The notes under the pieces are model-generated. The model was not told where the DNA came from and searched no databases. It saw only the letters and a list, made by a program, of their open reading frames with translations. Both the position numbers and the translations under genes were made by a program. A DNA stretch of 64,000 bases from contig JACQKU010000011.1 of the NCBI GenBank assembly GCA_016204335.1, positions 541-64,540 on the forward strand, read 5' to 3'. This document shows positions 1 through 64,000 of the stretch, piece after piece. The stretch's first letter is position 1; each line of letters starts with the position of its first letter. The DNA is from Candidatus Liptonbacteria bacterium (lineage in GTDB: Bacteria; Patescibacteriota; Minisyncoccia; UBA6257; 2-01-FULL-56-20).

Positions 1-775
1 ACGGATACGGACGGCGCTGGATATTTTGGTGAATCAGGGATGCAAACTGACTTGCACGTTCGTGGACGCTTACGGCGCGGTCGGACACAAAGCGATTGAC
101 GCCGCGAACAAAGTTAAAGAAGAATACAAAGATAAAATCAAAATCTTAACCATCAGCCAGCCGATTGGCGGCGTACTTAATAAAGCCGAGCGGGAAATCT
201 ACGAGAGCGTGACCGCGAAATGCGACATTGTCGGAGGGCTTCCCTCAAAAGACCGGCCGAACGACAAAGAAGCAATGGATGTGATTTTCGGAATTGCCAA
301 AAATTTAAATAAGCCGCTCCACGTTCACATCGACCAGGAAAATAATCCGAACGAACGCGACACCGAGAAACTTGTCGCGGCAATCGAGAAACACGGCTAC
401 CAGGGACGCGCGGTGGCGGTGCATGCCATTTCCGTTTCCGCGCAACCCAAAGAATACCGGAAAGAAATTTACAAAAAAATGGCGGATGTCGGAATGGCGG
501 TTGCCGTGTGCCCTTCCGCCGCGCTCTCTATGCGCCAGCTCGACCAATATCAGGCGCCCGCGCACAACAGCATCGCCAACATTCCGGAGATGCTCGATGC
601 CGGAGTGACGGTTGGAATGGGCGTGGACAACGTCTGCGATTTCTACCAGCCGTTTCTTGACGCCGACTTCTGGGTTGAAATGCGTATGCTTCAGGAGGCC
701 TGCCGGTTTTATGATTTCGATGCGCTAGTCAAAATCGCGACCGAGAACGGACAAAAATTGTTAGGGATTAGCTGA
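1..775 (+). CDS. Amidohydrolase-superfamily metal-dependent hydrolase (cytosine deaminase/chlorohydrolase-like); 5' end cut by window edge
   Basis: Reading frame open to position 1; PLHVHIDQ metal-ligand motif and overall amidohydrolase-like composition; stop TGA at 773-775. Confidence 0.6.
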   Translation, partial: RIRTALDILVNQGCKLTCTFVDAYGAVGHKAIDAANKVKEEYKDKIKILTISQPIGGVLNKAEREIYESVTAKCDIVGGLPSKDRPNDKEAMDVIFGIAKNLNKPLHVHIDQENNPNERDTEKLVAAIEKHGYQGRAVAVHAISVSAQPKEYRKEIYKKMADVGMAVAVCPSAALSMRQLDQYQAPAHNSIANIPEMLDAGVTVGMGVDNVCDFYQPFLDADFWVEMRMLQEACRFYDFDALVKIATENGQKLLGIS

Positions 776-809
776 TTAGGTTTTAGCTTATCAGCTTACT
801 GGGGAAAAT

Positions 810-1172
810 ATGACTATGCTACACAGCCACAAAGATTTAATCGTATGGCAAAAAGCCATGGAGTTAGTTGTTGAAGTTTACGATCTCGTTGCAAAATTTC
901 CAAGAGAAGAACTGTATGGATTGACCTCACAAATAAGACGCAGCGCAGTTTCGATGCCTTCAAACATTGCCGAAGGCAGAGGACGCGGCACGAGAAAAGA
1001 TTTCAAACAGTTCCTGAATATTGCTTACGCTTCCGGCGCGGAACTTGAGACGCAACTGGAAATTTCCAGACGTTTGAAATTTATGTCTTCTGAAGATTCT
1101 ACGCGCGCTGATGATTTATTGGAAGAAGTTATGAAAATGCTTAACAAAATGAGGTCGACACTAAACATCTAA
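810..1172 (+). CDS. Four-helix-bundle protein (23S rRNA intervening-sequence protein family, TIGR02436-like)
   Basis: 120 aa; characteristic WQKAMELVVEVY...SQIRRSAVSMPSNIAEG...YASGAELETQL signature of the four-helix bundle IVS protein family; flanked by 11-bp inverted repeats. Confidence 0.8.
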   Translation: MTMLHSHKDLIVWQKAMELVVEVYDLVAKFPREELYGLTSQIRRSAVSMPSNIAEGRGRGTRKDFKQFLNIAYASGAELETQLEISRRLKFMSSEDSTRADDLLEEVMKMLNKMRSTLNI

Positions 1173-1200
1173 AAGCTAATCAGCTAATAAGCTAATTCCT

Positions 1201-2487
1201 ATGGCTAAATTGTGGCAGACAAAATCAACGAAACTCCATCCTCTGGTGGAACGATATACCGTCGGCAACGACTATATTTTGGATACGCGTCTCCTGCCGT
1301 TCGACATTCAGGCATCCAAAGCGCACGCCGCCGCGCTCGTCAAAGCGAAAATTTTGACTCCGGCGGAACAGAAAAAATTGAATAAAGCGCTGAATGAAAT
1401 TCTCGCGCTTCATAACCAGGGGAAGTTCGTCATCAAACAATCCGACGAGGATTGCCACACGGCAATAGAAAATTATCTGGTGGCAAAACTCGGGGACTTG
1501 GGCAAAAAAATCCACACGTGCCGCAGCCGGAACGACCAGGTTTTGGTCGCCACGCGCCTCTACACGCGGAAAAAACTCAAACAGGTCAGTTTTGAGCTGA
1601 TTAAAATGCAAAACGTGTTTTTGAAAATGGCGAAAAAATACGAATTTTTGCCTTTGCCGGGATATACGCACACGCGCCGCGCAATGCCCTCTTCGATCGG
1701 ACACTGGGCCGCGTCGTATTTGGAAGAACTCATCAACGACCATATGCTTCTTGAAACCGCGTATCACCTGAACGACCAAAATCCAATGGGCGCCGCGGCG
1801 GGTTTCGGAGTCAATATCGATTTGGACAGAGATCTAACCACGAAACTTCTCGGCTTCGAGCGCGTTCAAGTCAATTCTTTGTACGCGGTGAACAGCCGAG
1901 GCACTACGGAAAGTTATATTTTGTCCGTGCTTACAAAAATTATGATGACGCTCGGGCGCCTCGCGAACGAAATGATATGGTTCACCACGCCGGAATATAA
2001 TTTTTTCTTTTTGCCGCCGGAATTTACCACCGGTTCTTCGATTATGCCGCAGAAACGAAATCCGGATATTTTTGAAATCGTGCGCGGCAACGTCAATGTA
2101 ATAGTCGCTCTGCAGACGCAAGTCAAAGACACTTCGAAAAATCTCATTTCCGGCTATAACCGCGACACCCAGCTCACCAAAGAGCCGCTTATCAAAGGAC
2201 TCGGCATCGCGAGAAGAAGTTTGGAGGTCTGCGCTTTGGTAATGTCGAGAATAAAGCCGAATCGGCAGACGCTTATGAAATCGCTGTCTCCGGAATTCTT
2301 TGCCGTGCACGAAGCGAACCGTCTCGTCAAGGAAGGTATGCCTTTTCGGGACGCCTACCAGCACGTGAAAGAAAACATCCACAAGCTGAAAGTCCAGAAT
2401 CCGGTCAAAGCAATCAAAGAAGTCCGTTCGCTCGGCGGCCCGGGGAATTTGCAGTTGAATAAGTACAGAATCAGCAAGCCGCTTTAA
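1201..2487 (+). CDS. argH: Argininosuccinate lyase
   Basis: 428 aa fumarate-lyase fold with ArgH signature GSSIMPQKRNPD and GYTHTRRAMP. Confidence 0.85.
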   Translation: MAKLWQTKSTKLHPLVERYTVGNDYILDTRLLPFDIQASKAHAAALVKAKILTPAEQKKLNKALNEILALHNQGKFVIKQSDEDCHTAIENYLVAKLGDLGKKIHTCRSRNDQVLVATRLYTRKKLKQVSFELIKMQNVFLKMAKKYEFLPLPGYTHTRRAMPSSIGHWAASYLEELINDHMLLETAYHLNDQNPMGAAAGFGVNIDLDRDLTTKLLGFERVQVNSLYAVNSRGTTESYILSVLTKIMMTLGRLANEMIWFTTPEYNFFFLPPEFTTGSSIMPQKRNPDIFEIVRGNVNVIVALQTQVKDTSKNLISGYNRDTQLTKEPLIKGLGIARRSLEVCALVMSRIKPNRQTLMKSLSPEFFAVHEANRLVKEGMPFRDAYQHVKENIHKLKVQNPVKAIKEVRSLGGPGNLQLNKYRISKPL

Positions 2488-2571
2488 GGTAAAAGCTCCG
2501 ACTACGGTACTTTAATTTTTGAAAATATCTTCTCTGTTGCATTCCCGCGCAATTTGTCTTATGATGCGAGC

Positions 2572-2859
2572 ATGACGATAGAAGAACTTAAGGAAAAAGC
2601 GACTCCGGTTTTGAAGCGGCATGGGGTAACGTACGCCGCTGTTTTTGGCAGCGCCGCGCGAGGCGAAGACCGCCCCCAAAGCGATGTAGACATCTTGGTT
2701 CGCCTCGGTCGGCCCACCGGCATGATTGACTATATGCGCCTTATCCAAAACCTTGAAACCTGTCTTGAAAAGAAAGTTGATCTGGTAACAGAACAAAGTC
2801 TCAATAAACACGTGCGGCCGTATGTGCTGCCTGACCTCAAAACCATTTATGAAAAGTGA
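2572..2859 (+). CDS. Nucleotidyltransferase-domain antitoxin (MNT of HepT/MNT TA module)
   Basis: GSAARGEDRPQSDVDILV minimal nucleotidyltransferase motif; ATG at 2572 (tracker start at 2554 is TTG); overlaps downstream HepT start by 11 nt. Confidence 0.8.
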   Translation: MTIEELKEKATPVLKRHGVTYAAVFGSAARGEDRPQSDVDILVRLGRPTGMIDYMRLIQNLETCLEKKVDLVTEQSLNKHVRPYVLPDLKTIYEK

Positions 2860-3184
2860 CCGTGTGTACCTTGAACAAATTCTCGAATCGATAGAAAAAA
2901 TCCGGCAGTTCGTGCGCGATATGGATAAGAACGCGTTCCTGAACGACCAGAAAACATAGAGCGCGGTAATCATGCAACTCGCGCTCATTGGCGAGCTTGC
3001 AAAGCGGGTCTCGGAACAAATCAAGCTGAATATTAAAATTCCGTGGAAAGAAATTACTGGCTTTCGAGACCGCGCGATTCACGATTACTATCAGATAGAC
3101 CTCGCGGTGGCATGGAATACTATTGCTCTCGACCTCGAACCTCTTGCAAAAGCGCTCCGAGAATATCTCGGTACTACGGCTTAA
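2849..3184 (+). pseudogene. HepT/DUF86 HEPN-domain toxin interrupted by in-frame TAG at 2957-2959
   Basis: ATG at 2849 gives MKSDRVYLEQILESIEKIRQFVRDMDKNAFLNDQKT-stop-SAVIMQLALIGELAKRV...FRDRAIHDY (R-x4-HxY HEPN motif); DUF86 consensus has Gln (CAG) where TAG occurs, consistent with C-to-T nonsense mutation. Confidence 0.6.
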
Positions 3185-3344
3185 AACTTGCAGTTAAATA
3201 AATATAAAGTTAGTAAGCCGCTTTGAGACGAAGATTTCGAACCTGAAGTCGCTACAGTATAACGAACTCGGGTTCGCGTCAGACAAATCACCTTGCGGGC
3301 GACTTGTCTGACGGCTTGACTTGGGGAGGAGCGGCGGCGGGGCT

Positions 3345-3569
3345 CTACTTCTTCTTGTCCCGCCAGGGACAATCCGAGGAGAACGCGCTGCCTGTGGTAC
3401 GGATCTGCCCGAAGTACTGATCTTTCTTCAGGCAAATCTCCGCGTGGCACCCCGGACTCGAACACCGAGCAAGATGAGCCCCATCGCCATCGACCTTCCA
3501 GGAGCGCTCGGTGAACCGATGCCGCTTCCGGGCGGCTTGCGCTTCTGCCTTCCTTCGCTCCTCCATCAT
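3345..3569 (-). CDS. Hypothetical small Cys-containing protein inside a GC-rich (about 60% GC) segment; coding status uncertain
   Basis: 74-aa ORF with 4 Cys (RCSSPGCHAEIC...DCPW); no convincing RBS; alternative overlapping 140-aa frame equally weak. Confidence 0.2.
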   Translation of the reverse strand: MMEERRKAEAQAARKRHRFTERSWKVDGDGAHLARCSSPGCHAEICLKKDQYFGQIRTTGSAFSSDCPWRDKKK

Positions 3570-3747
3570 CGGGTTTTCGGCCTGTGTGAGCGTAAATCAC
3601 CACCTCCCCTCTTGCATGATGTATGAGTCGCCACCACTTTTATATCCTGATTTGGTACAATTAGTCAACTATTTCTCATCTGCTATACTTCACAAAAGGG
3701 TCGAAATGGCTGGAACACTAATAACCTAAAACCTAACACCTGATTTT

Positions 3748-4170
3748 ATGGTTCCTATAAATTATTTAGCAGTGCTCGTTGCGGCAATCGCGAGCATGGT
3801 ATTGGGATTCTTGTGGTACGAACAGCTGTTCGGAAAATATTGGATGCAGCTTATGGGATTCACTTCGGAATCGATGGCGGAAGCGAAAAAGAAAGGAATG
3901 ACGATGCAATATTCCCTGATGACCGTCGGTTCGCTTGTGATGAGTTACGTGCTTGCCAACGCCGTCATCTTCGGGAGCGCCTACTTAGGGGCAACCGGAA
4001 TAACTGCCGGCATTATGGCCGGATTTTGGAACTGGCTCGGCTTCATCGCGCCGGTGACGCTCGGTTCGGTTATCTGGGAAGGAAATTCATGGAAGCTCTG
4101 GGTTCTCAACAACGGATACTATCTTGTTTCGCTCTCCGTAATGGGAACGATTCTTTCGGTCTGGAAATAA
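3748..4170 (+). CDS. DUF1761-like integral membrane protein
   Basis: 140 aa, 4 predicted TM segments, YEQLFGKYWMQLMGF motif typical of DUF1761. Confidence 0.55.
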   Translation: MVPINYLAVLVAAIASMVLGFLWYEQLFGKYWMQLMGFTSESMAEAKKKGMTMQYSLMTVGSLVMSYVLANAVIFGSAYLGATGITAGIMAGFWNWLGFIAPVTLGSVIWEGNSWKLWVLNNGYYLVSLSVMGTILSVWK

Positions 4171-4217
4171 GCGGCTCCGGTATTGCGTTCGGTCGCGTCT
4201 CGCGATAAAATAAAAAC

Positions 4218-4703
4218 GTGAAATATATCGCAACGGTTATTGTCGTCGTTTTCATCTTGGGAGGATTGACATTCACATTTTTGGGAAATGGACCTGTTCA
4301 ACGGGAACAGCCCGAACCGGAACAAACGAGTGCGCCCGCTTCACAACCGCAAGAAACGCAAACCGAAAAAACTATGGAAAATAAATTGGTCATTGAAGAC
4401 ATAAAAGTTGGCGCGGGAGCCGAAGCAAAAACAGGAACTGCCGTTTCAGTTAACTACGCGGGAACGCTTTTAAACGGAGCGAAGTTCGACAGCTCGTACG
4501 ACCGCGGACAGCCGTTCTCATTCGCTTTAGGCGCAGGCCAGGTAATCCGGGGCTGGGATGAGGGAGTAGTCGGAATGAAAGTGGGCGGAAAAAGAAAGCT
4601 CACGATTCCGCCGGACTTGGCATACGGCGCGCAGTCTCCAAGCCCTTTGATTCCGGCAAATTCCACGCTTGTATTTGAGATTGAATTGCTGGAGGTAAAG
4701 TAA
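4218..4703 (+). CDS. FKBP-type peptidyl-prolyl cis-trans isomerase with N-terminal TM/signal anchor
   Basis: C-terminal FKBP domain: VNYAGTLLNGAKFDSSYDRGQPFSFALGAGQVIRGWDEGVVGMKVGGKRKLTIPPDLAYG. Confidence 0.85.
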   Translation: MKYIATVIVVVFILGGLTFTFLGNGPVQREQPEPEQTSAPASQPQETQTEKTMENKLVIEDIKVGAGAEAKTGTAVSVNYAGTLLNGAKFDSSYDRGQPFSFALGAGQVIRGWDEGVVGMKVGGKRKLTIPPDLAYGAQSPSPLIPANSTLVFEIELLEVK

Positions 4704-4889
4704 AATTAAATCGCGCCCTTATTTGTCCGGAGGACATAGACAACATCAAGAGCAATCCTGATTTTGTCGGGAAAACCATTTCGCATACTTTCTTATTCGC
4801 GCGCCTGCCAGCCGTAGCGTTCGCGAAGGAGGGAATAAGAAAGTATGAAACTGATAGCGTGTTTCCCAAATAAAATCAGGATTGCCTTT

Positions 4890-6698
4890 CTACCGAATCG
4901 CGTTCCGCAGAATTTTCTTCCGGATGCGGACGCTTTTGGGCGTCACTTCAACGAGTTCGTCCTCGCCGATATATTCGAGCGCCTGCTCCAGAGAAAGCGC
5001 GCGCGGCGGAACAAGGTCGTTGGTCACCGCGTCGGTTTTCGCCCGGAAATTCGTAAGTTGCTTTTGTTTGCAGACATTCACGACAATGTCTTCCGTTTTT
5101 GCGTTTTGTCCCACCACCTGCCCCTCGTAGACTTTTTCCGCCGGACCGATGAACATTATTCCCCTCTCCTGTGTTTTCAAAAGAGCGTACGCGGTGCTGG
5201 CGCCGGCTTCATACGCTACGAGCGAACCGTGGACATTCGCGACCACGGAATCAAACTTCGGAAAATAGCCCGCGAAAAGCGAATTGATGATTCCGGTGCC
5301 ACGGGTTTCGATGATAAATTCCGTCCGGAAACCGATGAGGCCGCGAGTTGAAATGAAAAAGTGGAATGACGCGGCGCCGTTTCCCTGTCCCGAGCCAGTC
5401 GAGGGGTCGACGCTCATATTTTTCAATTCGCCTTTCCGCGCGTTCATTTTCTGGATTACCATTCCGGAATATTCCTCCGGCACTTCAATCCAAACGTCTT
5501 CCGCGGGCTCAAGCGTTTTGCCGTTCTCCTCATGGAAAATAACTTCCGGCCGCGAGACCTGAAGCTCGTATCCTTCGCGCCGCATTTTTTCAATCAAAAT
5601 CGCGAGATGCAATTCACCGCGTCCGCTCACCGTGAATTCATCAGTCGAAATACCTTCTTCCACGCGAAGCGCAACATCGTTGTCGAGCTCTTTAAACAGC
5701 CGCTCGCGGAGATTGCGCGAAGTGCAATATTCCCCTTCCTGTCCCGCGAAAGGAGAATCATTCACCGAAAAAATCATTTTAACGGTCGGTTTTTCTATGG
5801 CTATCGGAGGCAAGGGGTCCGGATGCCCGGCGTCCGCCAGCGTGTCGCCGATGTTCACGTCCGGGATTCCGGCGATTGCAACGATGTCGCCGGCCTGTCC
5901 CGAAGAAACCGCCGCGCGCCCGAGCCCCAAAAAAGTCGTGAGGCCGGTAATTTTATAGTTCTTTGCGGCTCCGCCGTTTGGAATGTGCGCGATTTGCATT
6001 CCGTTTTCCGCCGCGCCGCGCTCGATTCGTCCCACCGCGATTCTTCCCTGATAATTATCGTATTGAATCGAAACCACCATCATTTGAAACGGCGCGCCGC
6101 CCGCCGCTTTCGGGGCGGGAATATGCGCGAGAACCGCGTCAAAAACAGGCATAATATCTTTCATCGAAGCGAGTTCCGGCGAAGTCCCCGCGACTCCCAG
6201 CTTGCCTGATGTGTAAAGAATCGGAAAATTCAATTGTTCGTTTGTCGCGTGGAGCTCCATAAAAAGTTCGATGACTTTTTCGAGCGCGTGATTCACGCGC
6301 GCATTCGGTTTGTCGATTTTATTGATGACCACGACGATTTTGTGTCCGGCATCGAGCGCTTTTTTCAGCACGAAGCGCGTCTGCGGCATCGGCCCTTCTT
6401 GCGCGTCGATGAGGAGAAGCGAACCGTCCGCCATATTGAGAACGCGCTCCACTTCCCCTCCGAAATCCGCGTGTCCGGGCGTATCGATGATATTTATTTT
6501 CGTTTCTTTATAAATCACCGCGGCGTTTTTCGAAAAAATGGTGATTCCGCGCTCCCGTTCAAGTTCGTTCGAATCCATAATAAGCTCGTCGTTCACGAGT
6601 TTTCCGAGCTTGGTCTCGGACTGCTTCAAAAGCGCGTCAACCAGAGTGGATTTCCCATGGTCAACGTGGGCAATAATTGCTATATTTCGAATATTCAT
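4890..6698 (-). CDS. typA: Translational GTPase TypA/BipA
   Basis: 602 aa; [16 protein letters not shown]1 motif, [14 protein letters not shown]; full-length BipA architecture. Confidence 0.9.
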
Positions 6699-6740
6699 AA
6701 ATTTTTGCCATGCCTGCCCGCCGAAGCCTTGGCGTAGGCG

Positions 6741-6781
6741 GGGTCAACGTGGGCAATGATTGCTATATTTCTAATTTCCAT
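6741..6781 (-). repeat. Degenerate duplicate of typA 5' end (start codon plus first ~13 codons), copy 1
   Basis: GGGGTCAACGTGGGCAATGATTGCTATATTTCTAATTTCCAT versus authentic GTCAACGTGGGCAATAATTGCTATATTTCGAATATTCAT at 6659-6698. Confidence 0.7.
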
Positions 6782-6882
6782 GTTGGTATAAGCAAAGCGA
6801 GCGACCTGCCCCGCCGCCAAACAAACGCCCTTGCGTACCGCTCCGCGCGGAAGCGCGTAGAGCGCAGCGTTTGTTTTGGTGC

Positions 6883-6911
6883 GGGGTAATTGCTATATTC
6901 CCAATGTTCAT
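6883..6911 (-). repeat. Degenerate duplicate of typA 5' end, copy 2
   Basis: GGGGTAATTGCTATATTCCCAATGTTCAT resembles typA start region; preceded by GC-rich hairpin CCCCGCCGCCAAACAAACGC...GCGTTTGTTTTGGTGCGGGG (6808-6885). Confidence 0.6.
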
Positions 6912-6941
6912 ATTCTAATTGCGAGTGATGGTTTGTTGATG

Positions 6942-7096
6942 CTTATACTTCAAACCTTATATTTCAAACCTTATATCTTATACTTCAAACCTTATATCTT
7001 ATACTTCAAACCTTATACCTTATACTTCAAACATTATACTTCAAACCTTATATTTCAAACCTTATACTTCAAACCTTATACCTTATACTTCAAACA
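6942..7096. repeat. Tandem repeat array, unit ACTTCAAACCTTATA(T/C)CTTAT with variable 12-21 bp units, about 9 copies
   Basis: Direct reading: cttatacttcaaaccttatatttcaaaccttatatcttatacttcaaacc... contiguous, no spacers. Confidence 0.85.
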
Positions 7097-7111
7097 TTGA
7101 AAATCTTTCTA

Positions 7112-7148
7112 CGCTGTGACGCGTCACAGCGCTATGCCATGGCATAGC
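7112..7148. promoter_or_regulatory. Two abutting perfect palindromes CGCTGTGACGCGTCACAGCG and GCTATGCCATGGCATAGC upstream of typA
   Basis: Self-complementary on inspection; second belongs to the GCTATG...CATAGC motif family seen at 20334, 20526, 21112, 46193. Confidence 0.6.
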
Positions 7149-7610
7149 AGTCGAATTTTCTCGTAAGGGGCGAATCCACGCCTGCGTCCGACTTCGGACG
7201 GGCAGGTGCCTCAGGCACACTATTGCTAGCATATCGGTATTCACAAACAAATGCCGCACTGTTTGGGCGGCGCTTGAGGATAATAGAGGAAAGAGCGAAA
7301 AAAATCAACTTAATTGCGCTCTATCGAAGATGTATTTGCTTGAACTCCTTTCTCTCTGATATTCTCGTACTTCACGCCAAAATAAAACCCAATAAACGGA
7401 AGCGCGACAAAAAGAGCCAGTGCCAGCAATTTCGAATACCACGTCACTTTGTTCCATTCGATTGTCATGGAATTAGTATAACGGATTAAAATTATATTTG
7501 GCAGTGAGCCCTGTTCTCTGCATTTTTATTAAGTTCGACGATCGTCGGGTTTAATAAAATTAAGAGGTGGTGCGATAAGCATATACAATATAGCGCCATC
7601 CAGCGATTTT

Positions 7611-8954
7611 TCAGCGGCTCCGCCATTTGGAGCGGGCGAATCGCCGCCCGCCTGCGTCGTGCCCAAAGCCACTTCGGCCCGCTTCGCCGGAGCGAAAGCG
7701 AGGCGAGCGAGGCGAAGACGGACCGGAAAATCCTTGACGGCCGCCAAAGTGAGGTTGAAATGGACGAAACGGCGGCCGTTGCGGAAGCAAAGAAATCCGC
7801 GCCGGAGGAAGTTCCGGAAGTTTCGAAAGCGGCAATGTGGCCCGAATCAATCGTTCGATTCCGCGCACGTCGCCTCTTTGGTCGGGCGTGGCGAAAGAAA
7901 TCGCGTGACCCACGCCGCCCATTCTGCCAGTGCGGCCGATGCGGTGGACGTAGTCCTCGGCGGTTTGCGGAAGGTCGTAGTTCAACACAAGTTCGATTCC
8001 TCTCACGTCAATGCCGCGCGCGGCGATGTCAGTCGCGATAAGAATCCGGTATCTGCCGTTCCTGAATCCTTCAAGCGCGTCTTTTCGTTGGCCGAGCGAG
8101 CGGTTAGAATGAAGTTCTGCGACTGTGTAGCCGAGAGCGCGAACGCCTTGCGTGATTCTCCGCACCGTATGCTTCGTCCGCAAAAAAACAAGCACCGAAC
8201 CGCGATATTCCGTCAATATTTTTTCAAGAAGCCGCGGCTTGTCGTGTTTCTGAACGAAGAAAAGTTCGTGCGTCACTTTCTCCGCCATTGTGCCGGACGG
8301 CGCGATTTCGACGCGCATCGGAAGTTTCATGTGCGACTGCGCGATGGCAACAATGTCCTGCGGCATTGTCGCGGAAAAAAGCATGGTCTGCCTGTCGCGC
8401 GGAACGTTCTGCAATATACGCTTCAACTGCGGCGCGAACCCCATATCGAGCATCCTGTCCGCTTCGTCAAGAACAAGAACGCCGACTGACGCGAGCGAAA
8501 CGGTTCTCTGTTCGAGATGGTCGATAATTCTTCCCGGCGTGCCGATGATTATTTGCGGGTCCCGTTGGAGCGCGGAAAGCTGGCGGCGGATCGGTTCGCC
8601 GCCGATGAGAATCGCCGTCCGTAGCCGGAGCGGAGCGCCGACTTTCTGGAAAGTTTCATGTACCTGAAACGCCAGTTCGCGCGTCGGAAGAACAACCAGT
8701 CCGCGCCTGCCGGCAAGCGCCGCCTGTATCATCGGAATGCCGAACGCGAGCGTTTTTCCCGTTCCCGTCTGCGCGATGCCGATTAAATCTTTTCCTTCGA
8801 TTGCCGGCGGAATGGAACGCTCCTGAATGGGCGTGGGAACTTTGAAGTTGAGTTTATCGAGTATCCCTAATATGTTCGGCGCGATGCCGAGGTTGTAAAA
8901 TCCGGACGGTTGATTCATAATTGCGACGATAACACAAAAAAAGCGATTAAGCAA
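7611..8954 (-). CDS. DEAD-box ATP-dependent RNA helicase with C-terminal Arg/Gly-rich tail
   Basis: AQTGTGKTLAF (motif I), DEAD, SAT, HRIGRTGR motifs; RGG-rich C-terminus. Confidence 0.9.
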   Translation of the reverse strand: MLNRFFCVIVAIMNQPSGFYNLGIAPNILGILDKLNFKVPTPIQERSIPPAIEGKDLIGIAQTGTGKTLAFGIPMIQAALAGRRGLVVLPTRELAFQVHETFQKVGAPLRLRTAILIGGEPIRRQLSALQRDPQIIIGTPGRIIDHLEQRTVSLASVGVLVLDEADRMLDMGFAPQLKRILQNVPRDRQTMLFSATMPQDIVAIAQSHMKLPMRVEIAPSGTMAEKVTHELFFVQKHDKPRLLEKILTEYRGSVLVFLRTKHTVRRITQGVRALGYTVAELHSNRSLGQRKDALEGFRNGRYRILIATDIAARGIDVRGIELVLNYDLPQTAEDYVHRIGRTGRMGGVGHAISFATPDQRGDVRGIERLIRATLPLSKLPELPPARISLLPQRPPFRPFQPHFGGRQGFSGPSSPRSPRFRSGEAGRSGFGHDAGGRRFARSKWRSR

Positions 8955-8959
8955 TTAAT

Positions 8960-9514
8960 ATGAGCGAAACGCAAAAAACTTCCCGCCTCGGCGGTCTTTT
9001 AATAACTTCGACATCCGCCTGGGGTTTCGTGTGGTTTGTGAACGGCAATTTGGTCGGCTGGATGGAGAATTCTTTATGTTTTAAATATCTCGGCTGTAAT
9101 GTCGGCTTTTTCGGCTACGACGCCCTTGTTCATTTTCTTGCCGGAATAATGGAAGCAGTGTTTATTCTTTGGCTCGCGAAGAAATTTCCGAAGTTCGATT
9201 TTTTCTCCCAACCGAATACCGATTCTCCTCTTACGGAAAAAAACTTCCTGAAAAACGCTGTCACGCTCATAGCATTGGTCGCGTTGCTGAGCATCGGCTG
9301 GGAATTTTTGGAATTCGGTTATGACCAAGCAAGGATAAATGTATTCCATCACGACCTGCTATATCCGACCAACAGTTTGCGTCAAGCGGGCAACGCCGAC
9401 ACAATGGGCGATTTATTTTTCAGCCTGCTCGGCGCCGCGATTATGACAGTCGCGCCGAAATTTTTCGATAAAAAGCGCCTGACGGCAAACGCCGATAACT
9501 TAGAAAATATCTAA
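8960..9514 (+). CDS. Hypothetical integral membrane protein
   Basis: 184 aa, several hydrophobic segments; ATG start; no recognisable family. Confidence 0.5.
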   Translation: MSETQKTSRLGGLLITSTSAWGFVWFVNGNLVGWMENSLCFKYLGCNVGFFGYDALVHFLAGIMEAVFILWLAKKFPKFDFFSQPNTDSPLTEKNFLKNAVTLIALVALLSIGWEFLEFGYDQARINVFHHDLLYPTNSLRQAGNADTMGDLFFSLLGAAIMTVAPKFFDKKRLTANADNLENI

Positions 9515-10260
9515 TCTCTCTTTTTCTTCCCTTTCCGCCAAGAAACTCCCCGAAGCAAAGACGCGTATAAATCGTCTTTTGGATTGATGGATAACTCTTT
9601 CACTTCGCTGGAAGACGGATTGCGCGTTTGAAAATGAACGAATGGAACGTCTTCGATAAGCGCGAGGGGGGTTTGCTCGTTCCCTTCTCCAATTGCGAGA
9701 ACCGCCGCGGCGGCAAGCCCTTCGCTTACATTCGCTTTCGTCATTTTTAATTTTCTGCGGAATATGTCCGGCTTGCCGATATAATCGTTCAATGCCGAGA
9801 ATCCGCTATGGGCAAGTACGGTGCCGGTGGTACCCCACCGGAGCGGAGAAGTTCTGCTGTCGGTTATAATCACGCCGATATTTTTCTTCTTAAACCTCTT
9901 TGTCAGATAAACGCGGATTTCGTTCGCCGTTCGCCGTGAATCGCGCGGCCAGAGAATGTACGAGCCGTTGCCGTTCGATTCATCGACTCCAGCCGAAGGA
10001 ATCAGCATATTGTTCTTGATTGTCAGGATAACATTATATTTATTTTGCTTGAGCGGCAAAAAATAATCGGCCTCTTCCTCGATTAATTTCGTCTTATCAA
10101 CCGAATCAACCGGCGCTATCCTGCCCTCGCAGATAGAAACGATTTTTGAAGTCACTGCGAGAATTGACCGCTCAGGAATTTTTTTTACATAGCGGTCCAA
10201 AATATCGCACAGCTTCCGCCCTGGAACAATTTTATCGGTTTTGATTGGAGTTATTTTCAT
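9511..10260 (-). CDS. CofE-like gamma-glutamyl ligase (F420-0:gamma-glutamyl ligase family, PF01996)
   Basis: KIVSICEGRI, GVDESNGNGSYILWP, GVIITDSR...LAIGEG segments align with CofE family conserved blocks (from memory of A. fulgidus CofE). Confidence 0.7.
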   Translation of the reverse strand: MKITPIKTDKIVPGRKLCDILDRYVKKIPERSILAVTSKIVSICEGRIAPVDSVDKTKLIEEEADYFLPLKQNKYNVILTIKNNMLIPSAGVDESNGNGSYILWPRDSRRTANEIRVYLTKRFKKKNIGVIITDSRTSPLRWGTTGTVLAHSGFSALNDYIGKPDIFRRKLKMTKANVSEGLAAAAVLAIGEGNEQTPLALIEDVPFVHFQTRNPSSSEVKELSINPKDDLYASLLRGVSWRKGKKKRD

Positions 10261-10276
10261 AATTTTGCTTTACCAA

Positions 10277-10310
10277 AACATTCTAACATTCTGCAGAATG
10301 TTAGAATGTT
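10277..10310. repeat. 34-bp perfect palindrome AACATTCTAACATTCTG|CAGAATGTTAGAATGTT (intergenic copy of the HSNILQNVRM palindromic element)
   Basis: Self-complementary; same core as in-frame copies in purB (26790-26821) and purL (31818-31849); central CTGCAG. Confidence 0.9.
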
Positions 10311-10316
10311 ATATTT

Positions 10317-10847
10317 TCACTGAATTACATCGTAGCGCGACAAAAGTGTCCCCTGGCGATTGAGGCGGCGAACCGAAATAAGTTTTAAATTTTTAATCAT
10401 CTTGACGGGATGGACGATATTTTTTCCCGTACCGAAAATTTTCGGCTCCACTGTAAGACAGATATGTTGAATCAAGTTCGCTTTCAGAAATAAAGCGTTT
10501 ATTTCCCCTCCCCCCGCGACCAAAACTCTTTTATACTTTTGTCTTGAAAGGCGGCGGATAATCGCGCGTGGAGAATCGTTTGAAAATTCGAGCTGGCCGG
10601 GAATTTCGTATTTCCGATATTTTTGAGGATTGCGTGTCAAAATAATACGCAACCTTTCCGGAGAAAGCTTCATATACTTTTTCGCTGTCGCGTATGTTTG
10701 ACTGCCCATCACAATCGCGTCGCTTTCTTGAATAAGCCGCGCGAAATATTTTTTGTCGGCGACGGACGCCCATTCGGATGTACCCGACCGTGAACCGCGA
10801 GTAATCTTTCCGTCCACCGAAACGACTGCCGCGAGAATGGTCCTCAT
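10317..10847 (-). CDS. Dihydrofolate reductase-like / RibD C-terminal domain reductase
   Basis: 176 aa; ILAAVVSVDGKI...VMGSQTY...LVAGGGEINALFL pattern of RibD_C/DHFR family. Confidence 0.7.
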   Translation of the reverse strand: MRTILAAVVSVDGKITRGSRSGTSEWASVADKKYFARLIQESDAIVMGSQTYATAKKYMKLSPERLRIILTRNPQKYRKYEIPGQLEFSNDSPRAIIRRLSRQKYKRVLVAGGGEINALFLKANLIQHICLTVEPKIFGTGKNIVHPVKMIKNLKLISVRRLNRQGTLLSRYDVIQ

Positions 10848-11518
10848 ACCTCGGAGTTTTTAAGCCATTTGACTCCCCAGTAGACGAACGGCGTTTCTAT
10901 TACCGACATAAAGCACTTAAGAAACCAATAAGGCAAAATCAAACCGGCGAGAAATATGGCATTATCGGCGAGCGGCTTGTCCAAAATATAAAAAGCGAGA
11001 GTCATAAAAATAATCGTGTCGAAAAATTGCGCGACGAAGTTGGAAACGTTATTCCGGAACCAAAGCGCACGGCTTCCGAGCTTTTCCCGAATCCATGCAA
11101 AAACAAAAACATCCGTGAACTCGGCAATTGCGAACGCAACCAAACTGGAAAGAGCGATTCTCGCCGATTTGCCGAAGATAGTGTCATACGCTCCTTCCGC
11201 GCCCGCGAAACGTCCCGATGGCGGCAACGATATAAAAATAAGAGAAGCAAGAAACAACAGAAAGATGACGAAAAGCCCCGAACGGATTACGCTTCGGGCG
11301 CGTTCCTTGCCGTGCACCTCCACAATCACATCGTTAATGGTAAAAAGAATCGGAATGACGAAAATCGCCACGCTCGCGTTCAATGTAAAACCGCCGATGG
11401 TGAACAAGGGAAATGTTTTTGCTCCCATCAGTTCGGCTACGGAAATGCAAAAAATATAAACGGAGACCAACAGGTCAAAACGGTTTACTTTTAAAAAACT
11501 CTGGTTCATTGTTCGCAT
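10844..11518 (-). CDS. yhhQ: Queuosine precursor transporter (YhhQ/DUF165, VUT family)
   Basis: 6-TM protein with FPLFTIGGFTLNASVAIFVIPILFTINDVI and PYWFLK motifs; start chosen at MRTMNQ (ATG 11518) to avoid long overlap with purA. Confidence 0.65.
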   Translation of the reverse strand: MRTMNQSFLKVNRFDLLVSVYIFCISVAELMGAKTFPLFTIGGFTLNASVAIFVIPILFTINDVIVEVHGKERARSVIRSGLFVIFLLFLASLIFISLPPSGRFAGAEGAYDTIFGKSARIALSSLVAFAIAEFTDVFVFAWIREKLGSRALWFRNNVSNFVAQFFDTIIFMTLAFYILDKPLADNAIFLAGLILPYWFLKCFMSVIETPFVYWGVKWLKNSEV

Positions 11519-12816
11519 TCTATCAGGTCGCTCCGCTTTTCGCCGATTCCGAGAAAACGCATCTCCGCGCCGGTAAACGCTTTCATAATAGCATTGCAAT
11601 ATTGTCGCGCGCTTTCCGGCAAATCATCGAAATTTTTTGCGGAAGAAATGTTTTCATTCCAACCGTCAAATTCTCCGCCATACACGGGCTCGCACTGGAT
11701 TAAAAACTCGTCGTCTGTCTGAAAACGCTCGACAGCTTGGCCTTTGCATTTATATCCGGAACAAATTTTTATATTGCCGGCGCCGGATAACGTATCAAGT
11801 TTGGTTATGGCGATATCGGTGAAGCCGTTGATTTCGTGGGCGTATTGCGCGGCAACCGAGTCGAAAAATCCGACACGCCGGGGCCTGCCGGTGGTCGTGC
11901 CGTATTCGTGTCCGCGCTCGCGGATTAAATCGCCCTGCTCGTTTTTCAGTTCAGTCGGCATGCCTCCCTCTCCTACGCGGGTTTGGTACGCCTTGAACAC
12001 TCCGACGACGCGCGTCAGACGAAGCGGCGGCATTCCCGCGCCGACAAGCAATCCGCCGACAGTCGAATTGGAAGCCGTAACTTTCGGATATGTGCCGTGG
12101 TCAAGATCGAGAAGCGCGCCGTGCGCGCCTTCTATCACGAACTTTGCTCCTCGCCCCAGATGCTCGTGAACAATCGGTTCGGTATCAACAATTATTTTGC
12201 CAAATTTTTCCGCGGCTTCGCGGATAAGGCCTTCGTAATATTCCGCTTTGAATTCATCCGGAATCGCGCTTCCGGAAAAAATCTTTGCTTTTTTTGACAG
12301 CACCGAGCGGAGTTCCTGCAAACATTTGTCCGGATTCCGGAGCATCCGCGCCTGCAGTCCTATTCGCTCCGCTTTGTCCATATAGGTCGGGCCTATGCCG
12401 CGCTTCGTGGTCCCAATCTTTTTTTCGCCGCGTCCGTCTTCCTGCGCGCGGTCGAGAAATAAATGATAGTCGAACGCCAAATGCGCTTTCGGGCTAATGC
12501 GAAGATTTTGCGCGCTCACGCCGCGGGCTTCCAGTTCCGCGATTTCTTTCAAGAGCGTTTTCGGATTCAGCGCCACGCCGGCTCCGATTATATTTACGGT
12601 TTTCGGATTAAAAATTCCGGCGGGAACCAGATGCAAAGCGAATTTTCCGAGGTCATTCGAAACCGTATGGCCGGCGTTATCGCCGCCCTGCGAACGTATT
12701 ACGACGTCCGCGTCCGCGGACAAATAGTCAACGATTTTGCCTTTGCCCTCGTCGCCCCACTGGCCTCCAACGACCGCGATGACTTCTGATTCTTTTCGAG
12801 CACTTGTTCTAAACAT
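11506..12816 (-). CDS. purA: Adenylosuccinate synthetase
   Basis: GGQWGDEGKGKIVD P-loop, GIGPTYMDK, TTGRPRR motifs; 436 aa. Confidence 0.9.
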   Translation of the reverse strand: MFRTSARKESEVIAVVGGQWGDEGKGKIVDYLSADADVVIRSQGGDNAGHTVSNDLGKFALHLVPAGIFNPKTVNIIGAGVALNPKTLLKEIAELEARGVSAQNLRISPKAHLAFDYHLFLDRAQEDGRGEKKIGTTKRGIGPTYMDKAERIGLQARMLRNPDKCLQELRSVLSKKAKIFSGSAIPDEFKAEYYEGLIREAAEKFGKIIVDTEPIVHEHLGRGAKFVIEGAHGALLDLDHGTYPKVTASNSTVGGLLVGAGMPPLRLTRVVGVFKAYQTRVGEGGMPTELKNEQGDLIRERGHEYGTTTGRPRRVGFFDSVAAQYAHEINGFTDIAITKLDTLSGAGNIKICSGYKCKGQAVERFQTDDEFLIQCEPVYGGEFDGWNENISSAKNFDDLPESARQYCNAIMKAFTGAEMRFLGIGEKRSDLIECEQ

Positions 12817-12847
12817 GTCGCATTTGACGGAAAAACTTTGAACAAAA

Positions 12848-14311
12848 CTACCTCCAGTAATTCGGCGATTGCTCGGTTATGTCTATGTCGTGCGGATGGC
12901 TCTCCGCGATTCCGGCCTGCGTCACCTGCGTGAATTTTCCATTCGTCTGCAAATCCTTTATGGTCGGCGTTCCGCAATAGCCCATCGCCGCGCGAAGGCC
13001 TCCCGTTATCTGATAGACAATCTCGCGGACATATCCCCTGTACGGCACGCGGCCCTCGATGCCTTCCGGCACGAGCTTCGCCAGATTTTCTTCCGCGTCC
13101 TGAAAATACCTGTCGCGCGTGCCTTCGGCCATTGCGCCGAGCGAGCCCATGCCGCGGTATATTTTATATTTCCTGCCGTTGTAAATAATCGTTTTGCCCG
13201 GCGATTCTTCGAGTCCGGCGAGCATATTCCCGAGCATCACGGTTGACGCGCCGCCCGCAATCGCTTTCGCGACATCGCCCGTAAAACGAATTCCTCCGTC
13301 AGCGATAAGCGGAACGTCATATTTCATGCATATCTCGGCGCAATTCATTACGGCGGAAAGCTGGGGCACGCCGACGCCCGCGATAATGCGCGTCGTGCAA
13401 ATCGAGCCGGGACCCACGCCGACTTTCACCGCGTCAACGCCGGCTTTGATTGACGCTTCGGCGGCTTCCGGAGTCGCGACATTGCCGCTTATAATCTGCA
13501 GCTTCGGCCATGCCTGCCGGATTTCCCGAATTCGGTCCAGAACTTTTTTCGCGTGGCCGTGGGCGGTATCCACCGTTATCACATCAACGCCGGCTTTAAT
13601 AAGCTTTTCAACACGCTCAAGAGTATCGGTCGCCACGCCAACCGCCGCTCCAACGCGCAACCGGCCCTTCTCGTCTTTCGACGCCCCCGGAAAACTTTTT
13701 CTTTTTTCAATATCTTTGAACGTAATTAGTCCTTTCAGCATAAAATCGCCGTCCACTATCAAAAGCTTTTCGATTTTATGCGTATGCAGAATTTTTTGCG
13801 CTTCATCGAGGCCGATTCCAACCGGCGCCGTCACGAGTTTTTTTGTCATTATTTCTTCAAGACGCTTCGAGCCCTCGGTTTGGAACCGGAGGTCGCGATT
13901 CGTGACAATGCCGGCGAGCTTGCCGCTTCCATCCGTTATCGGAATACCGCTCACGCGGTATTTCCGCATCAGCGCTTGGGCGTCTTTCACTGTCTGCTCC
14001 GGACGAAGCGTGAAGGGCTCGGAAATTATTCCCGACTCGGAACGCTTGACCTGCTCCACCATTTCAACCTGCCGCTCGATTGAAAGATTTTTATGGAGAA
14101 TGCCAATGCCGCCCTCGCGCGCCAAAGCCATCGCCATTTCGGTTTCCGTGATGGTATCCATAGCCGCGCTGACGAGCGGAGTATTGAGTTCGACTTCGCG
14201 CGTCAGCCGCGTGCGAAGGTCAACCTCCCGCGGCAGTATTTCCGAATATCCCGGGATAAGGAGAACATCGTCGTACGCGAGCCCCTGCCCGGCTACTTTT
14301 TGGTTTGACAT
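12848..14311 (-). CDS. guaB: IMP dehydrogenase with CBS pair
   Basis: 487 aa; YDDVLLIPGYS, CBS domains, active-site GIGPGSICTTR loop, GGLRAAMGYCG. Confidence 0.9.
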   Translation of the reverse strand: MSNQKVAGQGLAYDDVLLIPGYSEILPREVDLRTRLTREVELNTPLVSAAMDTITETEMAMALAREGGIGILHKNLSIERQVEMVEQVKRSESGIISEPFTLRPEQTVKDAQALMRKYRVSGIPITDGSGKLAGIVTNRDLRFQTEGSKRLEEIMTKKLVTAPVGIGLDEAQKILHTHKIEKLLIVDGDFMLKGLITFKDIEKRKSFPGASKDEKGRLRVGAAVGVATDTLERVEKLIKAGVDVITVDTAHGHAKKVLDRIREIRQAWPKLQIISGNVATPEAAEASIKAGVDAVKVGVGPGSICTTRIIAGVGVPQLSAVMNCAEICMKYDVPLIADGGIRFTGDVAKAIAGGASTVMLGNMLAGLEESPGKTIIYNGRKYKIYRGMGSLGAMAEGTRDRYFQDAEENLAKLVPEGIEGRVPYRGYVREIVYQITGGLRAAMGYCGTPTIKDLQTNGKFTQVTQAGIAESHPHDIDITEQSPNYWR

Positions 14312-14379
14312 AAGATTACTTTAACATAAAGCTGTTCGGCGGCAAAATCAAATAAATAATTGTGTGGTAAAATTTCTGC

Positions 14380-16161
14380 ATGAAGCCGGAAATACGGAGT
14401 TGTGAAAACTGTGATAGCCAGTTCACTATTGAGTCCGACGATTTTGCTTTTTATGAAAAAATCGACGTGCCGCCGCCGACATGGTGTCCCGAGTGCCGCA
14501 ACATAAGGAGAATGGCGTGGCGGGAGGAACGTTCGCTGTACCGCGGCACGTGCAAGCTCTGCAAAAAATCAATCATCAGCATACATTCGCCGGACGGCCC
14601 ATTTACCGTTTACTGCCGCGAATGCTGGAAATCCGACAAATGGGACCCGATGGATTACGGCCGGGACTACGATTTCAATCAACCGTTTTTTTCTCAATAC
14701 CGAAAACTTATGGAAGCCGTCCCCCGTCCCGCGCTCACCGGCATTAATGTAATAAACAGCGATTTTTCGCACGGATGCGAAAGCTGTAAAAACTGTTACT
14801 TCACCTTCTACAGCTGGCATTCTCAAGATTCGCAGTACTGCTATGGCCTCCTTCTCTCGCGAGACACCTACGATTCTTACGCTGTCGACAATTCGGACCA
14901 TGCTTACGAGTCGCTCCATTCCAATCGTCTCTATAAGGTTCGCTTCGGATACTTCGCAGATGATTGTCTTGACTCTTCTTTTCTTTTTGACTGCGTCGGC
15001 TGTTCGGATTGTTTCGGATGCGTAAATCTCCGAAAACAGAAATACTGCATGTTCAACGAGAAACTTTCAAAAGACGAGTACAGAGAGCAGATGGCATACT
15101 GGGATTTGGGAAGCTACGCGCGCCTGCAGGAAGCGAAAGAAAAGTTCCGTTCTATCTATCTTTCGACTCCACGCCGATTTGCCCATATACGAAATAGCCA
15201 GAACGTAACCGGCGATATTATCAGAGACGCAAAAAACTGCCAAACGTGTTTTACGGCTCTTGACGGCGTTCAGAACTGCAAATATGTATACACCGGCGGC
15301 TTGAATCTCAAGGATAGCTATGACGTGAGTGCCGGCGGAGACATGTCTGAACTGCTCTATGAAATTTACGGAGTCACGCAGTCCCAGCGATGCCTTTTTT
15401 CAGTGGGGGGAACCAATTCAATAGATACGCTCTATTGCGACTGGGCATATAACTCATCGAATCTTTTCGGATGTACGTCGTTGAAACATAAACGGTACTG
15501 TATCCTCAATAAACAATATAGCCGAGATGAATACGAAAAGCTTGTCGCCAAAATAAGACGGCATATGAACGAAATGCCTTATGTTGACCAAAAAGGACGA
15601 GAATACAAATTCGGTGAATTCTTTCCCGTGGAACTTTCCGCGTATGCCTATAACGAGACATTTTCATTCATATGGTATCCGAAAACAAAAGAAGAAACGC
15701 TCAAAGAAGGATGGAAATGGCAAGACCCCCAAGAACGTTCGTATCAGGTCACGGCGCGACCCGAAGATTTGCCTGACCATATCCGCGATGTTGCCGATTC
15801 CATTTTGAAAGAAACGGTTGGGTGTATGCATTTTGGGAAATGCAATGAACAATGCGCGACGGCTTTTCGCTTGACGACGGAAGAACTCGCTTTTTATCGC
15901 AAAATGAATATCGCTTTGCCTCGCCTGTGTCCAAACTGCCGATACGCCGAACTAAGGCGGTGGCGAAACAGCTTTCATTTGTGGAAAAGAAAATGCATGT
16001 GCTTGTCCTCTGAAGCTTTGGCGAAGGAGGATGCATACAAAAACACAATCTCGCATTTTCACGCCACCGATCCCTGCCCAAATGAATTCGAAACCACTTA
16101 TTCGCACGATAAGCCGGAAATCGTATACTGCGACCAATGCTATAAAGCTGAATTCTTATGA
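14380..16161 (+). CDS. Multi-zinc-ribbon Cys-rich protein of unknown function (homologous N- and C-terminal ribbon modules)
   Basis: 593 aa with at least 6 CxxC...CxxC units; N-term DFAFYEKIDVPPPTWCPECR mirrors C-term ELAFYRKMNIALPRLCPNCR; internal C-x2-C-x2-C repeats. Confidence 0.6.
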   Translation: MKPEIRSCENCDSQFTIESDDFAFYEKIDVPPPTWCPECRNIRRMAWREERSLYRGTCKLCKKSIISIHSPDGPFTVYCRECWKSDKWDPMDYGRDYDFNQPFFSQYRKLMEAVPRPALTGINVINSDFSHGCESCKNCYFTFYSWHSQDSQYCYGLLLSRDTYDSYAVDNSDHAYESLHSNRLYKVRFGYFADDCLDSSFLFDCVGCSDCFGCVNLRKQKYCMFNEKLSKDEYREQMAYWDLGSYARLQEAKEKFRSIYLSTPRRFAHIRNSQNVTGDIIRDAKNCQTCFTALDGVQNCKYVYTGGLNLKDSYDVSAGGDMSELLYEIYGVTQSQRCLFSVGGTNSIDTLYCDWAYNSSNLFGCTSLKHKRYCILNKQYSRDEYEKLVAKIRRHMNEMPYVDQKGREYKFGEFFPVELSAYAYNETFSFIWYPKTKEETLKEGWKWQDPQERSYQVTARPEDLPDHIRDVADSILKETVGCMHFGKCNEQCATAFRLTTEELAFYRKMNIALPRLCPNCRYAELRRWRNSFHLWKRKCMCLSSEALAKEDAYKNTISHFHATDPCPNEFETTYSHDKPEIVYCDQCYKAEFL

Positions 16162-16407
16162 ATCCTCACACCTATCAAAGATCATATCTACGATTATTTA
16201 TGAATGAGCATTTACAGCACAATTGTAAAATGGTCGCTCAATATAACGCAGGATTCGTATCTCTTTAAGACGCAAATCTTTGATAGGTGTAAGGATGAAA
16301 TTTTTCTGGCGTTTGAAAAAATACCGGTATATCCTTCAACTGCTCTGGCAATCAGCGCGGTTTCGGGTCAGAATATTTATTCATAACGTAATAAATAAAA
16401 ACTGAAT

Positions 16408-16854
16408 ATGAGTAAGCCCAAAGTAAAAACCATAACGATTTGCAGCAGCGCTTCGTTTTTCAAGCAAGCCGTCGAAATGGAAGCGAAGCTGAAAAAATTG
16501 GGATTCAAAGTGGAATTGCCGCCTACCGCCTTGAAAATGAAACGGAGCAATGATTTTAATGTGCTACATTACAAAACATGGTTTAAAAATCCGGACGACT
16601 ATAAGAAAAAAGGTTTTCTGCTTAGAGAGCACTTCAATAAAGTCATACGAAGCGACGTAGTGCTAATTTTAAATTATGAAAAACATGGGATTAAAGGATA
16701 TATTGGCGGGAATACTCTTATTGAAATGGGATTTGCATTTCACTACAAAAAACCCATTTACATCTTGAATCGGATATCGGGATTGCCTTACAAAGAAGAA
16801 ATACTGGGTTTCCAGCCAATCTTCATCAATGGAGATATCAAGAAAATAGTTTAG
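16408..16854 (+). CDS. Nucleoside 2-deoxyribosyltransferase-like / DNPH1(Rcl)-like protein, low-GC gene
   Basis: 148 aa; ITICSSASFF N-terminal nucleotide-binding strand and GGNTLIEMGFAFHYKKPIY with conserved Glu typical of NDT/Rcl fold; gene about 38% GC versus about 50% surroundings. Confidence 0.45.
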   Translation: MSKPKVKTITICSSASFFKQAVEMEAKLKKLGFKVELPPTALKMKRSNDFNVLHYKTWFKNPDDYKKKGFLLREHFNKVIRSDVVLILNYEKHGIKGYIGGNTLIEMGFAFHYKKPIYILNRISGLPYKEEILGFQPIFINGDIKKIV

Positions 16855-16871
16855 GATTAAAATTTACTTGC

Positions 16872-18494
16872 ATGAAAAAAATGAAAACAGCGCTCATATC
16901 GGTTTACCATAAAGACGGCATCGCCGAGTTTGCGAAAGAACTTGTCGGGCTCGGGTTTACGATTTACGCGTCAGGCGGAACCGCTAAACATCTCGCGGCG
17001 GCCGGCGTTGAAGTTACTGACGTGGCAATGTTGGTCGGCGGCGGCGCGATTCTCGGCCATCGCGTAGTCACGCTTTCGCGCGAAATCCACGCGGGGCTTC
17101 TGTCGCGGAACGTTCAGGAAGACATCGACGAACTCGCGCGGCTCGGCATCCCCCGCTTTGACCTCGTCTGCGTTGACTTGTATCCGCTCGAAGAAGAAAT
17201 CGCGAAACCGGACGGCACAAGAGAATCGGTAATCGAAAAAACCGACATCGGCGGTCCGACCTTGATTCGTTCCGCGGTAAAAGGCGGACGGCTCGTGATT
17301 TGCGAACCGGATGACCGGCAAAAAGCAATCGACTGGCTCAAGGCCGGCGAACCGGAAATAGCGACAAGGGACATGCGACAAGGAATAAGCGAATCAAAAG
17401 GTTTTATGGAAAAGCAAGCCGCCAAGGGAGAATTTATTGTCGCGAAATATGTTTCTGCTTCTGCCGAATATTTAAGCAATGGAAAATATGCCGACATGTT
17501 AGGACAAGAAATCGCCGCGTGCAAATACGGCGAAAACGCGGCGCAGACACCAGCGGCTCTTTTTTCCTCCGGCGCAAACGACCCTCTCGCGCTCGACAAA
17601 TTCAAACTAATCGAAGGAATCGCGCCGAGCTACAACAACTGGTGCGACATTGACCGGATGCTTCAGACAATCACGCACATCGCCGCCGCGCATTCAAAAA
17701 ATCGAAACTCGATTCCGTTCATCGCAGTCGGCGTAAAACACGGCAACGCGTGCGGCGCCGCCGTCGGCGATTCAAAATCCGAAGCGCTCAAAAAAATGAT
17801 GGCCGGCGACCCGCTCGCCATATTCGGCGGACTGATTATGACGAATTTTCCCGTTAACGAAAGCGTGACGGAACATCTCGCCGGAAAACTGCTCGATGCC
17901 GTCATCGCTCCGGGTTTTTCCCCGGAAGCGATTGCCGCGTTAAAACGGAAAGGCGGCAAATGCCGGCTCATCGCGAATGAAGCTTTGCAATCGCTTGACG
18001 AAAAATGTTTGGATAACGCTGTCCGTTTCCGGTATGTCCGCGGCGGATTCCTGCGCCAGCCGAATTATACGTTCGTTCTTGATTTGAAAAGCGAGGAACT
18101 CAAAAAATATGGGGCAATCTCGCCGGAACTGGAAAATGATTTGCTTCTCGCGTGGGCAATCGGAGCCACGAGCAACAGCAACACCATTGCCATCGTGAAA
18201 AACGGCCAACTTCTCGGCAACGGCGTTGGCCAGCAGGACCGCGTCGGCGCTGCGAAACTAGCGATCGAGCGGGCGCGCCGTTCAGAACACGACATAAAGG
18301 GAGCGGTTGCGTACAGCGATTCGTTCTTTCCTTTTCCCGACGGCCCGAAAATTCTTATCGATGCCGGAGTAAAAGCGATTCTCGCGACAAGCGGCTCAAT
18401 CAGGGACAAAGAAATAATTTCTTTATGCCAAGAACTGAACGTAGCGCTCTATATGATACCTGACGCCGTCGGCCGCGGATTTTTCGGGCATTGA
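16872..18494 (+). CDS. purH: Bifunctional AICAR transformylase / IMP cyclohydrolase
   Basis: 540 aa; N-terminal MGS-like IMPCH domain (ALISVYHKDGI...YASGGTAKHL) and C-terminal AICARFT domain. Confidence 0.9.
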   Translation: MKKMKTALISVYHKDGIAEFAKELVGLGFTIYASGGTAKHLAAAGVEVTDVAMLVGGGAILGHRVVTLSREIHAGLLSRNVQEDIDELARLGIPRFDLVCVDLYPLEEEIAKPDGTRESVIEKTDIGGPTLIRSAVKGGRLVICEPDDRQKAIDWLKAGEPEIATRDMRQGISESKGFMEKQAAKGEFIVAKYVSASAEYLSNGKYADMLGQEIAACKYGENAAQTPAALFSSGANDPLALDKFKLIEGIAPSYNNWCDIDRMLQTITHIAAAHSKNRNSIPFIAVGVKHGNACGAAVGDSKSEALKKMMAGDPLAIFGGLIMTNFPVNESVTEHLAGKLLDAVIAPGFSPEAIAALKRKGGKCRLIANEALQSLDEKCLDNAVRFRYVRGGFLRQPNYTFVLDLKSEELKKYGAISPELENDLLLAWAIGATSNSNTIAIVKNGQLLGNGVGQQDRVGAAKLAIERARRSEHDIKGAVAYSDSFFPFPDGPKILIDAGVKAILATSGSIRDKEIISLCQELNVALYMIPDAVGRGFFGH

Positions 18495-18552
18495 AAATCT
18501 TAGCGAGCTTCGAGCTCTTGATTTTTCTGCAAAGAGTATTACAATATCCGAT

Positions 18553-18780
18553 ATGCCACCTGAAAACATTGAACCGCCTGCCGGATTAAGCGGCACGGAA
18601 ACTCCGAAAGGACGGAGAATTTGCGCATGGTGCAAAAAAGATTTAGGGCCCGCGGAAACGGAAGAAGATACGCACGGCATGTGCGACGAATGCAAAACAA
18701 AAGCTTTCGCGCAGTTGGCAGAACTTAAAGCAGAAAAGGAAGAAGCGCCGGCAAAAAATCCTCCTGCGGAAAAAGAATGA
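18553..18780 (+). CDS. Small zinc-ribbon protein, Lys/Glu-rich tail
   Basis: 75 aa; CAWC...CDEC four-Cys ribbon; ATG start. Confidence 0.45.
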   Translation: MPPENIEPPAGLSGTETPKGRRICAWCKKDLGPAETEEDTHGMCDECKTKAFAQLAELKAEKEEAPAKNPPAEKE

Positions 18781-18828
18781 GTGGTTTGAAAATTTTAACT
18801 GATTCCAACACAGAAACTTTTGGGTTTT

Positions 18829-18988
18829 GAGAAACCCAAACTAATCCTCCCAACGCGGAAACTTTCTATTTGAGAGGGGCTATCGGAGCCCCGACGGGCT
18901 TGGTGTCGCCTCAGACGACCCGTCGGGGCGAGATGCAGGCGCATTTTGCCGCTGGAGCAAAATGACGCCGACCCTCTCAAATAGAAAG
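18829..18988. other. Cluster of nested stem-loops between convergent genes (possible structured RNA or bidirectional terminator complex)
   Basis: Hairpin TTTGGGTTT-tgag-AAACCCAAA (18829-18850); 17-bp stem CTTTCTATTTGAGAGGG (18862-18878) pairing with CCCTCTCAAATAGAAAG (18972-18988) enclosing inner stems CCCCGACGGG/CCCGTCGGGG and CATTTTGC/GCAAAATG. Confidence 0.4.
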
Positions 18989-18997
18989 CTGAAGCCC

Positions 18998-20305
<1,308 letters not shown>

Positions 20306-20333
20306 TTAGTTAGTTGTGTAAGTTATACGCGCA

Positions 20334-20357
20334 GTGGTATGCTATAGCATACCACTC
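20334..20357. promoter_or_regulatory. 24-bp perfect palindrome AGTGGTATGCTATAGCATACCACT upstream of ahcY (putative operator)
   Basis: Self-complementary; shares GGTATGCTAT-GCATA core with the 41-bp repeats flanking the TrpR-like regulator. Confidence 0.5.
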
Positions 20358-20525
20358 ACAAACTCCCTTTCACCCTCACGCTCGGAGATTTCCCGTATTA
20401 TTAAACATAAAAAGCTACTTCATAAAATTCATATGTCCGGATGAACCTACCTCTGTATCTTGTTCACGTCCCGCGCTCCGAAAAACTTTAACACTATTGA
20501 CTATAAATTGACTATAATATGATGC

Positions 20526-20566
20526 CCGCTATGCCATAGCATAGCGGTATGCTATGGCATAGCGGG
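20526..20566. repeat. 41-bp palindromic repeat CCGCTATGCCATAGCATAGCGGTATGCTATGGCATAGCGGG, copy 1 (3' of regulator gene)
   Basis: Identical 41-mer also at 21112-21152; itself an imperfect palindrome built from GCTATG/CATAGC half-sites. Confidence 0.9.
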
Positions 20567-20574
20567 CGGAGAAA

Positions 20575-21093
20575 CTACTGTGGAATTGTAAACGTTCCGT
20601 ATTTTGTCCGCACCCTGCGTCCTGAAAAACCCCTCCCATTTCTCGACGACTGCGGGCCGGGCGAATATATTCTCTTCTTGCGTTCAGTTTTTCCCCGCTC
20701 ATAATAGCTCCTGTACTTTTTTTCGTTCAGCGCTTTTTTTATGCCGCTTATAGTCTGATGAGTAAGCCAAAGCTCTTCGCCGATTTTACGATAGCTCGTT
20801 CCTGCAAGAATGCGATCTATCGCGGCCGCCCGGCGCAGAAGAAGTGAACGCTCTTTGGCGGTAATAAGAAGTTCAAGTGCAGTCGAAAGTTTTTTCGGCT
20901 CTCGCAAAATTGTAAACTTTGCAATCAAAGTCCGCCAGACATTTTCTTCCCACGCTGAACGGGAAGAAAAACTTGCAAGGAGAGGTATACCACGAATCGC
21001 AGCCGCGGCCTCATTATTTCTCAGCTCTATTTTTTCTCCTGTTTTCTTCACGCGATTTTTTCTCCTGTTTTCTTCATCTCCTGTTTTCTTCAT
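20575..21093 (-). CDS. TrpR/YerC-family helix-turn-helix regulator with Lys/Arg-rich N- and C-terminal tails
   Basis: Central TAKERSLLLRRAAAIDRILAGTSYRKIGEELWLTHQTISGIKKAL resembles Trp-repressor/YerC HTH; 5' end contains three tandem copies of GAAAACAGGAG-ATG/GTG (RBS plus start); alternative in-frame GTG start at 21051. Confidence 0.6.
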   Translation of the reverse strand: MKKTGDEENRRKNRVKKTGEKIELRNNEAAAAIRGIPLLASFSSRSAWEENVWRTLIAKFTILREPKKLSTALELLITAKERSLLLRRAAAIDRILAGTSYRKIGEELWLTHQTISGIKKALNEKKYRSYYERGKTERKKRIYSPGPQSSRNGRGFSGRRVRTKYGTFTIPQ

Positions 21094-21111
21094 ATGATAG
21101 AGTATAGCATA

Positions 21112-21152
21112 CCGCTATGCCATAGCATAGCGGTATGCTATGGCATAGCGGG
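21112..21152. repeat. 41-bp palindromic repeat, copy 2 (immediately 5' of regulator gene start)
   Basis: Exact match to 20526-20566; ends 19 nt upstream of ATG 21093. Confidence 0.9.
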
Positions 21153-21201
21153 TAGCCCTGTATTCGGCAGTTCCGTGTTTGGTAGTTCCACGACTATAAT
21201 T

Positions 21202-21250
21202 CCATTGCTATAGTTCCATGGCTATAGTTTCCATTGCTATAGTTCCATGG
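21202..21250. repeat. Tandem 14-15 bp repeats CCAT(T/G)GCTATAGTT x4 at the 3' end of the PfkB kinase gene
   Basis: ccattgctatagttccatggctatagtttccattgctatagttccatgg; on minus strand each unit reads ATGGAACTATAGC (ATG...TAG mini-frame); overlaps stop codon of 21237..22226. Confidence 0.8.
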
Positions 21251-22226
21251 CTGACAGCTCCAAGGAAGGCAATTCCATCCCAAAACTCTCTTTGTAGCGA
21301 CTGCGCGCTTCGGAAAAAGAAATCCGGTATTCCTGCGTGCCGTATGCTTCGATGGCTCGCGCGGCGATGACGCCCGCGAACCGTCCCGCTGTTTCAAGCG
21401 GCCAGCCCGCAAGAAACCCTTTAATAAAGCCCGCGCGATACGCGTCGCCCGCGCCTGTCGGGTCAACGACATCCTTTGCCCGCGCCGGAGGCACCTTAAT
21501 TATTTTTTCTTTTGTCCGTACGCTGGAACCCTTTTCGCCGAGCGTGGTAATAAGAATTTCCGAACGCTCGAGCACATCTTCTTCCGTCCAGCCGGTTTTT
21601 TCCAAAACCAAAGCAAGCTCGTAATCGTTGGCGATAAAGACATTCGCGCCGGTTATTCCGTTCCGGATGTCATCCGGGGAAAGCGCGGGAATCTGCTGGC
21701 CCGGGTCGAAAATAAAAGGAATGTTCTTTTTCCGATACAGCGCGGGCAATCGGCGCATGTCGTCAATGTTTCCCGGAGCGATTACGGCAAACGAACCGGC
21801 CGGAATCTGCTCCTCTTTTATTCCACACGAGTGCGCCATCGCGCCGATGGAAAGCGCCGCAATCTGATTGTCGGCGCGGTCAGTCATAATATTCGAAAGA
21901 GTCGTGGGTTTGTCGGAAACTACATGGACAAAATCCAAACTTACTCCGCTCTTTTCCAGCCGCTCGCGATAATGCCCGAAATCCCTGCCGGCGCTCGCGA
22001 GTACCGCGGGTTTTTCTCCGAGAAGCGCGAGACCGTAAGCGATATTCCCCGCCGTGCCGCCGAAATGCTCGCGAAGATTTTCAGCGACAAAACTTAAATT
22101 CAAAGCATGAACTTTGCCGGGCATAATGTGGTCGCTGAAGCGGCCCGGGTATTCCATTATTTTGTCGTACGCGAGAGAACCGGAAACTAAGATGCGCATA
22201 CCGGATAGTATAACTCCAATAAACAA
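21237..22226 (-). CDS. PfkB-family carbohydrate/nucleoside kinase (ribokinase or adenosine kinase-like)
   Basis: GGTAGNIAYGLALLG and DPTGAGDAYRAGFIKG motifs of PfkB family; adjacency to ahcY suggests adenosine kinase role (inference). Confidence 0.8.
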   Translation of the reverse strand: MFIGVILSGMRILVSGSLAYDKIMEYPGRFSDHIMPGKVHALNLSFVAENLREHFGGTAGNIAYGLALLGEKPAVLASAGRDFGHYRERLEKSGVSLDFVHVVSDKPTTLSNIMTDRADNQIAALSIGAMAHSCGIKEEQIPAGSFAVIAPGNIDDMRRLPALYRKKNIPFIFDPGQQIPALSPDDIRNGITGANVFIANDYELALVLEKTGWTEEDVLERSEILITTLGEKGSSVRTKEKIIKVPPARAKDVVDPTGAGDAYRAGFIKGFLAGWPLETAGRFAGVIAARAIEAYGTQEYRISFSEARSRYKESFGMELPSLELSAMEL

Positions 22227-22392
22227 TTTTTGACAAAATATCTTCTTTGTTCTATTTTGTTTTCAGTTCTTTCAAATATCCTTGAGGCACAAGAGCCCGG
22301 AAAATTGCGCTTCCTGGTTGCTGTGTCTCAGGGACATATATGTATATGTATGTAGCGACTAGTACACTCTCCAACCGGAAAGGGGTGGTGTA

Positions 22393-22695
22393 ATGAGCAA
22401 TAAACACAAGAATCGCATTCCACTGATCGAAGCGATGGAAGCGGTAATGAGGGAAGAGGCGCGGAAAGACTACAGTATCGTCCGCAACTACTGCCCTGGG
22501 TGCGAGGTGAACGCCGACCCGTTCGCGGAACTTTTGCAGGAATCGTGGTGCAGTTCACACAAACCCTCGTTGGAGGGAGACAAGGACAAGAAAGTTCAAA
22601 GCTTGCTTGGAAAACAACTCTACAACTCCACCGAAGGCGACGGAGAAACCGGCAGAGCGTATGCCGAATCCCTTAACCGAAAAAAGGAGGCGTGA
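22393..22695 (+). CDS. Hypothetical protein, first gene of a GC-rich 5-gene cassette
   Basis: 100 aa; GGGGTGG RBS-like motif 8 nt upstream; elevated GC versus flanks. Confidence 0.4.
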   Translation: MSNKHKNRIPLIEAMEAVMREEARKDYSIVRNYCPGCEVNADPFAELLQESWCSSHKPSLEGDKDKKVQSLLGKQLYNSTEGDGETGRAYAESLNRKKEA

Positions 22696-22927
22696 GATGG
22701 CGAAGAGCGAAGCGGGGAAGAAATACGCGCAGAAGAACTACAGCTCCACCCACTCGAGCATCCGCGTGCAGGTAAACAGGCAGTCCGACCCCCCCATCAC
22801 GCTCGAGGAGAAGCTGGATGTTGTCAGGTTCTACTCCTACGTGGTGGACGGGGAGCCCGAACCAGTCTCGCAAGGCAAACCCGTCATCGAGGTCCCGGCG
22901 GAACTCGCTCGCTACTTCAACTACTAG
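22696..22927 (+). CDS. Hypothetical protein
   Basis: 77 aa; strong AGGAGG RBS 6 nt upstream of ATG 22696. Confidence 0.5.
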
Positions 22928-23090
22928 AGCGCGTCGTGAGAATCCTCCGGGGTTTTCGGGCGGGGTTCGTGGCTTTCCACGCCTCATACTTTCGGCTGCA
23001 AAGCAAGTGCTGTGGGGCAAAAATCGTCAAGCTCCGCGACCGCATCTGTTTTCATTGCGGCCGCAGGACAACCTGAAAGGAGACGACGAT

Positions 23091-23210
23091 ATGGATTTCT
23101 CGCCGAGGTGTACAACGTGCGGCTGCGACCAACGAATCCTCTGTCAGAAATGCAAGGAAGGGAGGTGTCCGAAATGCTCGCGCCGAGCGAACGGAAAAAA
23201 TTCGGAATAG
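23091..23210 (+). CDS. Small Cys-rich zinc-finger peptide (39 aa)
   Basis: MDFSPRCTTCGCDQRILCQKCKEGRCPKCSRRANGKNSE with 8 Cys; AGGAG RBS upstream. Confidence 0.4.
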   Translation: MDFSPRCTTCGCDQRILCQKCKEGRCPKCSRRANGKNSE

Positions 23211-23418
23211 TACGTGAGCATGTCTCTGACTTCCAAAGGAAGGAGGTGAAGCCCGGATTGGCTATTGTAACTGCAATAGCCATCATTCTGGGTTGTCTTG
23301 TTGTGTGGTTCTTCGGAACCGGGCGAGACGCCCGCGAGATTCCTGTCCAGACTCGCGGTTCAAACGGTTAAAACGATCCATCGGCCCAACAACCCCTAAC
23401 CCGCGAAGGAAAAACTCC

Positions 23419-23838
23419 ATGAGCTGGCTCACCGCGTGCTTTTTGGCAGGGCTGTCGTACGCGCTCTTCACGCAGTACGTTCTGTTCGTGTTCGTGGCCG
23501 GCGACTCCGAAACCAAGAAGGAGTGGAAAGCGGACCGGCTCCAGTTCCACTTCGAGGCGTTATTCTTCTGGCCCGGGGTATTGATGTTTTCATTGAACCC
23601 GAACTGGAGAGCACTGGGCGTAACGTGGGTCGTCTGGATCTGCGTTGTCGTGCCCTATCTTTCCTATGTGTTCGTGGAACACTGGATCATCTCCGCCCTG
23701 ACCTTCGTTGGCTTCACCATCGTCGTGCCGTTCGCAGTAGGAGTGGCGGCAGTAGTGAAGATGATGACGGAATTGGAAAAAGGAGAGGAAGAATACGACC
23801 AGCACCTCGCCGAGTACTACATAGTCGCTCACAAATAA
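23419..23838 (+). CDS. Hypothetical 4-TM membrane protein
   Basis: 139 aa from MSWLTACFLAG; GAAGGA RBS; followed by GC-rich terminator-like hairpins 23840-23900. Confidence 0.5.
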   Translation: MSWLTACFLAGLSYALFTQYVLFVFVAGDSETKKEWKADRLQFHFEALFFWPGVLMFSLNPNWRALGVTWVVWICVVVPYLSYVFVEHWIISALTFVGFTIVVPFAVGVAAVVKMMTELEKGEEEYDQHLAEYYIVAHK

Positions 23839-24096
23839 CCCTAGCCCTCCGCCTGTGAGGCAAAAACAGGCACGCGCCCCGGCATGAGAATCATCATGTC
23901 GGGGCGAGCAATTTAAATTGGTTGCCCTTATCGAATTTTCACCGTCTGGCATAAATTTATTTTATGTATGAAGTATCGGAAAAACAAATCTTTTGATATT
24001 TAAACGAACTACTCCCGCATGGACCAATGATAGCGTCCACGCGGGAGCAAATAACTCAAATCGGGAATGGCTCCTTCCGAGGCGATTTCGGCTATT

Positions 24097-24597
24097 CTAC
24101 TTCTTGCAGCCGTTGGGTTCCGGGAACCCGAAGAGGGTGCCGATCGGCCATGTCCGCTTCTTCCACCAGATGAGGTCCAGACGGCGACTACGCGCGTCGC
24201 TCTCGAGCGACATGACGACGCTGTCGCCGTTCGGATTGTCCTCCCAGGGCTGCATCAGGAGGACGATCCGCCCATGGTTGCCTCGCGGGCGCTGGAGCGC
24301 TCCGATCAAGCCATGCTCGTAGAGCGGCCGCGGCAGACGACGTCCGACGTCCCTGAGCACGTACTCCGAGCTCACCGGCATCTTGTAGCTAATGAGCAGG
24401 AGAAGAAGCGACCCGTCACACTTCCATTCTCGCATCGGGAAGTGTTCCTGGGTAATCCGGTGTTCCACCCAGGCATAGCCGCTCTGCTGGAGTTGAGCCA
24501 CGATCTGATCGGTCGTCACGTGGCCAGGGTTCGTGAGCCGGAGAACCCCTTCTGCTTGCCTGCTGCCAATTACCTTCCTAGCCGTCGCCACCGCCAT
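24097..24597 (-). CDS. Hypothetical protein (GC-rich, unknown family)
   Basis: 166 aa ORF, about 60% GC, convergent with cassette above. Confidence 0.45.
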   Translation of the reverse strand: MAVATARKVIGSRQAEGVLRLTNPGHVTTDQIVAQLQQSGYAWVEHRITQEHFPMREWKCDGSLLLLLISYKMPVSSEYVLRDVGRRLPRPLYEHGLIGALQRPRGNHGRIVLLMQPWEDNPNGDSVVMSLESDARSRRLDLIWWKKRTWPIGTLFGFPEPNGCKK

Positions 24598-24792
24598 AGT
24601 CCCCCTCCTCGTCTTGAGTGAGTATTTCGCCTTGAACGGTTAATCGCTTACAGCCCTCAATATCCAAAAAGGGTGCTGGAGGCTGCAAGCGACTCGCCTT
24701 AGCCAAGTATCATATGAATTTTTAAAGTTGCTATCTTACCAACAAACTTATAGTAAAAAATTTTTATAGTCAACTTGCCAAATAATCAACCT

Positions 24793-25986
24793 CTACTCCC
24801 CCGGCGGGAGAAGAACAATATTCTCGGGCCTGAAAATAACCTGCCGCTTTCCTTCTTCGACGACGCCGATATCAATAAGCTCATAACCGGCCTGTTTGCC
24901 GACTGAAAGCGTCCGCCCGACTTCTTCCGGCGGAACAAAAATATAATACCCGATACCCCAGTTAAACGTTTTGAGGCAATCTTGCAGGGAAACGCCGATT
25001 TCGCTCATAAACTGAAAAATCACGGGGACGTTTGTCCACGTATGAATGCGATATGTGAACTGCCGCTTGTCGAACGCCAGTTTGCCGACACCGTCTCCCG
25101 TTCCGGGCAAAAGCGCGCACATTTCAACATTTTCTTTTTGAAGCGCCTCGATTAACGCGACATACGACCGCGTGGGAATGAGCGCTTCTTCGCCGAGCGT
25201 TTTTCCGTTCGGAAGTTTTGTGAGAAATTTGTCAGGAAGTTCGAGCGCGCGTTTTATCAAAAGCGAAATGCCGTTCGCGTGGATGCCCGACGACGTAACG
25301 CCTATGATACGGCATCCCGGCTTCAATTTTTTTCCCGTGATAATTCTTTCTTTCGGCGCGATGATTCCCGTCACGCATCCTGAAAGCGAGGGCGCGCTTT
25401 TGACGGGCGGTTCCGGTTTGAGCAAATACCGGAGAGCAGGCGACTCGCCCGCAGGCAGAGCCATTCCGACTTCTTTGCATATTTTGAAATATCCTTCCGC
25501 GAGGTCGCTGGCCCGTTTTTCGTCCGCGAACCAGGCGCTGTCCCCGACCGCCACTTCGTCCGTGAACACAACCGGCATCGCCCCCTGCGCGATTACGTCG
25601 TTCGTCGCCATAAGCGCCGCGTCAATCGCGATGCCTTCGTAATATGTTCCATTTGCTCCGCGCGAAAATTCACTCTCAGCTCCCAACATACTTCCGCGTT
25701 GTTCCGCGTTCGGTCTGCGTTGTTCTGCGGCCGCGGTAGCGGCATTAGCGTACATCCACTCCGCGATCCAATTTTTGTTGCCAAGCCCTTCCTGCGTACT
25801 GCACCACAAATGAGGAAAATTCCCGCGGTATTCGAACACGCCGCCGTGCGCGTGCAATACTTCCCCGTTAATGTACACATCGCGCCGGTTCGGAAACAAG
25901 AGCGTCCGCTTGCCCATTGCAATCATCTTCTGCTTGAACGGCTCCATCACGCCGTAATCCACTCCCGATTTCGCGTACTCGCTCAT
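24793..25986 (-). CDS. purM: AIR synthase (PurM)-related protein, probable phosphoribosylformylglycinamidine cyclo-ligase, with short in-frame direct-repeat insertion
   Basis: 397 aa PurM-like N- and C-domains (SGVDYG..., GIAIDAALMATNDVIAQGAMPVVFTD); located in pur cluster; divergent from canonical PurM so assignment is moderate. Confidence 0.55.
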   Translation of the reverse strand: MSEYAKSGVDYGVMEPFKQKMIAMGKRTLLFPNRRDVYINGEVLHAHGGVFEYRGNFPHLWCSTQEGLGNKNWIAEWMYANAATAAAEQRRPNAEQRGSMLGAESEFSRGANGTYYEGIAIDAALMATNDVIAQGAMPVVFTDEVAVGDSAWFADEKRASDLAEGYFKICKEVGMALPAGESPALRYLLKPEPPVKSAPSLSGCVTGIIAPKERIITGKKLKPGCRIIGVTSSGIHANGISLLIKRALELPDKFLTKLPNGKTLGEEALIPTRSYVALIEALQKENVEMCALLPGTGDGVGKLAFDKRQFTYRIHTWTNVPVIFQFMSEIGVSLQDCLKTFNWGIGYYIFVPPEEVGRTLSVGKQAGYELIDIGVVEEGKRQVIFRPENIVLLPPGE

Positions 25987-26085
25987 GTTTAGCTTATTAG
26001 GTTATTAGCTTACTAGATTTAGGCAATAAAAATTGTGATGTTCCAAAATCTTATTCTCTTATTCGCGCGAATAGGAAAATAAGAC

Positions 26086-27576
26086 CTATAACTCTCCACT
26101 CGCAAGTTTCTCGGCCAATCCGACATAGCTCTCCGGCGTGATTTTAAGGAGTTCTTCTTTTACTTGCGCCGACACATCGAGCCCGTTTATAAACGCCCGC
26201 ATGTCTTCAATCGTTACTGTTTTGCCGCGCGTGAGTACTTTCAGTTTTTCATACGGCATCGCAACGCCCTCGCGCCTTAAAACTGTTTGAATCGCCTCGG
26301 CGATGACTTCCGGATGAAGGTTCAAATCTTCGAGAACTTTTTCTTTGTTCGCTTGGATTCGCCCGAGTCCGTTCAAAAGATTTGCGTAAGCGACAACGGA
26401 ATGCGCGAGCGCAACGCCGAAATTCCGCTCCACCGTCGAATCGGAAAGGTCGCGCTGGAGGCGCGATATAGGCAGTTTCGACGAAAAATAACTAAATAAC
26501 GAATTCGCAATACCTAAATTTCCTTCACTATTTTCGAATTTTATCGGATTTATTTTGTGCGGCATCGTGGATGAGCCGATTTCCCCTTCGTTCGCTTTCT
26601 GCGCAATCCAGCCGTCGCTGATGTAGCGCCAGATATCCTGATTGAAATCAATGAGAATCGTATTTATGCGGCGGAGTAAATCGAAAAGTTCGACGTATGT
26701 GTCGTGCGGTTCGATTTGCGTCGTGAAAAGATTCGGTTCGAGCGTTATGGTTTTTTTTTGATTTTGCGCGGCTCCGCCCGCACCGGACGACATTCTCACA
26801 TTCTGCAGAATGTGAGAATGTTCCCGCAAGCGTGTGACGAAATTTTTCGTGAAATCAAGCCAATCAACTTCAGGATACGCAACAACATTCGCGCTGTAAT
26901 TGCCGGTTGCTCCGTTCAATTTGACGAGAATGCGGAATGAACGCAGTTGCCCGATTTGCCGTTCCAACCGCGCGGCAAAAACCTTGAATTCTTTCCCGAA
27001 TGTCGTAGGAGTCGCCGGCTGGCCGTGCGTCCGCGCGAGCATCGTCAAATTTTTATATTCTTTCGCGAATTCCTCCAATTTCGCGGTTATTTTTTCGAGA
27101 AGCGGCAGAATCACTTTTTCGATTCCGTCGCTCAACATAAGCCCGTAGGCAAGATTATCAATGTCTTCCGAAGTAAGCGCGAAATGAATCCATTCAAGGC
27201 AGTCCTTGAGAGAAGTATTCTCCAACTGGTCGCGCATAAAATATTCTATCGCTTTCACATCGTGGTCCGTGGCTTTGATATTTTTATATCCCGCTCGCTC
27301 GATGTCTTTTATGATTTTTGCATTCTCGAGCGTAAGTTCGGAAAGATTTCGAATCAATGATTTTTCCTCTTCGGAAAAATCGCGGAGGCCTGCCCGCTCA
27401 CCAAAATTTTTGGTGTGAGGGCCGATGTCGGGATGCTCGGACAGCGCGATAAGATATTCCGCTTCGACAAAAAGCCGATAGCGCATCATTCCCGCCTCGC
27501 TGAAAATCTTCGCGAGCGGTTCCGTATATTCCCTATATCGCCCGTCAATCGGGCTTATTGATTCGAGAAAATTCAT
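26086..27576 (-). CDS. purB: Adenylosuccinate lyase carrying an in-frame palindromic-element insertion
   Basis: 496 aa; fumarate-lyase signature GSSTMPHKINPIKFEN; about 24 extra residues (REHSHILQNVRMSSGAGGAAQNQKK) between conserved FVTRL and TTQIEPHD blocks relative to E. coli PurB (from memory). Confidence 0.9.
   Translation of the reverse strand: MNFLESISPIDGRYREYTEPLAKIFSEAGMMRYRLFVEAEYLIALSEHPDIGPHTKNFGERAGLRDFSEEEKSLIRNLSELTLENAKIIKDIERAGYKNIKATDHDVKAIEYFMRDQLENTSLKDCLEWIHFALTSEDIDNLAYGLMLSDGIEKVILPLLEKITAKLEEFAKEYKNLTMLARTHGQPATPTTFGKEFKVFAARLERQIGQLRSFRILVKLNGATGNYSANVVAYPEVDWLDFTKNFVTRLREHSHILQNVRMSSGAGGAAQNQKKTITLEPNLFTTQIEPHDTYVELFDLLRRINTILIDFNQDIWRYISDGWIAQKANEGEIGSSTMPHKINPIKFENSEGNLGIANSLFSYFSSKLPISRLQRDLSDSTVERNFGVALAHSVVAYANLLNGLGRIQANKEKVLEDLNLHPEVIAEAIQTVLRREGVAMPYEKLKVLTRGKTVTIEDMRAFINGLDVSAQVKEELLKITPESYVGLAEKLASGEL
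26790..26821. repeat. 32-bp perfect palindrome ACATTCTCACATTCTG|CAGAATGTGAGAATGT inside purB, in frame (encodes HSHILQNVRM)
   Basis: Self-complementary; differs from copy at 10277 by a compensatory pair (A>C with T>G) that preserves the palindrome. Confidence 0.9.
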
Positions 27577-27587
27577 AATAAAAGATA

Positions 27588-28556
27588 TTAAGTTATTGCG
27601 TACGCCGCGAGATTTTTCCGTATTCTTTCTAAAACCGGTATCGAAAAATCCGCCCCGAACTCGTTGCCGGTCAGTTGCTCGAAAATCCGGATATAACGGC
27701 TAGATAATTCTACCACCATTTCGCGCGGGGCTTCAGGCAATACTCCGTCTTTATACGGGTCGCAGTGTTCTTTAAACCAAATGCGGAGAAATTCTTTATC
27801 AAAATTTTCCGGCTCCTGTCCCTGCGCGATGCGGGACTCATAACTTTCCGCCTGCCAATAACGGGAAGAATCGGGCGTATGTATTTCGTCAATCAGCATA
27901 AGCTTGCCTTCAGAGTCGGTTCCAAATTCATATTTCGTGTCCACAAGAATCAATCCTCGCTGGAGCGCGATTTCCTGGCCACGTGTGAAAAGTTTTATCG
28001 CGACTTCCTCAATTTCTTTCCACAATAATTCATTTACCATTCCGCTATTCACAATTTCCTCTTTCGTTAGCGGCCGGTCGTGCGCCTCGAATTTCGTCGT
28101 CGGCGTGATGATAGGATGGGCAAATTTCTGATTTTTTTTCATCCCTTCGGGCAACGTCACGCCTCCAAATTTTCTCTCTCCTTTTTGATAAAGCGTCCAA
28201 GTAGATGTCGCGGTCACACCGGAGATGTATCCCCGCACGATTACCTCAACCGGAACCACATCGCATTTTTTAACCACCATCGCATTCGGGTCCGGAAAAT
28301 CCAAAATATGATTCCGGATTATATTTTCGGTTTTCTCGAACCAAAATTTGCTTATTTCGGTAAGCACTTGTCCCTTAAACGGAATGAGCGCCAGATTTCT
28401 GTCGAACGCGGAATAACGGTCGGTCGCGACGAGAATCAACTTGTCGTCTTGGACGTACACGTCGCGAACTTTGCCCTGCTTCCGCTCGCCGAGTTCCGAG
28501 AAGTCGGTTTTCTCCAAAACGTCGTTTATGTGATTTTCGATTGTTGATTTATCCAT
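27588..28556 (-). CDS. purC: SAICAR synthetase (long form)
   Basis: 322 aa; DVYVQDDKLILVATDRYSAFD and LILVDTKYEFG motifs. Confidence 0.9.
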   Translation of the reverse strand: MDKSTIENHINDVLEKTDFSELGERKQGKVRDVYVQDDKLILVATDRYSAFDRNLALIPFKGQVLTEISKFWFEKTENIIRNHILDFPDPNAMVVKKCDVVPVEVIVRGYISGVTATSTWTLYQKGERKFGGVTLPEGMKKNQKFAHPIITPTTKFEAHDRPLTKEEIVNSGMVNELLWKEIEEVAIKLFTRGQEIALQRGLILVDTKYEFGTDSEGKLMLIDEIHTPDSSRYWQAESYESRIAQGQEPENFDKEFLRIWFKEHCDPYKDGVLPEAPREMVVELSSRYIRIFEQLTGNEFGADFSIPVLERIRKNLAAYAIT

Positions 28557-29209
28557 TAGATTTTAAGCCACTTTCCTTCGCTGATTACTTCAATCTTTCC
28601 GTTTTGAATTTTGAGCGCGGACTGGTCGTCAAGCGCATAAATCGGGTCTTTCAATTTTTTCGCCGTTTCCTCAAGGAATTTGCGGTTTATTTTAGGAAAG
28701 TAGGATGAATTAAGATGGGGACGCAGATAAAAACTGAAAAAGCCGAGTCCTTTTTCGTCTTGAATCCCTTTTATATCTTCATAATAAAGTTTCTTTGACT
28801 CGCTGAGTTCGAGATTTTTTGTCGTCACAACGCTGCCCGCGCTGATGCCGGCATACACTCTCGTTTTAAGCAGGTCGGGCAAAAGCTTTGCGAGGCCGGA
28901 TTTTTTGAGCCAATACATCAAGTGAAATGTATTTCCTCCGGAAAATAAAAGGATGTCCGCGGCGCGCAATCGCGGTTCCCATAATTTCCGGGGCAACGCC
29001 GAAATATCCACGATATCGATGGATTTAAAATTTTGCTTTTTAAGATTGATGAGGTCGTCAATCACCCAACCCTTATCGCCTTTTTCAACATTCGCCGCGG
29101 TTGGAATAAAAACGAGAGTTGTGTTCCTGGGCTTCTTGCCGACCAATTGAAAAAGAGCTTTGGCAATCGACTTATTCGTAATGCCTCCTGACGTAAGCAG
29201 AAATTTCAT
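28556..29209 (-). CDS. Peptidase S51 family protein (dipeptidase E / cyanophycinase-like)
   Basis: 217 aa; FSGGNTFHL and AGISAGSVV Ser-nucleophile elbow typical of S51. Confidence 0.75.
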
Positions 29210-29712
29210 ATTTGCCCACCTTCCATTTTCTTCGCTTTCTCGAGCACCTTGTCGTTCAAATCCTTTTTATACTGGACGAGTTTCTGCTTTAAGCTTTCAT
29301 CCGCAATCGCAAGAATCTGTACCGCGAGAATCGCCGCGTTTTTCGCGCCGTTGATGGCGACGGTCGCGACCGGAACTCCGGGCGGCATTTGGACAGTTGA
29401 ATAAAGCGAATCCATGCCATTTAAAGTTTCTGTTTTTATAGGCACACCTATTACTGGAAGCGTCGTCATCGCCGCCGTCACTCCCGCCAAATGAGCCGCG
29501 CCACCGGCGGCGGCAATAATGACTTTCAAACCACGTTCTATCGCGGTTTTCGCGTATTCCGCGGCGCGGTCCGGCGTCCTGTGCGCGGACACCACGGTAA
29601 TTTCGTACGGCACGCCGAACGCTTCAAGCTGTTTTACGGCGTCCTGCATTACCGGCAAATCCGAATCCGAACCCATAATAATTCCGACCTGGGGCTTTTC
29701 CGAAGTTTCCAT
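29206..29712 (-). CDS. purE: N5-carboxyaminoimidazole ribonucleotide mutase
   Basis: 168 aa; [14 protein letters not shown] and [13 protein letters not shown] motifs. Confidence 0.9.
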
Positions 29713-29722
29713 GGTGGTTATT

Positions 29723-30586
29723 TTAATACTTGCTCTTTAAATAGTCTATTCCGACCGCTTCGAAAACGTTATTGAAATTGGCAAGTATTATTTTATGGTC
29801 TTCTCTAAACATAACAATGTAATGAAAAAACACGTTGGGCAAATGGAGATTCTCCGAATCTTCGAGGCGAGCCTCGAACGTAAACGCGATTGTCTCCGAA
29901 ATAATGAAAGTTTCCTGTCGGTTCACATTGATGCGCTTGTGGCTGATGGTATTTTTCAGCGCGTCAAAATCATTTCCCCATATTATATTCAATTCATCAT
30001 TCGTTGGATCTTCGTAAGTCCATGGAATCGTATGTCCGAGATTTGTTCCGGTTCGGTCGGTAAGTGTGAGTGTTCGGGCATTTGTTAAATGACGCTTCTT
30101 GAAAATTGTTTGGGCAGTATCGTGAATCTCACGGAATTGCATTCTTGGCTTGATATGCTCAAGCCCTTCTTCCATCGCTTCAAGACAATTTCTGAAATGC
30201 GCGCACACCGCTGGATCGTCACCCAAATAGATCGTCATACCCCAATCGCCGATAATGCCTGATACACGATCAACCGGAGATGCATATAACATACCGGCGC
30301 TTCCCTTTTGCAATACCTTGCCTGATGCTGGCCAAAATTCTTCTTTGCGCAGCGTATCGTATTGCAATCTTCTATAATCGCCAGGCGCGCTGAAAAGCGA
30401 AGAGATTCCTCTTGGGGGCGGATCGTACCAGCCGGCAGGCCAGAGCGAAGTGTCCGCTGCAAGCTTTTTCCCTAACGCATCGCGAAAATCCGTTTCTGAC
30501 CATTCTCTTTGCTGTTTCAAAAGTTCCGCGACAAAATCGGATACTTTCTCTCTTATCGCGGCGCAAATATCAATTCTCTTTTCCAT
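29723..30586 (-). CDS. Hypothetical protein embedded in pur operon (possible M24/creatinase-like fold, weak)
   Basis: 287 aa, no confident family match; co-directional and tightly packed between purE and purQ. Confidence 0.5.
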
Positions 30587-31357
30587 TTATTTAAAATATC
30601 TTACGCCGTTTTTGAAAATCTCCAAGCCGGTAGCATATTGAGGCAATTTCACGCCTTCTCGCCCCATTTTTTCTTTAAAATATTGCCAATGCGGCAGTTG
30701 CGTGAAAAACATCGCGCGCTCCGGATGCGGCATCATGCCGAGAATCCTGCCTTCTTTCGCGGTTATCGCGGCGATATTTTTTAAGGCGCCGTTCGGATTC
30801 GGCGGCAAATCCTGATATTCGCACATTTCGCCTTTTACATATGTAGCCGCGACCGAGTTGTTCTTCTTGAGCGACGCGAGGATTTTTTCGTCCGCGAAGT
30901 ATCTGCCCTCACCGTGGGCAATTGGAGCGGAAAGCGTCCTGATGCCTTGCGTCCACGGACTTTCGCCAGCCATTTTCAAATCAACCCATCTGTTTGTGTA
31001 GCGCGCGGATGTATTCGGCAGAAGCGCACCCGGCAAAAATCCGAGATTGGTTAAAATCTGGAATCCGTTGCATATTCCGACTACGAGCCGGTCCTGATTT
31101 ATAAACTCATCGAGTTCTGCTTTGAGATGATTTTTCAGTTTATTGGCATACGCTTTTCCCGAGCCCGTATCGTCTCCATACGAAAATCCTCCGGGAATCG
31201 AGAGAATCTGGTATTTTTTCAATCTGCTTTTTTCCGCCGCAAGGTCGTTTATGTGAACGATGTCCGCTTTCGCGCCCGCCAGTTCAAACGCGAACTTCGT
31301 TTCTTCTTCGCAGTTGAGGCCGTAGCCGGATAGAACGATTACGCGAGGAATAAGCAT
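30587..31357 (-). CDS. purQ: FGAM synthase glutamine amidotransferase subunit
   Basis: 256 aa; class I GATase with GICNGFQIL Cys nucleophile and HPERA. Confidence 0.9.
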   Translation of the reverse strand: MLIPRVIVLSGYGLNCEEETKFAFELAGAKADIVHINDLAAEKSRLKKYQILSIPGGFSYGDDTGSGKAYANKLKNHLKAELDEFINQDRLVVGICNGFQILTNLGFLPGALLPNTSARYTNRWVDLKMAGESPWTQGIRTLSAPIAHGEGRYFADEKILASLKKNNSVAATYVKGEMCEYQDLPPNPNGALKNIAAITAKEGRILGMMPHPERAMFFTQLPHWQYFKEKMGREGVKLPQYATGLEIFKNGVRYFK

Positions 31358-31386
31358 GGTATTAAATAATTGAGTTATTAAGTAAT

Positions 31387-34300
31387 TTAGTAATTCGCAA
31401 ATGTTGATTTGTATGCGGCAAGAATTTCGGGAAGCGGCAGTTTCATATTTTTCTTTTTCCTTCGTATCACGATTTTTTCCTGTTTCACGACCGAGCCGAT
31501 TTTCGCAAAGCTCGTTCCGGTCATTAATTTCTCGAATTTCCGCATATTTTCCGGCGCGACTGTCGCGATAATTCTCCCCTGGCTCTCGGAAAAAAGAGCC
31601 GTAGTGTCATTCGAAAATTTTCCGGGCAGTTTTTTGAGCGATACATCAAACCCGAGTTTTCCTCCCATCGCGGTCTTGCACAACGCGACCGCCAACCCTC
31701 CTTTCGAAACACTGATTGCGGAAGCGACAATCCCTTCGCGGACGCATTTCGAAAACGCCCGATAGAGTTTTCTGTTTTTCGCCGCATCCACGCACGGCAC
31801 CAAACTGTCGCAAAACGACATTCTAACATTCTGCAGAATATTAGAATGTTTTTTGTCGTCTATAAGTGATGCATATTCACTTCCTGCCATCTCGTCGTAC
31901 GTATTACCGAGCGCGTACACCAAATCGCCCGGGCATTTTGCGTCGAGCGATACCGTTTTTTCGGCGTCAGGCACCACGCCGATAGCGGAAATAAGGAGCG
32001 TCGGCGGCACTGAAATTTTTACCGGCTTGCCATCTTCGTCATATCCTTTGAAATCGTTGAACATCGAATCCTTGCCGGAAATGAACGGCGTTTCATAAGC
32101 GACCGCATAGTCGTAACATGCCTGCGCGGCGCGCTTGAGCTGATATAGCCGCTCCGGCTCGTTCGAACTGCACCAGCAAAAATTGTCGAGAAGCGCGATA
32201 TAATCCGGGTCGGCGCCCGCCGCGACAGCGCTCCGAATCGCCGTATCAATCGCGCATGCCGCCATTTTGTACGAATCGATTTCAGAATATGAAGGAGCGG
32301 CGCCGGAAGAAAGAACAATCGCTTTTTTTGAATCCAAAAGCGGCCGCACGGCCGACGCGTCCCCGTTCACTCTGCCTTTGCCCTGGAGCGGCTTCAAAAC
32401 GGAACCTGCCTGCACTTCATGGTCGTATTGCATCGATAAAAATTCGTAACTCGCGATATTCGGGCGCGCAAGCATATTTTTGATTGCGAGCGAAAGGTCG
32501 CGCGATTCTGTTTCAGCCGCTGACATACCAACAAACTCCAGTTTATAAGGATGTGTTTCTTTGGTGGCGAGGTGGCGGCGGGGCCAGCCGTCGTGCAAAA
32601 ACCCCAAATCCAAGTCCATTATTTTCTTTCCGCGATAGTTCACCGCGCACTTTCCCGATGAAGTAAATCTGCCGATAACAGTCGCTTCCACTCCCCGCTT
32701 TTCCAATAGCGAATGAAGCGCCGCCCATTTATTTTTCGGCACGGCGAGCGTCATCCGCTCCTGCGATTCGGAAATCCATATTTGCCACGGCGCGAGTCCC
32801 GGATACTTCAACGGGACTTTATCGAGAGCGACTTCGCATCCGTTCGATTCGCGCGCCATCTCCGCCACCGAACACGAAAGGCCGCCGGCGCCGTTATCCG
32901 TGATGCTGTTATACAATTTTTTATCCCGCGCTTCTTTCACAATCGCGTCGCTCAATTTTTTCTGCGTGATTGGGTCGCCGATTTGCACCGCGGTCGCCGG
33001 GCTTCCCGAATCAATCGCCTCGGAAGAAAATGTCGCTCCGTGAATGCCGTCTTGGCCGACACGGCCTCCGACCATCACGATATAGTCGCCGGGCTTGGCT
33101 TGTTTTTTATGCGACGGTTTTCCGGCCACGGTCCGCGGAATCAAACCGACGGTTCCCGCGAACACGAGCGGTTTTCCGCGATACCTTTTGTCGAACAGCA
33201 TAAATCCCTGCGGCGTCGGAATGCCCGAGCAATTGCCGCCGACATTCACTCCTTGAATTACGCCTTCCATAATGCGCCGCGCCGAGAGAATTTTTTCCTT
33301 CCGTTCCGCGTCGCGGTAAAAAACGCTTTTGTCGCCCGTTCGACCGGGCTCAGGGCGACCCTGAGTGGAATCGAATGGGTCGCGCGGGTCGGCCCCTCGA
33401 CGCGGCTCGGGGCAAGCGAAGCAAAATCCGTAGACATTCGCCACCGGCTTCGCGCCCAAGCCAAACCCGACTGTATCGCGATTCACGCCGAGAATTCCAG
33501 TGATGGCGCCGCCGAACGGGTCAAGCATCGAAGGAGCGTTGTGCGTTTCCACTTTGTGCGTGACGAGATGCTTATCGTCGAACGCAATCGCTCCGGAGTT
33601 GTCGGTGAACACCGAAACGCAGAAATCGCGCCTGCCTTTCTTTTTGCGGATTACATTCGTCGCCGCTTTGATGTAAGAGCGGTAAATTCCGTCTTTTATT
33701 TCATCGATGGGATTCGCGAAAATCGTATGCTTGCAGTGTTCCGACCACGTCTGCGCGAGCGATTCCAGTTCTATGTCGGTCGGCTTCCGCTTTTGACCAC
33801 GGAAATATTCCCTGATTGTTTTCATACTGTCGAGGTCGAGCGCCAACGGGCCGCGGCGGCTTCCGTCCGGATTCGCTATTCCCTCTTTCCCGATGCATGT
33901 TAACTCGCTGTCGTCAACATCAAGGTTTACAGTACCGACCGACACCGACGAAACGAGCGCAACTTTCGGCGCGCTGATTCCCATGCCGCCGTCTTTTTTG
34001 AATTGTTTGAAACTTTTTATCTCCGCGCGCTGAATCAGCGGATTATACAGAGTGTCTGCGACGCGACGCGCGTCCTCTTCCGACAATTTTCCGGAAAGGA
34101 AAAAAACCTGCGAAGAATATGTTCCTTGCCCGCTTTTGAATTTTTTTCCTAAAAAATCCTCGATTGTTTCTTTCGCGGTCGAGCCGATATTGTCGGTGAC
34201 GCCCGGCAAATATCCGACTTCTATCGCCCAGTCGAATTTCGCCGGCGCCTGATTTTGATTTACGGTTGCGCGTTCCACAAGCGGATTCTCCAGAAGCCGC

Positions 34301-34467
34301 GCGACCGCCTGCAACTGCGAACTGGTAAGATTCGCGTCAATGATATACGAATCAACCAAATCCACGGATTTCACATTTCCATTGAAACCGATGCTTTCGA
34401 GATGCCGGAGTTTTACCGCGGCTCGAGTATCGGGAACTTTGTATTTTATATCGATACGGGCGGGCAT
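31387..34467 (-). CDS. purL: PurS-PurS-PurL fusion: FGAM synthase II with tandem N-terminal PurS-like domains and two in-frame repeat-element insertions
   Basis: 1026 aa; two ~85-aa PurS-like repeats then PurL core (ETHNAPSMLDPFGGAITGILGVNRD...); insertions at 31818-31849 and ~33335-33425. Confidence 0.85.
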   Translation of the reverse strand: MPARIDIKYKVPDTRAAVKLRHLESIGFNGNVKSVDLVDSYIIDANLTSSQLQAVARLLENPLVERATVNQNQAPAKFDWAIEVGYLPGVTDNIGSTAKETIEDFLGKKFKSGQGTYSSQVFFLSGKLSEEDARRVADTLYNPLIQRAEIKSFKQFKKDGGMGISAPKVALVSSVSVGTVNLDVDDSELTCIGKEGIANPDGSRRGPLALDLDSMKTIREYFRGQKRKPTDIELESLAQTWSEHCKHTIFANPIDEIKDGIYRSYIKAATNVIRKKKGRRDFCVSVFTDNSGAIAFDDKHLVTHKVETHNAPSMLDPFGGAITGILGVNRDTVGFGLGAKPVANVYGFCFACPEPRRGADPRDPFDSTQGRPEPGRTGDKSVFYRDAERKEKILSARRIMEGVIQGVNVGGNCSGIPTPQGFMLFDKRYRGKPLVFAGTVGLIPRTVAGKPSHKKQAKPGDYIVMVGGRVGQDGIHGATFSSEAIDSGSPATAVQIGDPITQKKLSDAIVKEARDKKLYNSITDNGAGGLSCSVAEMARESNGCEVALDKVPLKYPGLAPWQIWISESQERMTLAVPKNKWAALHSLLEKRGVEATVIGRFTSSGKCAVNYRGKKIMDLDLGFLHDGWPRRHLATKETHPYKLEFVGMSAAETESRDLSLAIKNMLARPNIASYEFLSMQYDHEVQAGSVLKPLQGKGRVNGDASAVRPLLDSKKAIVLSSGAAPSYSEIDSYKMAACAIDTAIRSAVAAGADPDYIALLDNFCWCSSNEPERLYQLKRAAQACYDYAVAYETPFISGKDSMFNDFKGYDEDGKPVKISVPPTLLISAIGVVPDAEKTVSLDAKCPGDLVYALGNTYDEMAGSEYASLIDDKKHSNILQNVRMSFCDSLVPCVDAAKNRKLYRAFSKCVREGIVASAISVSKGGLAVALCKTAMGGKLGFDVSLKKLPGKFSNDTTALFSESQGRIIATVAPENMRKFEKLMTGTSFAKIGSVVKQEKIVIRRKKKNMKLPLPEILAAYKSTFANY
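31818..31849. repeat. 32-bp palindrome ACATTCTAACATTCTG|CAGAATATTAGAATGT inside purL, in frame (encodes HSNILQNVRM), one mismatch
   Basis: Core 31819-31848 identical to intergenic copy except G>A at 31840. Confidence 0.9.
33335..33425. repeat. GC-rich palindromic element inserted in frame in purL (encodes CPEPRRGADPRDPFDSTQGRPEPGRTGDK)
   Basis: About 75% GC stretch with stems GTCGCCC...GGGCGAC and CTCAGGG-cga-CCCTGAG in a gene otherwise about 50% GC; region between PurL conserved MGAKP and GGNC blocks is about 35 aa longer than in B. subtilis/T. maritima PurL (from memory). Confidence 0.6.
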
Positions 34468-35260
34468 TTATCACAATAATACCTCAACAAAAACTTTTCT
34501 GAAAATCTATGAGTATTCGCGAATAACGCGAATGCGGGCGAAATAACGCGAATTTGCGATTACTACTTAAAAACGAAGAACCACCGCCTGGCAGTCAGTG
34601 ATTCTCGCTGATACCTGACGGTGGTTGATACTTACCTTCTTGTGATACGGTACTTCTGCCTCAACACGATTATACCCCACGCCAAGCCCATAATCGCGAA
34701 AGGTAAAAAGGGTCCCAACGATACTTGAACAGGAAGCACGAACGAGCCACAAGCGACCGGGATAGCAACTGCCCACACTCGCTCGCGAAAGTTGAGACGT
34801 CGCCACGTGTCCCCAACGAACTGACAGCACGACCTGAAACCGTGGATAATGGGAATACTCAACAGGAGCAGAAAGAGCCCTGTTCCGAGCGCACTCTTGG
34901 CGATCTTCAGCCATTAGGAGAACTCGACCTCGCGCCGCGGATAGAAAACACCGTTTAAGATGTGTGCATCAAGGACAACAAGAATATACAAGAATGCACA
35001 CACTCCGACCGCCGTGAAACTGAATCCCAGGAAGAGAACTATGTTTCCGATGAGGTATCGCAGGCATCGTCCCAGTGTCATCTCGTTCTCCTTGCGATGA
35101 GAGTGAAGTGCGCTTCAATCCTATGCCACGCCTTGAGACGCAATAACCAAGAAAAATTCCGGGCTATCGCGTATCAAGGTGTTTCTTTGTTAAAATTCTG
35201 CCCTTATTGTATTCATTTCACTTCGGCAAGTCAAAAACGCGCGACTCTCTTTTTAACCGC

Positions 35261-36589
35261 TTACTTAAAAAGCGTAATACAGTACGCCAACAGCAAAATA
35301 AGCGAAACGGCGAATGTTATCCATCCGATGATATTCGAGGTTTTTGAATTGACGCTGTTTTTCATAATCGCGCGGTTGTTCGCGATTTTCAAAATGATGT
35401 AGATAATCGGCGGCGTAATGAAAGTGTAAAAAACAGCGGTGTAGATAAGTAATGTCACCGGGTCAATTCGGAAAAAATTGATGAGCATTCCAAACGCCAC
35501 TGCGGAGATGATTGCGGCATAAAATCCTTTGGCTTCGTGGAATTTTTTATTCATTCCTTCGGGCAGGTTGAAAATTTCCGCGAACATATAGCCGATATTG
35601 CCGGCGAGCACCGGTATCGCAAGAAGGCCGGTTCCTATAATTCCCGCGCTGAACGCTAGATACGCGAATCCTCCGAGCAACGGCTTCAAAACTGATGATG
35701 CCTCCACGAAGGTCACGAATCCCTGAACCCCGTGTGCTTTCGCGAGCTCCGCCGAGCCGGCAATAATGAACCACATAACCGCATTCGAAAGAAACATCCC
35801 CGTGAAGGTGTCTTCTTTCAAATTTTTGAGCTCGTTCTTGGTAACAATAATTTTGCCGCGCGGCTGAACTTTTCCGCCGTTGGCGGAGATTTTTTCCATT
35901 TTTTCTTCCACCTCCTGGTTTGCCTGCCAGAAAAAAAGATACGGCGAGATGGTGGTGCCGAAAATCGCCGCTAGAATGAGAATGGAATTTTTCGACAGAA
36001 CCATATTGGGAATAAGCGTCGATTCGAGCGCGGCAAACCAGTCAATGTTGATATACAAAACCGCCAGCACATAAAAGAAAAGCGCGAGTGTCAGCCATAT
36101 AAGAACGCGCGCGAATTTCCGATAAGAAAAAAATAAGACGCCGAGAATAATAACCGCCGCAATGAGCGGCACCAAAAGAAACATGCTTACCGATATCAAC
36201 CCTTGAACGGCGACTCCGACAGCAAGAAGGTCGGCGCCGATATTTATGGTAATGACAACCGTCGAAATGAACGCAATAATAAAAAGAACGTATTTCGGAT
36301 ATCGTTCTTTGATAATTCGTATAAGCCCCTTCTCCGTCACCAAGCCGATTCTGCCGGACATTTCCTGGATTCCATACATCATCGGCAGTGTCGCGAGGGC
36401 GGTCCAAAGCGCGCCGAAACCGAGCATCGCGCCCCCTTGGAGATACGTTAAAATTCCCGATGGGTCGTCGTCGGACGCGCCGGTGGTAAATCCTGGCCCG
36501 AGCCGTTTCAAAAATTTTTTAATCACTCTTTTTTCTCTTGACTCTCGGCTTCGGAAAAATGTTTTATGATACTCGCCGATAAACCGCAT
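35261..36589 (-). CDS. mntH: NRAMP-family divalent metal (Mn2+/Fe2+) transporter
   Basis: GPGFTTGASDDDPSG and MPH-like motifs, 11-12 TM; start placed at internal Met (MRFIGEYHK) 33 aa before GPGF as in E. coli MntH. Confidence 0.8.
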   Translation of the reverse strand: MRFIGEYHKTFFRSRESREKRVIKKFLKRLGPGFTTGASDDDPSGILTYLQGGAMLGFGALWTALATLPMMYGIQEMSGRIGLVTEKGLIRIIKERYPKYVLFIIAFISTVVITINIGADLLAVGVAVQGLISVSMFLLVPLIAAVIILGVLFFSYRKFARVLIWLTLALFFYVLAVLYINIDWFAALESTLIPNMVLSKNSILILAAIFGTTISPYLFFWQANQEVEEKMEKISANGGKVQPRGKIIVTKNELKNLKEDTFTGMFLSNAVMWFIIAGSAELAKAHGVQGFVTFVEASSVLKPLLGGFAYLAFSAGIIGTGLLAIPVLAGNIGYMFAEIFNLPEGMNKKFHEAKGFYAAIISAVAFGMLINFFRIDPVTLLIYTAVFYTFITPPIIYIILKIANNRAIMKNSVNSKTSNIIGWITFAVSLILLLAYCITLFK

Positions 36590-36774
36590 TCGTAATGGAT
36601 TCGATTGATATTCGGCAGTTTTTCTTCGTAGAAATAAATATCGCAACTTTTGCAGTAGTAATGGGTCTTCATAATTGTTTGGTCTCGGATTCTGGAACGC
36701 GGGACTAAAATTGTTGCTTCAATATTAGCAAATGGGGCGATTAATAGAAATAGATTTATCAACAGGAAGAATTG

Positions 36775-36853
36775 ACCCCCGCACCTAATGAGGATAATAA
36801 TTTGAAAACGACGCGAAGCTTATTAACTCACAATCCTCATTAGGTGCGGGGGT
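36775..36853. promoter_or_regulatory. 20-bp perfect inverted repeat ACCCCCGCACCTAATGAGGA ... TCCTCATTAGGTGCGGGGGT with 39-nt spacer in divergent promoter region of mntH and 36914 gene
   Basis: Arms 36775-36794 and 36834-36853 are exact reverse complements. Confidence 0.6.
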
Positions 36854-36913
36854 TGAACTATCGCCTGAAGCGAGTACAATGCATCAAAAGGCCGAATAAA
36901 TATAAAAAATAAA

Positions 36914-37462
36914 ATGACAGCACGTATAAAATTTTTCATCGTAATTGCAGTACTCGGAGCCGCCGCAATCGGTTATTTCCTGCTTCAAACTCCTTCTCAA
37001 CCACAGCCGCAATCACCAGAAGAAGGAATCGGGGTCCAAACCCCATCATCTTCATATGATGACAGCCAAACAAACCCGCAAACCGCATCTTCATCGGTAA
37101 GCGCGCCTCAACAGCCAACCCCAACCGAGAACACGTCCGTCAAGCCAAATATCGTAACAGTCGCCTACACCGACCTGGGATTTTCGCCTGCCTCCGTTTC
37201 CATCCGGAAAGGAGAAACGGTCAAATTCGTCAATCAGTCCCCGGAGCCGATGTGGGTCGCTTCCGGAGTACATCCGACGCACGAAGTGTATGGCGGAACG
37301 ACACTGGCACAACACTGTCCGGATGCCGAGAATCTGACATTCGATGAATGTAATGGCGCGCCTTCGGGCCAAAGCTGGATATTCACCTTTACAAAGAGCG
37401 GCAGTTGGGGATACCACAATCACCTCCGCGCCCGAGACAAAGGAACTGTAACAGTAGAGTAG
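36914..37462 (+). CDS. Secreted cupredoxin-like domain protein with low-complexity Pro/Gln/Ser linker
   Basis: N-terminal TM/signal, then SIRKGETVKFVNQS beta-sandwich start and His/Cys cluster HPTHEVY...HCPD...C; assignment weak. Confidence 0.4.
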   Translation: MTARIKFFIVIAVLGAAAIGYFLLQTPSQPQPQSPEEGIGVQTPSSSYDDSQTNPQTASSSVSAPQQPTPTENTSVKPNIVTVAYTDLGFSPASVSIRKGETVKFVNQSPEPMWVASGVHPTHEVYGGTTLAQHCPDAENLTFDECNGAPSGQSWIFTFTKSGSWGYHNHLRARDKGTVTVE

Positions 37463-37468
37463 AAAAAT

Positions 37469-38515
37469 ATGTCCCAAAATATTTTTCTCGCGGCAATCTT
37501 TATAGCGGTACTCGCCGGTTTTTATGTTCTATGGTCGGCTTTGCGCCGCCGCGACGAAGAAAAAAAACCGGACCAGTCCTCGCTTCTTATTCAAAATCAG
37601 CTGAACGAGCTGACGCGGACGCTTGACTTAAAACTCGGCGACGTGGGACGCGCCACGGAACATCAGTTCAGCCAGAGCGTGAAAATAGTCGGCGAAGTTA
37701 TGGAGCGGCTGACAAAACTCGACGAAACTAACAAGCAGGTCGTCAACTTCGCCGACCAGCTGAAAAATCTGCAGGATATTTTGAAAAATCCGAAACAGCG
37801 CGGCGTACTCGGCGAATATTATCTCGAAACAATCCTACGGAATATTTTCCCGCCGTCGAATTATCAGATGCAGTATCCGTTCAAAGACGGCACGATTGTA
37901 GACGCGGTCATTTTCATCGGCAACCAGGTCGTGCCGGTTGATTCAAAATTCAGTTTGGAAAATTACAACCGTTTGATAAACGAATCGGACGCTCTGGCGC
38001 GCGAACGACTCGAAAAACAATTCGTTGCTGATTTGAAAGCGCGGATTGACGAAACCGCGAAATACATCAAACCCGGAGAAGGAACCGTGAATCTCGCGTT
38101 TATGTTTATTCCGTCAGAAGCGATTTATTACGACCTTCTCATAAACCAGGTCGGAGCGACAAAATCAAACACGCGCGACTTGATTGACTACGCCTACAAC
38201 GAAAAGCACGTGATTATCGTATCTCCGACAACGTTCTCCGCGTATCTTCAGGTATTGTTCCAGGCGCTCCGCGCGTTCAAAATTCAGGAATCAACCGAGG
38301 AGATAAAAAAGGAAATCGAAAAACTGACCGGCCATCTTTCGAAATACGACGACTTTATGCTGAAAGTCGGAAAAAATCTCAGCCAGACGGTTTCAAGCTA
38401 CAACACCGCTTACAAAGAATTCTCGAAAATCGACAAAGATATTTTGAAAATCACAGGCGAATCAATCGATGTTGAGCCGCTCGTTTTGGAACGACCGCAG
38501 GAAGTTGAGAAATAA
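37469..38515 (+). CDS. rmuC: DNA recombination protein RmuC
   Basis: 348 aa; N-terminal TM, coiled-coil, C-terminal RmuC nuclease-like domain (NLAFMFIPSEAIYYDL). Confidence 0.8.
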   Translation: MSQNIFLAAIFIAVLAGFYVLWSALRRRDEEKKPDQSSLLIQNQLNELTRTLDLKLGDVGRATEHQFSQSVKIVGEVMERLTKLDETNKQVVNFADQLKNLQDILKNPKQRGVLGEYYLETILRNIFPPSNYQMQYPFKDGTIVDAVIFIGNQVVPVDSKFSLENYNRLINESDALARERLEKQFVADLKARIDETAKYIKPGEGTVNLAFMFIPSEAIYYDLLINQVGATKSNTRDLIDYAYNEKHVIIVSPTTFSAYLQVLFQALRAFKIQESTEEIKKEIEKLTGHLSKYDDFMLKVGKNLSQTVSSYNTAYKEFSKIDKDILKITGESIDVEPLVLERPQEVEK

Positions 38516-38517
38516 AC

Positions 38518-39765
38518 TTATTTCTTCTTCCTCCTTAAAAACGTCGGGATGTCCCAGATGTCGCTTTCCTTGTCTGGTTTCAAAGGCGGTTTCTTTTTTG
38601 GTTCGATGTGTTCCGGTTTGTCGCTCGCCAAGGGAGAATTTTTTTCTTTCGCGTTCGGCGAGGCGGCCGGCAAATCATCGAACTTTCCACCGCTTCCCCC
38701 GTTTCTTTCTTCAATCAGAAAACTTTCCCGCTTGGTCTGATATGTTCCGAACAGGGAATTTGCCGGAAGCATTCCGTTGATGCCCGTAGCGATGAGCGTT
38801 ATTTTAATCTGATTCGGCTTGAGGTTACGGTCGCGGTACGCGCCGAAAATTATTCTTGCTCCCGGGTCGGCCGCCTGCGCCACCAATCGCGCCGCTTCGC
38901 TGACTTCGTTCATCCCGAGGTCGCGGCCGCCCGAAATGCCGAGAAGAATGGCTTTGGCGCCTTCCGCGTTCACTTCAATAAGCGGAGAGTTGATGGACTG
39001 TTTTACCGCTTCGGTTGCCCGCTCCGGACCGCTCGCGATGCCGAGTCCGACAATCGCAGTGCCCGCGTTTTCCATAATGGACCGCACATCGGCGAAATCC
39101 AGATTGATTATCCCCGGAGCGACAATCAGTTCCACAATGCCCTGGAGCGCGCTCCGCAAAACGTCATCGATGGCTTCGAACGCTTTTAAAAGCGGGGTGT
39201 CTTTTGAAATAACGCTGAAAATCCGGTCGTTTGGAACGACAATCAGCGCATCCACTCTGTCCCGCAGCTTCGCAAGGCCTTCCTGAGAAATGCGGTCCCT
39301 TTGGCTGCCTTCGAAGCCGAACGGTCTCGTCACAAACGCAAGCGTCAACGCGCCTGCCTGCTTCGCGATTTCCGCCACGACCGGCGTGGCGCCCGTGCCG
39401 GTTCCTCCTCCGAATCCGGCGGCCAAAAAAACCAAGTCCGCTCCTTTGAGCGCCTCGGCAATTTCCGAGCGATTTTCTTCTGCCGCCTGCCGGCCGATAT
39501 CGGGGTTCATTCCGGTCCCGAGACCGCGGGTCAAATTGCGGCCGATATAGATTTTTCTGCGGACTCCGCAACGGTCCAAATCCTGATGGTCGGTGTTGAT
39601 GGCGATAAATTCCACTCCGCGGATGAAATTGCGGCTCATCCGCGATATCGCGTTGCCGCCGCCGCCGCCGATGCCGACAACTTTGATGACTATCGGCGAA
39701 TTGTCCAATTTTTCTTTCTTAATCTTAATTTTCGGATGGGACTTTTTTTTCATGGTAGTAATCAC
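38518..39765 (-). CDS. ftsZ: Cell division GTPase FtsZ
   Basis: VVGIGGGGGNAISRM, GGGTGTG tubulin signature. Confidence 0.95.
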   Translation of the reverse strand: MITTMKKKSHPKIKIKKEKLDNSPIVIKVVGIGGGGGNAISRMSRNFIRGVEFIAINTDHQDLDRCGVRRKIYIGRNLTRGLGTGMNPDIGRQAAEENRSEIAEALKGADLVFLAAGFGGGTGTGATPVVAEIAKQAGALTLAFVTRPFGFEGSQRDRISQEGLAKLRDRVDALIVVPNDRIFSVISKDTPLLKAFEAIDDVLRSALQGIVELIVAPGIINLDFADVRSIMENAGTAIVGLGIASGPERATEAVKQSINSPLIEVNAEGAKAILLGISGGRDLGMNEVSEAARLVAQAADPGARIIFGAYRDRNLKPNQIKITLIATGINGMLPANSLFGTYQTKRESFLIEERNGGSGGKFDDLPAASPNAKEKNSPLASDKPEHIEPKKKPPLKPDKESDIWDIPTFLRRKKK

Positions 39766-39857
39766 GAATATACGAATTAACGCAAATATACGAATCGGTA
39801 TATTATCGCTACTTGTATATTATTTTTCATTTGTATATTTGCGATTACTCCATCAAC

Positions 39858-41078
39858 TTACGGAAGGAAATGGCGCAACAATTCTGTAAATTTGGAGAGT
39901 GACGCGGCTACGGGCTGTTGGCGGCGCTGGTGGTCGTATGCCCAGAGAACCAAACCGAGCGCGTTCACGAATTCCGGGTCTTCGAACACGTCTCCGAAAT
40001 CATTGCCCTCGTTCCCCCATTCCTCGCGTAGCGTCAAACCGATTTGGCTCGCGAGCTTCAACTCCTGTTTTACAAGCTCGGTCATTCCTGGCATTTTGGC
40101 GCCGCCGCCGACAAGAACCGCTCCGCCGGCGAGTTTGCCGGATTTGCCGTATGCCCGCAGTTCATTATTCACGAATTCAAAGATTTCGGCAAGTCGGGAC
40201 TCGATTATCTCGGCTACGAACCGCCGCGATACCGCGCCATGCTCCGCCGGCGAGAATTTTTCGAGGCCGACGGTTTCCCGCGAACTCACCTCTTTGGCGA
40301 GGGCATATCCGTAATGAAGTTTCAAATTCTCGGCGGCGGCAACCGGAATCTTGAGCCCGACAGCCAAATCATTCGTGATATTGCCTGCGCCGAAAGGAAT
40401 AATGCCCGTGCCGACAAGTTTATTTTCCTCGAAAACGGAAAAGCCGGTGGTGCCCGCTCCGATATCGATTAACACGACACCCAATTCTTTTTGCGTCTTA
40501 CTCAATGCCGCGCGGCCCGCTATCAAAGGATTCAGCACCAAACCGCCGATTCTGCCGCCGGCGACTTCAACGGCTTTCATAACGCTTTTCACGTGCGGAG
40601 CAAACGCGTCAATAACGAGGCAATTCACTTCAAGACGATTTCCGCTCAATCCGAGCGGGTCGTTGATGTCACTGACCCCGTCAACAATATATTCCCGGGT
40701 GACATTGTGGATAATCATTCGGTTCGGAGCAAGATTGACGGCCTGGCTCGCCCTGATGACTTTTTCGATATCATCGCGGTAAATTTCGCTGTCGGCTCTC
40801 GAGACGGCGACTATGCCCCGCGAATTTTGCGCTTTGACTTGCGGGCTTCCGATATTGACGTAAATCGTCTTAATGGCCGATTTGTGGTTCTTTTTCACCT
40901 CGCCAAGAAGCCTCCCTATTGCAGGTGAAACCTCTCCTATTTCAATGACCGCGCCTCTTCTCAATCCCACCGAGGGCTCTTTAAACACCGCGCGGAGAAC
41001 AGGCCGGTTGTTCCGAACCTCTGCAACCGCGGCTTTTATCATCGAAGTTCCGATGTCGAGGCCGACGATGTAGTTCAT
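39858..41078 (-). CDS. ftsA: Cell division protein FtsA
   Basis: 406 aa actin-like ATPase, IVGLDIGTSMIKAAV, DIGAGTTG. Confidence 0.9.
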   Translation of the reverse strand: MNYIVGLDIGTSMIKAAVAEVRNNRPVLRAVFKEPSVGLRRGAVIEIGEVSPAIGRLLGEVKKNHKSAIKTIYVNIGSPQVKAQNSRGIVAVSRADSEIYRDDIEKVIRASQAVNLAPNRMIIHNVTREYIVDGVSDINDPLGLSGNRLEVNCLVIDAFAPHVKSVMKAVEVAGGRIGGLVLNPLIAGRAALSKTQKELGVVLIDIGAGTTGFSVFEENKLVGTGIIPFGAGNITNDLAVGLKIPVAAAENLKLHYGYALAKEVSSRETVGLEKFSPAEHGAVSRRFVAEIIESRLAEIFEFVNNELRAYGKSGKLAGGAVLVGGGAKMPGMTELVKQELKLASQIGLTLREEWGNEGNDFGDVFEDPEFVNALGLVLWAYDHQRRQQPVAASLSKFTELLRHFLP

Positions 41079-41148
41079 AATAATAGTTAGAAATTTAGTT
41101 ATTAAGTTATTGGGTTATTATTGATGATCCGGAAAATCCCACAATAAC

Positions 41149-41553
41149 TCAATAACCTAATTTCCTAATTACATTCTTTTCCAATTTTTCCATTTTCATT
41201 CTATCACTTTTTTTCTTGTGGTGATAGCCCAAAAGGTGCAAAACGCCGTGTATGAGAAGGCGAGACAGCTCTCGGATATCGCCCTTCGCAAGGTCCAAAT
41301 TGAGATAGATTTCGCCCAGTTTTATCCCTCTTTTTTCGGGTTGAGGCCAGTGTTTCGGCTCCGGAAACGCGAGAACATTCGGAGGTCCTTTTTCACTGGG
41401 CAGGAATTTTTTCTTCAACCGCAGCATTTCTTTATGGGGCAATAAAAAAATGTCCGCTTTCTTACGGACTGTTTTGCGGAGGTCAACGGTTTTTAGGATA
41501 TTTTCGGAAACTTTCCGAAGTTTTTTTTCCAGTTGAAAGTTCTTTCGCCTCAT
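41149..41553 (-). CDS. ybeY: rRNA maturation endoribonuclease YbeY
   Basis: HGVLHLLGYHH zinc-binding motif. Confidence 0.85.
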   Translation of the reverse strand: MRRKNFQLEKKLRKVSENILKTVDLRKTVRKKADIFLLPHKEMLRLKKKFLPSEKGPPNVLAFPEPKHWPQPEKRGIKLGEIYLNLDLAKGDIRELSRLLIHGVLHLLGYHHKKKSDRMKMEKLEKNVIRKLGY

Positions 41554-41557
41554 ATTG

Positions 41558-41977
41558 TTAAAATGGTTTGTACCCGGCTTTGAAAAGATTTGCGAGTGGA
41601 ATGAATCTCGGCTCGGGTATGCTTTCCCATTCTGACCATTGAAATTCCGCGATTTTGTCCGGCTCGTTCACGCTGACTTCGCCGCCGGCATATTCTCCTT
41701 TCATAAAAATGGTGATGTAATGCGTATTGTTGTACTCCGGTGTAATGTCGTTAGTGACATAAGCGAAAGAAAGATTTTCAACTTCTAATCCGGTCTCTTC
41801 TTTAAGTTCTCTTCTGGCGCATTCTTCCCAAGATTCGCCGAATTCCAGTTTTCCGCCGGGCAAACACCAAGTTCCATTTCCGGTGCCGCTCATTCGTTTG
41901 CCAACGAGAACTTTTCCTTCTTTGAGAACAATAACGGCGACACCGACTCCTGGATAGCGCTTACCCTCTATGTTCAT
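41558..41977 (-). CDS. NUDIX hydrolase
   Basis: Nudix box GGKLEFGESWEECARRELKEETGL. Confidence 0.85.
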   Translation of the reverse strand: MNIEGKRYPGVGVAVIVLKEGKVLVGKRMSGTGNGTWCLPGGKLEFGESWEECARRELKEETGLEVENLSFAYVTNDITPEYNNTHYITIFMKGEYAGGEVSVNEPDKIAEFQWSEWESIPEPRFIPLANLFKAGYKPF

Positions 41978-42420
41978 AATTTTTCTTTCACGATTTCGCT
42001 CACGAGTTTGCCGTCTGCTTTTCCTTTTACTTTTTTCATCGCTTCTTTCATCAGCGAATTGAAATCGTTAAAACCCTGATTTTTCAAGTCGCCGATGATT
42101 TTCTCCAGTTCTTCGCGGCTCATTTCCGGCGGCAGATATCCTGTTATAAGCGCGAGTTCCAGCTCTTCTTTCTGAACCAACTCGGGACGCCCGCCTTTTT
42201 TGAAAAGCTCGATTGCTTCTCTCCTTTTTTTAACTTCTTTCTGAAGCGTTTCGACCACTTCTTCGCCGGTAAGCGTCGGCGCCTGGCCGGTGCTTCTTTT
42301 TTCGATTTCGCGATTTTGAATCTGGGCGAGTAAAAACCGCACTACGTCGGTTTTTTCTTTCATGCCGGCTTTCATTGCCTCTTTCAAATCCTGCGTCAGT
42401 TTTTCTTTAAGTCCTTCCAT
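41974..42420 (-). CDS. yqeY: GatB/YqeY domain protein
   Basis: 148 aa; LTQDLKEAMKAG...RFLLAQIQN pattern of YqeY. Confidence 0.8.
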   Translation of the reverse strand: MEGLKEKLTQDLKEAMKAGMKEKTDVVRFLLAQIQNREIEKRSTGQAPTLTGEEVVETLQKEVKKRREAIELFKKGGRPELVQKEELELALITGYLPPEMSREELEKIIGDLKNQGFNDFNSLMKEAMKKVKGKADGKLVSEIVKEKL

Positions 42421-42520
42421 AGTATAGACCGATCCGAAAAATCCGAATTAACCCGAATGCCCCGAATTCTTAATTTTTTATTCGTATCATTCGGATGCAT
42501 TAGTAGCTTCGGATCGCGTT

Positions 42521-42739
42521 TTACAACAGCCCCAACTTCCTGAGCCGTTCCCGCTCCGCTTTCTTCTTCGTGCGGTGAAGGGCTGAGACCCGCATCCTCC
42601 GTTTGCTGGTTGGTCGGGTGCGGAACCTTCTTTTTCTGAATTCTTTCACGACGCCGCTCTGTTTCACCCGTTTTGAAAACCGGTACAGAAGAGTGCTCCC
42701 TGATTCACCTTCTCGTTTTCTTGATTGTATGGCTGCCAT
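42521..42739 (-). CDS. rpsU: 30S ribosomal protein S21
   Basis: RFSKRVKQSGVVKEFRKRRFRTRPTSKRR...KKKAERERLRK matches S21; ATG at 42739 (tracker start 42751 is TTG). Confidence 0.75.
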   Translation of the reverse strand: MAAIQSRKREGESGSTLLYRFSKRVKQSGVVKEFRKRRFRTRPTSKRRMRVSALHRTKKKAERERLRKLGLL

Positions 42740-42744
42740 GTTAA

Positions 42745-42830
42745 AATGCAAATATCAAAATGGAAAATGACAGATAAAAATGTAAAAATTTTGAATTTTA
42801 CATTGTCATTTTGAACTTTGATTTTTAATT
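42745..42830. repeat. AT-rich inverted-repeat intergenic element, family 2 (copy 1 of 3)
   Basis: caaatatcaaaatggaaaatgacagataaaaatgtaaaaa...tttacattgtcattttgaactttgatttttaatttttga; related copies at 56149-56262 and 62685-62798. Confidence 0.7.
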
Positions 42831-43238
42831 TTTGATTTTCTTTATACGTTCTGCAATTTCACGGATTGTTTCTTTCGGCTGATTATCGACCACTGAATGG
42901 ATTGAACCGCCGCCGTCATTTTGAAATCGCGGAATGATATGAATATGAAAATGCTCAATGGTCTGGCCGCTCGCTTTGCCCTGATTGATGCCGATTGTAA
43001 ATCCATCCGGCGCAAGAACCTTCTGCAATAATTTCGTCACATTCCTGACTGCGGAAAAGAGCGGCGCAAGTTCGCCTTCTCCCAAATCAAGAATGGTTTC
43101 GGCGTGTTTCTTCGGCATTACCATGCTGTGCCCAAGGGCAATCGGATGAATATCAAGTATCGCGAACGCGCCGTCATCCTCATAAATGATTTCTGACGGA
43201 ATCTCCTTATTGCCGATTTTGCAAAAGAGGCAGTCCAT
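42825..43238 (-). CDS. HIT-family nucleotide hydrolase
   Basis: Histidine triad HFHIHIIPR. Confidence 0.85.
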   Translation of the reverse strand: MDCLFCKIGNKEIPSEIIYEDDGAFAILDIHPIALGHSMVMPKKHAETILDLGEGELAPLFSAVRNVTKLLQKVLAPDGFTIGINQGKASGQTIEHFHIHIIPRFQNDGGGSIHSVVDNQPKETIREIAERIKKIKN

Positions 43239-43243
43239 AATTT

Positions 43244-43355
43244 TAGAAATTGGTTGTTAGAAAATAGATATTGGTAATGTAAAATGGAAATTAGAAATTA
43301 ATTGATTTTCTATTTTCCAGTTTCTAATTTCTATTACTATTTTCCAATTTCCAAA
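43244..43355. repeat. AT-rich inverted-repeat intergenic element, family 1 (copy 1 of 2)
   Basis: gaaattggttgttagaaaatagatattgg...attttctattactattttccaatttccaa; second copy 54843-54929 with same termini. Confidence 0.7.
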
Positions 43356-43376
43356 AGCAATTTTCAAGGCGCGCTT

Positions 43377-44693
43377 TTAATGACTCTTTAGTCGCTTCCT
43401 GACTTCATCGACGATTGTATCTATGCGGACGCTTTCCTGCAAGTGGGTCTCCAAATCGCGTATGATGATGCTCTGTTCGAAAATTTCTTTTTGGCCGAAA
43501 ATCAACGCAAGCCGCGCGCCTTCGCGGTCAGCGAGACGCAATTGAGTTTTCAGCGAATCGCGTCCAAGCGCTTCAGTCGCGGAAATCCCCGCCGAGCGCA
43601 ATGATTCGAGAAGATTCAAAGATTTTTTCTTGGCGAGTTCGCCGACATGAATAAGAAACACTTTTTTATGGACTCTCGGCGGCGCCTCAAGCCCCTGCGC
43701 TTTCATTACGGAAATCAGCCGCTCGATGCCCACTGCGGCGCCGATTGCGGGAGTCATCCTGCCCCCGAGCATCTCGATGAGATAATCGTATCTTCCTCCG
43801 GCAGGAAGCGCGCCGAACTCCGAGCCGGGCCCCTCCACGAAAAATTCAAACACCGTGCGATTATAGTAATCGAGGCCGCGCACCAGCGCGCTGTCTATCG
43901 AATACGGCATCTTCAGTTCCTCGAGATATTCGAGAACGCTTTTGAAATGGGAACTGCAGCCGTTGCAAAGCTTGTCGAGAAAATTCGGCGCATCCGCTTT
44001 GAATTGCTGGCAGTTATCGTGTTTGCAATCGAGCAATCGAAGCGGGTTTGTCTTCAGACGGCGCTGGCAGTCCGTGCAAAGTTTTTTCTCCTTGTTTTTG
44101 TAATAACTTTGAAGATGCCGCTTATAATTCGGACGGCAGATTCGGCATCCGATAGAATTGATTTTTAAAACGATATTCTTGATTTTGAGATTTTTCAGAA
44201 GCCGGTCGCACAGCAAAATTATCTCGGCATCGTAAATCGGGTCATTCGAGCCGCCCATTACCTCGAATCCGATTTGCGTGAATTGCCGAAACCTGCCGGC
44301 CTGGGGACGTTCGTGCCTGAACATCGGTCCCCGATAAAAAAATTTTTGCAGCGAAGCGGTTCTGCCGAGATGGTGTTCGAGATACGCTCTTGCAATGGGA
44401 GACGTGCCTTCCGGCCGAAGCACCAGACGGTCTTCGCCCTTGCTTTTCACAAAATACATTTCTTTTCCAACCATATCGGTCTCTTCCCCAACGCCGCGTT
44501 CAAAAACCGACGCGTATTCCAAAATAGGCGTCTCGATGCGGTTGAAATTGTAAAATCCGGCGAGCTCGTTCACTTCTTTCGAAATTTTGTCCCACCAAAT
44601 TTGCTCGGAAGGCAGTATGTCCCGCATTCCCCTCGGCGCGCGAAGCTCTTCTTTGGAAATTTTCTTGTTTTTACTTTTAATTTTTTTTCTCAT
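43377..44693 (-). CDS. hisS: Histidyl-tRNA synthetase with Cys-rich insertion
   Basis: Class II aaRS motifs, RGMRDILP, C-terminal anticodon-binding domain; ATG at 44693. Confidence 0.9.
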   Translation of the reverse strand: MRKKIKSKNKKISKEELRAPRGMRDILPSEQIWWDKISKEVNELAGFYNFNRIETPILEYASVFERGVGEETDMVGKEMYFVKSKGEDRLVLRPEGTSPIARAYLEHHLGRTASLQKFFYRGPMFRHERPQAGRFRQFTQIGFEVMGGSNDPIYDAEIILLCDRLLKNLKIKNIVLKINSIGCRICRPNYKRHLQSYYKNKEKKLCTDCQRRLKTNPLRLLDCKHDNCQQFKADAPNFLDKLCNGCSSHFKSVLEYLEELKMPYSIDSALVRGLDYYNRTVFEFFVEGPGSEFGALPAGGRYDYLIEMLGGRMTPAIGAAVGIERLISVMKAQGLEAPPRVHKKVFLIHVGELAKKKSLNLLESLRSAGISATEALGRDSLKTQLRLADREGARLALIFGQKEIFEQSIIIRDLETHLQESVRIDTIVDEVRKRLKSH

Positions 44694-44805
44694 TTGTAAT
44701 TGTAAGATGATACTAATATACAAATTTTACTAATGATACAAATAGATACGAATTCGCATTATTCGTATCATTCGCATGCATTTGTATATTGGCATCTATA
44801 TTTTT

Positions 44806-45372
44806 CTAATACGACGGCGCGGCGAACACTTGAAGCGAACTCGGCGGCCAAAGCCGGAATTGAACCAACCCCACAATTTCTCCGGCTTTCAGCACTCCCC
44901 AATTTCTCGAATCAAAACTGTAAGCGCGGTTATCTCCCAAAACAAAATAGCTGCCGTCCGGTATTTGAAACTCTCCTTCTCCCGCGGTATTCGTTCCTCC
45001 GGGGAGATACTTCTCGTCGAGCGCAAGGCCATCGGGATGTTCTTTATTGAAAACCGTCACGCGGCCCCCTTTTAGTTTAATCCGCTCTCCCGACAATCCG
45101 ACAATTCTTTTTATAAAATATTGCGGAGCTGATTCGTATTTTGGATAACGGAATACGATGACTTCTCCTCTTTCCGGTTGCCGGAAACGATACGTCACTT
45201 CATCGACCAAAAGATAGTCGCCGTCAGAGAAATTCGGAATCATGCTCGACCCGCTCACCAAAAACGGCTGTACAAGAAAACTTCGGATAAGAAACACCGC
45301 TCCGAACGCGACCACAACCACTTCGATTACTTCAAGAAACGACGCGAGAAATTGTCTCATAATGGGCTTCAT
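44806..45372 (-). CDS. lepB: Signal peptidase I
   Basis: SGSSMIPNF Ser box, GDNRAYSFDSR box. Confidence 0.85.
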   Translation of the reverse strand: MKPIMRQFLASFLEVIEVVVVAFGAVFLIRSFLVQPFLVSGSSMIPNFSDGDYLLVDEVTYRFRQPERGEVIVFRYPKYESAPQYFIKRIVGLSGERIKLKGGRVTVFNKEHPDGLALDEKYLPGGTNTAGEGEFQIPDGSYFVLGDNRAYSFDSRNWGVLKAGEIVGLVQFRLWPPSSLQVFAAPSY

Positions 45373-45529
45373 TGTATACTAGTAAAATAAGGAATTCAAG
45401 TAGGAGCTTCGAAATTACGAAATTTTGCGAATATGCGAATGATATCCGTAAGCGAAACCGCACAAAAAATTCGCGAACCGGTTTTTGGAAAATTCGTATT
45501 TTCGCGTTGATTCCTGATTTCGCATCCCA

Positions 45530-46138
45530 ATGACCAAAGAACTTTCGGACATCAAGCTTCTTATCGGATTGGGCAATCCGGAAAAAGCATACGAAAATAC
45601 CTACCATAATGCGGGAAGGTTGTTCGCCGACTGGCTTTTAAAAACATTGTTTCTGTTGCCGGACGCCAAATTTCGGAAGCCAACCGCGCCGAAAAATTTC
45701 GAGTATCTGAAAACGGAATATGCCGTTTTCGCGAGACCGCTTCTTTTTATGAACGAAAGCGGCGCGGCGGTTCAGGCGGCGTTAAAATTTTTTAACGCCG
45801 GGCCGGAAGAACTCCTCGTCATCCACGATGACAGCGATATCGAACTGGGCAGTTACAAAATTTCTTTCGGCCGCGGAGCCGGAGGGCATCGCGGAGCAGA
45901 GTCAATCATCCGGAAGTTGAAAACAAAAAAATTCTGGAGAATTCGAATCGGCATCCGCCCTCCGGCCGCTGATAAACGCAGATTAAAAAACGATATCAGC
46001 GAGAATCTGCGTAGTAATCTGCGAGAATCCGCGACGCGAGCGAAAGCGAGCGAGATTGTGCTCAAAAAAATAAGCCGTGCGGACGAAAAAATACTTGATT
46101 CGACGTTTCGGGATATTCAAAAGAAATTTTTCGAATAA
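45530..46138 (+). CDS. pth: Peptidyl-tRNA hydrolase with C-terminal extension
   Basis: IGLGNPEKAYENTYHNAGRLF and GHRG motifs. Confidence 0.85.
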   Translation: MTKELSDIKLLIGLGNPEKAYENTYHNAGRLFADWLLKTLFLLPDAKFRKPTAPKNFEYLKTEYAVFARPLLFMNESGAAVQAALKFFNAGPEELLVIHDDSDIELGSYKISFGRGAGGHRGAESIIRKLKTKKFWRIRIGIRPPAADKRRLKNDISENLRSNLRESATRAKASEIVLKKISRADEKILDSTFRDIQKKFFE

Positions 46139-46192
46139 TGATAACGCGATGCGCCTTCAATAATAAAGCAATGGTCGGCGGTAATCGCCCAG

Positions 46193-46222
46193 CGAGCCGC
46201 TATGACGCGTCATAGCGGCTCG
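46193..46222. promoter_or_regulatory. 30-bp perfect palindrome CGAGCCGCTATGACGCGTCATAGCGGCTCG downstream of pth
   Basis: Self-complementary; CCGCTATG...CATAGCGG half-sites identical to those of the 41-bp regulator-flanking repeat. Confidence 0.6.
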
Positions 46223-46247
46223 GCTCAAGCGCAACGAGAATTAGGAT

Positions 46248-47798
46248 TTACTTCTTTAACGCAAAGTTTACGATGAAAGATAACCCTTCGTTTTTCGGCT
46301 GGATATCCGAAAGCGGAAGATTGACCGAATCGAACGCAGGGTCCGCCGCCAAGGCGTTTTTAAAATTCAACAATATATCCCGCGATTTTACCCCGCCGCT
46401 CAATACCGCCGGCAGGCCGCCCGCCTGGAGATGCAACCTGTCGAGTGTCAGCCCGCCGGAGTTCATCAATGAACCGATTTTATCGGCAAGAAGCGTCTTA
46501 GGCTTCAACGAACCCTGAGTGGAAGAAACGAACGAAACCAAACGATTGAATTCGTCTATTTGGCTTTTGAGAGAACCTATCTCCTCCGTCCGTTTTTCGT
46601 TCATGGAAAAAGACGATTGCGACTCCAAGGAATTACGCAGGTTAACCAAAGACAAATACGATATGACAAGCGCAGCAAGAAGAATACCCAGCAAAGAGGG
46701 CGCCAATAGTTCCCAGAATTTCAAAAAATCCATTATCTGCAGCCGGCGGAATTCCTCCTGAACCGTGATGCCGAGAAGATTGATGTCGCGGTCTTTGGAA
46801 CGGGGTATATCGGCCCGGAGCGCGCCCCCGACGACCTCAAACAATTCCCTTCCGACCGGCTGGTCGAGTTTTAATTTCAGTTCTCTTACGGCCAAGGAAA
46901 AATTTTCCTTTATAATTTTGGAAATCTCTTCTGCAAAGCTGTTTGTCAAAAGAAACGCTCCCGTAAGCGGTTCGGGCCACTGGCTACCGTAAAAATTAAG
47001 AACTTGATGAAGATTCCGCTTGACAGCCGCTTCGAAATCCTGCCAAGAAATCTGCTTAGTGTCTCCCTGAATATCTTTCCATGAATTAAAATACTCGAAA
47101 TGAAGCTGTCCCCGCCGGATAATTAAAAACTGGAGTCCGCGATTATCAATGCTAGCCAGGAGATAAAACTTGTCTGGTTCGAATCCAGCCCCCTGTTCGC
47201 GCAACAAACGGACGAGAGACAATGCTCCCGTTTCCATTGCAATCGGAAAGAATCCGGCCTCTTTCAATAAACCGCTTGTCCGGTCAACGAACGTTTTATT
47301 CGCAAACGCGGTTAAAATCTCAAGCTTCGACTCGCTTTGATTCCTGTCGACGGGCTGCCAGCCGGAATACGCCTGCGAGAGTTCAATGGGGGAAATCATC
47401 TTGATATTCAGCCGAACCGCCTCTTCAAGGTTCTCTCCCTCAATCAGCGGCAGGGTGAACGCCTGGATATAAATACGCGTAGAACTCAACGTCGCGACCA
47501 CATTGATAAGTTTTCCTTGATGAAAATCGGCGGAAATTTGTTCGCGTAAACTTCTTAATGCTTCAACCAGCTGTTCCCGGTTTTTCACTTCTCCGCTCTC
47601 AATAATTCCGGGCGGCAGACGAATACCCGCCACATGGAGCGCTTTGTCTTTGAAATAGGCGAAGCGAAGCGCCGTGTCGGAAATCTCAAGGCCTCCGATT
47701 TTCGTTCTCGCTTGCAGGAACGATAATATTTTCTCCGATATATTTTTTACCTGTATCGGAATTTTTATATCTATCTTGTTAGAGATGCGATAAAGCAT
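46248..47798 (-). CDS. pilM: Type IV pilus assembly protein PilM fused to PilN-like TM/periplasmic region
   Basis: 516 aa; actin-like ATPase fold N-terminal region, internal TM (LGILLAALVISYLSLV) and coiled-coil C-terminal part. Confidence 0.65.
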   Translation of the reverse strand: MLYRISNKIDIKIPIQVKNISEKILSFLQARTKIGGLEISDTALRFAYFKDKALHVAGIRLPPGIIESGEVKNREQLVEALRSLREQISADFHQGKLINVVATLSSTRIYIQAFTLPLIEGENLEEAVRLNIKMISPIELSQAYSGWQPVDRNQSESKLEILTAFANKTFVDRTSGLLKEAGFFPIAMETGALSLVRLLREQGAGFEPDKFYLLASIDNRGLQFLIIRRGQLHFEYFNSWKDIQGDTKQISWQDFEAAVKRNLHQVLNFYGSQWPEPLTGAFLLTNSFAEEISKIIKENFSLAVRELKLKLDQPVGRELFEVVGGALRADIPRSKDRDINLLGITVQEEFRRLQIMDFLKFWELLAPSLLGILLAALVISYLSLVNLRNSLESQSSFSMNEKRTEEIGSLKSQIDEFNRLVSFVSSTQGSLKPKTLLADKIGSLMNSGGLTLDRLHLQAGGLPAVLSGGVKSRDILLNFKNALAADPAFDSVNLPLSDIQPKNEGLSFIVNFALKK

Positions 47799-47905
47799 AT
47801 TTTTATAAATTATATAATGTCTGCTTGCGCATAACGGGATTCATCCCCTTAGAGAACGTTCGCTCAAAGCGACCGCAACTAATCTGTTTAAACAGAACTT
47901 GACGT

Positions 47906-48424
47906 TTAAAGAACCAGTAATCGCCACGACATAACATCGACCTTGCTCGTAGCGCCGTTTATTGAAACAATAACCTGAATTTTCCTTTGCCGAAAGAATA
48001 CTGTGGCGCTCGACACAATGGTTGCCTGGCCCGATACCGGAGCGTTCTGATTTACGGTAACGCTTGCCGAATCGCTGCCAACCGGAACCGAGTATGGCGT
48101 CGCGGCGAAGAAATCTTTGTTCCGCGCCAACTGCATCAATCCGTCTTCGGCGCCCGCCGAAGCGAGCGCCAGCGCCCGGTTTGCCGCCTGAAACCCGTAG
48201 CCGGAATTCAAAAAACTCGCCGCAAGAAACGCAAGTGTGGCTCCTATCGAAACAATAATCACGCCAATCAAAAATACAAAAGAGAGGACGGCCTGCCCCC
48301 TTCGGGGATATAGAAGCGAAAGGGTGCGAATATTTCTGCGAAATTTTGCGAATTTCTTTTTACTGGTTGAAACAAATTTTGACATTTGCTCTGCTTTATT
48401 TGAAATAATACCATACCAGTTCAT
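47906..48424 (-). CDS. Pseudopilin-like / pilus-associated membrane protein
   Basis: N-terminal hydrophobic helix then beta-rich domain; no canonical prepilin cleavage site. Confidence 0.4.
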   Translation of the reverse strand: MNWYGIISNKAEQMSKFVSTSKKKFAKFRRNIRTLSLLYPRRGQAVLSFVFLIGVIIVSIGATLAFLAASFLNSGYGFQAANRALALASAGAEDGLMQLARNKDFFAATPYSVPVGSDSASVTVNQNAPVSGQATIVSSATVFFRQRKIQVIVSINGATSKVDVMSWRLLVL

Positions 48425-48469
48425 TTTCGCATATATTCGCGCTTAGTTTCGCGCCATTTCGCTTCTACA

Positions 48470-49354
48470 TTAGGGGCTCCAATTGACGATGACATCGTCA
48501 ACGCGCGGGGTCAGTTGTTGCGCGTAATCGGAAACGAGCGTCACCCGATACCGGAAATAGCGGCGGTTATTATGGAGAGTATAATCGAGCCGCAAAGAAA
48601 GGTCCGGGCCGGTATTGTAATATGTGCCGCTGGTTCCGTCCGCGCCCACAAACGTCCACGGACCGCTTGAAGCATTGCTTGTCGCGAACTGGAAACGAAC
48701 CGCGGTGCCGGACGGCAAATTGCCGCGCCACAATACGGAATTAAGCTGGGCGCCGTTCGTCGCGCCTGTGTCGTATGTGCTCGAATCAAGATAGCCGGTT
48801 GTCGTGGTAGCCGTCCAACTGGAAAGCACTCTGAAATTGGATGCGGCGCAACCCCCGACATTATCGCAGTTGAAACTGAGCCAACCCATCGCGTCATTCC
48901 AAGCGTAATTCTGAAAATTGCCGCCTCCGTCAATATACGCCCGATAGTTCGACTGGCCGCAACCGCTATTGTTGTTGCAGTCGAAACTTATCCAGCCGTA
49001 CTGGTCATTCCAGCCCCAACCCGAAAGATTCCCAATAAAATCATTCGTCACCTGATAATTGCCGTTGCCCTGGGAACAAATGTCTCCGTTTCTCGTAGTA
49101 TGGCAGTCAAGAGAAATATCGCCCACCGAAGAACTCGCATAGCCGGTTAAATTTTGCGGACCGACTGTTATCGACTGGGTGTTGTAAAAATCCATCCAGC
49201 CGACAAGGTCGTTCCAAGCCCAGTGGGCGGTTGTCGTGGCGCTTATGTTGGTCGCGGACTCGGCAACATTCGCAAGAATAAAAATATTCAGCGTAGCGAC
49301 AACGAGCAAGAACGCGATGCCGAAAGAATTTTTGAAAAAAGATTTTTTGCGCAT
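48470..49354 (-). CDS. Secreted repeat protein with four W-x-W-N-D-x2-G-W-x-x-F-(N/D)-C repeats
   Basis: Signal peptide; repeats WAWNDLVGWMDFY, WGWNDQYGWISFDC, YAWNDAMGWLSFNC. Confidence 0.55.
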   Translation of the reverse strand: MRKKSFFKNSFGIAFLLVVATLNIFILANVAESATNISATTTAHWAWNDLVGWMDFYNTQSITVGPQNLTGYASSSVGDISLDCHTTRNGDICSQGNGNYQVTNDFIGNLSGWGWNDQYGWISFDCNNNSGCGQSNYRAYIDGGGNFQNYAWNDAMGWLSFNCDNVGGCAASNFRVLSSWTATTTTGYLDSSTYDTGATNGAQLNSVLWRGNLPSGTAVRFQFATSNASSGPWTFVGADGTSGTYYNTGPDLSLRLDYTLHNNRRYFRYRVTLVSDYAQQLTPRVDDVIVNWSP

Positions 49355-49386
49355 ACTGCTTACTGCCTGCTACTTACTGCCAATAA

Positions 49387-50007
49387 CTAGAACTGTATTA
49401 CAATCGAGCCGGTAGTCGTTGAGTAATTAATCTGAGAAGACGTTGAGAATTGATTATTAACGGTGCTTGCCGGCCCGTCCTGCCCGGGGCCGCCCGACCA
49501 GTCGGTTTGGCTGAACGCATTATTCATAAAACGAGTCAGATACGTCTGAATGCTGCTTGTCGTTCCATTCTGCCAACCGTAAACTACCGTAATTTTTTGA
49601 GTCGAAGGGTCGTCGACGCCTCCGGTTGAGATAATATTGCCGCTTGCGTCGCGGCCGACGTTGTTTATGTAAAAATAGCGCGTGTAGGTCGTGGTTGAAA
49701 CAGCTATTGTCTCTTCGCCTGCCACGGCGGCAAACGGCGATGTGCTGGTGGTAAGATGATAGCGATTGGACTGCCCTTTGTTCAAATCATAAATAATGCG
49801 CCAATCGGCCTCGCTCGAAACACGGACGTTTTCCAGAAGTTCCTTTCCGATTGCGGCGCCGACCTGAATTCTATTTGCCTGTGCATTTGAACGCAGTGAG
49901 GGAATAATGATGCTTGTCGCGCCGATTATAAAAATCGAACCGACCGCCAAGGCAATAAGAATCTCGACAAGGGACTGGCCTTTTTCAGAACACGGAAATT
50001 TTCTCAT
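49387..50007 (-). CDS. Type IV pilin-like protein (prepilin signal KGQSLVEILIALAVG)
   Basis: Class III leader with Gly-1/Glu+5 and hydrophobic alpha1-N helix. Confidence 0.7.
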   Translation of the reverse strand: MRKFPCSEKGQSLVEILIALAVGSIFIIGATSIIIPSLRSNAQANRIQVGAAIGKELLENVRVSSEADWRIIYDLNKGQSNRYHLTTSTSPFAAVAGEETIAVSTTTYTRYFYINNVGRDASGNIISTGGVDDPSTQKITVVYGWQNGTTSSIQTYLTRFMNNAFSQTDWSGGPGQDGPASTVNNQFSTSSQINYSTTTGSIVIQF

Positions 50008-50048
50008 TGCTTTGATAATTATATTGCTGTTATTCCGCCCGTTATTCC

Positions 50049-53000
50049 CTACTGTACCAATCCCACGGCATTAATCGTGATTGTGGAAGTGGCCACGACC
50101 GTCCCGTTGTTGCTCGCCAAAGGATTGTAGGAATAAACATCGCCGCCGAATATGTCCGCCGCCAAGTTGCTTGAAGGATATGTCGCAGTCGGCGTTCCGG
50201 CGCAGGTTGAGTTCCCTGCCCATACTGCAACGCTCCCGCCGCCGGAATCGTAATCGACCGGCACTTGCCCCGAATAAGCGGAGATGTCCAACGTTGAAAG
50301 GGTTCCGCAAGAGATGACCGTGCCGGCGCTGTTCCGAACCGCCCACGAACCGCCTGCCGGCAAGCCGTTCAACGTAATAATCGGCGAGCTGTAAAACGCG
50401 AAATTGTCGTATGTCATAGTGACGCCGCCGGCGGCGGACGATGCCGCAAGCCCCAAAAATCCCGCTTCGGAAAGCGAGAAATCCGCGGTGGAAAGCGCCG
50501 CGCCGCCGTTGACCCACGACTGGAGCGATGTGCCGGAAATATAGCCGCGGAACTGGTAAAAAGTGTCCGCGGCAAATGTAAACGCCGAAGAGATAATCGT
50601 TCCGTATGAAGAGGAAATTGTCTTGCCGATTAATTCCGCGCCGTTTTGGAAATCGCCGCCCGCAATATGATATTTGTTCGCGCCGCTATCCGCGCGCAAA
50701 ACACCGCCGTTTTTTCCCGCGCTTGCTCCAACCGCGCTCGCTTTCATTTTAAACTCAATTACCCCGTTCGTCCGGTTCTGGCCTGCAACGTGAATCTGCG
50801 CCGAAGAACCGGAAGCGGGCGTCACCGCAAGCCGGCTCGCGGAAACGCTCCAGCTTCCCGAATCCGTCGTAAAGGCGCCGGAGGTTGTCGTGAAACCGTT
50901 GCACGTTCCGGAATCCGTGAAAGTATTGAACCCTGCGGGGTCCTTTGCCGAGGCCTTCCAGTAATACGTCGTGTTCTGGCTCAAGGCGTTTTGCGCCGTG
51001 TAAGTCCCCTGCGCGCCAGAAGCGTAGCAGTCGTTCGCGCTCACGCATGTCGCGTTCTGCCCCGACCAGCCGGTTTGCGATACGCTTTGGTCGTTTGTTT
51101 GAAAAACGGCGGTACACGCGGAATTCGAATAAATCGTCACTTTATATTGCAGATTATCCGAATTAATGTCTGTAGCCGTCATTTTAAAAACCGGCAAGAC
51201 GCTTAAGTTTTGCGAGTCGTTTGCTGGAGAGTCCTGTGAAGGCGGGTTCGGCGGGCTGCTTGCCGCGCTGGTCGTCACGCTGGAACTCGCGCTATACGGC
51301 CCGTCGCCGGAAGCGTTCGTGGCGCGTATGCGGTAGTAGTATGTCGTTCCGGGCGCAAGCCCGCTGTCGTTCGTGGAGGTGTTCGTTATGCCGGAGGCGA
51401 TCTGCGCGAAAACCTGGCTCGAAGTGGCTCTTTCGACTTTATACGAAGTTGCGCCTCCGGCAGGCGCGGCCCAGTTTACGGTAAGTGATACCGCGGAAAC
51501 ATTCTCATAGGCGGGAGTTCCCGGAGTTCCAGGCACGGTCATCCCGCTTCCCGCCGCGTTCAATGCCGTCTCAATCAAATCCTGGTTTCTCGATTTAACT
51601 TTGAACGCGTAGGTGGCGTTTGATTGAAGATTTTTTATTTGCAGAGTATCGAGCGTGGCATCCGACATCCAAACGGCCGCCGTGCTCGTAGCTCCGACAG
51701 ATGTCACCCAAAAACCCTGCCAGTTGGGGTCGCTCGGACTCGTCGATGAAGTGAAGACGGCGAACTGGGTTGTGGGAGAAGATGCCGGGTTGCCGTTCTC
51801 GGCGTTTGTGAAATTGAGAGTGGAAGTTGTTGTTAATGAAAAGGTTGCTGTTCCGGGAGTATTGGCAAGCGTGTAGATAGAACTCGAAGCGGAAGCGGTG
51901 CCGGTGTTTGGAGTTGGAGAGACGGAATCCCTCGCCTGAACTTGATAGGCGTAGCACTTGTTGGCTTGTAGATTGGAGTTTGTGTATGAGGTTGAAGTTT
52001 GCCAGTTTGATGACGCTCCTCCTGTGCCGCCGTTCGATGAACAAGTATTAAAAGTGAAAAGATAGTTTACGGGCGTAGTAGAATCGGAGCCGGTTGTGGC
52101 AGTCATGGAAATTGATGATGTGGATGCCGCGGCTGGAGCGGACGAAAAAGTCATCGGGTTCGGAGTTGGAGGAGATGCGTCTAGTGTCGTGAACGAAACC
52201 TCGCCGCCGTATGAATACCCCGCGCTGTTATGCGCGTATGCGCGGGTGTAGTAGGTGGTACTGCCGGTGAGTCCAGTCAGCCCTTTGGTGTATGCCCCTG
52301 CGCCGAAAGCTCCCGCGTCGCTCGCTGAACTCGCGTAGCCAGAGGAACCCGGCGCGACGTTGCCGGGCAAAGCACGCGAGGCGGTATCATAAACAAAACC
52401 TCTTGTATCAGCATTAGCCCCGCCTGTAGCCGTGATGTTGCCGTTGCCAGTCGCGGTTGTTGCGGTGATAGATGAAACGGCTTGGGTCGTGACGGTGGGA
52501 AGATTCGCCAACGTCGTGAACGAAACCTCGCCGCCGTATGAATACCCCGCGCTGTTATGCGCGTATGCGCGGGTGTAGTAGGTGGTTGCGGCATTCATGC
52601 TATTGAGTGTCGCCGTGAAGGCACCTGTCCCAAAATCACCGGCGGTGATAACAACGGACTCATATCCAGAGGAATACGTGGGGACGTTGCCAGGCAAAGC
52701 ATGCGATGTGGTGCTGTAGACAAAGCCGCGCGAATCCGCATTCGCTCCTCCTGTAGCCGTAATGTTACCGTTGCCGGTCGCGGTTGTTGCGGCGATGGAT
52801 GAGGCGGCTTGGGTGGTGACGGTCGGGACGGTGACGGAGACCGTGTAAGTGAGGACGACGCGCCCGGCGGCGCCGGCGCCACCATTAACAGCGAGAGCCG
52901 CGCCCCCGCCACCCCCACCGGGCGCATTTCCTGGCCCGGCGGCACCACCACCGCCAGTCCCACCGCCACCCCCGCCATTTCCTTCTCCTATGCCACCAGT

Positions 53001-53609
53001 ACCCGCCACGAAACTTGCTCCATTGCCACCATTACCTCCGTTTGCAGAACCAGTAGCAGACCCACCACCGCCACCGCCACGAGTACCAGAACCAGTGAAC
53101 CCCGCGCCACCATTACCACCGCTGAATTTTGTCGCTCCAATACCACTTGCAGCCGCACCACCCGTTCCGGGCTCTGCTACCCCACCGCCCTTCGCCAACA
53201 CTGTCGCCTCTCCTACAGCGCCTGGGCTAAACCAACTATCTCCACTTGGGGTACCAAGGACTACTCCACCCGCTCCCACGGTAAGACTATAATTCTGTCC
53301 TGGCGTCACGGTTACTGTTGCCTTAGAATATGCGCCACCGCCAGCCCCGGTACCACCGGCGCCCGACACGCCACCCGCGCCGCCGCCGCCCCATGCCTCA
53401 ACCGTTACACTCGTAACGCCCGCCGGGGCCGTCCAGGTGACAGAGGAATTGAAAGTTTCAACGATTGCATGGGCGTCAGGCACTCCGTAAAAAATGCCTC
53501 CGTATACAAAAAAGAGTAAGACAAGAGCGCGGAAAAGATTAAATTTACAACGGCGAAATTTTTTCAAGATAAATTGACTTAATAATTTTTTTAAAAAATC
53601 ACTGGGCAT
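50049..53609 (-). CDS. Giant secreted Gly-rich / FN3 / LamG-like domain protein, probable pilus-associated adhesin
   Basis: 1186 aa; signal anchor, GGxGG-rich N-terminal region, two near-identical about 105-aa tandem domains, FN3 domain (TSYKVERATSS...YYYRIRATNASG), C-terminal concanavalin-like domain. Confidence 0.7.
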   Translation of the reverse strand: MPSDFLKKLLSQFILKKFRRCKFNLFRALVLLFFVYGGIFYGVPDAHAIVETFNSSVTWTAPAGVTSVTVEAWGGGGAGGVSGAGGTGAGGGAYSKATVTVTPGQNYSLTVGAGGVVLGTPSGDSWFSPGAVGEATVLAKGGGVAEPGTGGAAASGIGATKFSGGNGGAGFTGSGTRGGGGGGSATGSANGGNGGNGASFVAGTGGIGEGNGGGGGGTGGGGAAGPGNAPGGGGGGAALAVNGGAGAAGRVVLTYTVSVTVPTVTTQAASSIAATTATGNGNITATGGANADSRGFVYSTTSHALPGNVPTYSSGYESVVITAGDFGTGAFTATLNSMNAATTYYTRAYAHNSAGYSYGGEVSFTTLANLPTVTTQAVSSITATTATGNGNITATGGANADTRGFVYDTASRALPGNVAPGSSGYASSASDAGAFGAGAYTKGLTGLTGSTTYYTRAYAHNSAGYSYGGEVSFTTLDASPPTPNPMTFSSAPAAASTSSISMTATTGSDSTTPVNYLFTFNTCSSNGGTGGASSNWQTSTSYTNSNLQANKCYAYQVQARDSVSPTPNTGTASASSSIYTLANTPGTATFSLTTTSTLNFTNAENGNPASSPTTQFAVFTSSTSPSDPNWQGFWVTSVGATSTAAVWMSDATLDTLQIKNLQSNATYAFKVKSRNQDLIETALNAAGSGMTVPGTPGTPAYENVSAVSLTVNWAAPAGGATSYKVERATSSQVFAQIASGITNTSTNDSGLAPGTTYYYRIRATNASGDGPYSASSSVTTSAASSPPNPPSQDSPANDSQNLSVLPVFKMTATDINSDNLQYKVTIYSNSACTAVFQTNDQSVSQTGWSGQNATCVSANDCYASGAQGTYTAQNALSQNTTYYWKASAKDPAGFNTFTDSGTCNGFTTTSGAFTTDSGSWSVSASRLAVTPASGSSAQIHVAGQNRTNGVIEFKMKASAVGASAGKNGGVLRADSGANKYHIAGGDFQNGAELIGKTISSSYGTIISSAFTFAADTFYQFRGYISGTSLQSWVNGGAALSTADFSLSEAGFLGLAASSAAGGVTMTYDNFAFYSSPIITLNGLPAGGSWAVRNSAGTVISCGTLSTLDISAYSGQVPVDYDSGGGSVAVWAGNSTCAGTPTATYPSSNLAADIFGGDVYSYNPLASNNGTVVATSTITINAVGLVQ

Positions 53610-53644
53610 AATTTATTGTCTGAACACCGAAAAGGAAAAAGAAA

Positions 53645-54097
53645 CTATTTTCCGACCTGGAAGTTTAATTCAAGGGTTTCGTTGGGGCCCACGTAAACGC
53701 GCTGGGGCAGATTTTTGCTTGACCCGTAACCCTTCGCCAAATCAAGAACGTATTCGCCGGCAGTCACCGCGAATTTATACGAACCGTCGGCGTCCAAAAA
53801 TACGCTTTTCAGCTCTTTATTGTTATTGGGGTCGTAGATAGCCGCTTTAACGAGCTTGAAATCGATTGTTGAACCGGGCGCAATTCTTGCTCTTCCGCCT
53901 ATAAAACCGGGGGAAGCCGAAACTTTGCCCGCGGTAGTGCTCACCGGCGGAAGAACAGTCGTTACGCCGGGATTATTTATGCCCGGACTCTCCACGACGC
54001 TTGTCGGCTGAATGCCCGCGGAAGAACGGAAGAATAAATACCAAACGGCGCCTGCCGCGACAATAACCGGAATAAAAATCAACAGAAATTTCTTCAT
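53645..54097 (-). CDS. Secreted protein with Ig-like/carboxypeptidase-regulatory-like beta domain
   Basis: Signal anchor; IDFKLVKAAIYDPNNN...YKFAVTAGEYVL pattern. Confidence 0.45.
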   Translation of the reverse strand: MKKFLLIFIPVIVAAGAVWYLFFRSSAGIQPTSVVESPGINNPGVTTVLPPVSTTAGKVSASPGFIGGRARIAPGSTIDFKLVKAAIYDPNNNKELKSVFLDADGSYKFAVTAGEYVLDLAKGYGSSKNLPQRVYVGPNETLELNFQVGK

Positions 54098-54346
54098 CCC
54101 GTTAGAAGCCCGCCTAAATGAAAGAATTCATTCTTTCGGGCAGGCAAATCGCAATTGGCGCGGGTCTGCGGGTTTATTTTATGATAGGAATTATACATTG
54201 ATAAAAATTATTATTTAACTAACAAGGCGAACGCGCCTGCCTGTCGGCAGACAGGGCTTCCAACGGGGCCGGAAAATGAACCTGTTTTGCTTAAATTAAT
54301 AATAACGGAATAAATAAAGTAAACAAAGTTAATTATCCGCGCCTTT

Positions 54347-54838
54347 CTATAGGGACTGGCGATTGAAATCATCAAAGAAAATTTTGCCGCTTGAGGCGCG
54401 GCTGACATTCGCCTCCAATGCAGGACCAACGGTGCTGAAAAGCTGCAATGTCACCGATGTTGATGCTGAAGGAATTCCCGAGATTTGAGCGAATGTGACA
54501 TCGAGCGTGCCGCTTGCGGAGAAATTCGCGGTCGCGTAGCGAACGTTAACGGGCAAGGAGTAATATCCCACGGTGTTTGAAGAATTGTAAGCGGTCTTAA
54601 ACAAGGCGTAGAAAGCGGGAATTGCGACGTTGTCAAAATGAACGCCCCAGACGGTCCCGCTGTCCTGCGCAACCGAGCGGCTTCTTGCTTCGCGAAGCAA
54701 TGCAACTATGTTTTGAGTGGCGCCGTTCAAATCATTCTGCCTTCTTGCGCCGAACAGACTCAGAAAAGTGACGGACGCCAAAATTGCGGTTATGCCGACA
54801 ACAACGAGAAGTTCCATCAATGTCGTTCCTTTTTTCAT
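54347..54838 (-). CDS. Minor type IV pilin (FimT/GspH-like)
   Basis: Prepilin leader KKGTTLMELLVVVGI (G-1, E+5) and GspH-like RQNDLNGATQNIVALLREARSRSV. Confidence 0.7.
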   Translation of the reverse strand: MKKGTTLMELLVVVGITAILASVTFLSLFGARRQNDLNGATQNIVALLREARSRSVAQDSGTVWGVHFDNVAIPAFYALFKTAYNSSNTVGYYSLPVNVRYATANFSASGTLDVTFAQISGIPSASTSVTLQLFSTVGPALEANVSRASSGKIFFDDFNRQSL

Positions 54839-54842
54839 TTTT

Positions 54843-54929
54843 GAAATTGGTTGTTAGAAAATAGAAATTGGAAATTTGAATTTGGTCAACTATTTTCTAT
54901 TACTATTTTCCAATTTCCAATAACTACTT
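54843..54929. repeat. AT-rich inverted-repeat intergenic element, family 1 (copy 2)
   Basis: Shares 5' GAAATTGGTTGTTAGAAAATAGAAATTGG and 3' TATTTTCTATTACTATTTTCCAATTTCCAA termini with 43244-43355. Confidence 0.7.
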
Positions 54930-54935
54930 TCCACT

Positions 54936-56147
54936 TTAGAATTGACCGGTCAGCTGATAAATCGGCACGATGATGGCAAGCGCGATTACCGCGACCAATA
55001 TACCCATAATGAGAAGGAGGACCGGTTCGAGAAACGAAAGCAAGGAATGTATGCTGGATTCCACGCTTGACTGGTAAAAATCAGCGAGCGTGGAAAGAAC
55101 CTCCTCAAGATGTCCCGCTTTTTCGGAAATGGCGACTAAATTCGTGACGACTTTCGGAAATGCCTCTTCGCGGCGAAACGCCTCTCCGATTGTAAGGCCT
55201 TTTGCCAGGCCTTCGTTCGCGACCCTCATCAAGCTCGTCCGGAATTTTTCCGAACCGACGACTTCCGCGGTAATGGTTGCCACATGAATAATCGGCAGGC
55301 CGGCCGCCATCAGCGCGCTGAATGTGGAAGCAAATCGTTGAATCGCTATGTCCCGGTAAATTTTTCTGACGAGAGGCAAACGGGAAAGCATCTGGCTCAT
55401 AACCCGCCGCCCCGTGGCATTTTTCCAAAAAAAGTAAGTCGCAAACCCGACAACTGAAATCAGAATGGAGGCCAGAACGACAATATTGTCTCCTATAAAA
55501 AGACCGGCGGTGAACACGACTCTTGAAAAAAGCGGCGGCTTTATGTCGGTTTGCAGAAAAGCGGTGGCGATTTTCGGCAGCGCGAACGTAACCAGAAAAC
55601 CGATGATGACAACCGACATCGCCGAAAGAATAATCGGATAGACCAGCGCCGAGCGAATCTTACCTTTTAACTCGGCTTCCCGCTGGAGCGAAACGCTTAA
55701 GTCCTCGAATGTTTGCTGGAGATTGCCGGACGTCTCGGACGCCTTCACCAGATTGATAAACACGACTGAAAATACTTTGGGATGCTCCGCAAAGGTCTGA
55801 TAAAACGGCCTGCCTCTTGTAAGATTTTCCCGTATCTCGAGAAGAAAGGTCTTCATTGCCGGCTTGTCGAAATCGGCTATCAGGATATTGACGGCGGACA
55901 AAAGGTCGGTCCCCACCTTAAGCATCAGAGACAAATACTTGGTCAGGAAAATTTTATCGGTTGTGTTGATGTCTTTGGAGAACCTGCTGCGGGACGTACG
56001 CAGGGGTTTTACCGAAAGCGGACGCATCCCTTTTGCCACGAGGTACTGAAGCGCCTGATTCAGATTGTCAGCCTCCAGCTGGTCTTCCGTGATTTTTCCG
56101 TTTTTGTCGGACGCGGAGTAGTGGTACAACATAAATTTAAAAATCAA
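54936..56147 (-). CDS. pilC: Type IV pilus / T2SS platform protein (PilC/GspF family)
   Basis: 403 aa, two T2SSF domains, 3 TM. Confidence 0.85.
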   Translation of the reverse strand: MIFKFMLYHYSASDKNGKITEDQLEADNLNQALQYLVAKGMRPLSVKPLRTSRSRFSKDINTTDKIFLTKYLSLMLKVGTDLLSAVNILIADFDKPAMKTFLLEIRENLTRGRPFYQTFAEHPKVFSVVFINLVKASETSGNLQQTFEDLSVSLQREAELKGKIRSALVYPIILSAMSVVIIGFLVTFALPKIATAFLQTDIKPPLFSRVVFTAGLFIGDNIVVLASILISVVGFATYFFWKNATGRRVMSQMLSRLPLVRKIYRDIAIQRFASTFSALMAAGLPIIHVATITAEVVGSEKFRTSLMRVANEGLAKGLTIGEAFRREEAFPKVVTNLVAISEKAGHLEEVLSTLADFYQSSVESSIHSLLSFLEPVLLLIMGILVAVIALAIIVPIYQLTGQF

Positions 56148-56148
56148 A

Positions 56149-56262
56149 TATCAAAAATAAAAATGACAAATCAAAATGTAAAGAATTAATTTTACCGTTT
56201 AAGCTTTTTGCATTCCGCTCTTTCATTTTGCATTTTGATTTTTACAGTTTGAATTATTCACG
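56149..56262. repeat. AT-rich inverted-repeat intergenic element, family 2 (copy 2)
   Basis: aaatcaaatatcaaaaataaaaatgacaaatcaaaatgtaaa...cattttgcattttgatttttacagtttga. Confidence 0.7.
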
Positions 56263-57966
56263 TATCACCCTCAACACTTCTTCGATTGTAGTTTGACCGA
56301 GCTGAATCTTATCAAGCCCGTCTTCAAACATTGTCTTAAATCCGTCGGCTCTTGCTTCCCGGCGAACGGTTTCCGGACTGAATCGGGGCTCGATGATGGT
56401 CTTTTTAATATTATCGGTTATTTCCAATGCCTCAAAAATTCCCAGCCGGCCCCGATAACCCGTTTCATTGCATACGCCGCACCCCTTTCCCTTAAATAAA
56501 ACCTTGGGAATTTCCGCCTCGGTTTTCACTCCTATTTCTTGAAGCTGTTTGGCGATGAGTTCTTTTATGGCCGGGGTTATATCATACGAATATACGCAAC
56601 TCTCGCAGATTCTTCTCACCAAACGCTGAGCCAGAATAAGATTCAAAGTGGCTGCGGCCAGGAATGGTGGAATTCCCAGGTCGAAAAGCCGGGGAATCGC
56701 CGTAGGCGCGTCGTTCGTATGCAGAGAAGAAAGAATCAGGTGTCCGGTGAGCGCCGCCTCAACCGCTATGCCGGCCGTTTCGCTGTCTCTTATTTCGCCG
56801 ACCATGATGATATTCGGGTCCTGTCGAAGCAGAGACCGAAGTCCGGCCGCAAACGTGATGCCTGCCTCCGAATTAATCTGGGTCTGATTCACATAGCGGA
56901 TATTATATTCAATGGGGTCTTCAACGGTCACCACATTCACGGTCGGTTTATTCAGCATATTCATCATCGTATAAAGCGTAGTCGTTTTGCCGGAACCTGT
57001 CGGACCGCACGACAAAATCATCCCGTACGCCTTTTTCAGATTCTCGGAAACAATCTTTGCGTTCGTTCCGGATATGCCCAATTCCTCGAATGACAGCGGT
57101 CTCTCGGCTGACGCAAGAAGCCTCATTTCCATTTTCTCTCCGTAGAAAGTCGGAATGGACGATACCCTGATATCGACAAGCTGACTCGCAATCTGGTGGC
57201 GAAATCTTCCGTCTTGCGGTTTGCGATGTTCATCGAGCTTAAGGCCGGCAAGAATTTTTATTCTCGCCACCAGTATCGGATGAACCTCTTTGGGAATTTT
57301 TAAAATTTCGGAGAGTATGCCGTCGATTCGATATCGGACAAGCATATTTTCCTGTAAAATTTCGAAATGAATATCGGAAGCGCGGAGAGAAAGCGCGTAC
57401 GACAAAATATTATCCACAATCGCCGCAATCGGCAGCTGGGTTGCCGCTTCTTCAATAGTTTTCGTCCGGCTTCGCAGCGATTCCTGAATGTTTTCTTCGA
57501 TGACTTTTTTAAAATTCTGGGTGAACTCGAGTCCGTACAGGGAAAAAACGCGGTTTAAGTCCTCGGGTTTCGCGAGATACGGCTTGATTTTTTTCTTCAA
57601 ACGTTCCGTTAAAAACTCTATGGTTTCAAGGTCGCTGGGATTTGCCATCGCCACGTCAAGCGCGCCGTCTGGTTCCTGCCCGAATACGACGGCGAGACGC
57701 TGGCGCGCGATATCTTCCGGAAGCATCCTGACTGCCGTTTCGTCGATTTTTTGGGACGACAGGTCGGCGAGTCCAACGCCAAGAGAGGAAGCAAAAAAGT
57801 CATTGAGGTAGTCCTCCGCGACGATTCTTTCGGAAATCAAAACGTCAAGTATATTCCCATCCCTTCGCTCGGCTTCGGCGACCAGCGCGTCGAACCGCTC
57901 GGACGAAATAAGATTCTCTTGAATCAATTTATTTTTTAGGAGAGGGAGCGGTATGGGAAGATGCAT
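56254..57966 (-). CDS. pilB: Type IV pilus assembly ATPase (PilB/GspE family)
   Basis: 570 aa; Walker A GPTGSGKTTTLY, Asp box, His box, tetracysteine motif. Confidence 0.9.
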   Translation of the reverse strand: MHLPIPLPLLKNKLIQENLISSERFDALVAEAERRDGNILDVLISERIVAEDYLNDFFASSLGVGLADLSSQKIDETAVRMLPEDIARQRLAVVFGQEPDGALDVAMANPSDLETIEFLTERLKKKIKPYLAKPEDLNRVFSLYGLEFTQNFKKVIEENIQESLRSRTKTIEEAATQLPIAAIVDNILSYALSLRASDIHFEILQENMLVRYRIDGILSEILKIPKEVHPILVARIKILAGLKLDEHRKPQDGRFRHQIASQLVDIRVSSIPTFYGEKMEMRLLASAERPLSFEELGISGTNAKIVSENLKKAYGMILSCGPTGSGKTTTLYTMMNMLNKPTVNVVTVEDPIEYNIRYVNQTQINSEAGITFAAGLRSLLRQDPNIIMVGEIRDSETAGIAVEAALTGHLILSSLHTNDAPTAIPRLFDLGIPPFLAAATLNLILAQRLVRRICESCVYSYDITPAIKELIAKQLQEIGVKTEAEIPKVLFKGKGCGVCNETGYRGRLGIFEALEITDNIKKTIIEPRFSPETVRREARADGFKTMFEDGLDKIQLGQTTIEEVLRVIRE

Positions 57967-58272
57967 ATCTTTATGAATCTCTAAACTCTAATCTCTAAAT
58001 CTTAAACAATATCTCCGCCAGAGGCGGATCAGCCTCGGGCTGAAAAACCCAAATCTCAAAAATGTTTTTTAACTTTGAGATTGTTTAGAGATTGGGGTTT
58101 CGAGATTGGAGATTGGCGCTAAGTTAGGGATTAGAGATTTCAAAGCAAGTATAGCAAAAATAGCCGCGCATAACCATATACGAAACGAATGAAAAGAAAG
58201 AAGGAGCGCTACACATGCGCTCCTTCATTCAAAACAGGATAATTAAAATCAGGTCTGTTTTTTCAACCGCAT

Positions 58273-58869
58273 TTACAAGTCGAGTTTCGTCCCAGTCTCG
58301 TAGATGGTGGCGTTGTTGCCGCCGTCAGTTGATTCAATGTCGGAAGAGCCACTTGTATACTTGGTGCTTTCCATATTGGCGTTAATCTCAAACTGGTAGT
58401 TCGGCGCCGCGTTTGTGGCATAGCTGTAGAAGTAAGTGGCGTTATTCGAAGGGTCTACGGGCTCGGCGCCAATCGGGGAGCCTGCGCTGATACTGCCAAA
58501 GTTAATCGGCATCCAGCCACCGCCGGCGATTCCGGTTGCAAGGGCGGCCGTGGTCGTCACAGTACCCAATGTCGCCGTCATCCTGCCGCCACAGCCCGCG
58601 CCACCCGGCGTTAGGACCGCTGAACCGTAGCAAGTGCTCGAAGCCCCGATAGCATTGCCGGCCGGAGCGGCGGCATCCGCCAATAAAAGCGATATCGCGC
58701 TTTTGATAGTCGCCATATCGGATATTCTGCTTGAATCGCGCGCCTGGGCAAGAAGCTGAGCGGGGTTAAGGGTTAAAATGACGACAACCGCCAAAACCGC
58801 GATAATCGCAATCACCACCAAAAGCTCTATCAGTGTAAATCCTTTTTGTTCTATGTTGTTTTTACTCAT
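58273..58869 (-). CDS. pilA: Type IV major pilin
   Basis: Canonical prepilin leader KGFTLIELLVVIAIIAVLA. Confidence 0.85.
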   Translation of the reverse strand: MSKNNIEQKGFTLIELLVVIAIIAVLAVVVILTLNPAQLLAQARDSSRISDMATIKSAISLLLADAAAPAGNAIGASSTCYGSAVLTPGGAGCGGRMTATLGTVTTTAALATGIAGGGWMPINFGSISAGSPIGAEPVDPSNNATYFYSYATNAAPNYQFEINANMESTKYTSGSSDIESTDGGNNATIYETGTKLDL

Positions 58870-58870
58870 T

Positions 58871-58936
58871 TTTTTATGGTTTATGACCTTTTATTTATGG
58901 TTTAGGACCTTTATTTTTTATGGTTTATGACCTTTA
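58871..58936. promoter_or_regulatory. Three tandem 21-22 bp direct repeats (TTTATGGTTTATGACCTTTTA) immediately upstream of pilA
   Basis: tttttatggtttatgacctttta / tttatggtttaggaccttta / ttttttatggtttatgaccttta; about 2 helical-turn spacing. Confidence 0.6.
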
Positions 58937-59234
58937 TTCGCGTTCGTAAATTTCTCACAGATTCAATTGAGAAGATTATATCATATTAAAAAAGAGGTTG
59001 GTTGTGGATAACTCCGCTTCGGTTTTCGTTTTGCCAGGCGCGGCCTCTGCCTCCCTGCAGGCAGGCAGAGCTCCGGCGGCGAGGCGGCCTGTATCCCTGC
59101 CTGCCGGCAGGCAGGTCGGCGAGCAAATCGCCTGCGGCGATATCAAGCTTGCTCCCCTCCGATAACGCCCGGCAAAACGAAAACCTGCGCTATTGGCGGA
59201 CAAACTTCTGAGCTTACAAGATAATTATATATTG

Positions 59235-60002
59235 TTACACAAAATCGTCAGGCGGTTCAACTTCGAGCTTAAAGCGCCGGCCTTCTTCGGTGGAAAACTC
59301 CAAAGAACCGGCATGGAGCATCAGGCGTTTGGCAAAGGCAGGCCTGCCCGCCGAAGCATTTGTGAAGGCGGGCTGGTTTTTGGAACCATAGAGCATGTCT
59401 CCGACAACAGGATGTCCGATGGACGCGAGATGCACCCTGATTTGATGTGTTCGTCCGGTTTCAGGAAAAACTTCGAGAAGAGAAAAAATTTCTCCGTCCG
59501 TGTCTTTCAAGGTTTTTTTCACGGCATACCGCGTAATCGCCTGTTTTGCCGTTTTCCCTGAAAACGTGGTTCTTTTCACGGAATTTTTCTTCCTTCTGAT
59601 TTCCTTGTCAATCACGCCGGTTTTTTCTTTAAATTCTCCGTGAACGAGTGCGATGTAGGTTTTTTTAATCTGCCGCTTTTTAAAAAGCGACTTCAGATAT
59701 TCGAAGGAATTCTGGTTTTTTGCGGCAAGCAGAATTCCGGAGGTTTCTCTGTCCAGCCGATGGACAATGCCGGGTCGAATTTCCGGTTCATCGCCGACGT
59801 TCTTCATCTCCGGATATTTTTTCAAAAGCCAGTCGGTCAAAATCGCGGACTCACGCGGACTAGGCGCGGAACTGCGCTGAAAATTGTCTGCGTCTGTCTG
59901 CGTTCTGTCTGCGTTTGTCCGCGCCGGATGCGTCAGCATTCCCGCTGGCTTATAAACCGCAGCGAAGTTTTCATCCTCATAAATAATCTTCGGTTCTTCC
60001 AT
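59235..60002 (-). CDS. RluA-family 23S rRNA/tRNA pseudouridine synthase
   Basis: HRLDRETSGILLAAKN catalytic-Asp motif; start placed at MEEPKIIYEDENF to match family N-terminus and avoid overlap with rseP; upstream in-frame extension contains 10-11 bp tandem repeats. Confidence 0.8.
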   Translation of the reverse strand: MEEPKIIYEDENFAAVYKPAGMLTHPARTNADRTQTDADNFQRSSAPSPRESAILTDWLLKKYPEMKNVGDEPEIRPGIVHRLDRETSGILLAAKNQNSFEYLKSLFKKRQIKKTYIALVHGEFKEKTGVIDKEIRRKKNSVKRTTFSGKTAKQAITRYAVKKTLKDTDGEIFSLLEVFPETGRTHQIRVHLASIGHPVVGDMLYGSKNQPAFTNASAGRPAFAKRLMLHAGSLEFSTEEGRRFKLEVEPPDDFV

Positions 60003-60058
60003 AATAACTGCTTTATCGGCGCGTATCCGCGTTTCATCAGCGTTAATCCGCGTATTGT

Positions 60059-61108
60059 TCAGAACCATTGAGCGATGTCGCGGATGGTGACAAATGCCAT
60101 CAAAACGAGAAGAAGAACGAAGCCGAAGCGATTGGCCCACGCCTGAAACTTGAACGGAATCGGCGAACCCTTGATTTTCTCCGCCAAAATCAGAAATAAT
60201 CTTCCACCGTCAAGCGCCGGAAACGGAATTAAATTAATAACCGCCAGATTAATAGAGATGAGCCCGATGAGCTGTACGAGATACACCATTCCGATTTTTC
60301 CGGTTTCTTGGGCAACGGAAAAAATGCCGATTGGCCCGACCACGCCGGTCAAAAGCGAACCGTGGAGTAAAAGATTTTTCATAAGCGCGTAAAATGTGAA
60401 AAAGATTGCGCCGGAAGCATATACTGCCTGCTTGAATCCTTCCGCGAAAGATTTTAGAACGCCAAGACGCTCAACTCCGGATTCTGAAAGAAGAACGCCG
60501 AGAGCGCCTTCGTTCGGAGCAATATCGGTTCTGGGAACTACGTTAAAATTTAAATTTTCCGAACCGCGCCTGATTTCAATAATTATGGGCTGGCCGCGGC
60601 GCTGATTCACAAAGTCAATAAACCCTTTTGCCGCGGTATAATTCTTGATTATATCCCCAGCCATAATGCCGGCTTTTTCCGCCGGAGAATTATTCTGAAT
60701 TCCGCCTACGACAAGAAGCGGCGCGCTGCCCGCCATAAACACGAACGATATCAGCAACCAGCCGATTAAAAAATTGACCGCTACGCCGGCGGCGATTACC
60801 AAAAACCGTTTCCAGGCCGGCTGAAAAAAGAAATAGCGATTCTTCTCGCTTGACGGGAGCGATTCCAGCTTGACGAACTCTCCGCTGGCGGAATCTTCTT
60901 CTCCGGCGATTTTCACGAATCCACCGAATGGTAGCCAGTTGAAACTGTATTCGACTTCGCCTTTTTTGCGCGCGAAGAGCCGCGGAGGAAACCCGAAACC
61001 GAACTCGTCAATCTTCAAACCGAATGCTTTCGCAACCCAAAAATGCCCCGCTTCGTGTCCGAGAATGAGAACCGCAAGACCTATGATGACGAAAATGAAT
61101 ATCAGCAT
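60059..61108 (-). CDS. rseP: Site-2 protease RseP (zinc metalloprotease with PDZ domain)
   Basis: HEAGHFWVA HExxH, PDZ region, LDGG motif. Confidence 0.85.
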   Translation of the reverse strand: MLIFIFVIIGLAVLILGHEAGHFWVAKAFGLKIDEFGFGFPPRLFARKKGEVEYSFNWLPFGGFVKIAGEEDSASGEFVKLESLPSSEKNRYFFFQPAWKRFLVIAAGVAVNFLIGWLLISFVFMAGSAPLLVVGGIQNNSPAEKAGIMAGDIIKNYTAAKGFIDFVNQRRGQPIIIEIRRGSENLNFNVVPRTDIAPNEGALGVLLSESGVERLGVLKSFAEGFKQAVYASGAIFFTFYALMKNLLLHGSLLTGVVGPIGIFSVAQETGKIGMVYLVQLIGLISINLAVINLIPFPALDGGRLFLILAEKIKGSPIPFKFQAWANRFGFVLLLVLMAFVTIRDIAQWF

Positions 61109-61261
61109 GCACGGTTGATTTTACATCAACGAATAACGAATCGCAAACGAATGAACGAATTCGTAAATTCTCCGCCAGAGGCGCCTGCCCGTCCGAAGTC
61201 GGACGCGGGCGGGGGTCCGCCTTCGGAGAAGAAATAAATTCACTATTCGCCGATTAATCGC

Positions 61262-61852
61262 TTACTGCTCAACTTCTTTTATTTTATCTTCGAGTATTGC
61301 TTCAATCTTCCGATTTGTTTCGTCAACCGTTTTCTGAATCTCCTCTTTAGCGTTGAAAAAACCGTCTTCGTTGATTTCTTTTTTTCCTTCGGCCGTTTTA
61401 AGCTCTTTGATTGCTTCGTCGCGCAAACTCCGTATTTGAATTTTCGCCGCTTCGGCTATTTTCCCCGCAAGTTTAATCAATTCCCGGCGCCGCTCATCGG
61501 TCAGCATCGGCAGAGAAACACGAATCAGATTGCCGTCGTTCGTAACGCTAAAACCGATTTTGGCGTCTTCAATAGCCTTCATAGCCGGATGAACCGCCTC
61601 CTTGTCCCAAACATGAATTTCAATCTCGCGCGGCGGTTTCACGCTCAGCGACCCCACTTGCCTGATTGCAAGCGTCTGACCATAGCAGTTAACTTTTATA
61701 TTTTCAAGTAGTTCAACCGACGGACGGTTTCCCCTGATTCCCCCGAATTCTTCTTTGAGCCGCTCGAGCCCCGTCTTCAGCGAGACATCAAATTCTTTTA
61801 TATTTTTTTCAATATTTTCCGGCATAGTAACAATAAACGGGTTAAACCTCAT
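61262..61852 (-). CDS. frr: Ribosome recycling factor
   Basis: 196 aa; VRVSLPMLTDERRRELIK pattern. Confidence 0.85.
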   Translation of the reverse strand: MRFNPFIVTMPENIEKNIKEFDVSLKTGLERLKEEFGGIRGNRPSVELLENIKVNCYGQTLAIRQVGSLSVKPPREIEIHVWDKEAVHPAMKAIEDAKIGFSVTNDGNLIRVSLPMLTDERRRELIKLAGKIAEAAKIQIRSLRDEAIKELKTAEGKKEINEDGFFNAKEEIQKTVDETNRKIEAILEDKIKEVEQ

Positions 61853-62693
61853 TTAACAAATTTTCAAGCTGAAGCCGGGGATTAAGATTCAAGTGGTCGG
61901 TATTCCGCCGTAAGTCAAGAATCTTGTGCCACAATTTGAGATTGATTTTTGCGGGAATTTCTTTATTTGAAAGAATCATCAAAAGGATTTCCAGAAATTC
62001 GCTAAGATTGAAATCATCCGGCTCTATAAGAGTTTTTATCATCTCGCGGCGCGCCCAAAACCCGGATTTGAGAAACGCTTCGCCGGATTTTCGCATCTCG
62101 CGAAACCGTCCGTCAAAAAGCATTTTCCAGGCAAGCCCCGGCTGGCCCGACGACAATTTTGCGATTGCTCCGGCTTCTTGCCCCTTGCCGAATTTTTCTT
62201 TGAGCCAATTCTCGATAAGCGCGGAATGAACCGGTGAAAAATAGATTTTCTGGAGCCGCGATTGAAGCGTCGGTAAAAGTTTTTCGGGGTCGCGGGCAAC
62301 GAGAATCAGAAGCGAGGATTCCGGCGGTTCTTCGGCGACTTTCAAAAGCGCGTTTTGCGCTTCCACGGTCATTGCTTCGACATCGTTGATAACGACCGTT
62401 CTTTTTTTGCTTACAACCGGCTTTTGCCACAAAAAATTCCTGATTCGGCGGATTTCGTCGATTCCGACGGTTCCTTCCTCATTCGGTTCGAGCAATAGCG
62501 AGTCACGGAGCATATTCGATTCTTCAAAATCTCCGGTTTCAAGAAAATTCGCGAAAGAAAGAGCGAAAAGCTTCTTGCCTGCGCGGGCGGGTCCGCAGAA
62601 AAGATACCCGTGCGAAAGTTCGTTTCTTTCGGCAAGACCTTTGAAATCTTCAACCAGTTGTTCGTGGCCGATTAACATAAATTCAAAAATCAA
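61842..62693 (-). CDS. holB: DNA polymerase III delta-prime subunit-like AAA+ protein
   Basis: LFCGPARAGKKLFALSFANFL P-loop-like, clamp-loader box, 283 aa. Confidence 0.7.
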   Translation of the reverse strand: MIFEFMLIGHEQLVEDFKGLAERNELSHGYLFCGPARAGKKLFALSFANFLETGDFEESNMLRDSLLLEPNEEGTVGIDEIRRIRNFLWQKPVVSKKRTVVINDVEAMTVEAQNALLKVAEEPPESSLLILVARDPEKLLPTLQSRLQKIYFSPVHSALIENWLKEKFGKGQEAGAIAKLSSGQPGLAWKMLFDGRFREMRKSGEAFLKSGFWARREMIKTLIEPDDFNLSEFLEILLMILSNKEIPAKINLKLWHKILDLRRNTDHLNLNPRLQLENLLNEV

Positions 62694-62798
62694 ATATCAA
62701 AAATAAAAATGACAAATCAAAATGTAAAAATGAATTTTATCGTTTGGGCTTTTTGCATTTTACATTTTCATTTTGCACTTTGATTTTTACAGTTTGAT
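62685..62798. repeat. AT-rich inverted-repeat intergenic element, family 2 (copy 3)
   Basis: aaaatcaaatatcaaaaataaaaatgacaaatcaaaatgtaaaaatg...cattttgcactttgatttttacagtttga; near-identical 5' arm to copy at 56149. Confidence 0.7.
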
Positions 62799-63806
62799 TT
62801 ATCTTTTGTTCAGTAATGTCTGCTTATATTTATCCAAATGCTCGAGAATCAGTCCGGTTCCTTTGGCGACGCAAAAAAGCGGATTTTCCGCGACATAGGT
62901 GGAAACGCCCAAAAACCTTTCGAAAAACTCCGGCAAGTAGTGAAGCTGGGCGCTGCCTCCCGAAAGAATGATTCCTTTTTCCATTATGTCGGCGACGAGT
63001 TCCGGCGGCGTGACATTGAACACGTTCTGCACCGAGCCGGCGATTTCTATCAGAAACGGATTGAGCGCTTCCGCTATTTCATTGCTGTTGATAACAAGGT
63101 CTTTCGGCAATCCGGTAATAAGATTCCGGCCGCGGAACTGGTATTCCATTTTTTCTTTAGAGGGCAGGGCGGCGCCGATTTCGATTTTTATGTGCTCGGC
63201 GGTTTGTTCTCCTATCGCAATCGAATATTTTTTCTTAACGTAATCGGCAATTGCCTGGTCGAATTTATTGCCGGCAACCCGCAAGCTCGTCCACGAAACA
63301 ATGTTGCCGAGCGCGATGACCGCCACTTCGGATGTGCCGCCGCCGATATTGATGACCATATGGCCGGAACGCGCGTTGATGGGAATGCCTGCGCCGAGCG
63401 CGGCTAGAACCGGTTCGCGGACAATGAACGCGTTCCGCGCGCCTCCTTCAAGGGTCGCGTTGACGACAGCGCGGCGCTCTGTCTGGGTAATGCCCGCAGG
63501 AACCGAAACAATCACATCCGGTTTGAAAATATTTAGGCGGCCGACCGCCTTTGCGATAAAATAAGTGAGAAGCGCTTTGGTGATATAGTAGTCCGCGATG
63601 ACGCCGTCTTTAAGCGGCCGGTACGCCATGATTTCTTCCGGCGTTCTGCCGATCATTTCCTTTGCTTCCACGCCGACCGCAAGCACCGAATTATGCGGTT
63701 TTCTAAGAGCCACAATGGTCGGCTCGTTGATGATAAACCCTTTGCCAGGCACGAACACCACTGTATTCGCCGTCCCCAAATCAATGCCGATTTTACGAGT
63801 GAGCAT
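62799..63806 (-). CDS. mreB: Rod shape-determining protein MreB
   Basis: IGIDLGTANTVVF, actin-fold phosphate loops. Confidence 0.9.
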   Translation of the reverse strand: MLTRKIGIDLGTANTVVFVPGKGFIINEPTIVALRKPHNSVLAVGVEAKEMIGRTPEEIMAYRPLKDGVIADYYITKALLTYFIAKAVGRLNIFKPDVIVSVPAGITQTERRAVVNATLEGGARNAFIVREPVLAALGAGIPINARSGHMVINIGGGTSEVAVIALGNIVSWTSLRVAGNKFDQAIADYVKKKYSIAIGEQTAEHIKIEIGAALPSKEKMEYQFRGRNLITGLPKDLVINSNEIAEALNPFLIEIAGSVQNVFNVTPPELVADIMEKGIILSGGSAQLHYLPEFFERFLGVSTYVAENPLFCVAKGTGLILEHLDKYKQTLLNKR

Positions 63807-64000
63807 TATGGGCAGTATAACTTAAAAACAGACTGTCTTGCAATCTCTTTTTGCGGCTCTTTGCGGTTTGAAAAAACTAAAGGAGCCGCGCATGACGACT
63901 CCCCGTTTGCTGTCGACTAAATTTTTCCTTTCCTTATTTCGGTGTTGTAAGAATATCCACCGACTCCTTTTTCTTGCAACAACTCGTAAACGCGTAGCGC

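Follow-up and report, generated by a model that had tools for sequence, protein, structure and literature searches.

How did a block of tiny genes come to interrupt a long cluster of purine-biosynthesis genes in a groundwater bacterium of ultra-small size? The question is raised by the islet at positions 22290-24700 (2.4 kb), which is wedged between pfkB and purM in a metagenome-assembled genome of the Patescibacteria (CPR) lineage 'Ca. Liptonbacteria'. The term "window" is used throughout for the whole 64-kb stretch of DNA (64,000 nucleotides) that was analysed. Genomic islands and prophages have already been documented in groundwater Patescibacteria (PMC12455944). For the islet, an initial annotation made from the sequence alone had proposed horizontal acquisition as a phage or plasmid cassette. 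The acquisition itself was backed here by outliers in Shine-Dalgarno (SD) usage, GC3 and k-mer signature, by the absence of the cassette from 80 related purM loci, and by relatives of the first two genes on a phage contig. On this sequence evidence the region is probably a small, horizontally acquired and at least partly phage-derived islet in the Liptonbacteria chromosome.

Organization and integrity of the locus

The islet comprises six or seven tiny genes arranged as two convergent, self-contained expression units (NCBI names of the proteins HY433_01825-01840). Unit 1 on the plus strand is an operon of five or six of these genes (O1, O2, a doubtful O2b, O3, O4 and O5) leading into a hairpin cluster. 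Unit 2 on the minus strand has O6 as its only gene, with a conserved hairpin on either side. The co-directional small ORFs (O1-O5, plus strand) and the convergent 166-aa ORF (O6, minus strand) of the initial annotation were all present; its list had omitted O2b, the second conserved hairpin pair around O6 and an AT-rich, native-looking spacer between the units (approximately 23930-24005). A sigma-70-like promoter candidate on the plus strand (TTGACA-17-TATTTT, 22230-22258, 10/12 matches) sits in the AT-rich PfkB/O1 intergenic region approximately 135 nt upstream of O1. The promoter scan overall yielded no more sites than shuffled sequence, and this site is a candidate only.

The closest relatives of the neighbouring purM were Patescibacteria without exception. 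An abrupt compositional break in a metagenome-assembled genome might also reflect a foreign fragment that was joined into the contig by assembly or binning. Both junctions were reproduced in assemblies made independently from three sequencing runs. The pfkB-O1 junction was present in the per-run assemblies of SRR12113383 and SRR12113384 (Logan), the O6-purM junction was spanned in that of SRR12113383, and the proteins encoded there were 100% identical to those of the islet, making a chimera extremely improbable.

Composition and Shine-Dalgarno signals

The GC content of 58-60% given initially for the islet was too high: 55.1% was measured for 22290-24700 compared to 49.4% for the whole window, with local values from 43% to 63%. 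Bulk GC is not the anomaly, because approximately 10% of all 2.4-kb windows match the islet in GC richness; the anomaly lies in GC3 and the k-mer signature. The k-mer and codon-usage check suggested with the initial annotation did mark the islet as an outlier in GC3 and in dinucleotide and tetranucleotide signature. GC3 values of O2, O5 and O6 were 0.76-0.86 (z-scores versus native genes +5.3, +3.7 and +4.3, respectively), while no native gene exceeded 0.64. The dinucleotide delta* of the islet was 159 versus a mean of 62 +/- 25 (rank 5-6 of 309 windows, approximately 3.9 SD above the mean), and its tetranucleotide distance ranked 10-11 of 309. Only two k-mer outliers were found in the 64 kb, the islet and a repetitive surface-protein gene.

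Duplex energies with the anti-SD sequence were -11.1 kcal/mol for O1, -11.6 for O2, -8.7 for O3, -15.1 for O4 (-16.0 for its alternative start) and -12.3 for O6. The SD of O5 was weak (GAAGGA, -5.7 kcal/mol), so that the near-consensus SD originally attributed to each of the five co-directional ORFs held for O1, O2, O3 and O4 and not for O5. Strong SDs (-8.7 kcal/mol or lower) preceded 5 of the 7 islet starts. As the initial annotation had noted, native genes mostly lack an SD: a single one of 57 native starts reached -8 kcal/mol or lower, compared to 2.3% of random positions. Native genes carry SDs only at the random-background rate, the enrichment in the islet is far beyond chance, and SD-led starts cluster nowhere else in the window. 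The positive control on non-CPR loci, employing a best-start rule, was only partly convincing, with 54-67% for Gemmatimonadaceae and one Aminicenantes locus and 23% for a 'Clostridiales' MAG. Of the 16S rRNAs of Parcubacteria, only 48% were found to contain an anti-SD motif (PMC9297842). No rRNA gene or 16S rRNA 3' end was present in the 64-kb window or the retrieved loci, and no tRNA or Rfam element was found. In the islet, foreign composition goes together with SD-led starts, and the native genes of the host do without the SD.

Relatives of O1 and O2 on a phage contig

O1 (22393-22695, plus strand; SD GGGGTGGTG; NCBI HY433_01825) encodes a soluble protein of 100 aa with a zinc-finger-like core, CPxC...CSxH, and a conserved C-terminal GETGRAYA..LNRKKE. 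Its sole homologue among 5.8 billion clustered proteins was P0008 (64% identity, E 1e-18), encoded on the contig L086. Comparison of the pair gave a dN/dS of approximately 0.07 and 20/15/40 differences by codon position, indicating that O1 is under strong purifying selection. O2 (22697-22927, plus strand; GC3 0.86) encodes a soluble protein of 76 aa. It starts 1 nt past the O1 stop, with its SD, AAGGAGG, inside the last O1 codons. Over its C-terminal 23 aa it matched the ORF after the O1 homologue in L086 at 57% identity (pairwise E 2e-8); the O1-O2 order and the SD at the O1/O2 junction were both the same there as in the islet. A ribbon-helix-helix (RHH) reading of O2 was dropped, its putative strand being missing in the homologue. 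Tight O1-O2 coupling of this kind is not diagnostic of a type II toxin-antitoxin pair.

L086 is a 1.8-kb contig from the run SRR22387766. Its first gene encodes a gp32-like ssDNA-binding protein (SSB; phrog_8542 E 1e-11, phrog_1192 E 5e-8; tblastn E 3e-20 versus phage isolates of Flavobacterium and Cellulophaga). Overlapping small genes come next, and after them the homologues of O1 and O2, in this order, and a 58-aa zinc-ribbon ORF. The slot of this last ORF is occupied in the islet by O2b (22936-23076, plus strand), a tentative 46-aa Cys4 ORF with a GTG start and no SD. The stop-to-start junction CTACTAG...GTGA.AATCCTC is shared at the DNA level; the two ORFs gave no protein-level alignment. 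O2b is weakly supported, and the ORF may be decaying. By gene order and similarity, O1-O2 (with the zinc-ribbon ORF) form a module that recurs beside a gp32-like SSB gene in the early/replication region of a phage. We read the left part of the islet as a putative phage module because the O1/O2/zinc-ribbon order recurs by the SSB gene on L086; the phage link rests on this one contig.

The two halves of L086 are not alike. The O1-O2 half has a GC content of 52% and SDs at all four starts, whereas the SSB half has 43% GC and mostly no SD; for this reason the O1-O2 module may be a phage passenger and not of phage origin. Following this thought, the donor would have been an SD-using, higher-GC3 cell, such as the bacterial host or a neighbour of the CPR cell, with transfer by natural transformation, and the likeness to L086 would reflect shared hitch-hiking cargo. 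The GC and SD difference between the O1-O2-zinc-ribbon half and the phage replication genes is in line with such a donor, as are the absence of phage hallmark genes and an integrase near the islet and the high GC of the contig carrying the only relative of O6 (see below). Nevertheless, no cellular home was found for O1 and O6 among 5.8 billion clustered genomic and metagenomic proteins or for O5 among 1.84 billion representatives, and the sole contextual information, L086, is viral. Tiny overlapping zinc-finger genes are moreover typical of phage early regions. We regard a cellular donor as unlikely.

The orphan genes O3, O4 and O5

The gene after the zinc-ribbon ORF in L086 differs from that in the islet, and O3-O5 are not kept with O1-O2 there. 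O3 (23091-23210, plus strand; SD AAGGAG) encodes a zinc-ribbon-like peptide of 39 aa with 7 Cys (CxxCxC, CxxC, CxxC) and not the 8 counted initially. No homologue was found, and the exact sequence was absent from the protein collection; O3 is judged to be coding from its Cys pattern and SD alone. O4 (23174-23371, plus strand) encodes a putative single-pass membrane peptide with one hydrophobic core at residues 24-51. The annotated TM peptide of approximately 37 aa, ending at 23371, would start from TTG 23258 (SD AAGGAGGTG), but the protein may have 65 aa from ATG 23174 (SD GGGAGGTG), the start chosen by the gene caller in the Logan assemblies. Family matches of O4 were non-significant (holin phrog_526, E 0.15; PADLOC RmrA, E 0.006), and the RmrA match of the TM segment, at 14 bits, is not credible.

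O5 (23419-23838, plus strand; weak SD; GC3 0.76) encodes a predicted all-helical membrane protein of 139 aa with an acidic C-terminal tail. Its 3-4 hydrophobic helices agree with the 4-TM protein described initially, and codon-position GC values of 0.53/0.34/0.76 back the reading frame. A phmmer search against 1.84 billion representatives returned O5 itself alone, making it a strict orphan; no relatives of O3, O4 or O5 were found in our searches. A single-sequence model of O5 showed extended helices (pLDDT 71, pTM 0.31), and a fold search with it in BFVD gave nothing below E 2.5.

Between the convergent O5 and O6, at 23851-23925, three stem-loops follow one another, one of them with a GC-rich stem of 13 bp. 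They are the probable terminator or terminators of the O1-O5 operon. The terminator-like GC hairpins of the initial annotation were indeed stable (dG -41.4 kcal/mol, z -4.4; 0 of 200 shuffles folded as well), though without a clean U-tract. A terminator-like site on the minus strand is contained in the cluster at 23886-23871.

O6 as a separate unit

O6 (24097-24597, minus strand; SD GAGGAGGGGG; GC 62%, GC3 0.80) encodes a soluble protein of 166 aa. Searching 5.8 billion clustered proteins yielded one homologue, P0002, with 68-70% identity over the full length. The NCBI annotation of O6 is shorter (140 aa), and the homologue favours the 166-aa start. Between the two genes dN/dS was 0.33, with 29/30/54 differences by codon position. 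For O1, O2 and O6, such comparisons show purifying selection or conserved relatives. A contig from Hainich groundwater in Germany (L085 from assembly ERZ1292627, well H51; GC 61%) aligned to 24010-24661 with 76% nucleotide identity over 661 nt, both hairpins included. The first, a 15-16-bp hairpin downstream of the O6 stop (24010-24049, minus strand; z -5.1), is probably the O6 terminator; its stem is kept in L085, where a G-U pair is replaced by A-U, and the loop differs. The second, long and imperfect (24642-24694, minus strand; dG -38.7 kcal/mol, z -3.7), lies approximately 45 nt upstream of O6. The same hairpin upstream of the O6 homologue in L085 marks it, on sequence grounds, as part of the O6 unit and not of purM. 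The alignment indicates that O6 travels as an independent unit. The islet, initially described as one cassette or system, consists of at least two independent convergent units, with the O6 unit recurring alone elsewhere.

Two candidate identities of O6 were discarded. An NlpC/P60-like Cys-His reading failed because the homologue does not retain the candidate His108, and an IS200/IS605 reading (hairpin-flanked TnpA) found no HUH motif and no Pfam match. The AlphaFold2 model of O6 from a 2-sequence alignment was unusable (pLDDT 38). The structure prediction recommended for the small proteins was in consequence uninformative for both O5 (pTM 0.31) and O6 (pLDDT 38).

Database searches and distribution among relatives

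The impression that the proteins belong to no known family was confirmed, with nothing significant for any ORF in Pfam, PHROGs, PADLOC, NCBIfam or PDB. No toxin or antitoxin domain (Pfam, NCBIfam) was present in O1, O2 or the other ORFs, and no endolysin or peptidoglycan-hydrolase domain in O6 or its neighbours. IMG/VR gave chance matches only, whether searched with O1, O2, O5, O6 and the O1 alignment or with degenerate DNA patterns for GETGRAYA and ELARYF[NH]Y-stop. Scans of metagenome contigs with the O6 and O1 alignments returned no relatives. In tblastn, O1-O5 and O6 matched neither GenBank phages nor PLSDB plasmids, which leaves the plasmid cassette originally considered without support. 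The proposed phage and plasmid database check therefore had a mixed outcome: nothing in IMG/VR, GenBank phages or PLSDB, and the O1-O2 relatives on the phage contig L086.

Signs of mobility were sought around the islet as well. No att-like repeats, whether direct or inverted, were detected at its boundaries down to a length of 9 nt. Integrase, transposase, tRNA and phage structural genes were absent from the islet and from approximately 20 kb around it. No phage hallmark gene (integrase, terminase, capsid, tail, lysis) was found, and the flanks are housekeeping genes of purine metabolism.

The cassette occurred at 0 of 80 related purM loci (+/-10 kb), the closest available genome having only 75% purM identity and no pfkB-purM adjacency. 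An empty pfkB|purM site was not seen among the retrieved relatives, because none of them keeps this adjacency. In the multi-billion-protein searches the islet genes were near-orphans, with 0 homologues for O5 and 1 each for O1 and O6. Orphan small proteins abound in CPR genomes, and the ORFs might be native, either fast-evolving lineage-specific Liptonbacterium genes or genes born de novo; the bulk GC of 55% lies within the range of the window, and neither mobility genes nor boundary repeats were found. A native origin is nonetheless very improbable, since the islet departs from the 57 native genes in SD usage, GC3 and k-mer signature alike, homologues that keep their flanks turn up on a phage contig and in unrelated samples, and the islet breaks an otherwise housekeeping purine cluster.

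Likeness to known systems and possible function

The closest counterparts are phage morons or cargo modules and cryptic prophage remnants. Like these, the islet consists of small self-contained units with a promoter candidate, SDs and terminator hairpins, differs in composition from its flanks, and contains orphan genes, of which O1-O2 and the zinc-ribbon ORF are shared with a phage contig. It differs in having no surrounding prophage, integrase or att site, the link being made via one phage contig. Similar to the IslandViewer-type genomic islands of groundwater Patescibacteria, it is an apparently strain-specific compositional outlier in an ultra-small CPR genome. Reported islands start at 2.7 kb (PMC12455944), whereas the islet, at 2.4 kb, falls just under this range, contains no metabolic or mobility genes, and is marked by its SDs and not by bulk GC. 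Integron cassettes and CALIN arrays share with it promoter-poor orphan ORFs and imperfect hairpins, and O6 recurs as hairpin-ORF-hairpin. However, on reading the sequence the islet hairpins lack attC R''/R' cores (RYYYAAC...GTTRRRY), there is no integrase, and the islet units are convergent while integron cassettes are co-directional. Holin/lysis cassettes and superinfection-exclusion proteins resemble O4 and O5, which are likewise small proteins with one or more TM segments and charged tails, encoded next to each other in putatively phage-derived DNA. The best holin HMM match was not significant (E 0.15), and with neither an endolysin nor relatives this likeness is architectural only.

We propose that a phage brought in unit 1, be it as moron-like cargo or as what is left of a degraded prophage. 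If expressed, it would be transcribed from the AT-rich intergenic promoter and translated by SD pairing. T4 Imm and P22 SieA are superinfection-exclusion membrane proteins. The small early and moron genes of phages suggest by analogy that the zinc-finger proteins could be nucleic-acid- or protein-binding regulators and O4/O5 could act at the envelope, e.g., in superinfection exclusion; these predicted roles are a guess with a rather low chance of being right.

The cassette might further be a working small-protein system, for toxin/immunity, abortive infection, superinfection exclusion or a holin-like function, with O4/O5 as membrane effectors and a regulatory or sensing role for the zinc-finger proteins. 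The compact co-directional operon with only 1 nt between the O1 stop and the O2 start, the two membrane proteins, an own terminator, the strong purifying selection on O1 and the very weak O4 hints to a holin (E 0.15) and RmrA (E 0.006) would fit this idea. We hold it to be distinctly unlikely, given that PADLOC, Pfam, PHROGs, NCBIfam and PDB contained nothing significant, that no endolysin or recognisable toxin fold was found and that the structure models were uninformative. The five genes do not appear to be a conserved system, because O3-O5 are not kept with O1-O2 in L086. The toxin/immunity, defence or membrane-stress system suggested initially was unsupported, with no PADLOC, Pfam, PHROG or NCBIfam match.

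Implications

We were aware that this is a modest finding, one more orphan-gene island in a CPR genome and in kind an ordinary small genomic island. Nevertheless, SD clusters flagged the islet where bulk GC failed. In those Parcubacteria whose native genes are SD-less, clusters of strong SDs are an easy and clear-cut indicator of DNA that is foreign or comes from phages. The locus also points to an uncharacterised lineage of phages with genes in common with a Liptonbacterium.

The islet is also a handle on whether the ribosomes of lineages reported without anti-SD use SD-led mRNAs. As a long shot, the host lineage may have largely given up SD initiation, maybe without an anti-SD, and the islet may be a working SD-dependent phage module, an undescribed small-protein system of zinc-finger (O1, O3) and membrane proteins (O4, O5), e.g., for prophage-style superinfection exclusion, whose strong SDs give it privileged access to CPR ribosomes. 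If this were true, the locus would be a natural test of whether the ribosomes of Parcubacteria still read the SD.

Gene Content and Genomic Location of the Islet

The islet (22290-24700) was located between pfkB (21237-22226, - strand; Pfam PfkB) and a purM-like gene (24793-25986, - strand; AIRS/AIRS_C). It splits a long purine cluster, with guaB, purA, purH, ahcY, a trpR-like gene and pfkB on one side and purM, purB, purC, purE, purQ and purL on the other. The + strand carries O1 (22393-22695, 100 aa), O2 (22697-22927, 76 aa), O3 (23091-23210, 39 aa), the single-TM peptide O4 (ending at 23371) and O5 (23419-23838, 139 aa), together with O2b (22936-23076), a possible extra Cys4 ORF with a GTG start and without a Shine-Dalgarno (SD) site. 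O6 (24097-24597, - strand, 166 aa) is convergent. All ORFs listed in the initial annotation were present; the cysteine count of O3 had to be corrected from 8 to 7. O5 contains three clear and one weaker hydrophobic core and was all-helical in a single-sequence AlphaFold model. For O4, two strong SD sites (GGGAGGTG, AAGGAGGTG) were observed 80 nt apart within 23160-23260, each preceding a start in the same reading frame (ATG 23174, 65 aa; TTG 23258, 37 aa); either two isoforms are made or one of the sites is fortuitous. The terminator-like hairpins suspected earlier were found as three stem-loops at 23851-23925 (dG -41.4 kcal/mol), which exceeded shuffled sequence (z = -4.4). O6 is bracketed by its own hairpins, one downstream (24010-24049) and a long one upstream (24642-24694).

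NCBI lists four of the ORFs, as hypothetical proteins, under HY433_01825-01840 in a 'Candidatus Liptonbacteria' MAG, and the nearest purM genes were in every case from Patescibacteria MAGs. Searches at the islet and its flanks revealed neither an integrase nor a transposase, and neither tRNAs nor boundary repeats. A chimeric assembly, which would join unrelated DNA at this position, is contradicted by replicate assemblies: the arrangement is no artefact, since the pfkB-O1 junction recurred in the per-run assemblies SRR12113383 and SRR12113384 with all products identical, and the O6-purM junction was also covered by SRR12113383.

Several other features of the window were observed. Between guaB and purH, a 593-aa protein (14380-16161, + strand) and a 148-aa protein (16408-16854, + strand; just 37% GC) had no Pfam domain. 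Two perfect inverted repeats of 17-18 nt that overlap each other (ATAGCATACCGCTATGC / GCATAGCGGTATGCTAT; 21104-21151) lie directly 5' of the trpR-like gene (20575-21093, - strand) and are possibly its operator. Tandem 8-nt units (CTAATAAG / CTAATCAG / CTAATAAC) at 25989-26016 (-), 1176-1195 (+), 768-794 (-) and 3718-3729 (+) were located immediately 5' of the purM and Lyase_1 gene start codons and at two further sites; with 8 matches versus 3.2 expected by chance the statistics are weak, and the units could represent a leader element of an SD-less genome or a site for a regulator. An identical 17-mer (TTCTAACAACCAATTTC; 43246-43262 and 54843-54859, both -) occurs just 5' of a small gene at 42825-43238 and of an unrelated one at 54347-54838, and is possibly a common promoter or operator.

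Foreign Translation Signals and Codon Usage

The contrast between SD-led islet genes and largely SD-less native genes, first noticed by eye, was confirmed by duplex energies with the anti-SD. O1, O2, O3, O4 and O6 reached -8.7 to -16 kcal/mol (O5 -5.7), whereas a single native gene start out of 57 lay at or below -8 kcal/mol, the same rate as at random positions (2.3%). In a blind scan of the window, SD-led starts clustered at the islet only. Other Parcubacteria loci were likewise SD-poor, with the positive controls of that comparison only partly convincing. The upstream regions of the native genes in the window are AT-rich.

The GC content had initially been put too high: the islet region reached 55.1% versus 49.4% for the window (local range 43% to 63%), and about one tenth of all 2.4-kb windows were as GC-rich. 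The true compositional anomaly lies at the codon and k-mer level. Third-codon-position GC was 0.86 for O2, 0.76 for O5 and 0.80 for O6, whereas native genes averaged 0.55 +/- 0.06 and peaked at 0.64. Only two dinucleotide/tetranucleotide outliers were found in the 64 kb, the islet and a repetitive fn3/Gly-rich surface-protein gene. The latter, the top outlier of the window (50049-53609, - strand; 1186 aa, fn3 and glycine-rich domains), adjoins a gene (49387-50007, - strand) whose product carries a type IV pilin N-methylation motif; the outlier gene probably encodes a protein of the surface or associated with pili and is probably not foreign DNA.

Relatives of the Islet Proteins

All six islet proteins were singletons at 90% identity. 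No homologue of O5 turned up among 1.84 billion representatives searched in full with phmmer; O6 had one (P0002, approximately 70% identity over the full length, from a 675-nt Hainich groundwater contig) and O1 had one (P0008, 64% identity). None of the ORFs had a significant match in Pfam, PHROG, PADLOC, NCBIfam or PDB, and the protein families are new. The islet genes were absent from all 80 related purM loci and, as far as databases reach, are strain-specific; the phage and plasmid collections in which a search had been suggested (GenBank phages, PLSDB) gave no match, nor did IMG/VR and JGI metagenome contigs. Native, fast-evolving genes as an explanation are contradicted by the foreign relatives and by the fact that the islet is an outlier in SD usage, third-position GC and k-mers.

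The Hainich contig showed 76% nucleotide identity to 24010-24661, an alignment spanning both O6 hairpins with stems conserved and loops differing. O6 is under purifying selection (dN/dS 0.33). It is a genuine gene, moved or inherited as a hairpin-SD-ORF-hairpin unit of its own, separate from O1-O5.

The O1 homologue resides on L086, a 1.8-kb contig whose first gene, present only in its 3' part, is a gp32-like ssDNA-binding gene. This gene matched two PHROGs (phrog_8542, E 1e-11; phrog_1192 'single strand DNA binding protein', E 5e-8) and, by tblastn (E 3e-20), isolated phages of Flavobacterium and Cellulophaga; it was 47% identical to an IMG/VR phage contig. These matches identify L086, as judged by homology, as phage DNA. 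Three small overlapping genes, the O1 homologue, an O2-like ORF and a 58-aa zinc-ribbon ORF follow. The C-terminus of the O2-like ORF matched O2 (KP[VL]I...ELARYF[NH]Y; pairwise E 2e-8), the SD AAAAAGGAGG inside the end of O1 and ahead of O2 is common to both sequences, and the zinc-ribbon ORF corresponds in position to O2b and O3. O1 is under purifying selection (dN/dS approximately 0.07), its differences falling mostly at third codon positions. By this gene order and the low dN/dS, O1-O2 followed by a zinc-ribbon ORF is a conserved, selected phage-borne module. Furthermore, the module half of L086 (1006-1795) had 52% GC and SD sites at 4 of 4 starts versus 43% GC and mostly SD-less starts in the other half (1-1005), a break indicating that the module may be cargo in phages as well. 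The same compositional break would also fit a cellular donor of the DNA, which is possible.

Origin and Possible Function

Given its foreign SD, codon and k-mer signals and the phage context of O1-O2, the horizontal acquisition proposed initially holds: the islet is most likely horizontally acquired DNA composed of at least two units. The O1-O5 unit most likely derives from a phage, whether as cargo of the moron type or as what is left of a prophage. In kind the islet belongs with small genomic islands or phage cargo cassettes; genomic islands and prophages are already known from groundwater Patescibacteria (PMC12455944). The toxin/immunity or defense system considered earlier, like a lysis system, is unsupported, as no family match and no endolysin were found and O3-O5 were not conserved alongside O1-O2 in L086. 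The O1-O5 unit would have been delivered by a phage and would be expressed from an AT-rich promoter candidate (22230-22258). Judged by architecture and by analogy to small phage early and moron genes, a guess would be a regulatory role for the zinc-finger proteins and a role at the envelope for the membrane proteins O4 and O5, e.g., in superinfection exclusion.

The most memorable feature of the islet is its clash of translation signals. The SD scarcity at native starts agrees with the many Parcubacteria reported without an anti-SD motif; neither the window nor any retrieved locus contained the host 16S gene. As the motif was detected in just 48% of Parcubacteria 16S rRNAs (Tsurumaki et al., PMC9297842), the host may or may not be able to read the strong SD sites of the islet.

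Follow-up and report, generated by a model that had tools for sequence, protein, structure and literature searches.

A palindrome inserted in frame in purB and purL of a Candidatus Liptonbacteria genome has its home beside a conserved winged-helix gene of CPR bacteria

Rickettsia palindromic elements (RPE) are palindromic repeats of ∼100–150 bp that are found between genes and in frame within Rickettsia protein-coding genes; to our knowledge, no transposase has been assigned to them. The operators of ArsR/SmtB repressors are 12-2-12 inverted repeats over the regulators' own promoters. In the HrcA-CIRCE system, a long inverted repeat stays near-identical across distant lineages because the protein that binds it is conserved. 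AspA, from the Sulfolobus plasmid pNOB8, is a centromere-binding winged helix-turn-helix (wHTH) protein of ∼90 residues that recognizes a palindrome located ahead of its own gene. Here, we describe a palindrome of Candidatus Liptonbacteria that resembles each of these systems in part. The new point is its home, on either side of a conserved wHTH gene of CPR bacteria, the ultra-small Patescibacteria. An earlier note on this DNA had regarded the element as a possible new family of palindromic mobile elements; it is not specific to this genome but a CPR-wide site flanking an ArsR-like wHTH gene. We found no description of it in the literature by its sequence, by its peptide, or among REP-, MITE- or RPE-like elements in CPR.

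The window, a stretch of 64,000 nucleotides of the Liptonbacteria genome, contains ACATTCTNACATTCTGCAGAATGTN'AGAATGT three times: once in an intergenic spacer, once in frame in purB and once in frame in purL. These positions and placements agree with the earlier note. The 16-mer core is matched three times, where 0.21 matches are expected, and three matches were reached in none of 100 shuffles; outside the three palindromes, the heptamer is not over-represented in the window. Copy 1 (10277–10310) is a perfect palindrome of 34 bp, AACATTCTAACATTCTGCAGAATGTTAGAATGTT. It lies in a 56-nt spacer (10261–10316) between two minus-strand genes, 16 nt upstream of the ATG of an F420-ligase-like gene (9511–10260, minus strand). 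Copy 2 (26790–26821) is a perfect 32-bp palindrome, with C/G as the N/N' pair, inside purB (adenylosuccinate lyase; 26086–27576, minus strand, 496 aa). Its A>C and T>G differences from the other copies are exactly complementary, as had been pointed out. This copy reads EHSHILQNVRMS, with the peptide HSHILQNVRM, and belongs to an in-frame insertion of 63 nt (26764–26826, minus strand; residues 251–271, REHSHILQNVRMSSGAGGAAQ) made up of the palindrome and a G+C-rich tail. Copy 3 (31818–31849, 32 bp) lies in purL (FGAM synthase; 31387–34467, minus strand, 1026 aa) and reads KHSNILQNVRMS, with the peptide HSNILQNVRM at residues 874–883. This third copy had also been called perfect, but it contains a single mismatch (31827/31840), which is C·A on the plus strand and a G·U pair on the mRNA strand.

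All three copies are absent from a syntenic relative and, thus, are insertions rather than ancestral protein sequence. In this relative (L119), the two genes that flank the first site overlap by ATGA, so the entire 56-nt spacer of the window is inserted DNA. The purL segment at copy 3 (31801–31851, minus strand) has 17 codons, compared to five in L119; the net gain of 36 nt equals one 12-codon palindrome unit. The PurB insert had been put at about 24 residues, but it comprises 21 (63 nt) relative both to the closest relatives (80–83% identity) and to the empty site in L121, where it falls exactly between TTG and AAT. No duplication is seen when the filled and empty purB sites are compared. Residues 259–273 of the AlphaFold model of PurB have pLDDT values below 50. 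The same gene family has been entered separately, at different sites, in other genomes: PurB in P0001 and P0008, and YchF in L034 and L035. These comparisons support the window copies as genuine insertions, in frame or in a spacer. Mobility itself, as proposed in the earlier note, would have to be read from the insertions, since no target-site duplication, transposase or additional terminal structure was found: a scan for 2–6 nt direct repeats gave no consistent excess at any assumed boundary, and no terminal structure other than the palindrome was detected.

Three further readings of the palindrome, as ancestral protein sequence, assembly artefact and DNA uptake signal, are very improbable. 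The HSxILQNVRM motif occurs in two of 120 PurB homologues, at different sites, and the syntenic relative is empty at all three positions. Many laboratories have produced assemblies with the element, which number in the hundreds and are independent of one another, and the copy 1 junction recurs in two Logan assemblies of separate sequencing runs, both of which break inside the palindrome. The organism is present in the runs SRR12113383/385/424. DNA uptake sequences (DUS/USS) are short motifs that occur roughly once per kb genome-wide; three copies in 64 kb (about one per 21 kb) are far sparser.

In its general form, the palindrome consists of four ACATTCT heptads in a 15-2-15 arrangement around a variable central dinucleotide, and spans 32–36 bp. 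The CTGCAG centre, which had been taken as defining, is one of several, as other genomes have TG/CA, TA or AT. The heptad positions are near-invariant, in contrast to the flanks, the centre and position N, and heptad dialects include ACATTCT, ACATTCC and ACACTCC. Of 135 near-perfect copies, 125 have complementary bases at position N, and every one of the four pair types occurs there; the flanks are often symmetric to about ±19, with no conservation beyond. Copies are more alike within genomes than between genomes. PrmC orthologues with 52% amino acid and 57% nucleotide identity share 33 of the 36 bases of the palindrome, and a compensatory pair accounts for two of the three that differ. This pattern of conservation supports a constraint that acts on the DNA, not on the peptide. 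The earlier note had argued for selection on DNA or RNA structure rather than on the peptide; the PrmC comparison bears out the DNA part of that claim.

The RNA part fared less well. The palindrome is predicted to fold into a hairpin of 14–15 bp (−18 to −20 kcal/mol, z about −5 to −6), its left flank is A-rich and its right flank T-rich, and spacer copies mostly lie past gene ends (72 co-directional and 16 convergent, versus 8 divergent). All of these features would suit an intrinsic, possibly bidirectional, terminator, an RNase III site or an mRNA-stabilizing hairpin. However, the sense strand shows no bias towards G·U over A·C mismatches (22 versus 30), and on this strand 18 of 72 copies have TTTT after the stem, compared to 27 of 72 with AAAA before it. 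Asymmetric centres are oriented independently of local transcription (8 versus 11). A terminator within purB or purL, or inside an operon 16 nt ahead of a start codon, would be harmful, and no part of the window scores above the gathering threshold of an Rfam family. Such an RNA-level role thus appears unlikely.

Beyond the window, the CTGCAG-centred form was found in at least 90 CPR assemblies, with about 12% of its copies inside real ORFs. Some 15 other housekeeping genes carry the palindrome in frame, including those for TsaC, TsaD, MnmA, YchF, PrmC, Pgk, TpiA and AtpG. Among the in-frame copies, 15 of 16 use a single reading frame (P = 8e-7), and the encoded peptide is almost always HSxILQNVRM.

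The palindrome is closely associated with a gene for a wHTH protein of 88–95 residues. Within a set of 83 loci that were chosen solely through this gene, and are therefore unbiased with respect to the palindrome, 79 have a palindrome centred 24–131 nt before the wHTH start, and 69 have a second one at, overlapping or just after the stop codon. In total, these loci contain 188 palindromes of the family, compared to two in shuffled sequence. Conversely, the wHTH family is present at 36 of 118 loci anchored on the palindrome, within 150 bp in 30 of these. An extended −10 element, TGnTAnnAT, starts within a few nucleotides of the right edge of the upstream palindrome, and the wHTH ATG often follows it by 6–10 nt. 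Copies away from the cassette (orphans) have no such enrichment, with an adjacent −10 in 12% compared to 8% in the control. Clustering of the genes near palindromes revealed no recurring family other than the wHTH, and no transposase, HUH or recombinase; nor did it reveal a target gene family conserved across lineages. With neither conserved targets nor an associated −10, the orphans are unlike a classical regulon; the distances from palindromes to start and stop codons are uninformative in this respect because the spacers are short.

Around the protein-anchored loci, extra copies are confined to within 4 kb of the cassette, with none in 203 kb further out, which indicates that the orphan expansion in the window is lineage-specific. 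Most of the sampled genomes appear to have cassette copies and a few neighbouring copies only. The cassette itself sits among genes typical of variable islands (DNA methyltransferases, nucleases, toxin-antitoxin modules, Fic and RadC), and its neighbourhood is not conserved.

The wHTH protein is an ArsR/SmtB-like winged helix that is conserved across CPR at about 70% identity. PF01022 (HTH_5) scores 26.8 bits with one member (cut-off 22) and 20.9 with another, and the NCBIfam ArsR/SmtB model NF033788 matches at 7.5e-12, which is nevertheless below its own cut-off. The predicted structure (pLDDT 94) has its best fold matches in SqrR, SmtB, CadC, CzrA, HlyU, MarR and AspA. Sequence evidence thus places the protein at the margin of the ArsR/SmtB family, while fold evidence places it clearly inside. 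Inspection of the aligned sequences by eye revealed no cysteines and no obvious ligand-sensing site. The wHTH gene lies outside the window. The genome very probably encodes the protein as MBI4086112.1, judging from adjacent NCBI accessions (143 past that of the window PurB, MBI4085969.1).

The best superposition of the wHTH model is on AspA (rmsd 1.6–1.7 Å over 71–72 alignment columns), which raises the question of a chromosome-organizing or segregation site, comparable to the sites of centromere- or nucleoid-type proteins (AspA/pNOB8, parS, matS, Noc), whose placement relative to genes would not matter. The sites are palindromic, few per genome, located near the wHTH gene and tolerated in ORFs, and they define no conserved regulon, as would be expected of such a system. 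On the other hand, the likeness to AspA is generic for small wHTH folds, with ArsR and MarR matches having equal or better E-values; no ParA- or ParB-like partner recurs beside the wHTH gene; and promoter-operator geometry suffices to explain the cassette copies. We consider a segregation role improbable.

The variable centre also calls to mind site-specific recombination at sites of the serine-recombinase kind, in which inverted arms surround a 2-bp crossover dinucleotide; the wHTH gene would then be a mobile cassette, excising and integrating between such sites, and the orphans would be empty sites. Central dinucleotides agree within a locus in 79% of cases, compared to 44% expected, and asymmetric TG centres have the same orientation in the upstream and downstream cassette copies more often than not (33 versus 13). 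The unconserved neighbourhood of the cassette would also fit. However, a 2-bp centre suits ArsR-type operators equally well, such that the concordance is compatible with recombination but not specific to it. Recombinase genes are not a recurrent feature around either cassette or orphans, and recombination at existing sites could not create a new site in purB. This explanation, too, has little probability in our view.

We propose instead that the palindrome is a putative binding site of the wHTH protein, and that the copies in the window are orphans that spread by insertion and were kept where they could be tolerated. We regard this as probable, though well short of certain. The four ACATTCT-type heptads of the 15-2-15 arrangement would offer room for two wHTH dimers. 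The cassette could then be read, in order, as a palindrome, an extended −10 promoter, a leaderless wHTH gene and a second palindrome over the stop codon. The upstream copy would be the operator through which the protein represses its own gene, and the second may provide a partner for looping or an operator for the next gene. Orphans would arise as 36–63 nt insertions copied from resident copies of the same genome, and would persist only where they are harmless, in spacers or permissive protein loops; the tolerated frame would be the one that is always open and hydrophilic, giving HSxILQNVRM. This proposal is favoured by the layout of the site, whose inverted arms enclose a variable centre of 2 bp, as in ArsR/SmtB operators. 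A model of protein binding alone, however, leaves the complementarity at position N and the symmetric flanks unexplained. Furthermore, a new 32-bp operator inside a gene cannot be made by point mutation, so some copying mechanism must exist.

The need for copying brings the operator proposal close to a second account, to which we would give somewhat less than an even chance, in which the palindrome is a selfish repeat of the REP or RPE type, mobilized either in trans, by an enzyme whose gene lies elsewhere, or through replication or repair by the host (hairpin or template-switch events). The wHTH gene might then be flanked as a RAYT gene is by REPINs, or the protein might be just a host factor that binds or tames the repeat. 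The two accounts overlap, and the difference lies in whether spread, rather than regulation, is the reason for the palindrome to exist. Spread is suggested by the filled and empty sites, the independent PurB and YchF insertions, lineage-specific expansions (up to at least six loci in one MAG among the matches listed) and the greater resemblance of copies within one genome. The symmetry of near-perfect copies extends to positions that are free to vary, as though these copies had been perfect from the start; the orphans lack promoter context, and the cassette lies among variable-island genes. Against this, no transposase or HUH gene recurs nearby, target-site duplications were not found, a search of 2.9 million viral contigs gave no match, and most of the sampled genomes seem to be limited to the cassette and a few neighbouring copies. 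Moreover, the conservation of the heptads throughout the superphylum is easier to reconcile with a constraint from protein binding than with a repeat that spreads freely.

Two specific vehicles were considered and rejected: a classical MITE, with no target-site duplication signal and no transposase among the clustered neighbours, and a phage or plasmid, with no viral-contig match and only generic wHTH matches in PHROGs and PADLOC.

Overall, the palindrome looks like part regulator docking site and part selfish DNA. A combined scenario, which is speculative and which we rate as rather unlikely, is that the wHTH and the 15-2-15 palindrome form a self-propagating, superphylum-wide transcription factor/operator module. 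Its site would be copied repeatedly into new loci, including housekeeping ORFs, possibly by hairpin or template-switch events that regenerate perfect palindromes, and selection on the DNA would then maintain the copies, for instance as decoys, roadblocks or sites that organize the chromosome. If true, this would make the palindrome a kind of repeat apart from REP-RAYT, MITEs and RPE, one whose dedicated partner protein is not catalytic.

Much of bacterial diversity belongs to the Patescibacteria, which have few regulators and are hardly amenable to experiment; the palindrome and its wHTH would rank among the few candidate regulatory or architectural systems common to them. There are practical consequences as well. 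The palindrome breaks k-mer assemblies, as in the Logan contigs above, and protein families acquire spurious HSxILQNVRM segments from it. It may also help to flag CPR contigs that have been misbinned.

Each of the described systems accounts for some of these features. As with CIRCE, the CPR palindrome is near-identical across very distant lineages, but CIRCE is confined to chaperone promoters, whereas the CPR copies occur at unrelated loci and inside genes. AspA shares the small wHTH fold of about 90 residues and gives the closest superposition; however, the CPR gene has no adjacent partition ATPase or adaptor, and is chromosomal and superphylum-wide. The ArsR/SmtB repressors (SmtB, CzrA, CadC, HlyU and SqrR) have in common with the CPR system the fold and family signal, the inverted arms with a 2-bp centre, and an operator adjoining the −10 of the regulator's own gene. 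The CPR arms are longer, with two heptads each, a second copy lies over the stop codon, and orphan sites are inserted in coding regions with no conserved regulon.

The REP/REPIN-RAYT systems likewise consist of a single-copy gene between copies of a short dispersed palindrome, with copy sequences that are genome-specific. In CPR, however, the flanked gene encodes a wHTH of 88–95 residues without an HUH/Y1 domain, the palindrome has no GTAG-type 5′ motif, and copies number tens at most, not hundreds. They are also not strictly extragenic, in view of the share of CTGCAG-form copies that lie within ORFs.

The earlier comparison with RPE was fair. Both elements are palindromic repeats found between genes and in frame in housekeeping genes whose proteins remain intact, with the CPR insert located in a permissive, low-confidence loop, and the in-frame CPR copies represent a second independent case, after Rickettsia, of palindromic DNA colonizing housekeeping proteins. 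Length and hosts set the two apart, as the CPR element is only 32–36 bp long and extends over the Patescibacteria superphylum rather than one genus. In addition, the CPR element has a fixed frame and peptide and, most importantly, a conserved DNA-binding protein gene of its own, bracketed by palindromes. With this candidate binding protein at hand, how and why such elements enter genes is now experimentally approachable.

The palindrome occurs three times in the window: as a perfect 34-bp palindrome in an intergenic spacer (copy 1, 10277-10310), as a perfect 32-bp palindrome inside a 496-aa adenylosuccinate lyase ORF (PurB; copy 2, 26790-26821), and as a 32-bp copy with one mismatch inside a 1026-aa FGAM synthase (PurL; copy 3, 31818-31849). 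The perfection that the earlier note ascribed to both coding copies thus holds for purB and not for purL. The 16-nt core is found three times against 0.21 expected, a count that no shuffle reached. The DNA derives from a Candidatus Liptonbacteria MAG; neither tRNA genes nor Rfam families at gathering score were found in the whole 64-kb window. The purB ORF matches PDB PurB chains (E = 1e-133) with the alignment interrupted exactly at the insert, and both the purB and purL ORFs read through the palindrome as (E/K)HS(H/N)ILQNVRMS.

A syntenic relative, L119 (77% identity in PurL), shares the gene order but lacks all three copies, with none in 21 kb. The 56-nt spacer at site 1 corresponds there to two genes overlapping by ATGA, while five codons of purL in L119 correspond to 17 in the window, the net gain of 36 nt being one palindrome unit of 12 codons (AAA-CAT...ATG-TTT). 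For purB, the empty site is seen in L121, the locus encoding the PurB closest to that of the window (80% identity): 63 nt have entered precisely at the junction of its TTG and AAT, and they consist of the palindrome and a G+C-rich tail encoding SSGAGGAAQ. These empty sites bear out the proposal of a real, insertion-derived palindrome read in frame. Unrelated insertions occupy the same loop in other CPR PurBs, and pLDDT falls below 50 at residues 259-273 of an AlphaFold model, so the site is a permissive loop. The motif does not behave as ancestral PurB sequence, being present in only 2 of the 120 best homologues, at two different positions; the second protein, P0008, carries HSHILENVRM. An assembly artefact is likewise not the explanation at site 1, where the junction is reproduced in two Logan assemblies from other runs. 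Assemblers based on k-mers break at palindromes, and Logan contigs of the same organism stop inside this one (L207, 2031-2060; L208, 939-973); the palindrome therefore fragments k-mer assemblies. PurL contains a second insertion, unrelated to the palindrome, at 33334-33414 (residues 352-378): the G+C-rich low-complexity CPEPRRGADPRDPFDSTQGRPEPGRTG stands in place of a mere ADPR in L119.

Scanning a single genome for each species with ATTCTNAYATTCTGCAGAATRTNAGAAT gave at least 118 loci in at least 90 assemblies. The palindrome is CPR-wide and not specific to this genome; the matches listed include Saccharibacteria, Paceibacterota, Lipton-, Nomura-, Kaiser-, Jorgensen-, Doudna-, Moran-, Taylor-, Wolfe- and Brennerbacteria, and others. 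Apart from the palindrome, these loci share no DNA similarity with the window, and conservation stops at about ±19 from the palindrome centre. A search of viral contigs gave no matches. Contigs with the CPR palindrome, some also with the regulator cassette described below, occur in a few bins that bear the names Gammaproteobacteria, Kiritimatiellia, Verrucomicrobiota or Pacearchaeota; such bins are probably mislabelled or contaminated (L022, L023, L036, L044, L048, L049, L076, L082, L102, L105, L106, L110, L111, L116).

About 12% of the copies among the matches listed lie in the interiors of real genes, including TsaC, MnmA, YchF (two different sites), an FAD oxidase, TsaD, two glycosyltransferases, Pgk, AtpG, TpiA and, at the same site in two species, PrmC; the 'host ORF' at L105 is likely spurious. 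In YchF of L034, the palindrome replaces native residues with the length unchanged, and the PrmC copy probably does the same. The HSxILQNVRM frame is used by 15 of the 16 in-gene copies among the matches listed (P = 8e-7 against one-third). This frame is open whatever the free position N is, a second encodes ILTFCRMLEC, and the third contains stops if N is A or G; given these properties, selection on the encoded peptide can explain the bias.

Where two copies are spaced 300–400 bp apart, a conserved gene of about 90 aa, here termed wHTH, lies between them; its family is the sole one recurring near copies among the matches listed (36 loci, 30 within 150 bp). The encoded protein is ArsR/SmtB-like by sequence and predicted fold. 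The family comprises at least 863 clusters, with a mean column identity of 74% across CPR classes and an almost invariant recognition helix. A further sample of 83 loci was picked solely through the wHTH protein, 3 of them by exact look-up and the other 80 in metagenomes. An upstream palindrome is present in 79 of 83, centred 24–131 nt before the start (modes 33 and 42–48 nt), and a second lies over the stop or just past it in 69 of 83; altogether these loci contain 188 copies, compared with 2 when the sequence is shuffled. The stop codon falls within the palindrome in two forms, as TAA or TGA at N (C-terminus ...KTF*) or as TGA or TAA at the palindrome centre (...TFxHS*). The NCBI accessions of one wHTH protein (P0230, MBI4086112.1) and the window PurB (MBI4085969.1) are 143 apart, so the window's own genome very probably encodes wHTH on another contig.

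Cassette neighbours are mostly variable-island genes rather than conserved housekeeping genes (flanks of L122-L204). A DNA methyltransferase is nearby in 14 of 83 loci, and others include DpnI/Mrr/NERD nucleases, DUF559-like proteins, thermonuclease, NYN, RadC, Fic/RhuM, Pif1 helicase and PhD/ParE. Right after the wHTH stop in L122 (10265-10400), a palindrome appears split, its arms ATATTCTTATATTCTGCACCC ... GGGCAGGGAATACCAGAATAT being about 110 nt apart with a further family palindrome between them, as if inserted into its centre. At L201 (2228-2671) and five related loci, a protein family of about 147 aa is encoded near the cassette, on one side or the other and at a minimum distance of 71 nt. 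Past a hydrophobic N-terminal region it contains HSDILENVRM, from a TG-dialect palindrome read in frame; its C-terminus seems winged-helix-like by eye. Within the window, a second, unrelated long palindrome with core TATGCCATAGCATAGCGGTATGCTATGGCATA (20524-20567 and 21103-21155; also 20337-20352) brackets an ORF of 172 aa on the minus strand (20575..21093), the product of which resembles an HTH protein by eye in its C-terminal part. The wHTH cassette has the same architecture, in which a small gene stands between copies of a palindrome of its own. Other repeats are an intergenic array at 6942-7095 (about 21 copies of CTTATAC with a 7-nt period, alternatively readable with 14-, 21- and 35-nt periods), intergenic short tandem repeats (14/29 nt, 21–23 nt) and A-rich imperfect inverted repeats (21183-21262, 58867-58938, 62685-62807, 42743-42833, 43237-43351, 54844-54937), and a G+C-rich stretch at 52186-52828 with a 327-bp unit twice in tandem (77% match).

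In the protein-anchored sample, the palindrome has the general form A(C/T)ATTC(C/T)-N-A(C/T)ATTCT-NN-AGAAT(G/A)T-N-(G/A)GAAT(G/A)T, four heptads in a 15-2-15 layout. At the central dinucleotide, 109 copies have TG/CA, 60 have GC and 12 have TA; CTGCAG is therefore only one of the dialects, and self-complementarity of the centre is not required. The TG dialect encodes HSxILENVRM, as in P0008. An extended -10 lies directly past the upstream copy (e.g. GTGGTATAAT or GTGATATGAT), often with the ATG 6–10 nt beyond it, a spacing that implies a leaderless transcript. Protein bound to the upstream palindrome would cover the -35 and spacer region. ArsR/SmtB regulators classically autorepress from 12-2-12 operators, and the cassette layout is alike; binding of wHTH to the palindrome is inferred, and the palindrome is most probably the operator of the gene it brackets.

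In copies away from the cassette (orphans), an adjacent -10 is not enriched (12% vs 8%), no host or neighbour gene family is conserved, and asymmetric centres are not aligned with transcription direction. No sense-strand T-tract is preferred (18/72 vs 27/72), so that they fail the defining test of a terminator, and no target-site duplication was found at them, which excludes them from MITEs. Sequence comparison nevertheless indicates constraint on orphans at the DNA level. PrmC orthologues that are identical at 52% of amino acids and 57% of nucleotides agree at 33 of the 36 bases of the palindrome; synonymous third positions are identical at 8/9 versus 54% elsewhere, and two of the three differences form a compensatory C..G to T..A pair at the price of V-to-I. 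The earlier note had argued for selection on DNA or RNA structure and not on the peptide; its DNA part stands, and RNA is disfavoured by the absence of a G.U over A.C bias (22 vs 30).

Among the matches listed, copies differ by 4.2 per 38 nt within one assembly and by 6.2 between assemblies, and those of one assembly have private variants in common. The central dinucleotide agrees within a locus in 79% (44% expected), and L124 carries a private dialect, ACACTCYAACATTCTTAAGAATGTTRGAGTGT, in three copies. Position N is symmetric in 93% of near-perfect copies among the matches listed, with all four pair types, versus only 47–61% in the protein-anchored sample, a contrast suggesting that a copy starts out as a perfect palindrome, or is homogenised into one, and erodes later at non-contact positions. 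Such a history would result from copying by a hairpin or template-switch route, or from copy-to-copy conversion. In protein-anchored loci, extra copies lie within 4 kb of the cassette, with none in 203 kb beyond; the three orphans in 64 kb of the window without a cassette point to a lineage-specific expansion. Orphans could serve as decoys, roadblocks or architectural sites, the last reading being kept alive by an AspA-like match of the predicted wHTH fold.

We found no description of this palindrome in the literature, and it fails the defining tests of an uptake signal. It resembles Rickettsia palindromic elements in invading ORFs but differs from them in size and host; a single gene bracketed by a repeat recalls REP/RAYT, but there is no HUH gene and copies are not strictly extragenic. 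At its home locus it has the look of an ArsR operator. The in-frame insertion recognized in the earlier note is thus retained with a more specific identity: the window carries orphan copies of a site whose home is on both sides of an ArsR-like winged-helix gene found across the CPR.

Follow-up and report, generated by a model that had tools for sequence, protein, structure and literature searches.

A 32-bp palindrome inside purL of a Liptonbacteria genome belongs to a Patescibacteria-wide family and is a probable operator of a small winged-helix protein

The window analysed here is a stretch of 64,000 nucleotides from a Candidatus Liptonbacteria genome. At positions 31818-31849 its plus strand reads ACATTCTAACATTCTGCAGAATATTAGAATGT, a palindrome of 32 bp whose arms meet without a spacer. 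One pair is non-complementary, with an A at position 31840 where symmetry requires a G. The palindrome lies in an open reading frame whose domains, listed below, identify the product as PurL; its sequence matches, at 100% identity, a Candidatus Liptonbacteria MAG protein annotated by NCBI as phosphoribosylformylglycinamidine synthase. The features of the locus are:

31387-34467, minus strand: purL (FGAM synthase), 1026 aa, domains FGAR-AT_linker + AIRS + AIRS_C x2
31818-31849, no strand assigned: palindrome copy in purL, ACATTCTAACATTCTG joined to CAGAATATTAGAATGT, with one mismatched pair (A at 31840)
31816-31851, minus strand: in-frame insertion of 12 codons, K873-S884 (KHSNILQNVRMS), absent from the closest orthologue; the gap can be placed in more than one way

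On the gene strand the palindrome is read as CAT TCT AAT ATT CTG CAG AAT GTT AGA ATG, or HSNILQNVRM, with the histidine at residue 874, 153 codons short of the C-terminus. The original prediction of an in-frame palindrome with a single mismatch at this place agrees with both coordinates and translation. Within the protein the segment belongs to a length-variable loop of the C-terminal AIRS_C domain. As RNA on the mRNA strand the palindrome forms a hairpin of 14 bp closed by a loop of 4 nt (-19.4 kcal/mol, z = -5.6). The G>A change had been read as breaking one base pair of the palindrome and suggesting a slightly older or decaying copy. Such an age cannot be deduced from it: on the purL mRNA strand the mismatch is a G.U pair that leaves the 14-bp stem unbroken, and copies flanking the regulator gene described below show the same variant, for example the upstream copy of locus L108.

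Compared with its closest orthologue (80% identity), PurL of this genome has 12 additional amino acids in the variable loop. Comparison with PurL orthologues had been set beforehand as the test on which the prediction should stand or fall, and the prediction survived it. The palindrome segment was missing from all 119 other PurL homologues examined and from PurL of the syntenic closest relative, and Thermus PurL (3VIU) aligned with a 13-residue gap at the same place. As judged from these comparisons, the purL palindrome is a lineage-specific in-frame insertion.

The same element occurs elsewhere in the window. A purB copy with the same core had also been predicted, and we recovered it as a perfect palindrome in the adenylosuccinate lyase reading frame (26086-27576, minus strand, 496 aa). 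A further copy was found between genes. These features are:

26790-26821, no strand assigned: purB copy, perfect, with C/G as the variable pair, translated in frame as HSHILQNVRM
26764-26826, minus strand: 21-codon insertion in PurB (REHSHILQNVRMSSGAGGAAQ), the palindrome plus a G+C-rich tail, defined against the syntenic orthologue in L120
10278-10309, no strand assigned: intergenic copy, perfect, in a 56-bp spacer

The spacer of the intergenic copy separates the stop of a RibD_C/DHFR-like gene (10317-10847, minus strand) from the start of an F420-ligase-like gene (9511-10260, minus strand). A search with the 30-mer core, allowing up to 3 mismatches, returned copies at 10279 and 31819 and none in 100 dinucleotide-preserving shuffles; all six 16-nt half-sites were recovered, against 0.35 expected. 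The repeated palindromic element is thus real. Chance similarity, or a stretch of native PurL sequence, was rejected as having practically no probability, given the absence of shuffle matches and of the segment from other PurL homologues and given that more than 80 other genomes contain the identical 32-mer; we found no evidence favouring either reading. No promoter was called at the purL or purB copy, and these two copies have no U tract and gave no intrinsic-terminator call. The 10278 copy scored as terminator-like in a simple scan, on the plus strand, which is opposite to the genes.

The palindrome was found at a minimum of 119 GTDB loci in more than 80 MAGs, almost all of them Patescibacteria, at locus G+C contents from 26 to 62%. 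Its 32-bp consensus is ACATTCTnACATTCTG followed by CAGAATGTn'AGAATGT, so that the site is built of four units of 8 bp each, two of them direct and two inverted. A longer consensus, A(A/C)A-ACATTCTnACATTCTGCAGAATGTnAGAATGT-T(T/G)T, shows full symmetry, and the element spans 32-38 bp. Only four of the 15 stem pairs are G-C. The two bases at the variable position co-vary between the arms as a Watson-Crick pair in 122 of 136 copies. Palindromy reaches 4-10 bp into unique flanking sequence in 16 of the 79 perfect copies. Neither the paired variable position nor the flank extension is explained by the binding of a dimeric protein alone. We infer that hairpin-templated correction keeps the arms symmetric. 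Dispersed copies occupy intergenic spacers, with about 10% lying within housekeeping genes, and in local gene arrays they gather at the boundaries between genes. At three loci (L118, L061 and L076) each spacer between co-directional genes holds one copy, as in a cassette array, and in one MAG the palindrome is embedded in a repeated unit of ~130 bp. The literature searched, by motif and on CPR palindromes, Patescibacteria regulons and in-frame palindromic elements, yielded no account of the 32-bp palindrome.

The original prediction singled out two purine genes as carriers of the element. A special tie to purine biosynthesis was not sustained, the palindrome being Patescibacteria-wide and at home at both ends of a winged-helix (wHTH) regulator gene. 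In 21 loci fetched with the palindrome, a conserved wHTH reading frame terminates inside it, and all 18 of these loci with a complete 5' end have a second copy that precedes the ATG by 14-46 bp. Both copies were also present in the four loci fetched through the protein alone (4/4); in these protein-fetched loci every copy was at most about 450 bp from the regulator gene, and the rest of the ~81 kb fetched held none. Overall, 75 of 190 copies are within 100 bp of such a gene. By far the commonest family among 264 neighbouring ORFs is the wHTH protein, present at 34 loci where the runner-up reaches 6; after it come TspO, a Pif1-like helicase and a Zn-ribbon family. The two positions carry different forms of the element. 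The upstream copy overlaps the -35 box (TTGGAA, a 17-nt spacer and a TATAAT-like -10) and is usually the variant ACATTCCAAC...GTTGGAATGT; the symmetric CC/GG change that creates TTGGAA was seen in 19 of 35 upstream copies, most with a -10-like hexamer at fixed spacing. The downstream copy covers the last two wHTH codons and provides the TAA stop; all 33 such copies are of the CT/AG type, and 30 of them share a fixed offset. Because paired copies sit at the -35 box and the stop of this gene, the 32-bp palindrome is most probably the operator of the 88-aa winged-helix protein, which would bind it. No winged-helix gene was found within the 64-kb window, and the presence of the regulator in this Liptonbacteria genome is presumed from other Liptonbacteria MAGs (L024 and L085).

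A hairpin acting in RNA, as a terminator, an mRNA stabiliser or a processing site, with the purL copy lying within the message, would fit the stable folds (-18 to -25.5 kcal/mol across copies, z about -5 to -6), the A and T runs that border many intergenic copies, the terminator-like copy at 10278 and the G.U pair in the purL mRNA. We nevertheless consider it very improbable. The sequence itself, beyond its pairing, is near-invariant across the whole range of locus G+C, and its Watson-Crick pairing holds on both strands, a sign of symmetry at the DNA level. An Rfam covariance-model scan of the region gave no match (19 bits or less at best, against gathering scores of 40-80), and the purL and purB copies lack the U tract of a terminator. 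The upstream copy at the wHTH gene, moreover, precedes the -10 box and would therefore largely escape transcription.

The winged-helix fold of the 88-aa protein was borne out by several comparisons. Pfam matches were to HTH_5, MarR and HTH_24; one member reached 30.3 bits with HTH_5 (cut-off 22), while another gave only sub-threshold matches to HTH_24 and RuvB_C, and the NCBIfam HTH_metalloreg score of 33.9 bits was under the cut-off of 55. PDB sequence matches were to HlyU (2e-6), CadC (5e-5), ArsR and SmtB. An AlphaFold2 model (pLDDT 88.7; element order H-H-H-H-E-E-H) was matched by Foldseek to MarR, MepR, CadC, HlyU and SmtB with probabilities up to 1.00 and TM scores of 0.7-0.8, the best fold matches being MarR and ArsR repressors. 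The best 120 database relatives are 88-103 aa long and at least 72% identical. In an alignment of 15 sequences H17 and H51 are invariant and H72 nearly so; no cysteine is conserved (one occurs by substitution), and neither an alpha3N Cys pair nor an alpha5 His/Asp/Glu metal or redox sensor pattern was present. As it has no canonical sensor site, we treat the protein as ArsR/MarR-like and not as a metalloregulator.

Among known systems, the ArsR/SmtB autorepressors (SmtB, CzrA, CadC, HlyU) resemble this one in having a small winged helix and a palindrome overlapping their own promoter, a trait present here in all 18 complete and all four protein-fetched loci. ArsR/SmtB operators of the 12-2-12 type bind two dimers, and the 32-bp site with its four half-site-like units recalls them. 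The Patescibacteria system differs in that the protein has no Cys or recognisable metal-sensor site, that a second site lies over the stop codon, and that site and protein are near-invariant over many lineages, with dispersed copies of the site, some in coding sequences.

The model of the wHTH protein is also similar to AspA, the 84-residue centromere-binding protein of pNOB8 (4rs8; TM 0.76/0.80). This raises the alternative of a protein-palindrome pair for chromosome or plasmid organisation, centromere- or parS-like, with the intragenic copies as tolerated landing pads. A conserved palindrome with a copy in its binder's gene and further copies in coding regions is established for parS, and the present element is likewise a palindrome of many lineages, low in copy number, found in some coding regions and inside the 3' end of its putative binder's gene. 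The protein family is a different one from ParB, however; the exact -35/-10 geometry of the upstream copy overlaps a promoter and so points to transcriptional control by an operator. No ParA/ParB-type partner or partition ATPase is consistently adjacent, and the copies are grouped at gene boundaries in local arrays. We give this alternative little credence.

Our favoured explanation, which we hold to be probable though well short of certain, is that the purL palindrome is a dispersed copy of a Patescibacteria-wide motif, the likely operator of the 88-aa wHTH protein, whose gene is the home of the element. At that gene the upstream copy would serve autorepression, and the downstream copy at the stop may gate read-through to the next gene. 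In some lineages, this Liptonbacteria among them, copies of the downstream type have spread from the regulator gene to spacers and occasionally into genes. The copy in purL lies in a variable surface loop, is translated as about 12 added residues, and would survive because it is in the sole frame that is both open and hydrophilic.

Reading frame is indeed restricted throughout the family. All 17 genuine intragenic copies across Patescibacteria are in the HS[NHD]ILQNVRM frame; their hosts include PurL, PurB, PrmC, YchF, Pgk, Tgt, TsaC and TspO. Of the remaining frames of the palindrome, one has a TAA and another encodes ILTFCRMLEC, with a TGA as well in the C/G variant. The frame common to purL and purB, which had been offered as an independent and improbable coincidence, is shared because of selection on translation. 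The intragenic PrmC copy is nucleotide-perfect between diverged orthologues, an observation compatible with intragenic copies being functional DNA sites. The TspO copy in L123 is decaying through synonymous changes, which argues that at least some intragenic copies are free of constraint at the DNA level. A role of the purL and purB copies as roadblocks within genes, placing the pur operon under the wHTH regulator, is speculative; it is equally possible that they are neutral passengers.

The manner in which copies spread bears on a further alternative, a non-autonomous mobile palindrome of the REP, MITE or RPE type. A transposase or HUH nuclease would act on the hairpin of such an element and move it in trans, and the wHTH gene would be only a preferred site, or would encode a host factor for binding or silencing the element. 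The insertion absent from orthologues, the many unrelated contexts and the ~130-bp repeated unit of one MAG all suit this account. Arm symmetry and flank extension suggest a hairpin intermediate, and two copies around one gene recall the REP-RAYT-REP arrangement. In two related genomes a second in-frame palindrome, not related to this one, has moved between purB and purL. Against these points, no target-site duplication was detected at 114 dispersed copies (repeats of 2-8 bp, four boundary definitions; no excess over re-paired flanks), so the combination of terminal inverted repeats with a target-site duplication that defines a MITE is not seen here. No transposase, integrase or recombinase family was enriched among the 264 neighbouring ORFs, and viral contigs, phage records and plasmid records held no copies; the palindrome is not a phage or plasmid element. 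Most protein-sampled genomes have copies at the regulator gene only, and the flanked gene encodes an 88-aa wHTH protein with no catalytic domain. We judge a mobile palindrome of this sort possible but unlikely.

Particular mobile or dispersed families resemble the element in part. REP/BIME sequences with their RAYT genes are also hairpin-forming palindromes of 20-40 bp, mostly intergenic and multi-copy, with two copies around an associated gene. The REP family has a GTAG/CGTC tetranucleotide at one end (PMC3733652) and an imperfect palindrome, whereas the present palindrome is perfect, loop-free and without GTAG or CGTC. It also flanks a wHTH gene and not an HUH/Y1 (IS200/IS605-like) transposase, has a low copy number in most genomes and includes in-frame intragenic copies. 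The Rickettsia palindromic elements (RPEs) resemble it in that they are in-frame palindromes in housekeeping genes of a reduced genome, tolerated as surface peptides, and in-frame palindromic insertion into protein genes is what the 17 intragenic copies represent. RPEs are roughly 100-150 bp long, form the families RPE-1 to RPE-10 and are confined to Rickettsia; we know of no cognate DNA-binding protein gene for them. The element described here is shorter (32-38 bp), is conserved over many lineages of Patescibacteria and has a regulator gene as its anchor. DNA uptake signals (DUS/USS) share short intragenic motifs with preferred frames in poorly conserved protein segments, and inverted pairs after genes, but these are 9-12 bp long and occur about once per kb, compared with a 32-bp palindrome at 0-3 copies per 20-64 kb.

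The sequence can also be laid out as 13-bp arms about a 6-bp CTGCAG centre, which would suit the core site of a tyrosine recombinase (compare dif, lox and FRT), genes between copies being exchangeable cassettes. The cassette-like arrays of L118, L061 and L076 and the position of the regulator loci in variable, defence-rich regions agree with such a role. The chance of it is slim: no recombinase was enriched nearby, and the CC/AG chimeric arms expected from exchange between the two copies around the regulator gene were rare (3/115). The triplet that would match the conserved integron GTT, moreover, contains a freely variable position, and likeness to integron attC (TTCTAAC...GTTAGAA against RYYYAAC...GTTRRRY) was rejected on the same ground. 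Two other candidates were set aside. Solo copies as deletion footprints between regulator-flanking copies predict the same chimeric arms, which only 3 of the 115 dispersed copies have. Dispersed copies as portable promoters predict a -10 box, and none was enriched at 16-18 nt spacing; they are therefore not promoter modules.

In a bolder version, palindrome and wHTH protein would form a self-propagating 'mobile operator', hairpin-templated copying into new places, coding loops in the single tolerated frame among them, bringing housekeeping operons (pur, prmC, pgk, tgt, ychF) under roadblock control. We regard this as decidedly unlikely. Were it true, housekeeping operons would answer to one of the few regulators in a minimal genome.

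The genomes of Patescibacteria are tiny and encode very few regulators, and next to nothing is known about their transcriptional control. The 88-aa winged-helix protein and the 32-bp site, with their clear promoter architecture, offer a testable pair that is almost unchanged over Saccharibacteria, Paceibacterota, Liptonbacteria, Doudnabacteria and others. Our results show the site behaving as a small repeated element able to enter essential enzymes in frame, and suggest that a probable regulator-binding site can spread, as a tiny mobile-like element, into housekeeping genes. This extends the RPE type of phenomenon to a second reduced-genome lineage and links it for the first time to a putative cognate DNA-binding protein. 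For annotators and structure modellers, the decapeptide HS[NHD]ILQNVRM in a Patescibacteria protein is best handled as inserted DNA, the mark of a DNA-level event and not a protein motif.

As for the second in-frame palindrome, the one that moved between purB and purL, a metagenome scan returned about 9 genuine copies, together with an unrelated conserved gene of gut organisms that matches through its coding sequence.

The palindrome in purL has the sequence ACATTCTAACATTCTGCAGAATATTAGAATGT (window 31818-31849); it is 32 bp long without a spacer and has a single unpaired position, an A at 31840 where symmetry would need G. The coordinates, mismatch, frame and distance from the C-terminus first noted were all borne out by the window sequence, and the element proved real and non-random. 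A search of the window with the 30-mer core (up to 3 mismatches) matched the purL copy and 10279-10308, while 100 dinucleotide-preserving shuffles gave no match. Six half-sites were found against 0.35 expected, adding a third copy at 26790-26821, in purB. The host gene of the purL copy is:

31387-34467, minus strand, purL, 1026 aa, with FGAR-AT linker, AIRS and AIRS_C domains

The encoded protein is identical to an NCBI phosphoribosylformylglycinamidine synthase from a Candidatus Liptonbacteria MAG. On the gene strand the copy reads HSNILQNVRM, with its first residue at 874 of 1026. As mRNA it folds into a stable predicted hairpin (-19.4 kcal/mol) in which the G>A change gives a G.U pair. No promoter or terminator features were found at the copy. 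Decay of the copy, proposed from the G>A change, is unproven: in locus L108 a copy preceding a regulator gene has the same variant, and the change therefore does not indicate decay.

That the PurL segment is an insertion was confirmed. Among the 120 best PurL homologues, the motif was present only in the window's own protein, and an alignment of the first 60 placed the site in a loop whose length varies. P0002, the nearest relative at 80% identity, was compared together with its syntenic purL-purQ-HAD-purE-purC-purB locus (L120). P0002 lacks 12 residues exactly at the palindrome site, a gap of 13 residues occurs there in Thermus PurL (3VIU), and L120 contains no palindrome at up to 6 mismatches. 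The purB copy, 5 kb away in the same operon, falls within 21 inserted residues that the L120 PurB lacks. The decapeptide is part of net insertions in PurL, PurB and Tgt; in PrmC and TspO it takes the place of about as many native residues.

The central 24 nt, scanned against one genome for each GTDB species, placed the palindrome in at least 119 loci from more than 80 MAGs. It is not specific to purine genes. The carriers include Saccharibacteria, Paceibacterota, Liptonbacteria, Jorgensenbacteria, Doudnabacteria, Moranbacteria and Giovannonibacteria, and a few MAGs are labelled Kiritimatiellia, Verrucomicrobiota, Gammaproteobacteria or Pacearchaeota; the G+C of the loci ranges from 26 to 62%. 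Eight loci (L005, L021, L043, L045, L046, L076, L097 and L119; 30 to 58% G+C) come from MAGs labelled Verrucomicrobiota, Kiritimatiellia, Terrimicrobiaceae or Pacearchaeota. Five of them (L005, L043, L045, L046 and L119) also have a regulator-like gene, the L043 match being only 42% identical. Horizontal transfer, mis-binning or mislabelling could account for the palindrome in these MAGs.

The home of the palindrome is a small regulator gene. A conserved ORF terminates within the palindrome in 21 loci, where ACA TTC TAA encodes the final TF-stop, and its consensus is MKTxKQLERYFKGAANHRRI.IL...NFKTISQHTRSLVQAGLLNKKY.GR.V.HSLSPYGK.F..FMKTF. A second copy lies 14-46 bp upstream of the ATG in all 18 regulator genes with a complete 5' end. 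As an independent test of linkage, four regulator loci (L122-L125) were fetched through the protein only; all four carried both copies at the regulator gene, and no copy was found elsewhere in their ~81 kb. The upstream copy is the symmetric variant ACATTCCAAC...GTTGGAATGT in 19 of 35 cases. In this variant TATAAT-like hexamers lie 17 nt downstream of the TTGGAA, and the upstream palindrome therefore overlaps a -35 box. The downstream copy is of the CT/AG type in 33/33 cases, supplies the TAA, and has a constant offset in 30 of these.

The regulator protein is an ArsR/MarR-like winged helix. It matched Pfam HTH_5, MarR and HTH_24 and, by sequence, HlyU, CadC, ArsR and SmtB in the PDB. The best fold matches of its AlphaFold2 model (pLDDT 88.7) were MarR and ArsR repressors, and the model also matched the pNOB8 centromere-binding protein AspA. 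The 120 top-ranking relatives in the database measure 88-103 aa, with identities of 72% or more. The alignment has no conserved cysteine; the protein therefore does not belong with the classical metal sensors. The genes downstream differ between loci, TspO being commonest and others encoding an EamA-like transporter, rhodanese, acylphosphatase or zincin; MsrA/MsrB and a pyrimidine-dimer glycosylase were near the regulator in one locus. In all four protein-fetched loci, where about 10 kb upstream was considered, the regulator gene comes directly after defence-type genes (restriction-modification, AbiE, SMODS/SLATT, AIPR, HEPN-NTase), a setting that suggests a variable genomic island.

In the best-supported reading, the winged-helix protein uses the palindrome as its operator; we infer binding from linkage and geometry. 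The copy at the -35 box would allow autorepression, and that at the stop codon would gate read-through into the next gene. Such a way of working would resemble an ArsR/SmtB-type autoregulatory operator. Rickettsia palindromic elements also enter genes in frame but differ in length and host. REP-RAYT shares a gene flanked by two copies, although our palindrome lacks the GTAG/CGTC head of REP and a Y1 transposase. parS is likewise a conserved palindrome found also within coding sequence. Unlike MITEs, the copies show no target-site duplication. Neither transposase/integrase enrichment near copies nor phage or plasmid copies were found, no Rfam family fits, and the literature searched held no description of the palindrome. 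We classify it as an operator-type palindrome that has a cognate winged-helix gene and also disperses in frame into housekeeping genes. The pair lends itself to direct testing, and its conservation spans a major radiation that is poorly understood.

Perfect 32-mers made up 79 of 137 copies among the scan-pattern matches listed, and the consensus reaches out to A(A/C)A...T(T/G)T. The variable position 8 and its partner, position 25 (136 copies scored), were A/T in 74, C/G in 30, G/C in 13, T/A in 5 and mismatched in 14, while arithmetic on the marginal base counts predicts ~42% pairing. Palindromy continued 4-10 bp into otherwise unique flanks in 16 of the 79 perfect copies, against ~0.4 expected. 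Template switching at palindromes is known from quasipalindrome mutagenesis. Co-variation and flank extension together point to hairpin-templated correction, by such switching, or to selection for a hairpin.

Of the 190 copies at up to 5 mismatches, 75 had a winged-helix gene no more than 100 bp away and 89 belonged to loci that lack one. Dispersed copies are of the downstream (CT/AG) type in 102 of 115 cases, and the purL copy is one of these. Deletion between the two home copies was considered as a source of solo copies, but the chimeric arms it should produce are rare. Loci L118, L061 and L076 have a copy in each spacer along a run of co-directional genes. In L118 (1831-4981) there are seven copies in 3.2 kb, one or two per spacer, with promoter-type (CC/GG) copies interspersed among stop-type (CT/AG) ones; genes of this array include a second wHTH, an NYN-domain protein, a Cys-rich 331-aa protein, the 88-aa regulator and TspO.

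About one copy in 10 is intragenic and read through, in these hosts:

YchF: two sites, two genomes
PrmC: same site, three genomes
TspO: same site, two genomes
Other hosts: TsaC, a GlcD-like oxidase, two glycosyltransferases, Pgk, Tgt, a TruB-like protein, and the window's PurL and PurB

The shared frame in purL and purB, noted as unlikely by chance, reflects selection: all 17 genuine intragenic copies use the frame HS[N/H/D]ILQNVRM. Among the other frames, one has TAA and another reads ILTFCRMLEC, with a TGA in the C/G variant. Three apparent read-throughs in frame c were spurious ORFs, two being antisense to a real gene and the third judged spurious too. That only one frame is ever used shows intragenic copies to be translated and filtered by selection; excision from the mRNA would leave no frame preferred. 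Constraint varies among these copies. The PrmC genes of L047 and L117 share an identical stretch of 45 nt spanning the element, yet the codons around it differ at many synonymous positions; in a third orthologue (L116), a different symmetric variant occupies the same site. The TspO copy of L123 has decayed through mostly synonymous changes that keep the peptide, and the TspO orthologue in L118 lacks the element. The purL and purB copies may be either roadblocks or neutral passengers.

Other repeats were present in the window. A second, unrelated in-frame palindromic insertion in purB (27391-27423, minus strand; GGCCCTCACACCAAAAATTTTGGTGAGCGGGCA, encoding GPHTKNFGERA) is missing from the L120 PurB. 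The L120 PurL (P0002 residues 107-117) carries AACCCCCACACCAAAAATTTTGGTGAGGGGGCA, encoding NPHTKNFGEGA, and the window PurL has nothing at that site. The CCCCCACACCAAAAATTTTGGTGAGGGGG form recurs in ~9 other environmental metagenome contigs. Compared with the closest orthologue, purL has extra insertions at 33334-33417 (minus strand), ACPEPRRG and DPFDSTQGRPEPGRTG, whose DNA forms short G+C-rich hairpins (e.g. CTCAGGGTCGCCCTGAG, GCCCGGTCGAACGGGC); a 6-residue insertion, RDLSLA, lies downstream. Long A+T-rich inverted repeats of AAAATG/CAAAAT-like units occur at 42743-42833 and 62687-62807 and in L023, L036, L041, L070 and L102; similar-looking A+T-rich repeats lie at 43237-43351 and 54844-54937. 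Arms of this kind surround the 32-bp palindrome in MAG CAZVCF01 and form with it a repeated ~130-bp composite palindrome; the window's arms lack the 32-mer. A further perfect hairpin (GCCCGCTATGCCATAGCATA / TATGCTATGGCATAGCGGGC, loop of 4 nt) has two copies ~600 bp apart (20524-20567 and 21104-21151). Three stretches conserved with L120 (within 16849-17356 and 37554-39753), one overlapping the L120 ftsZ, are 85-87% identical in nucleotides. The order of the pur cluster differs, RibD_C following purB in L120 and lying 16 kb away in the window.
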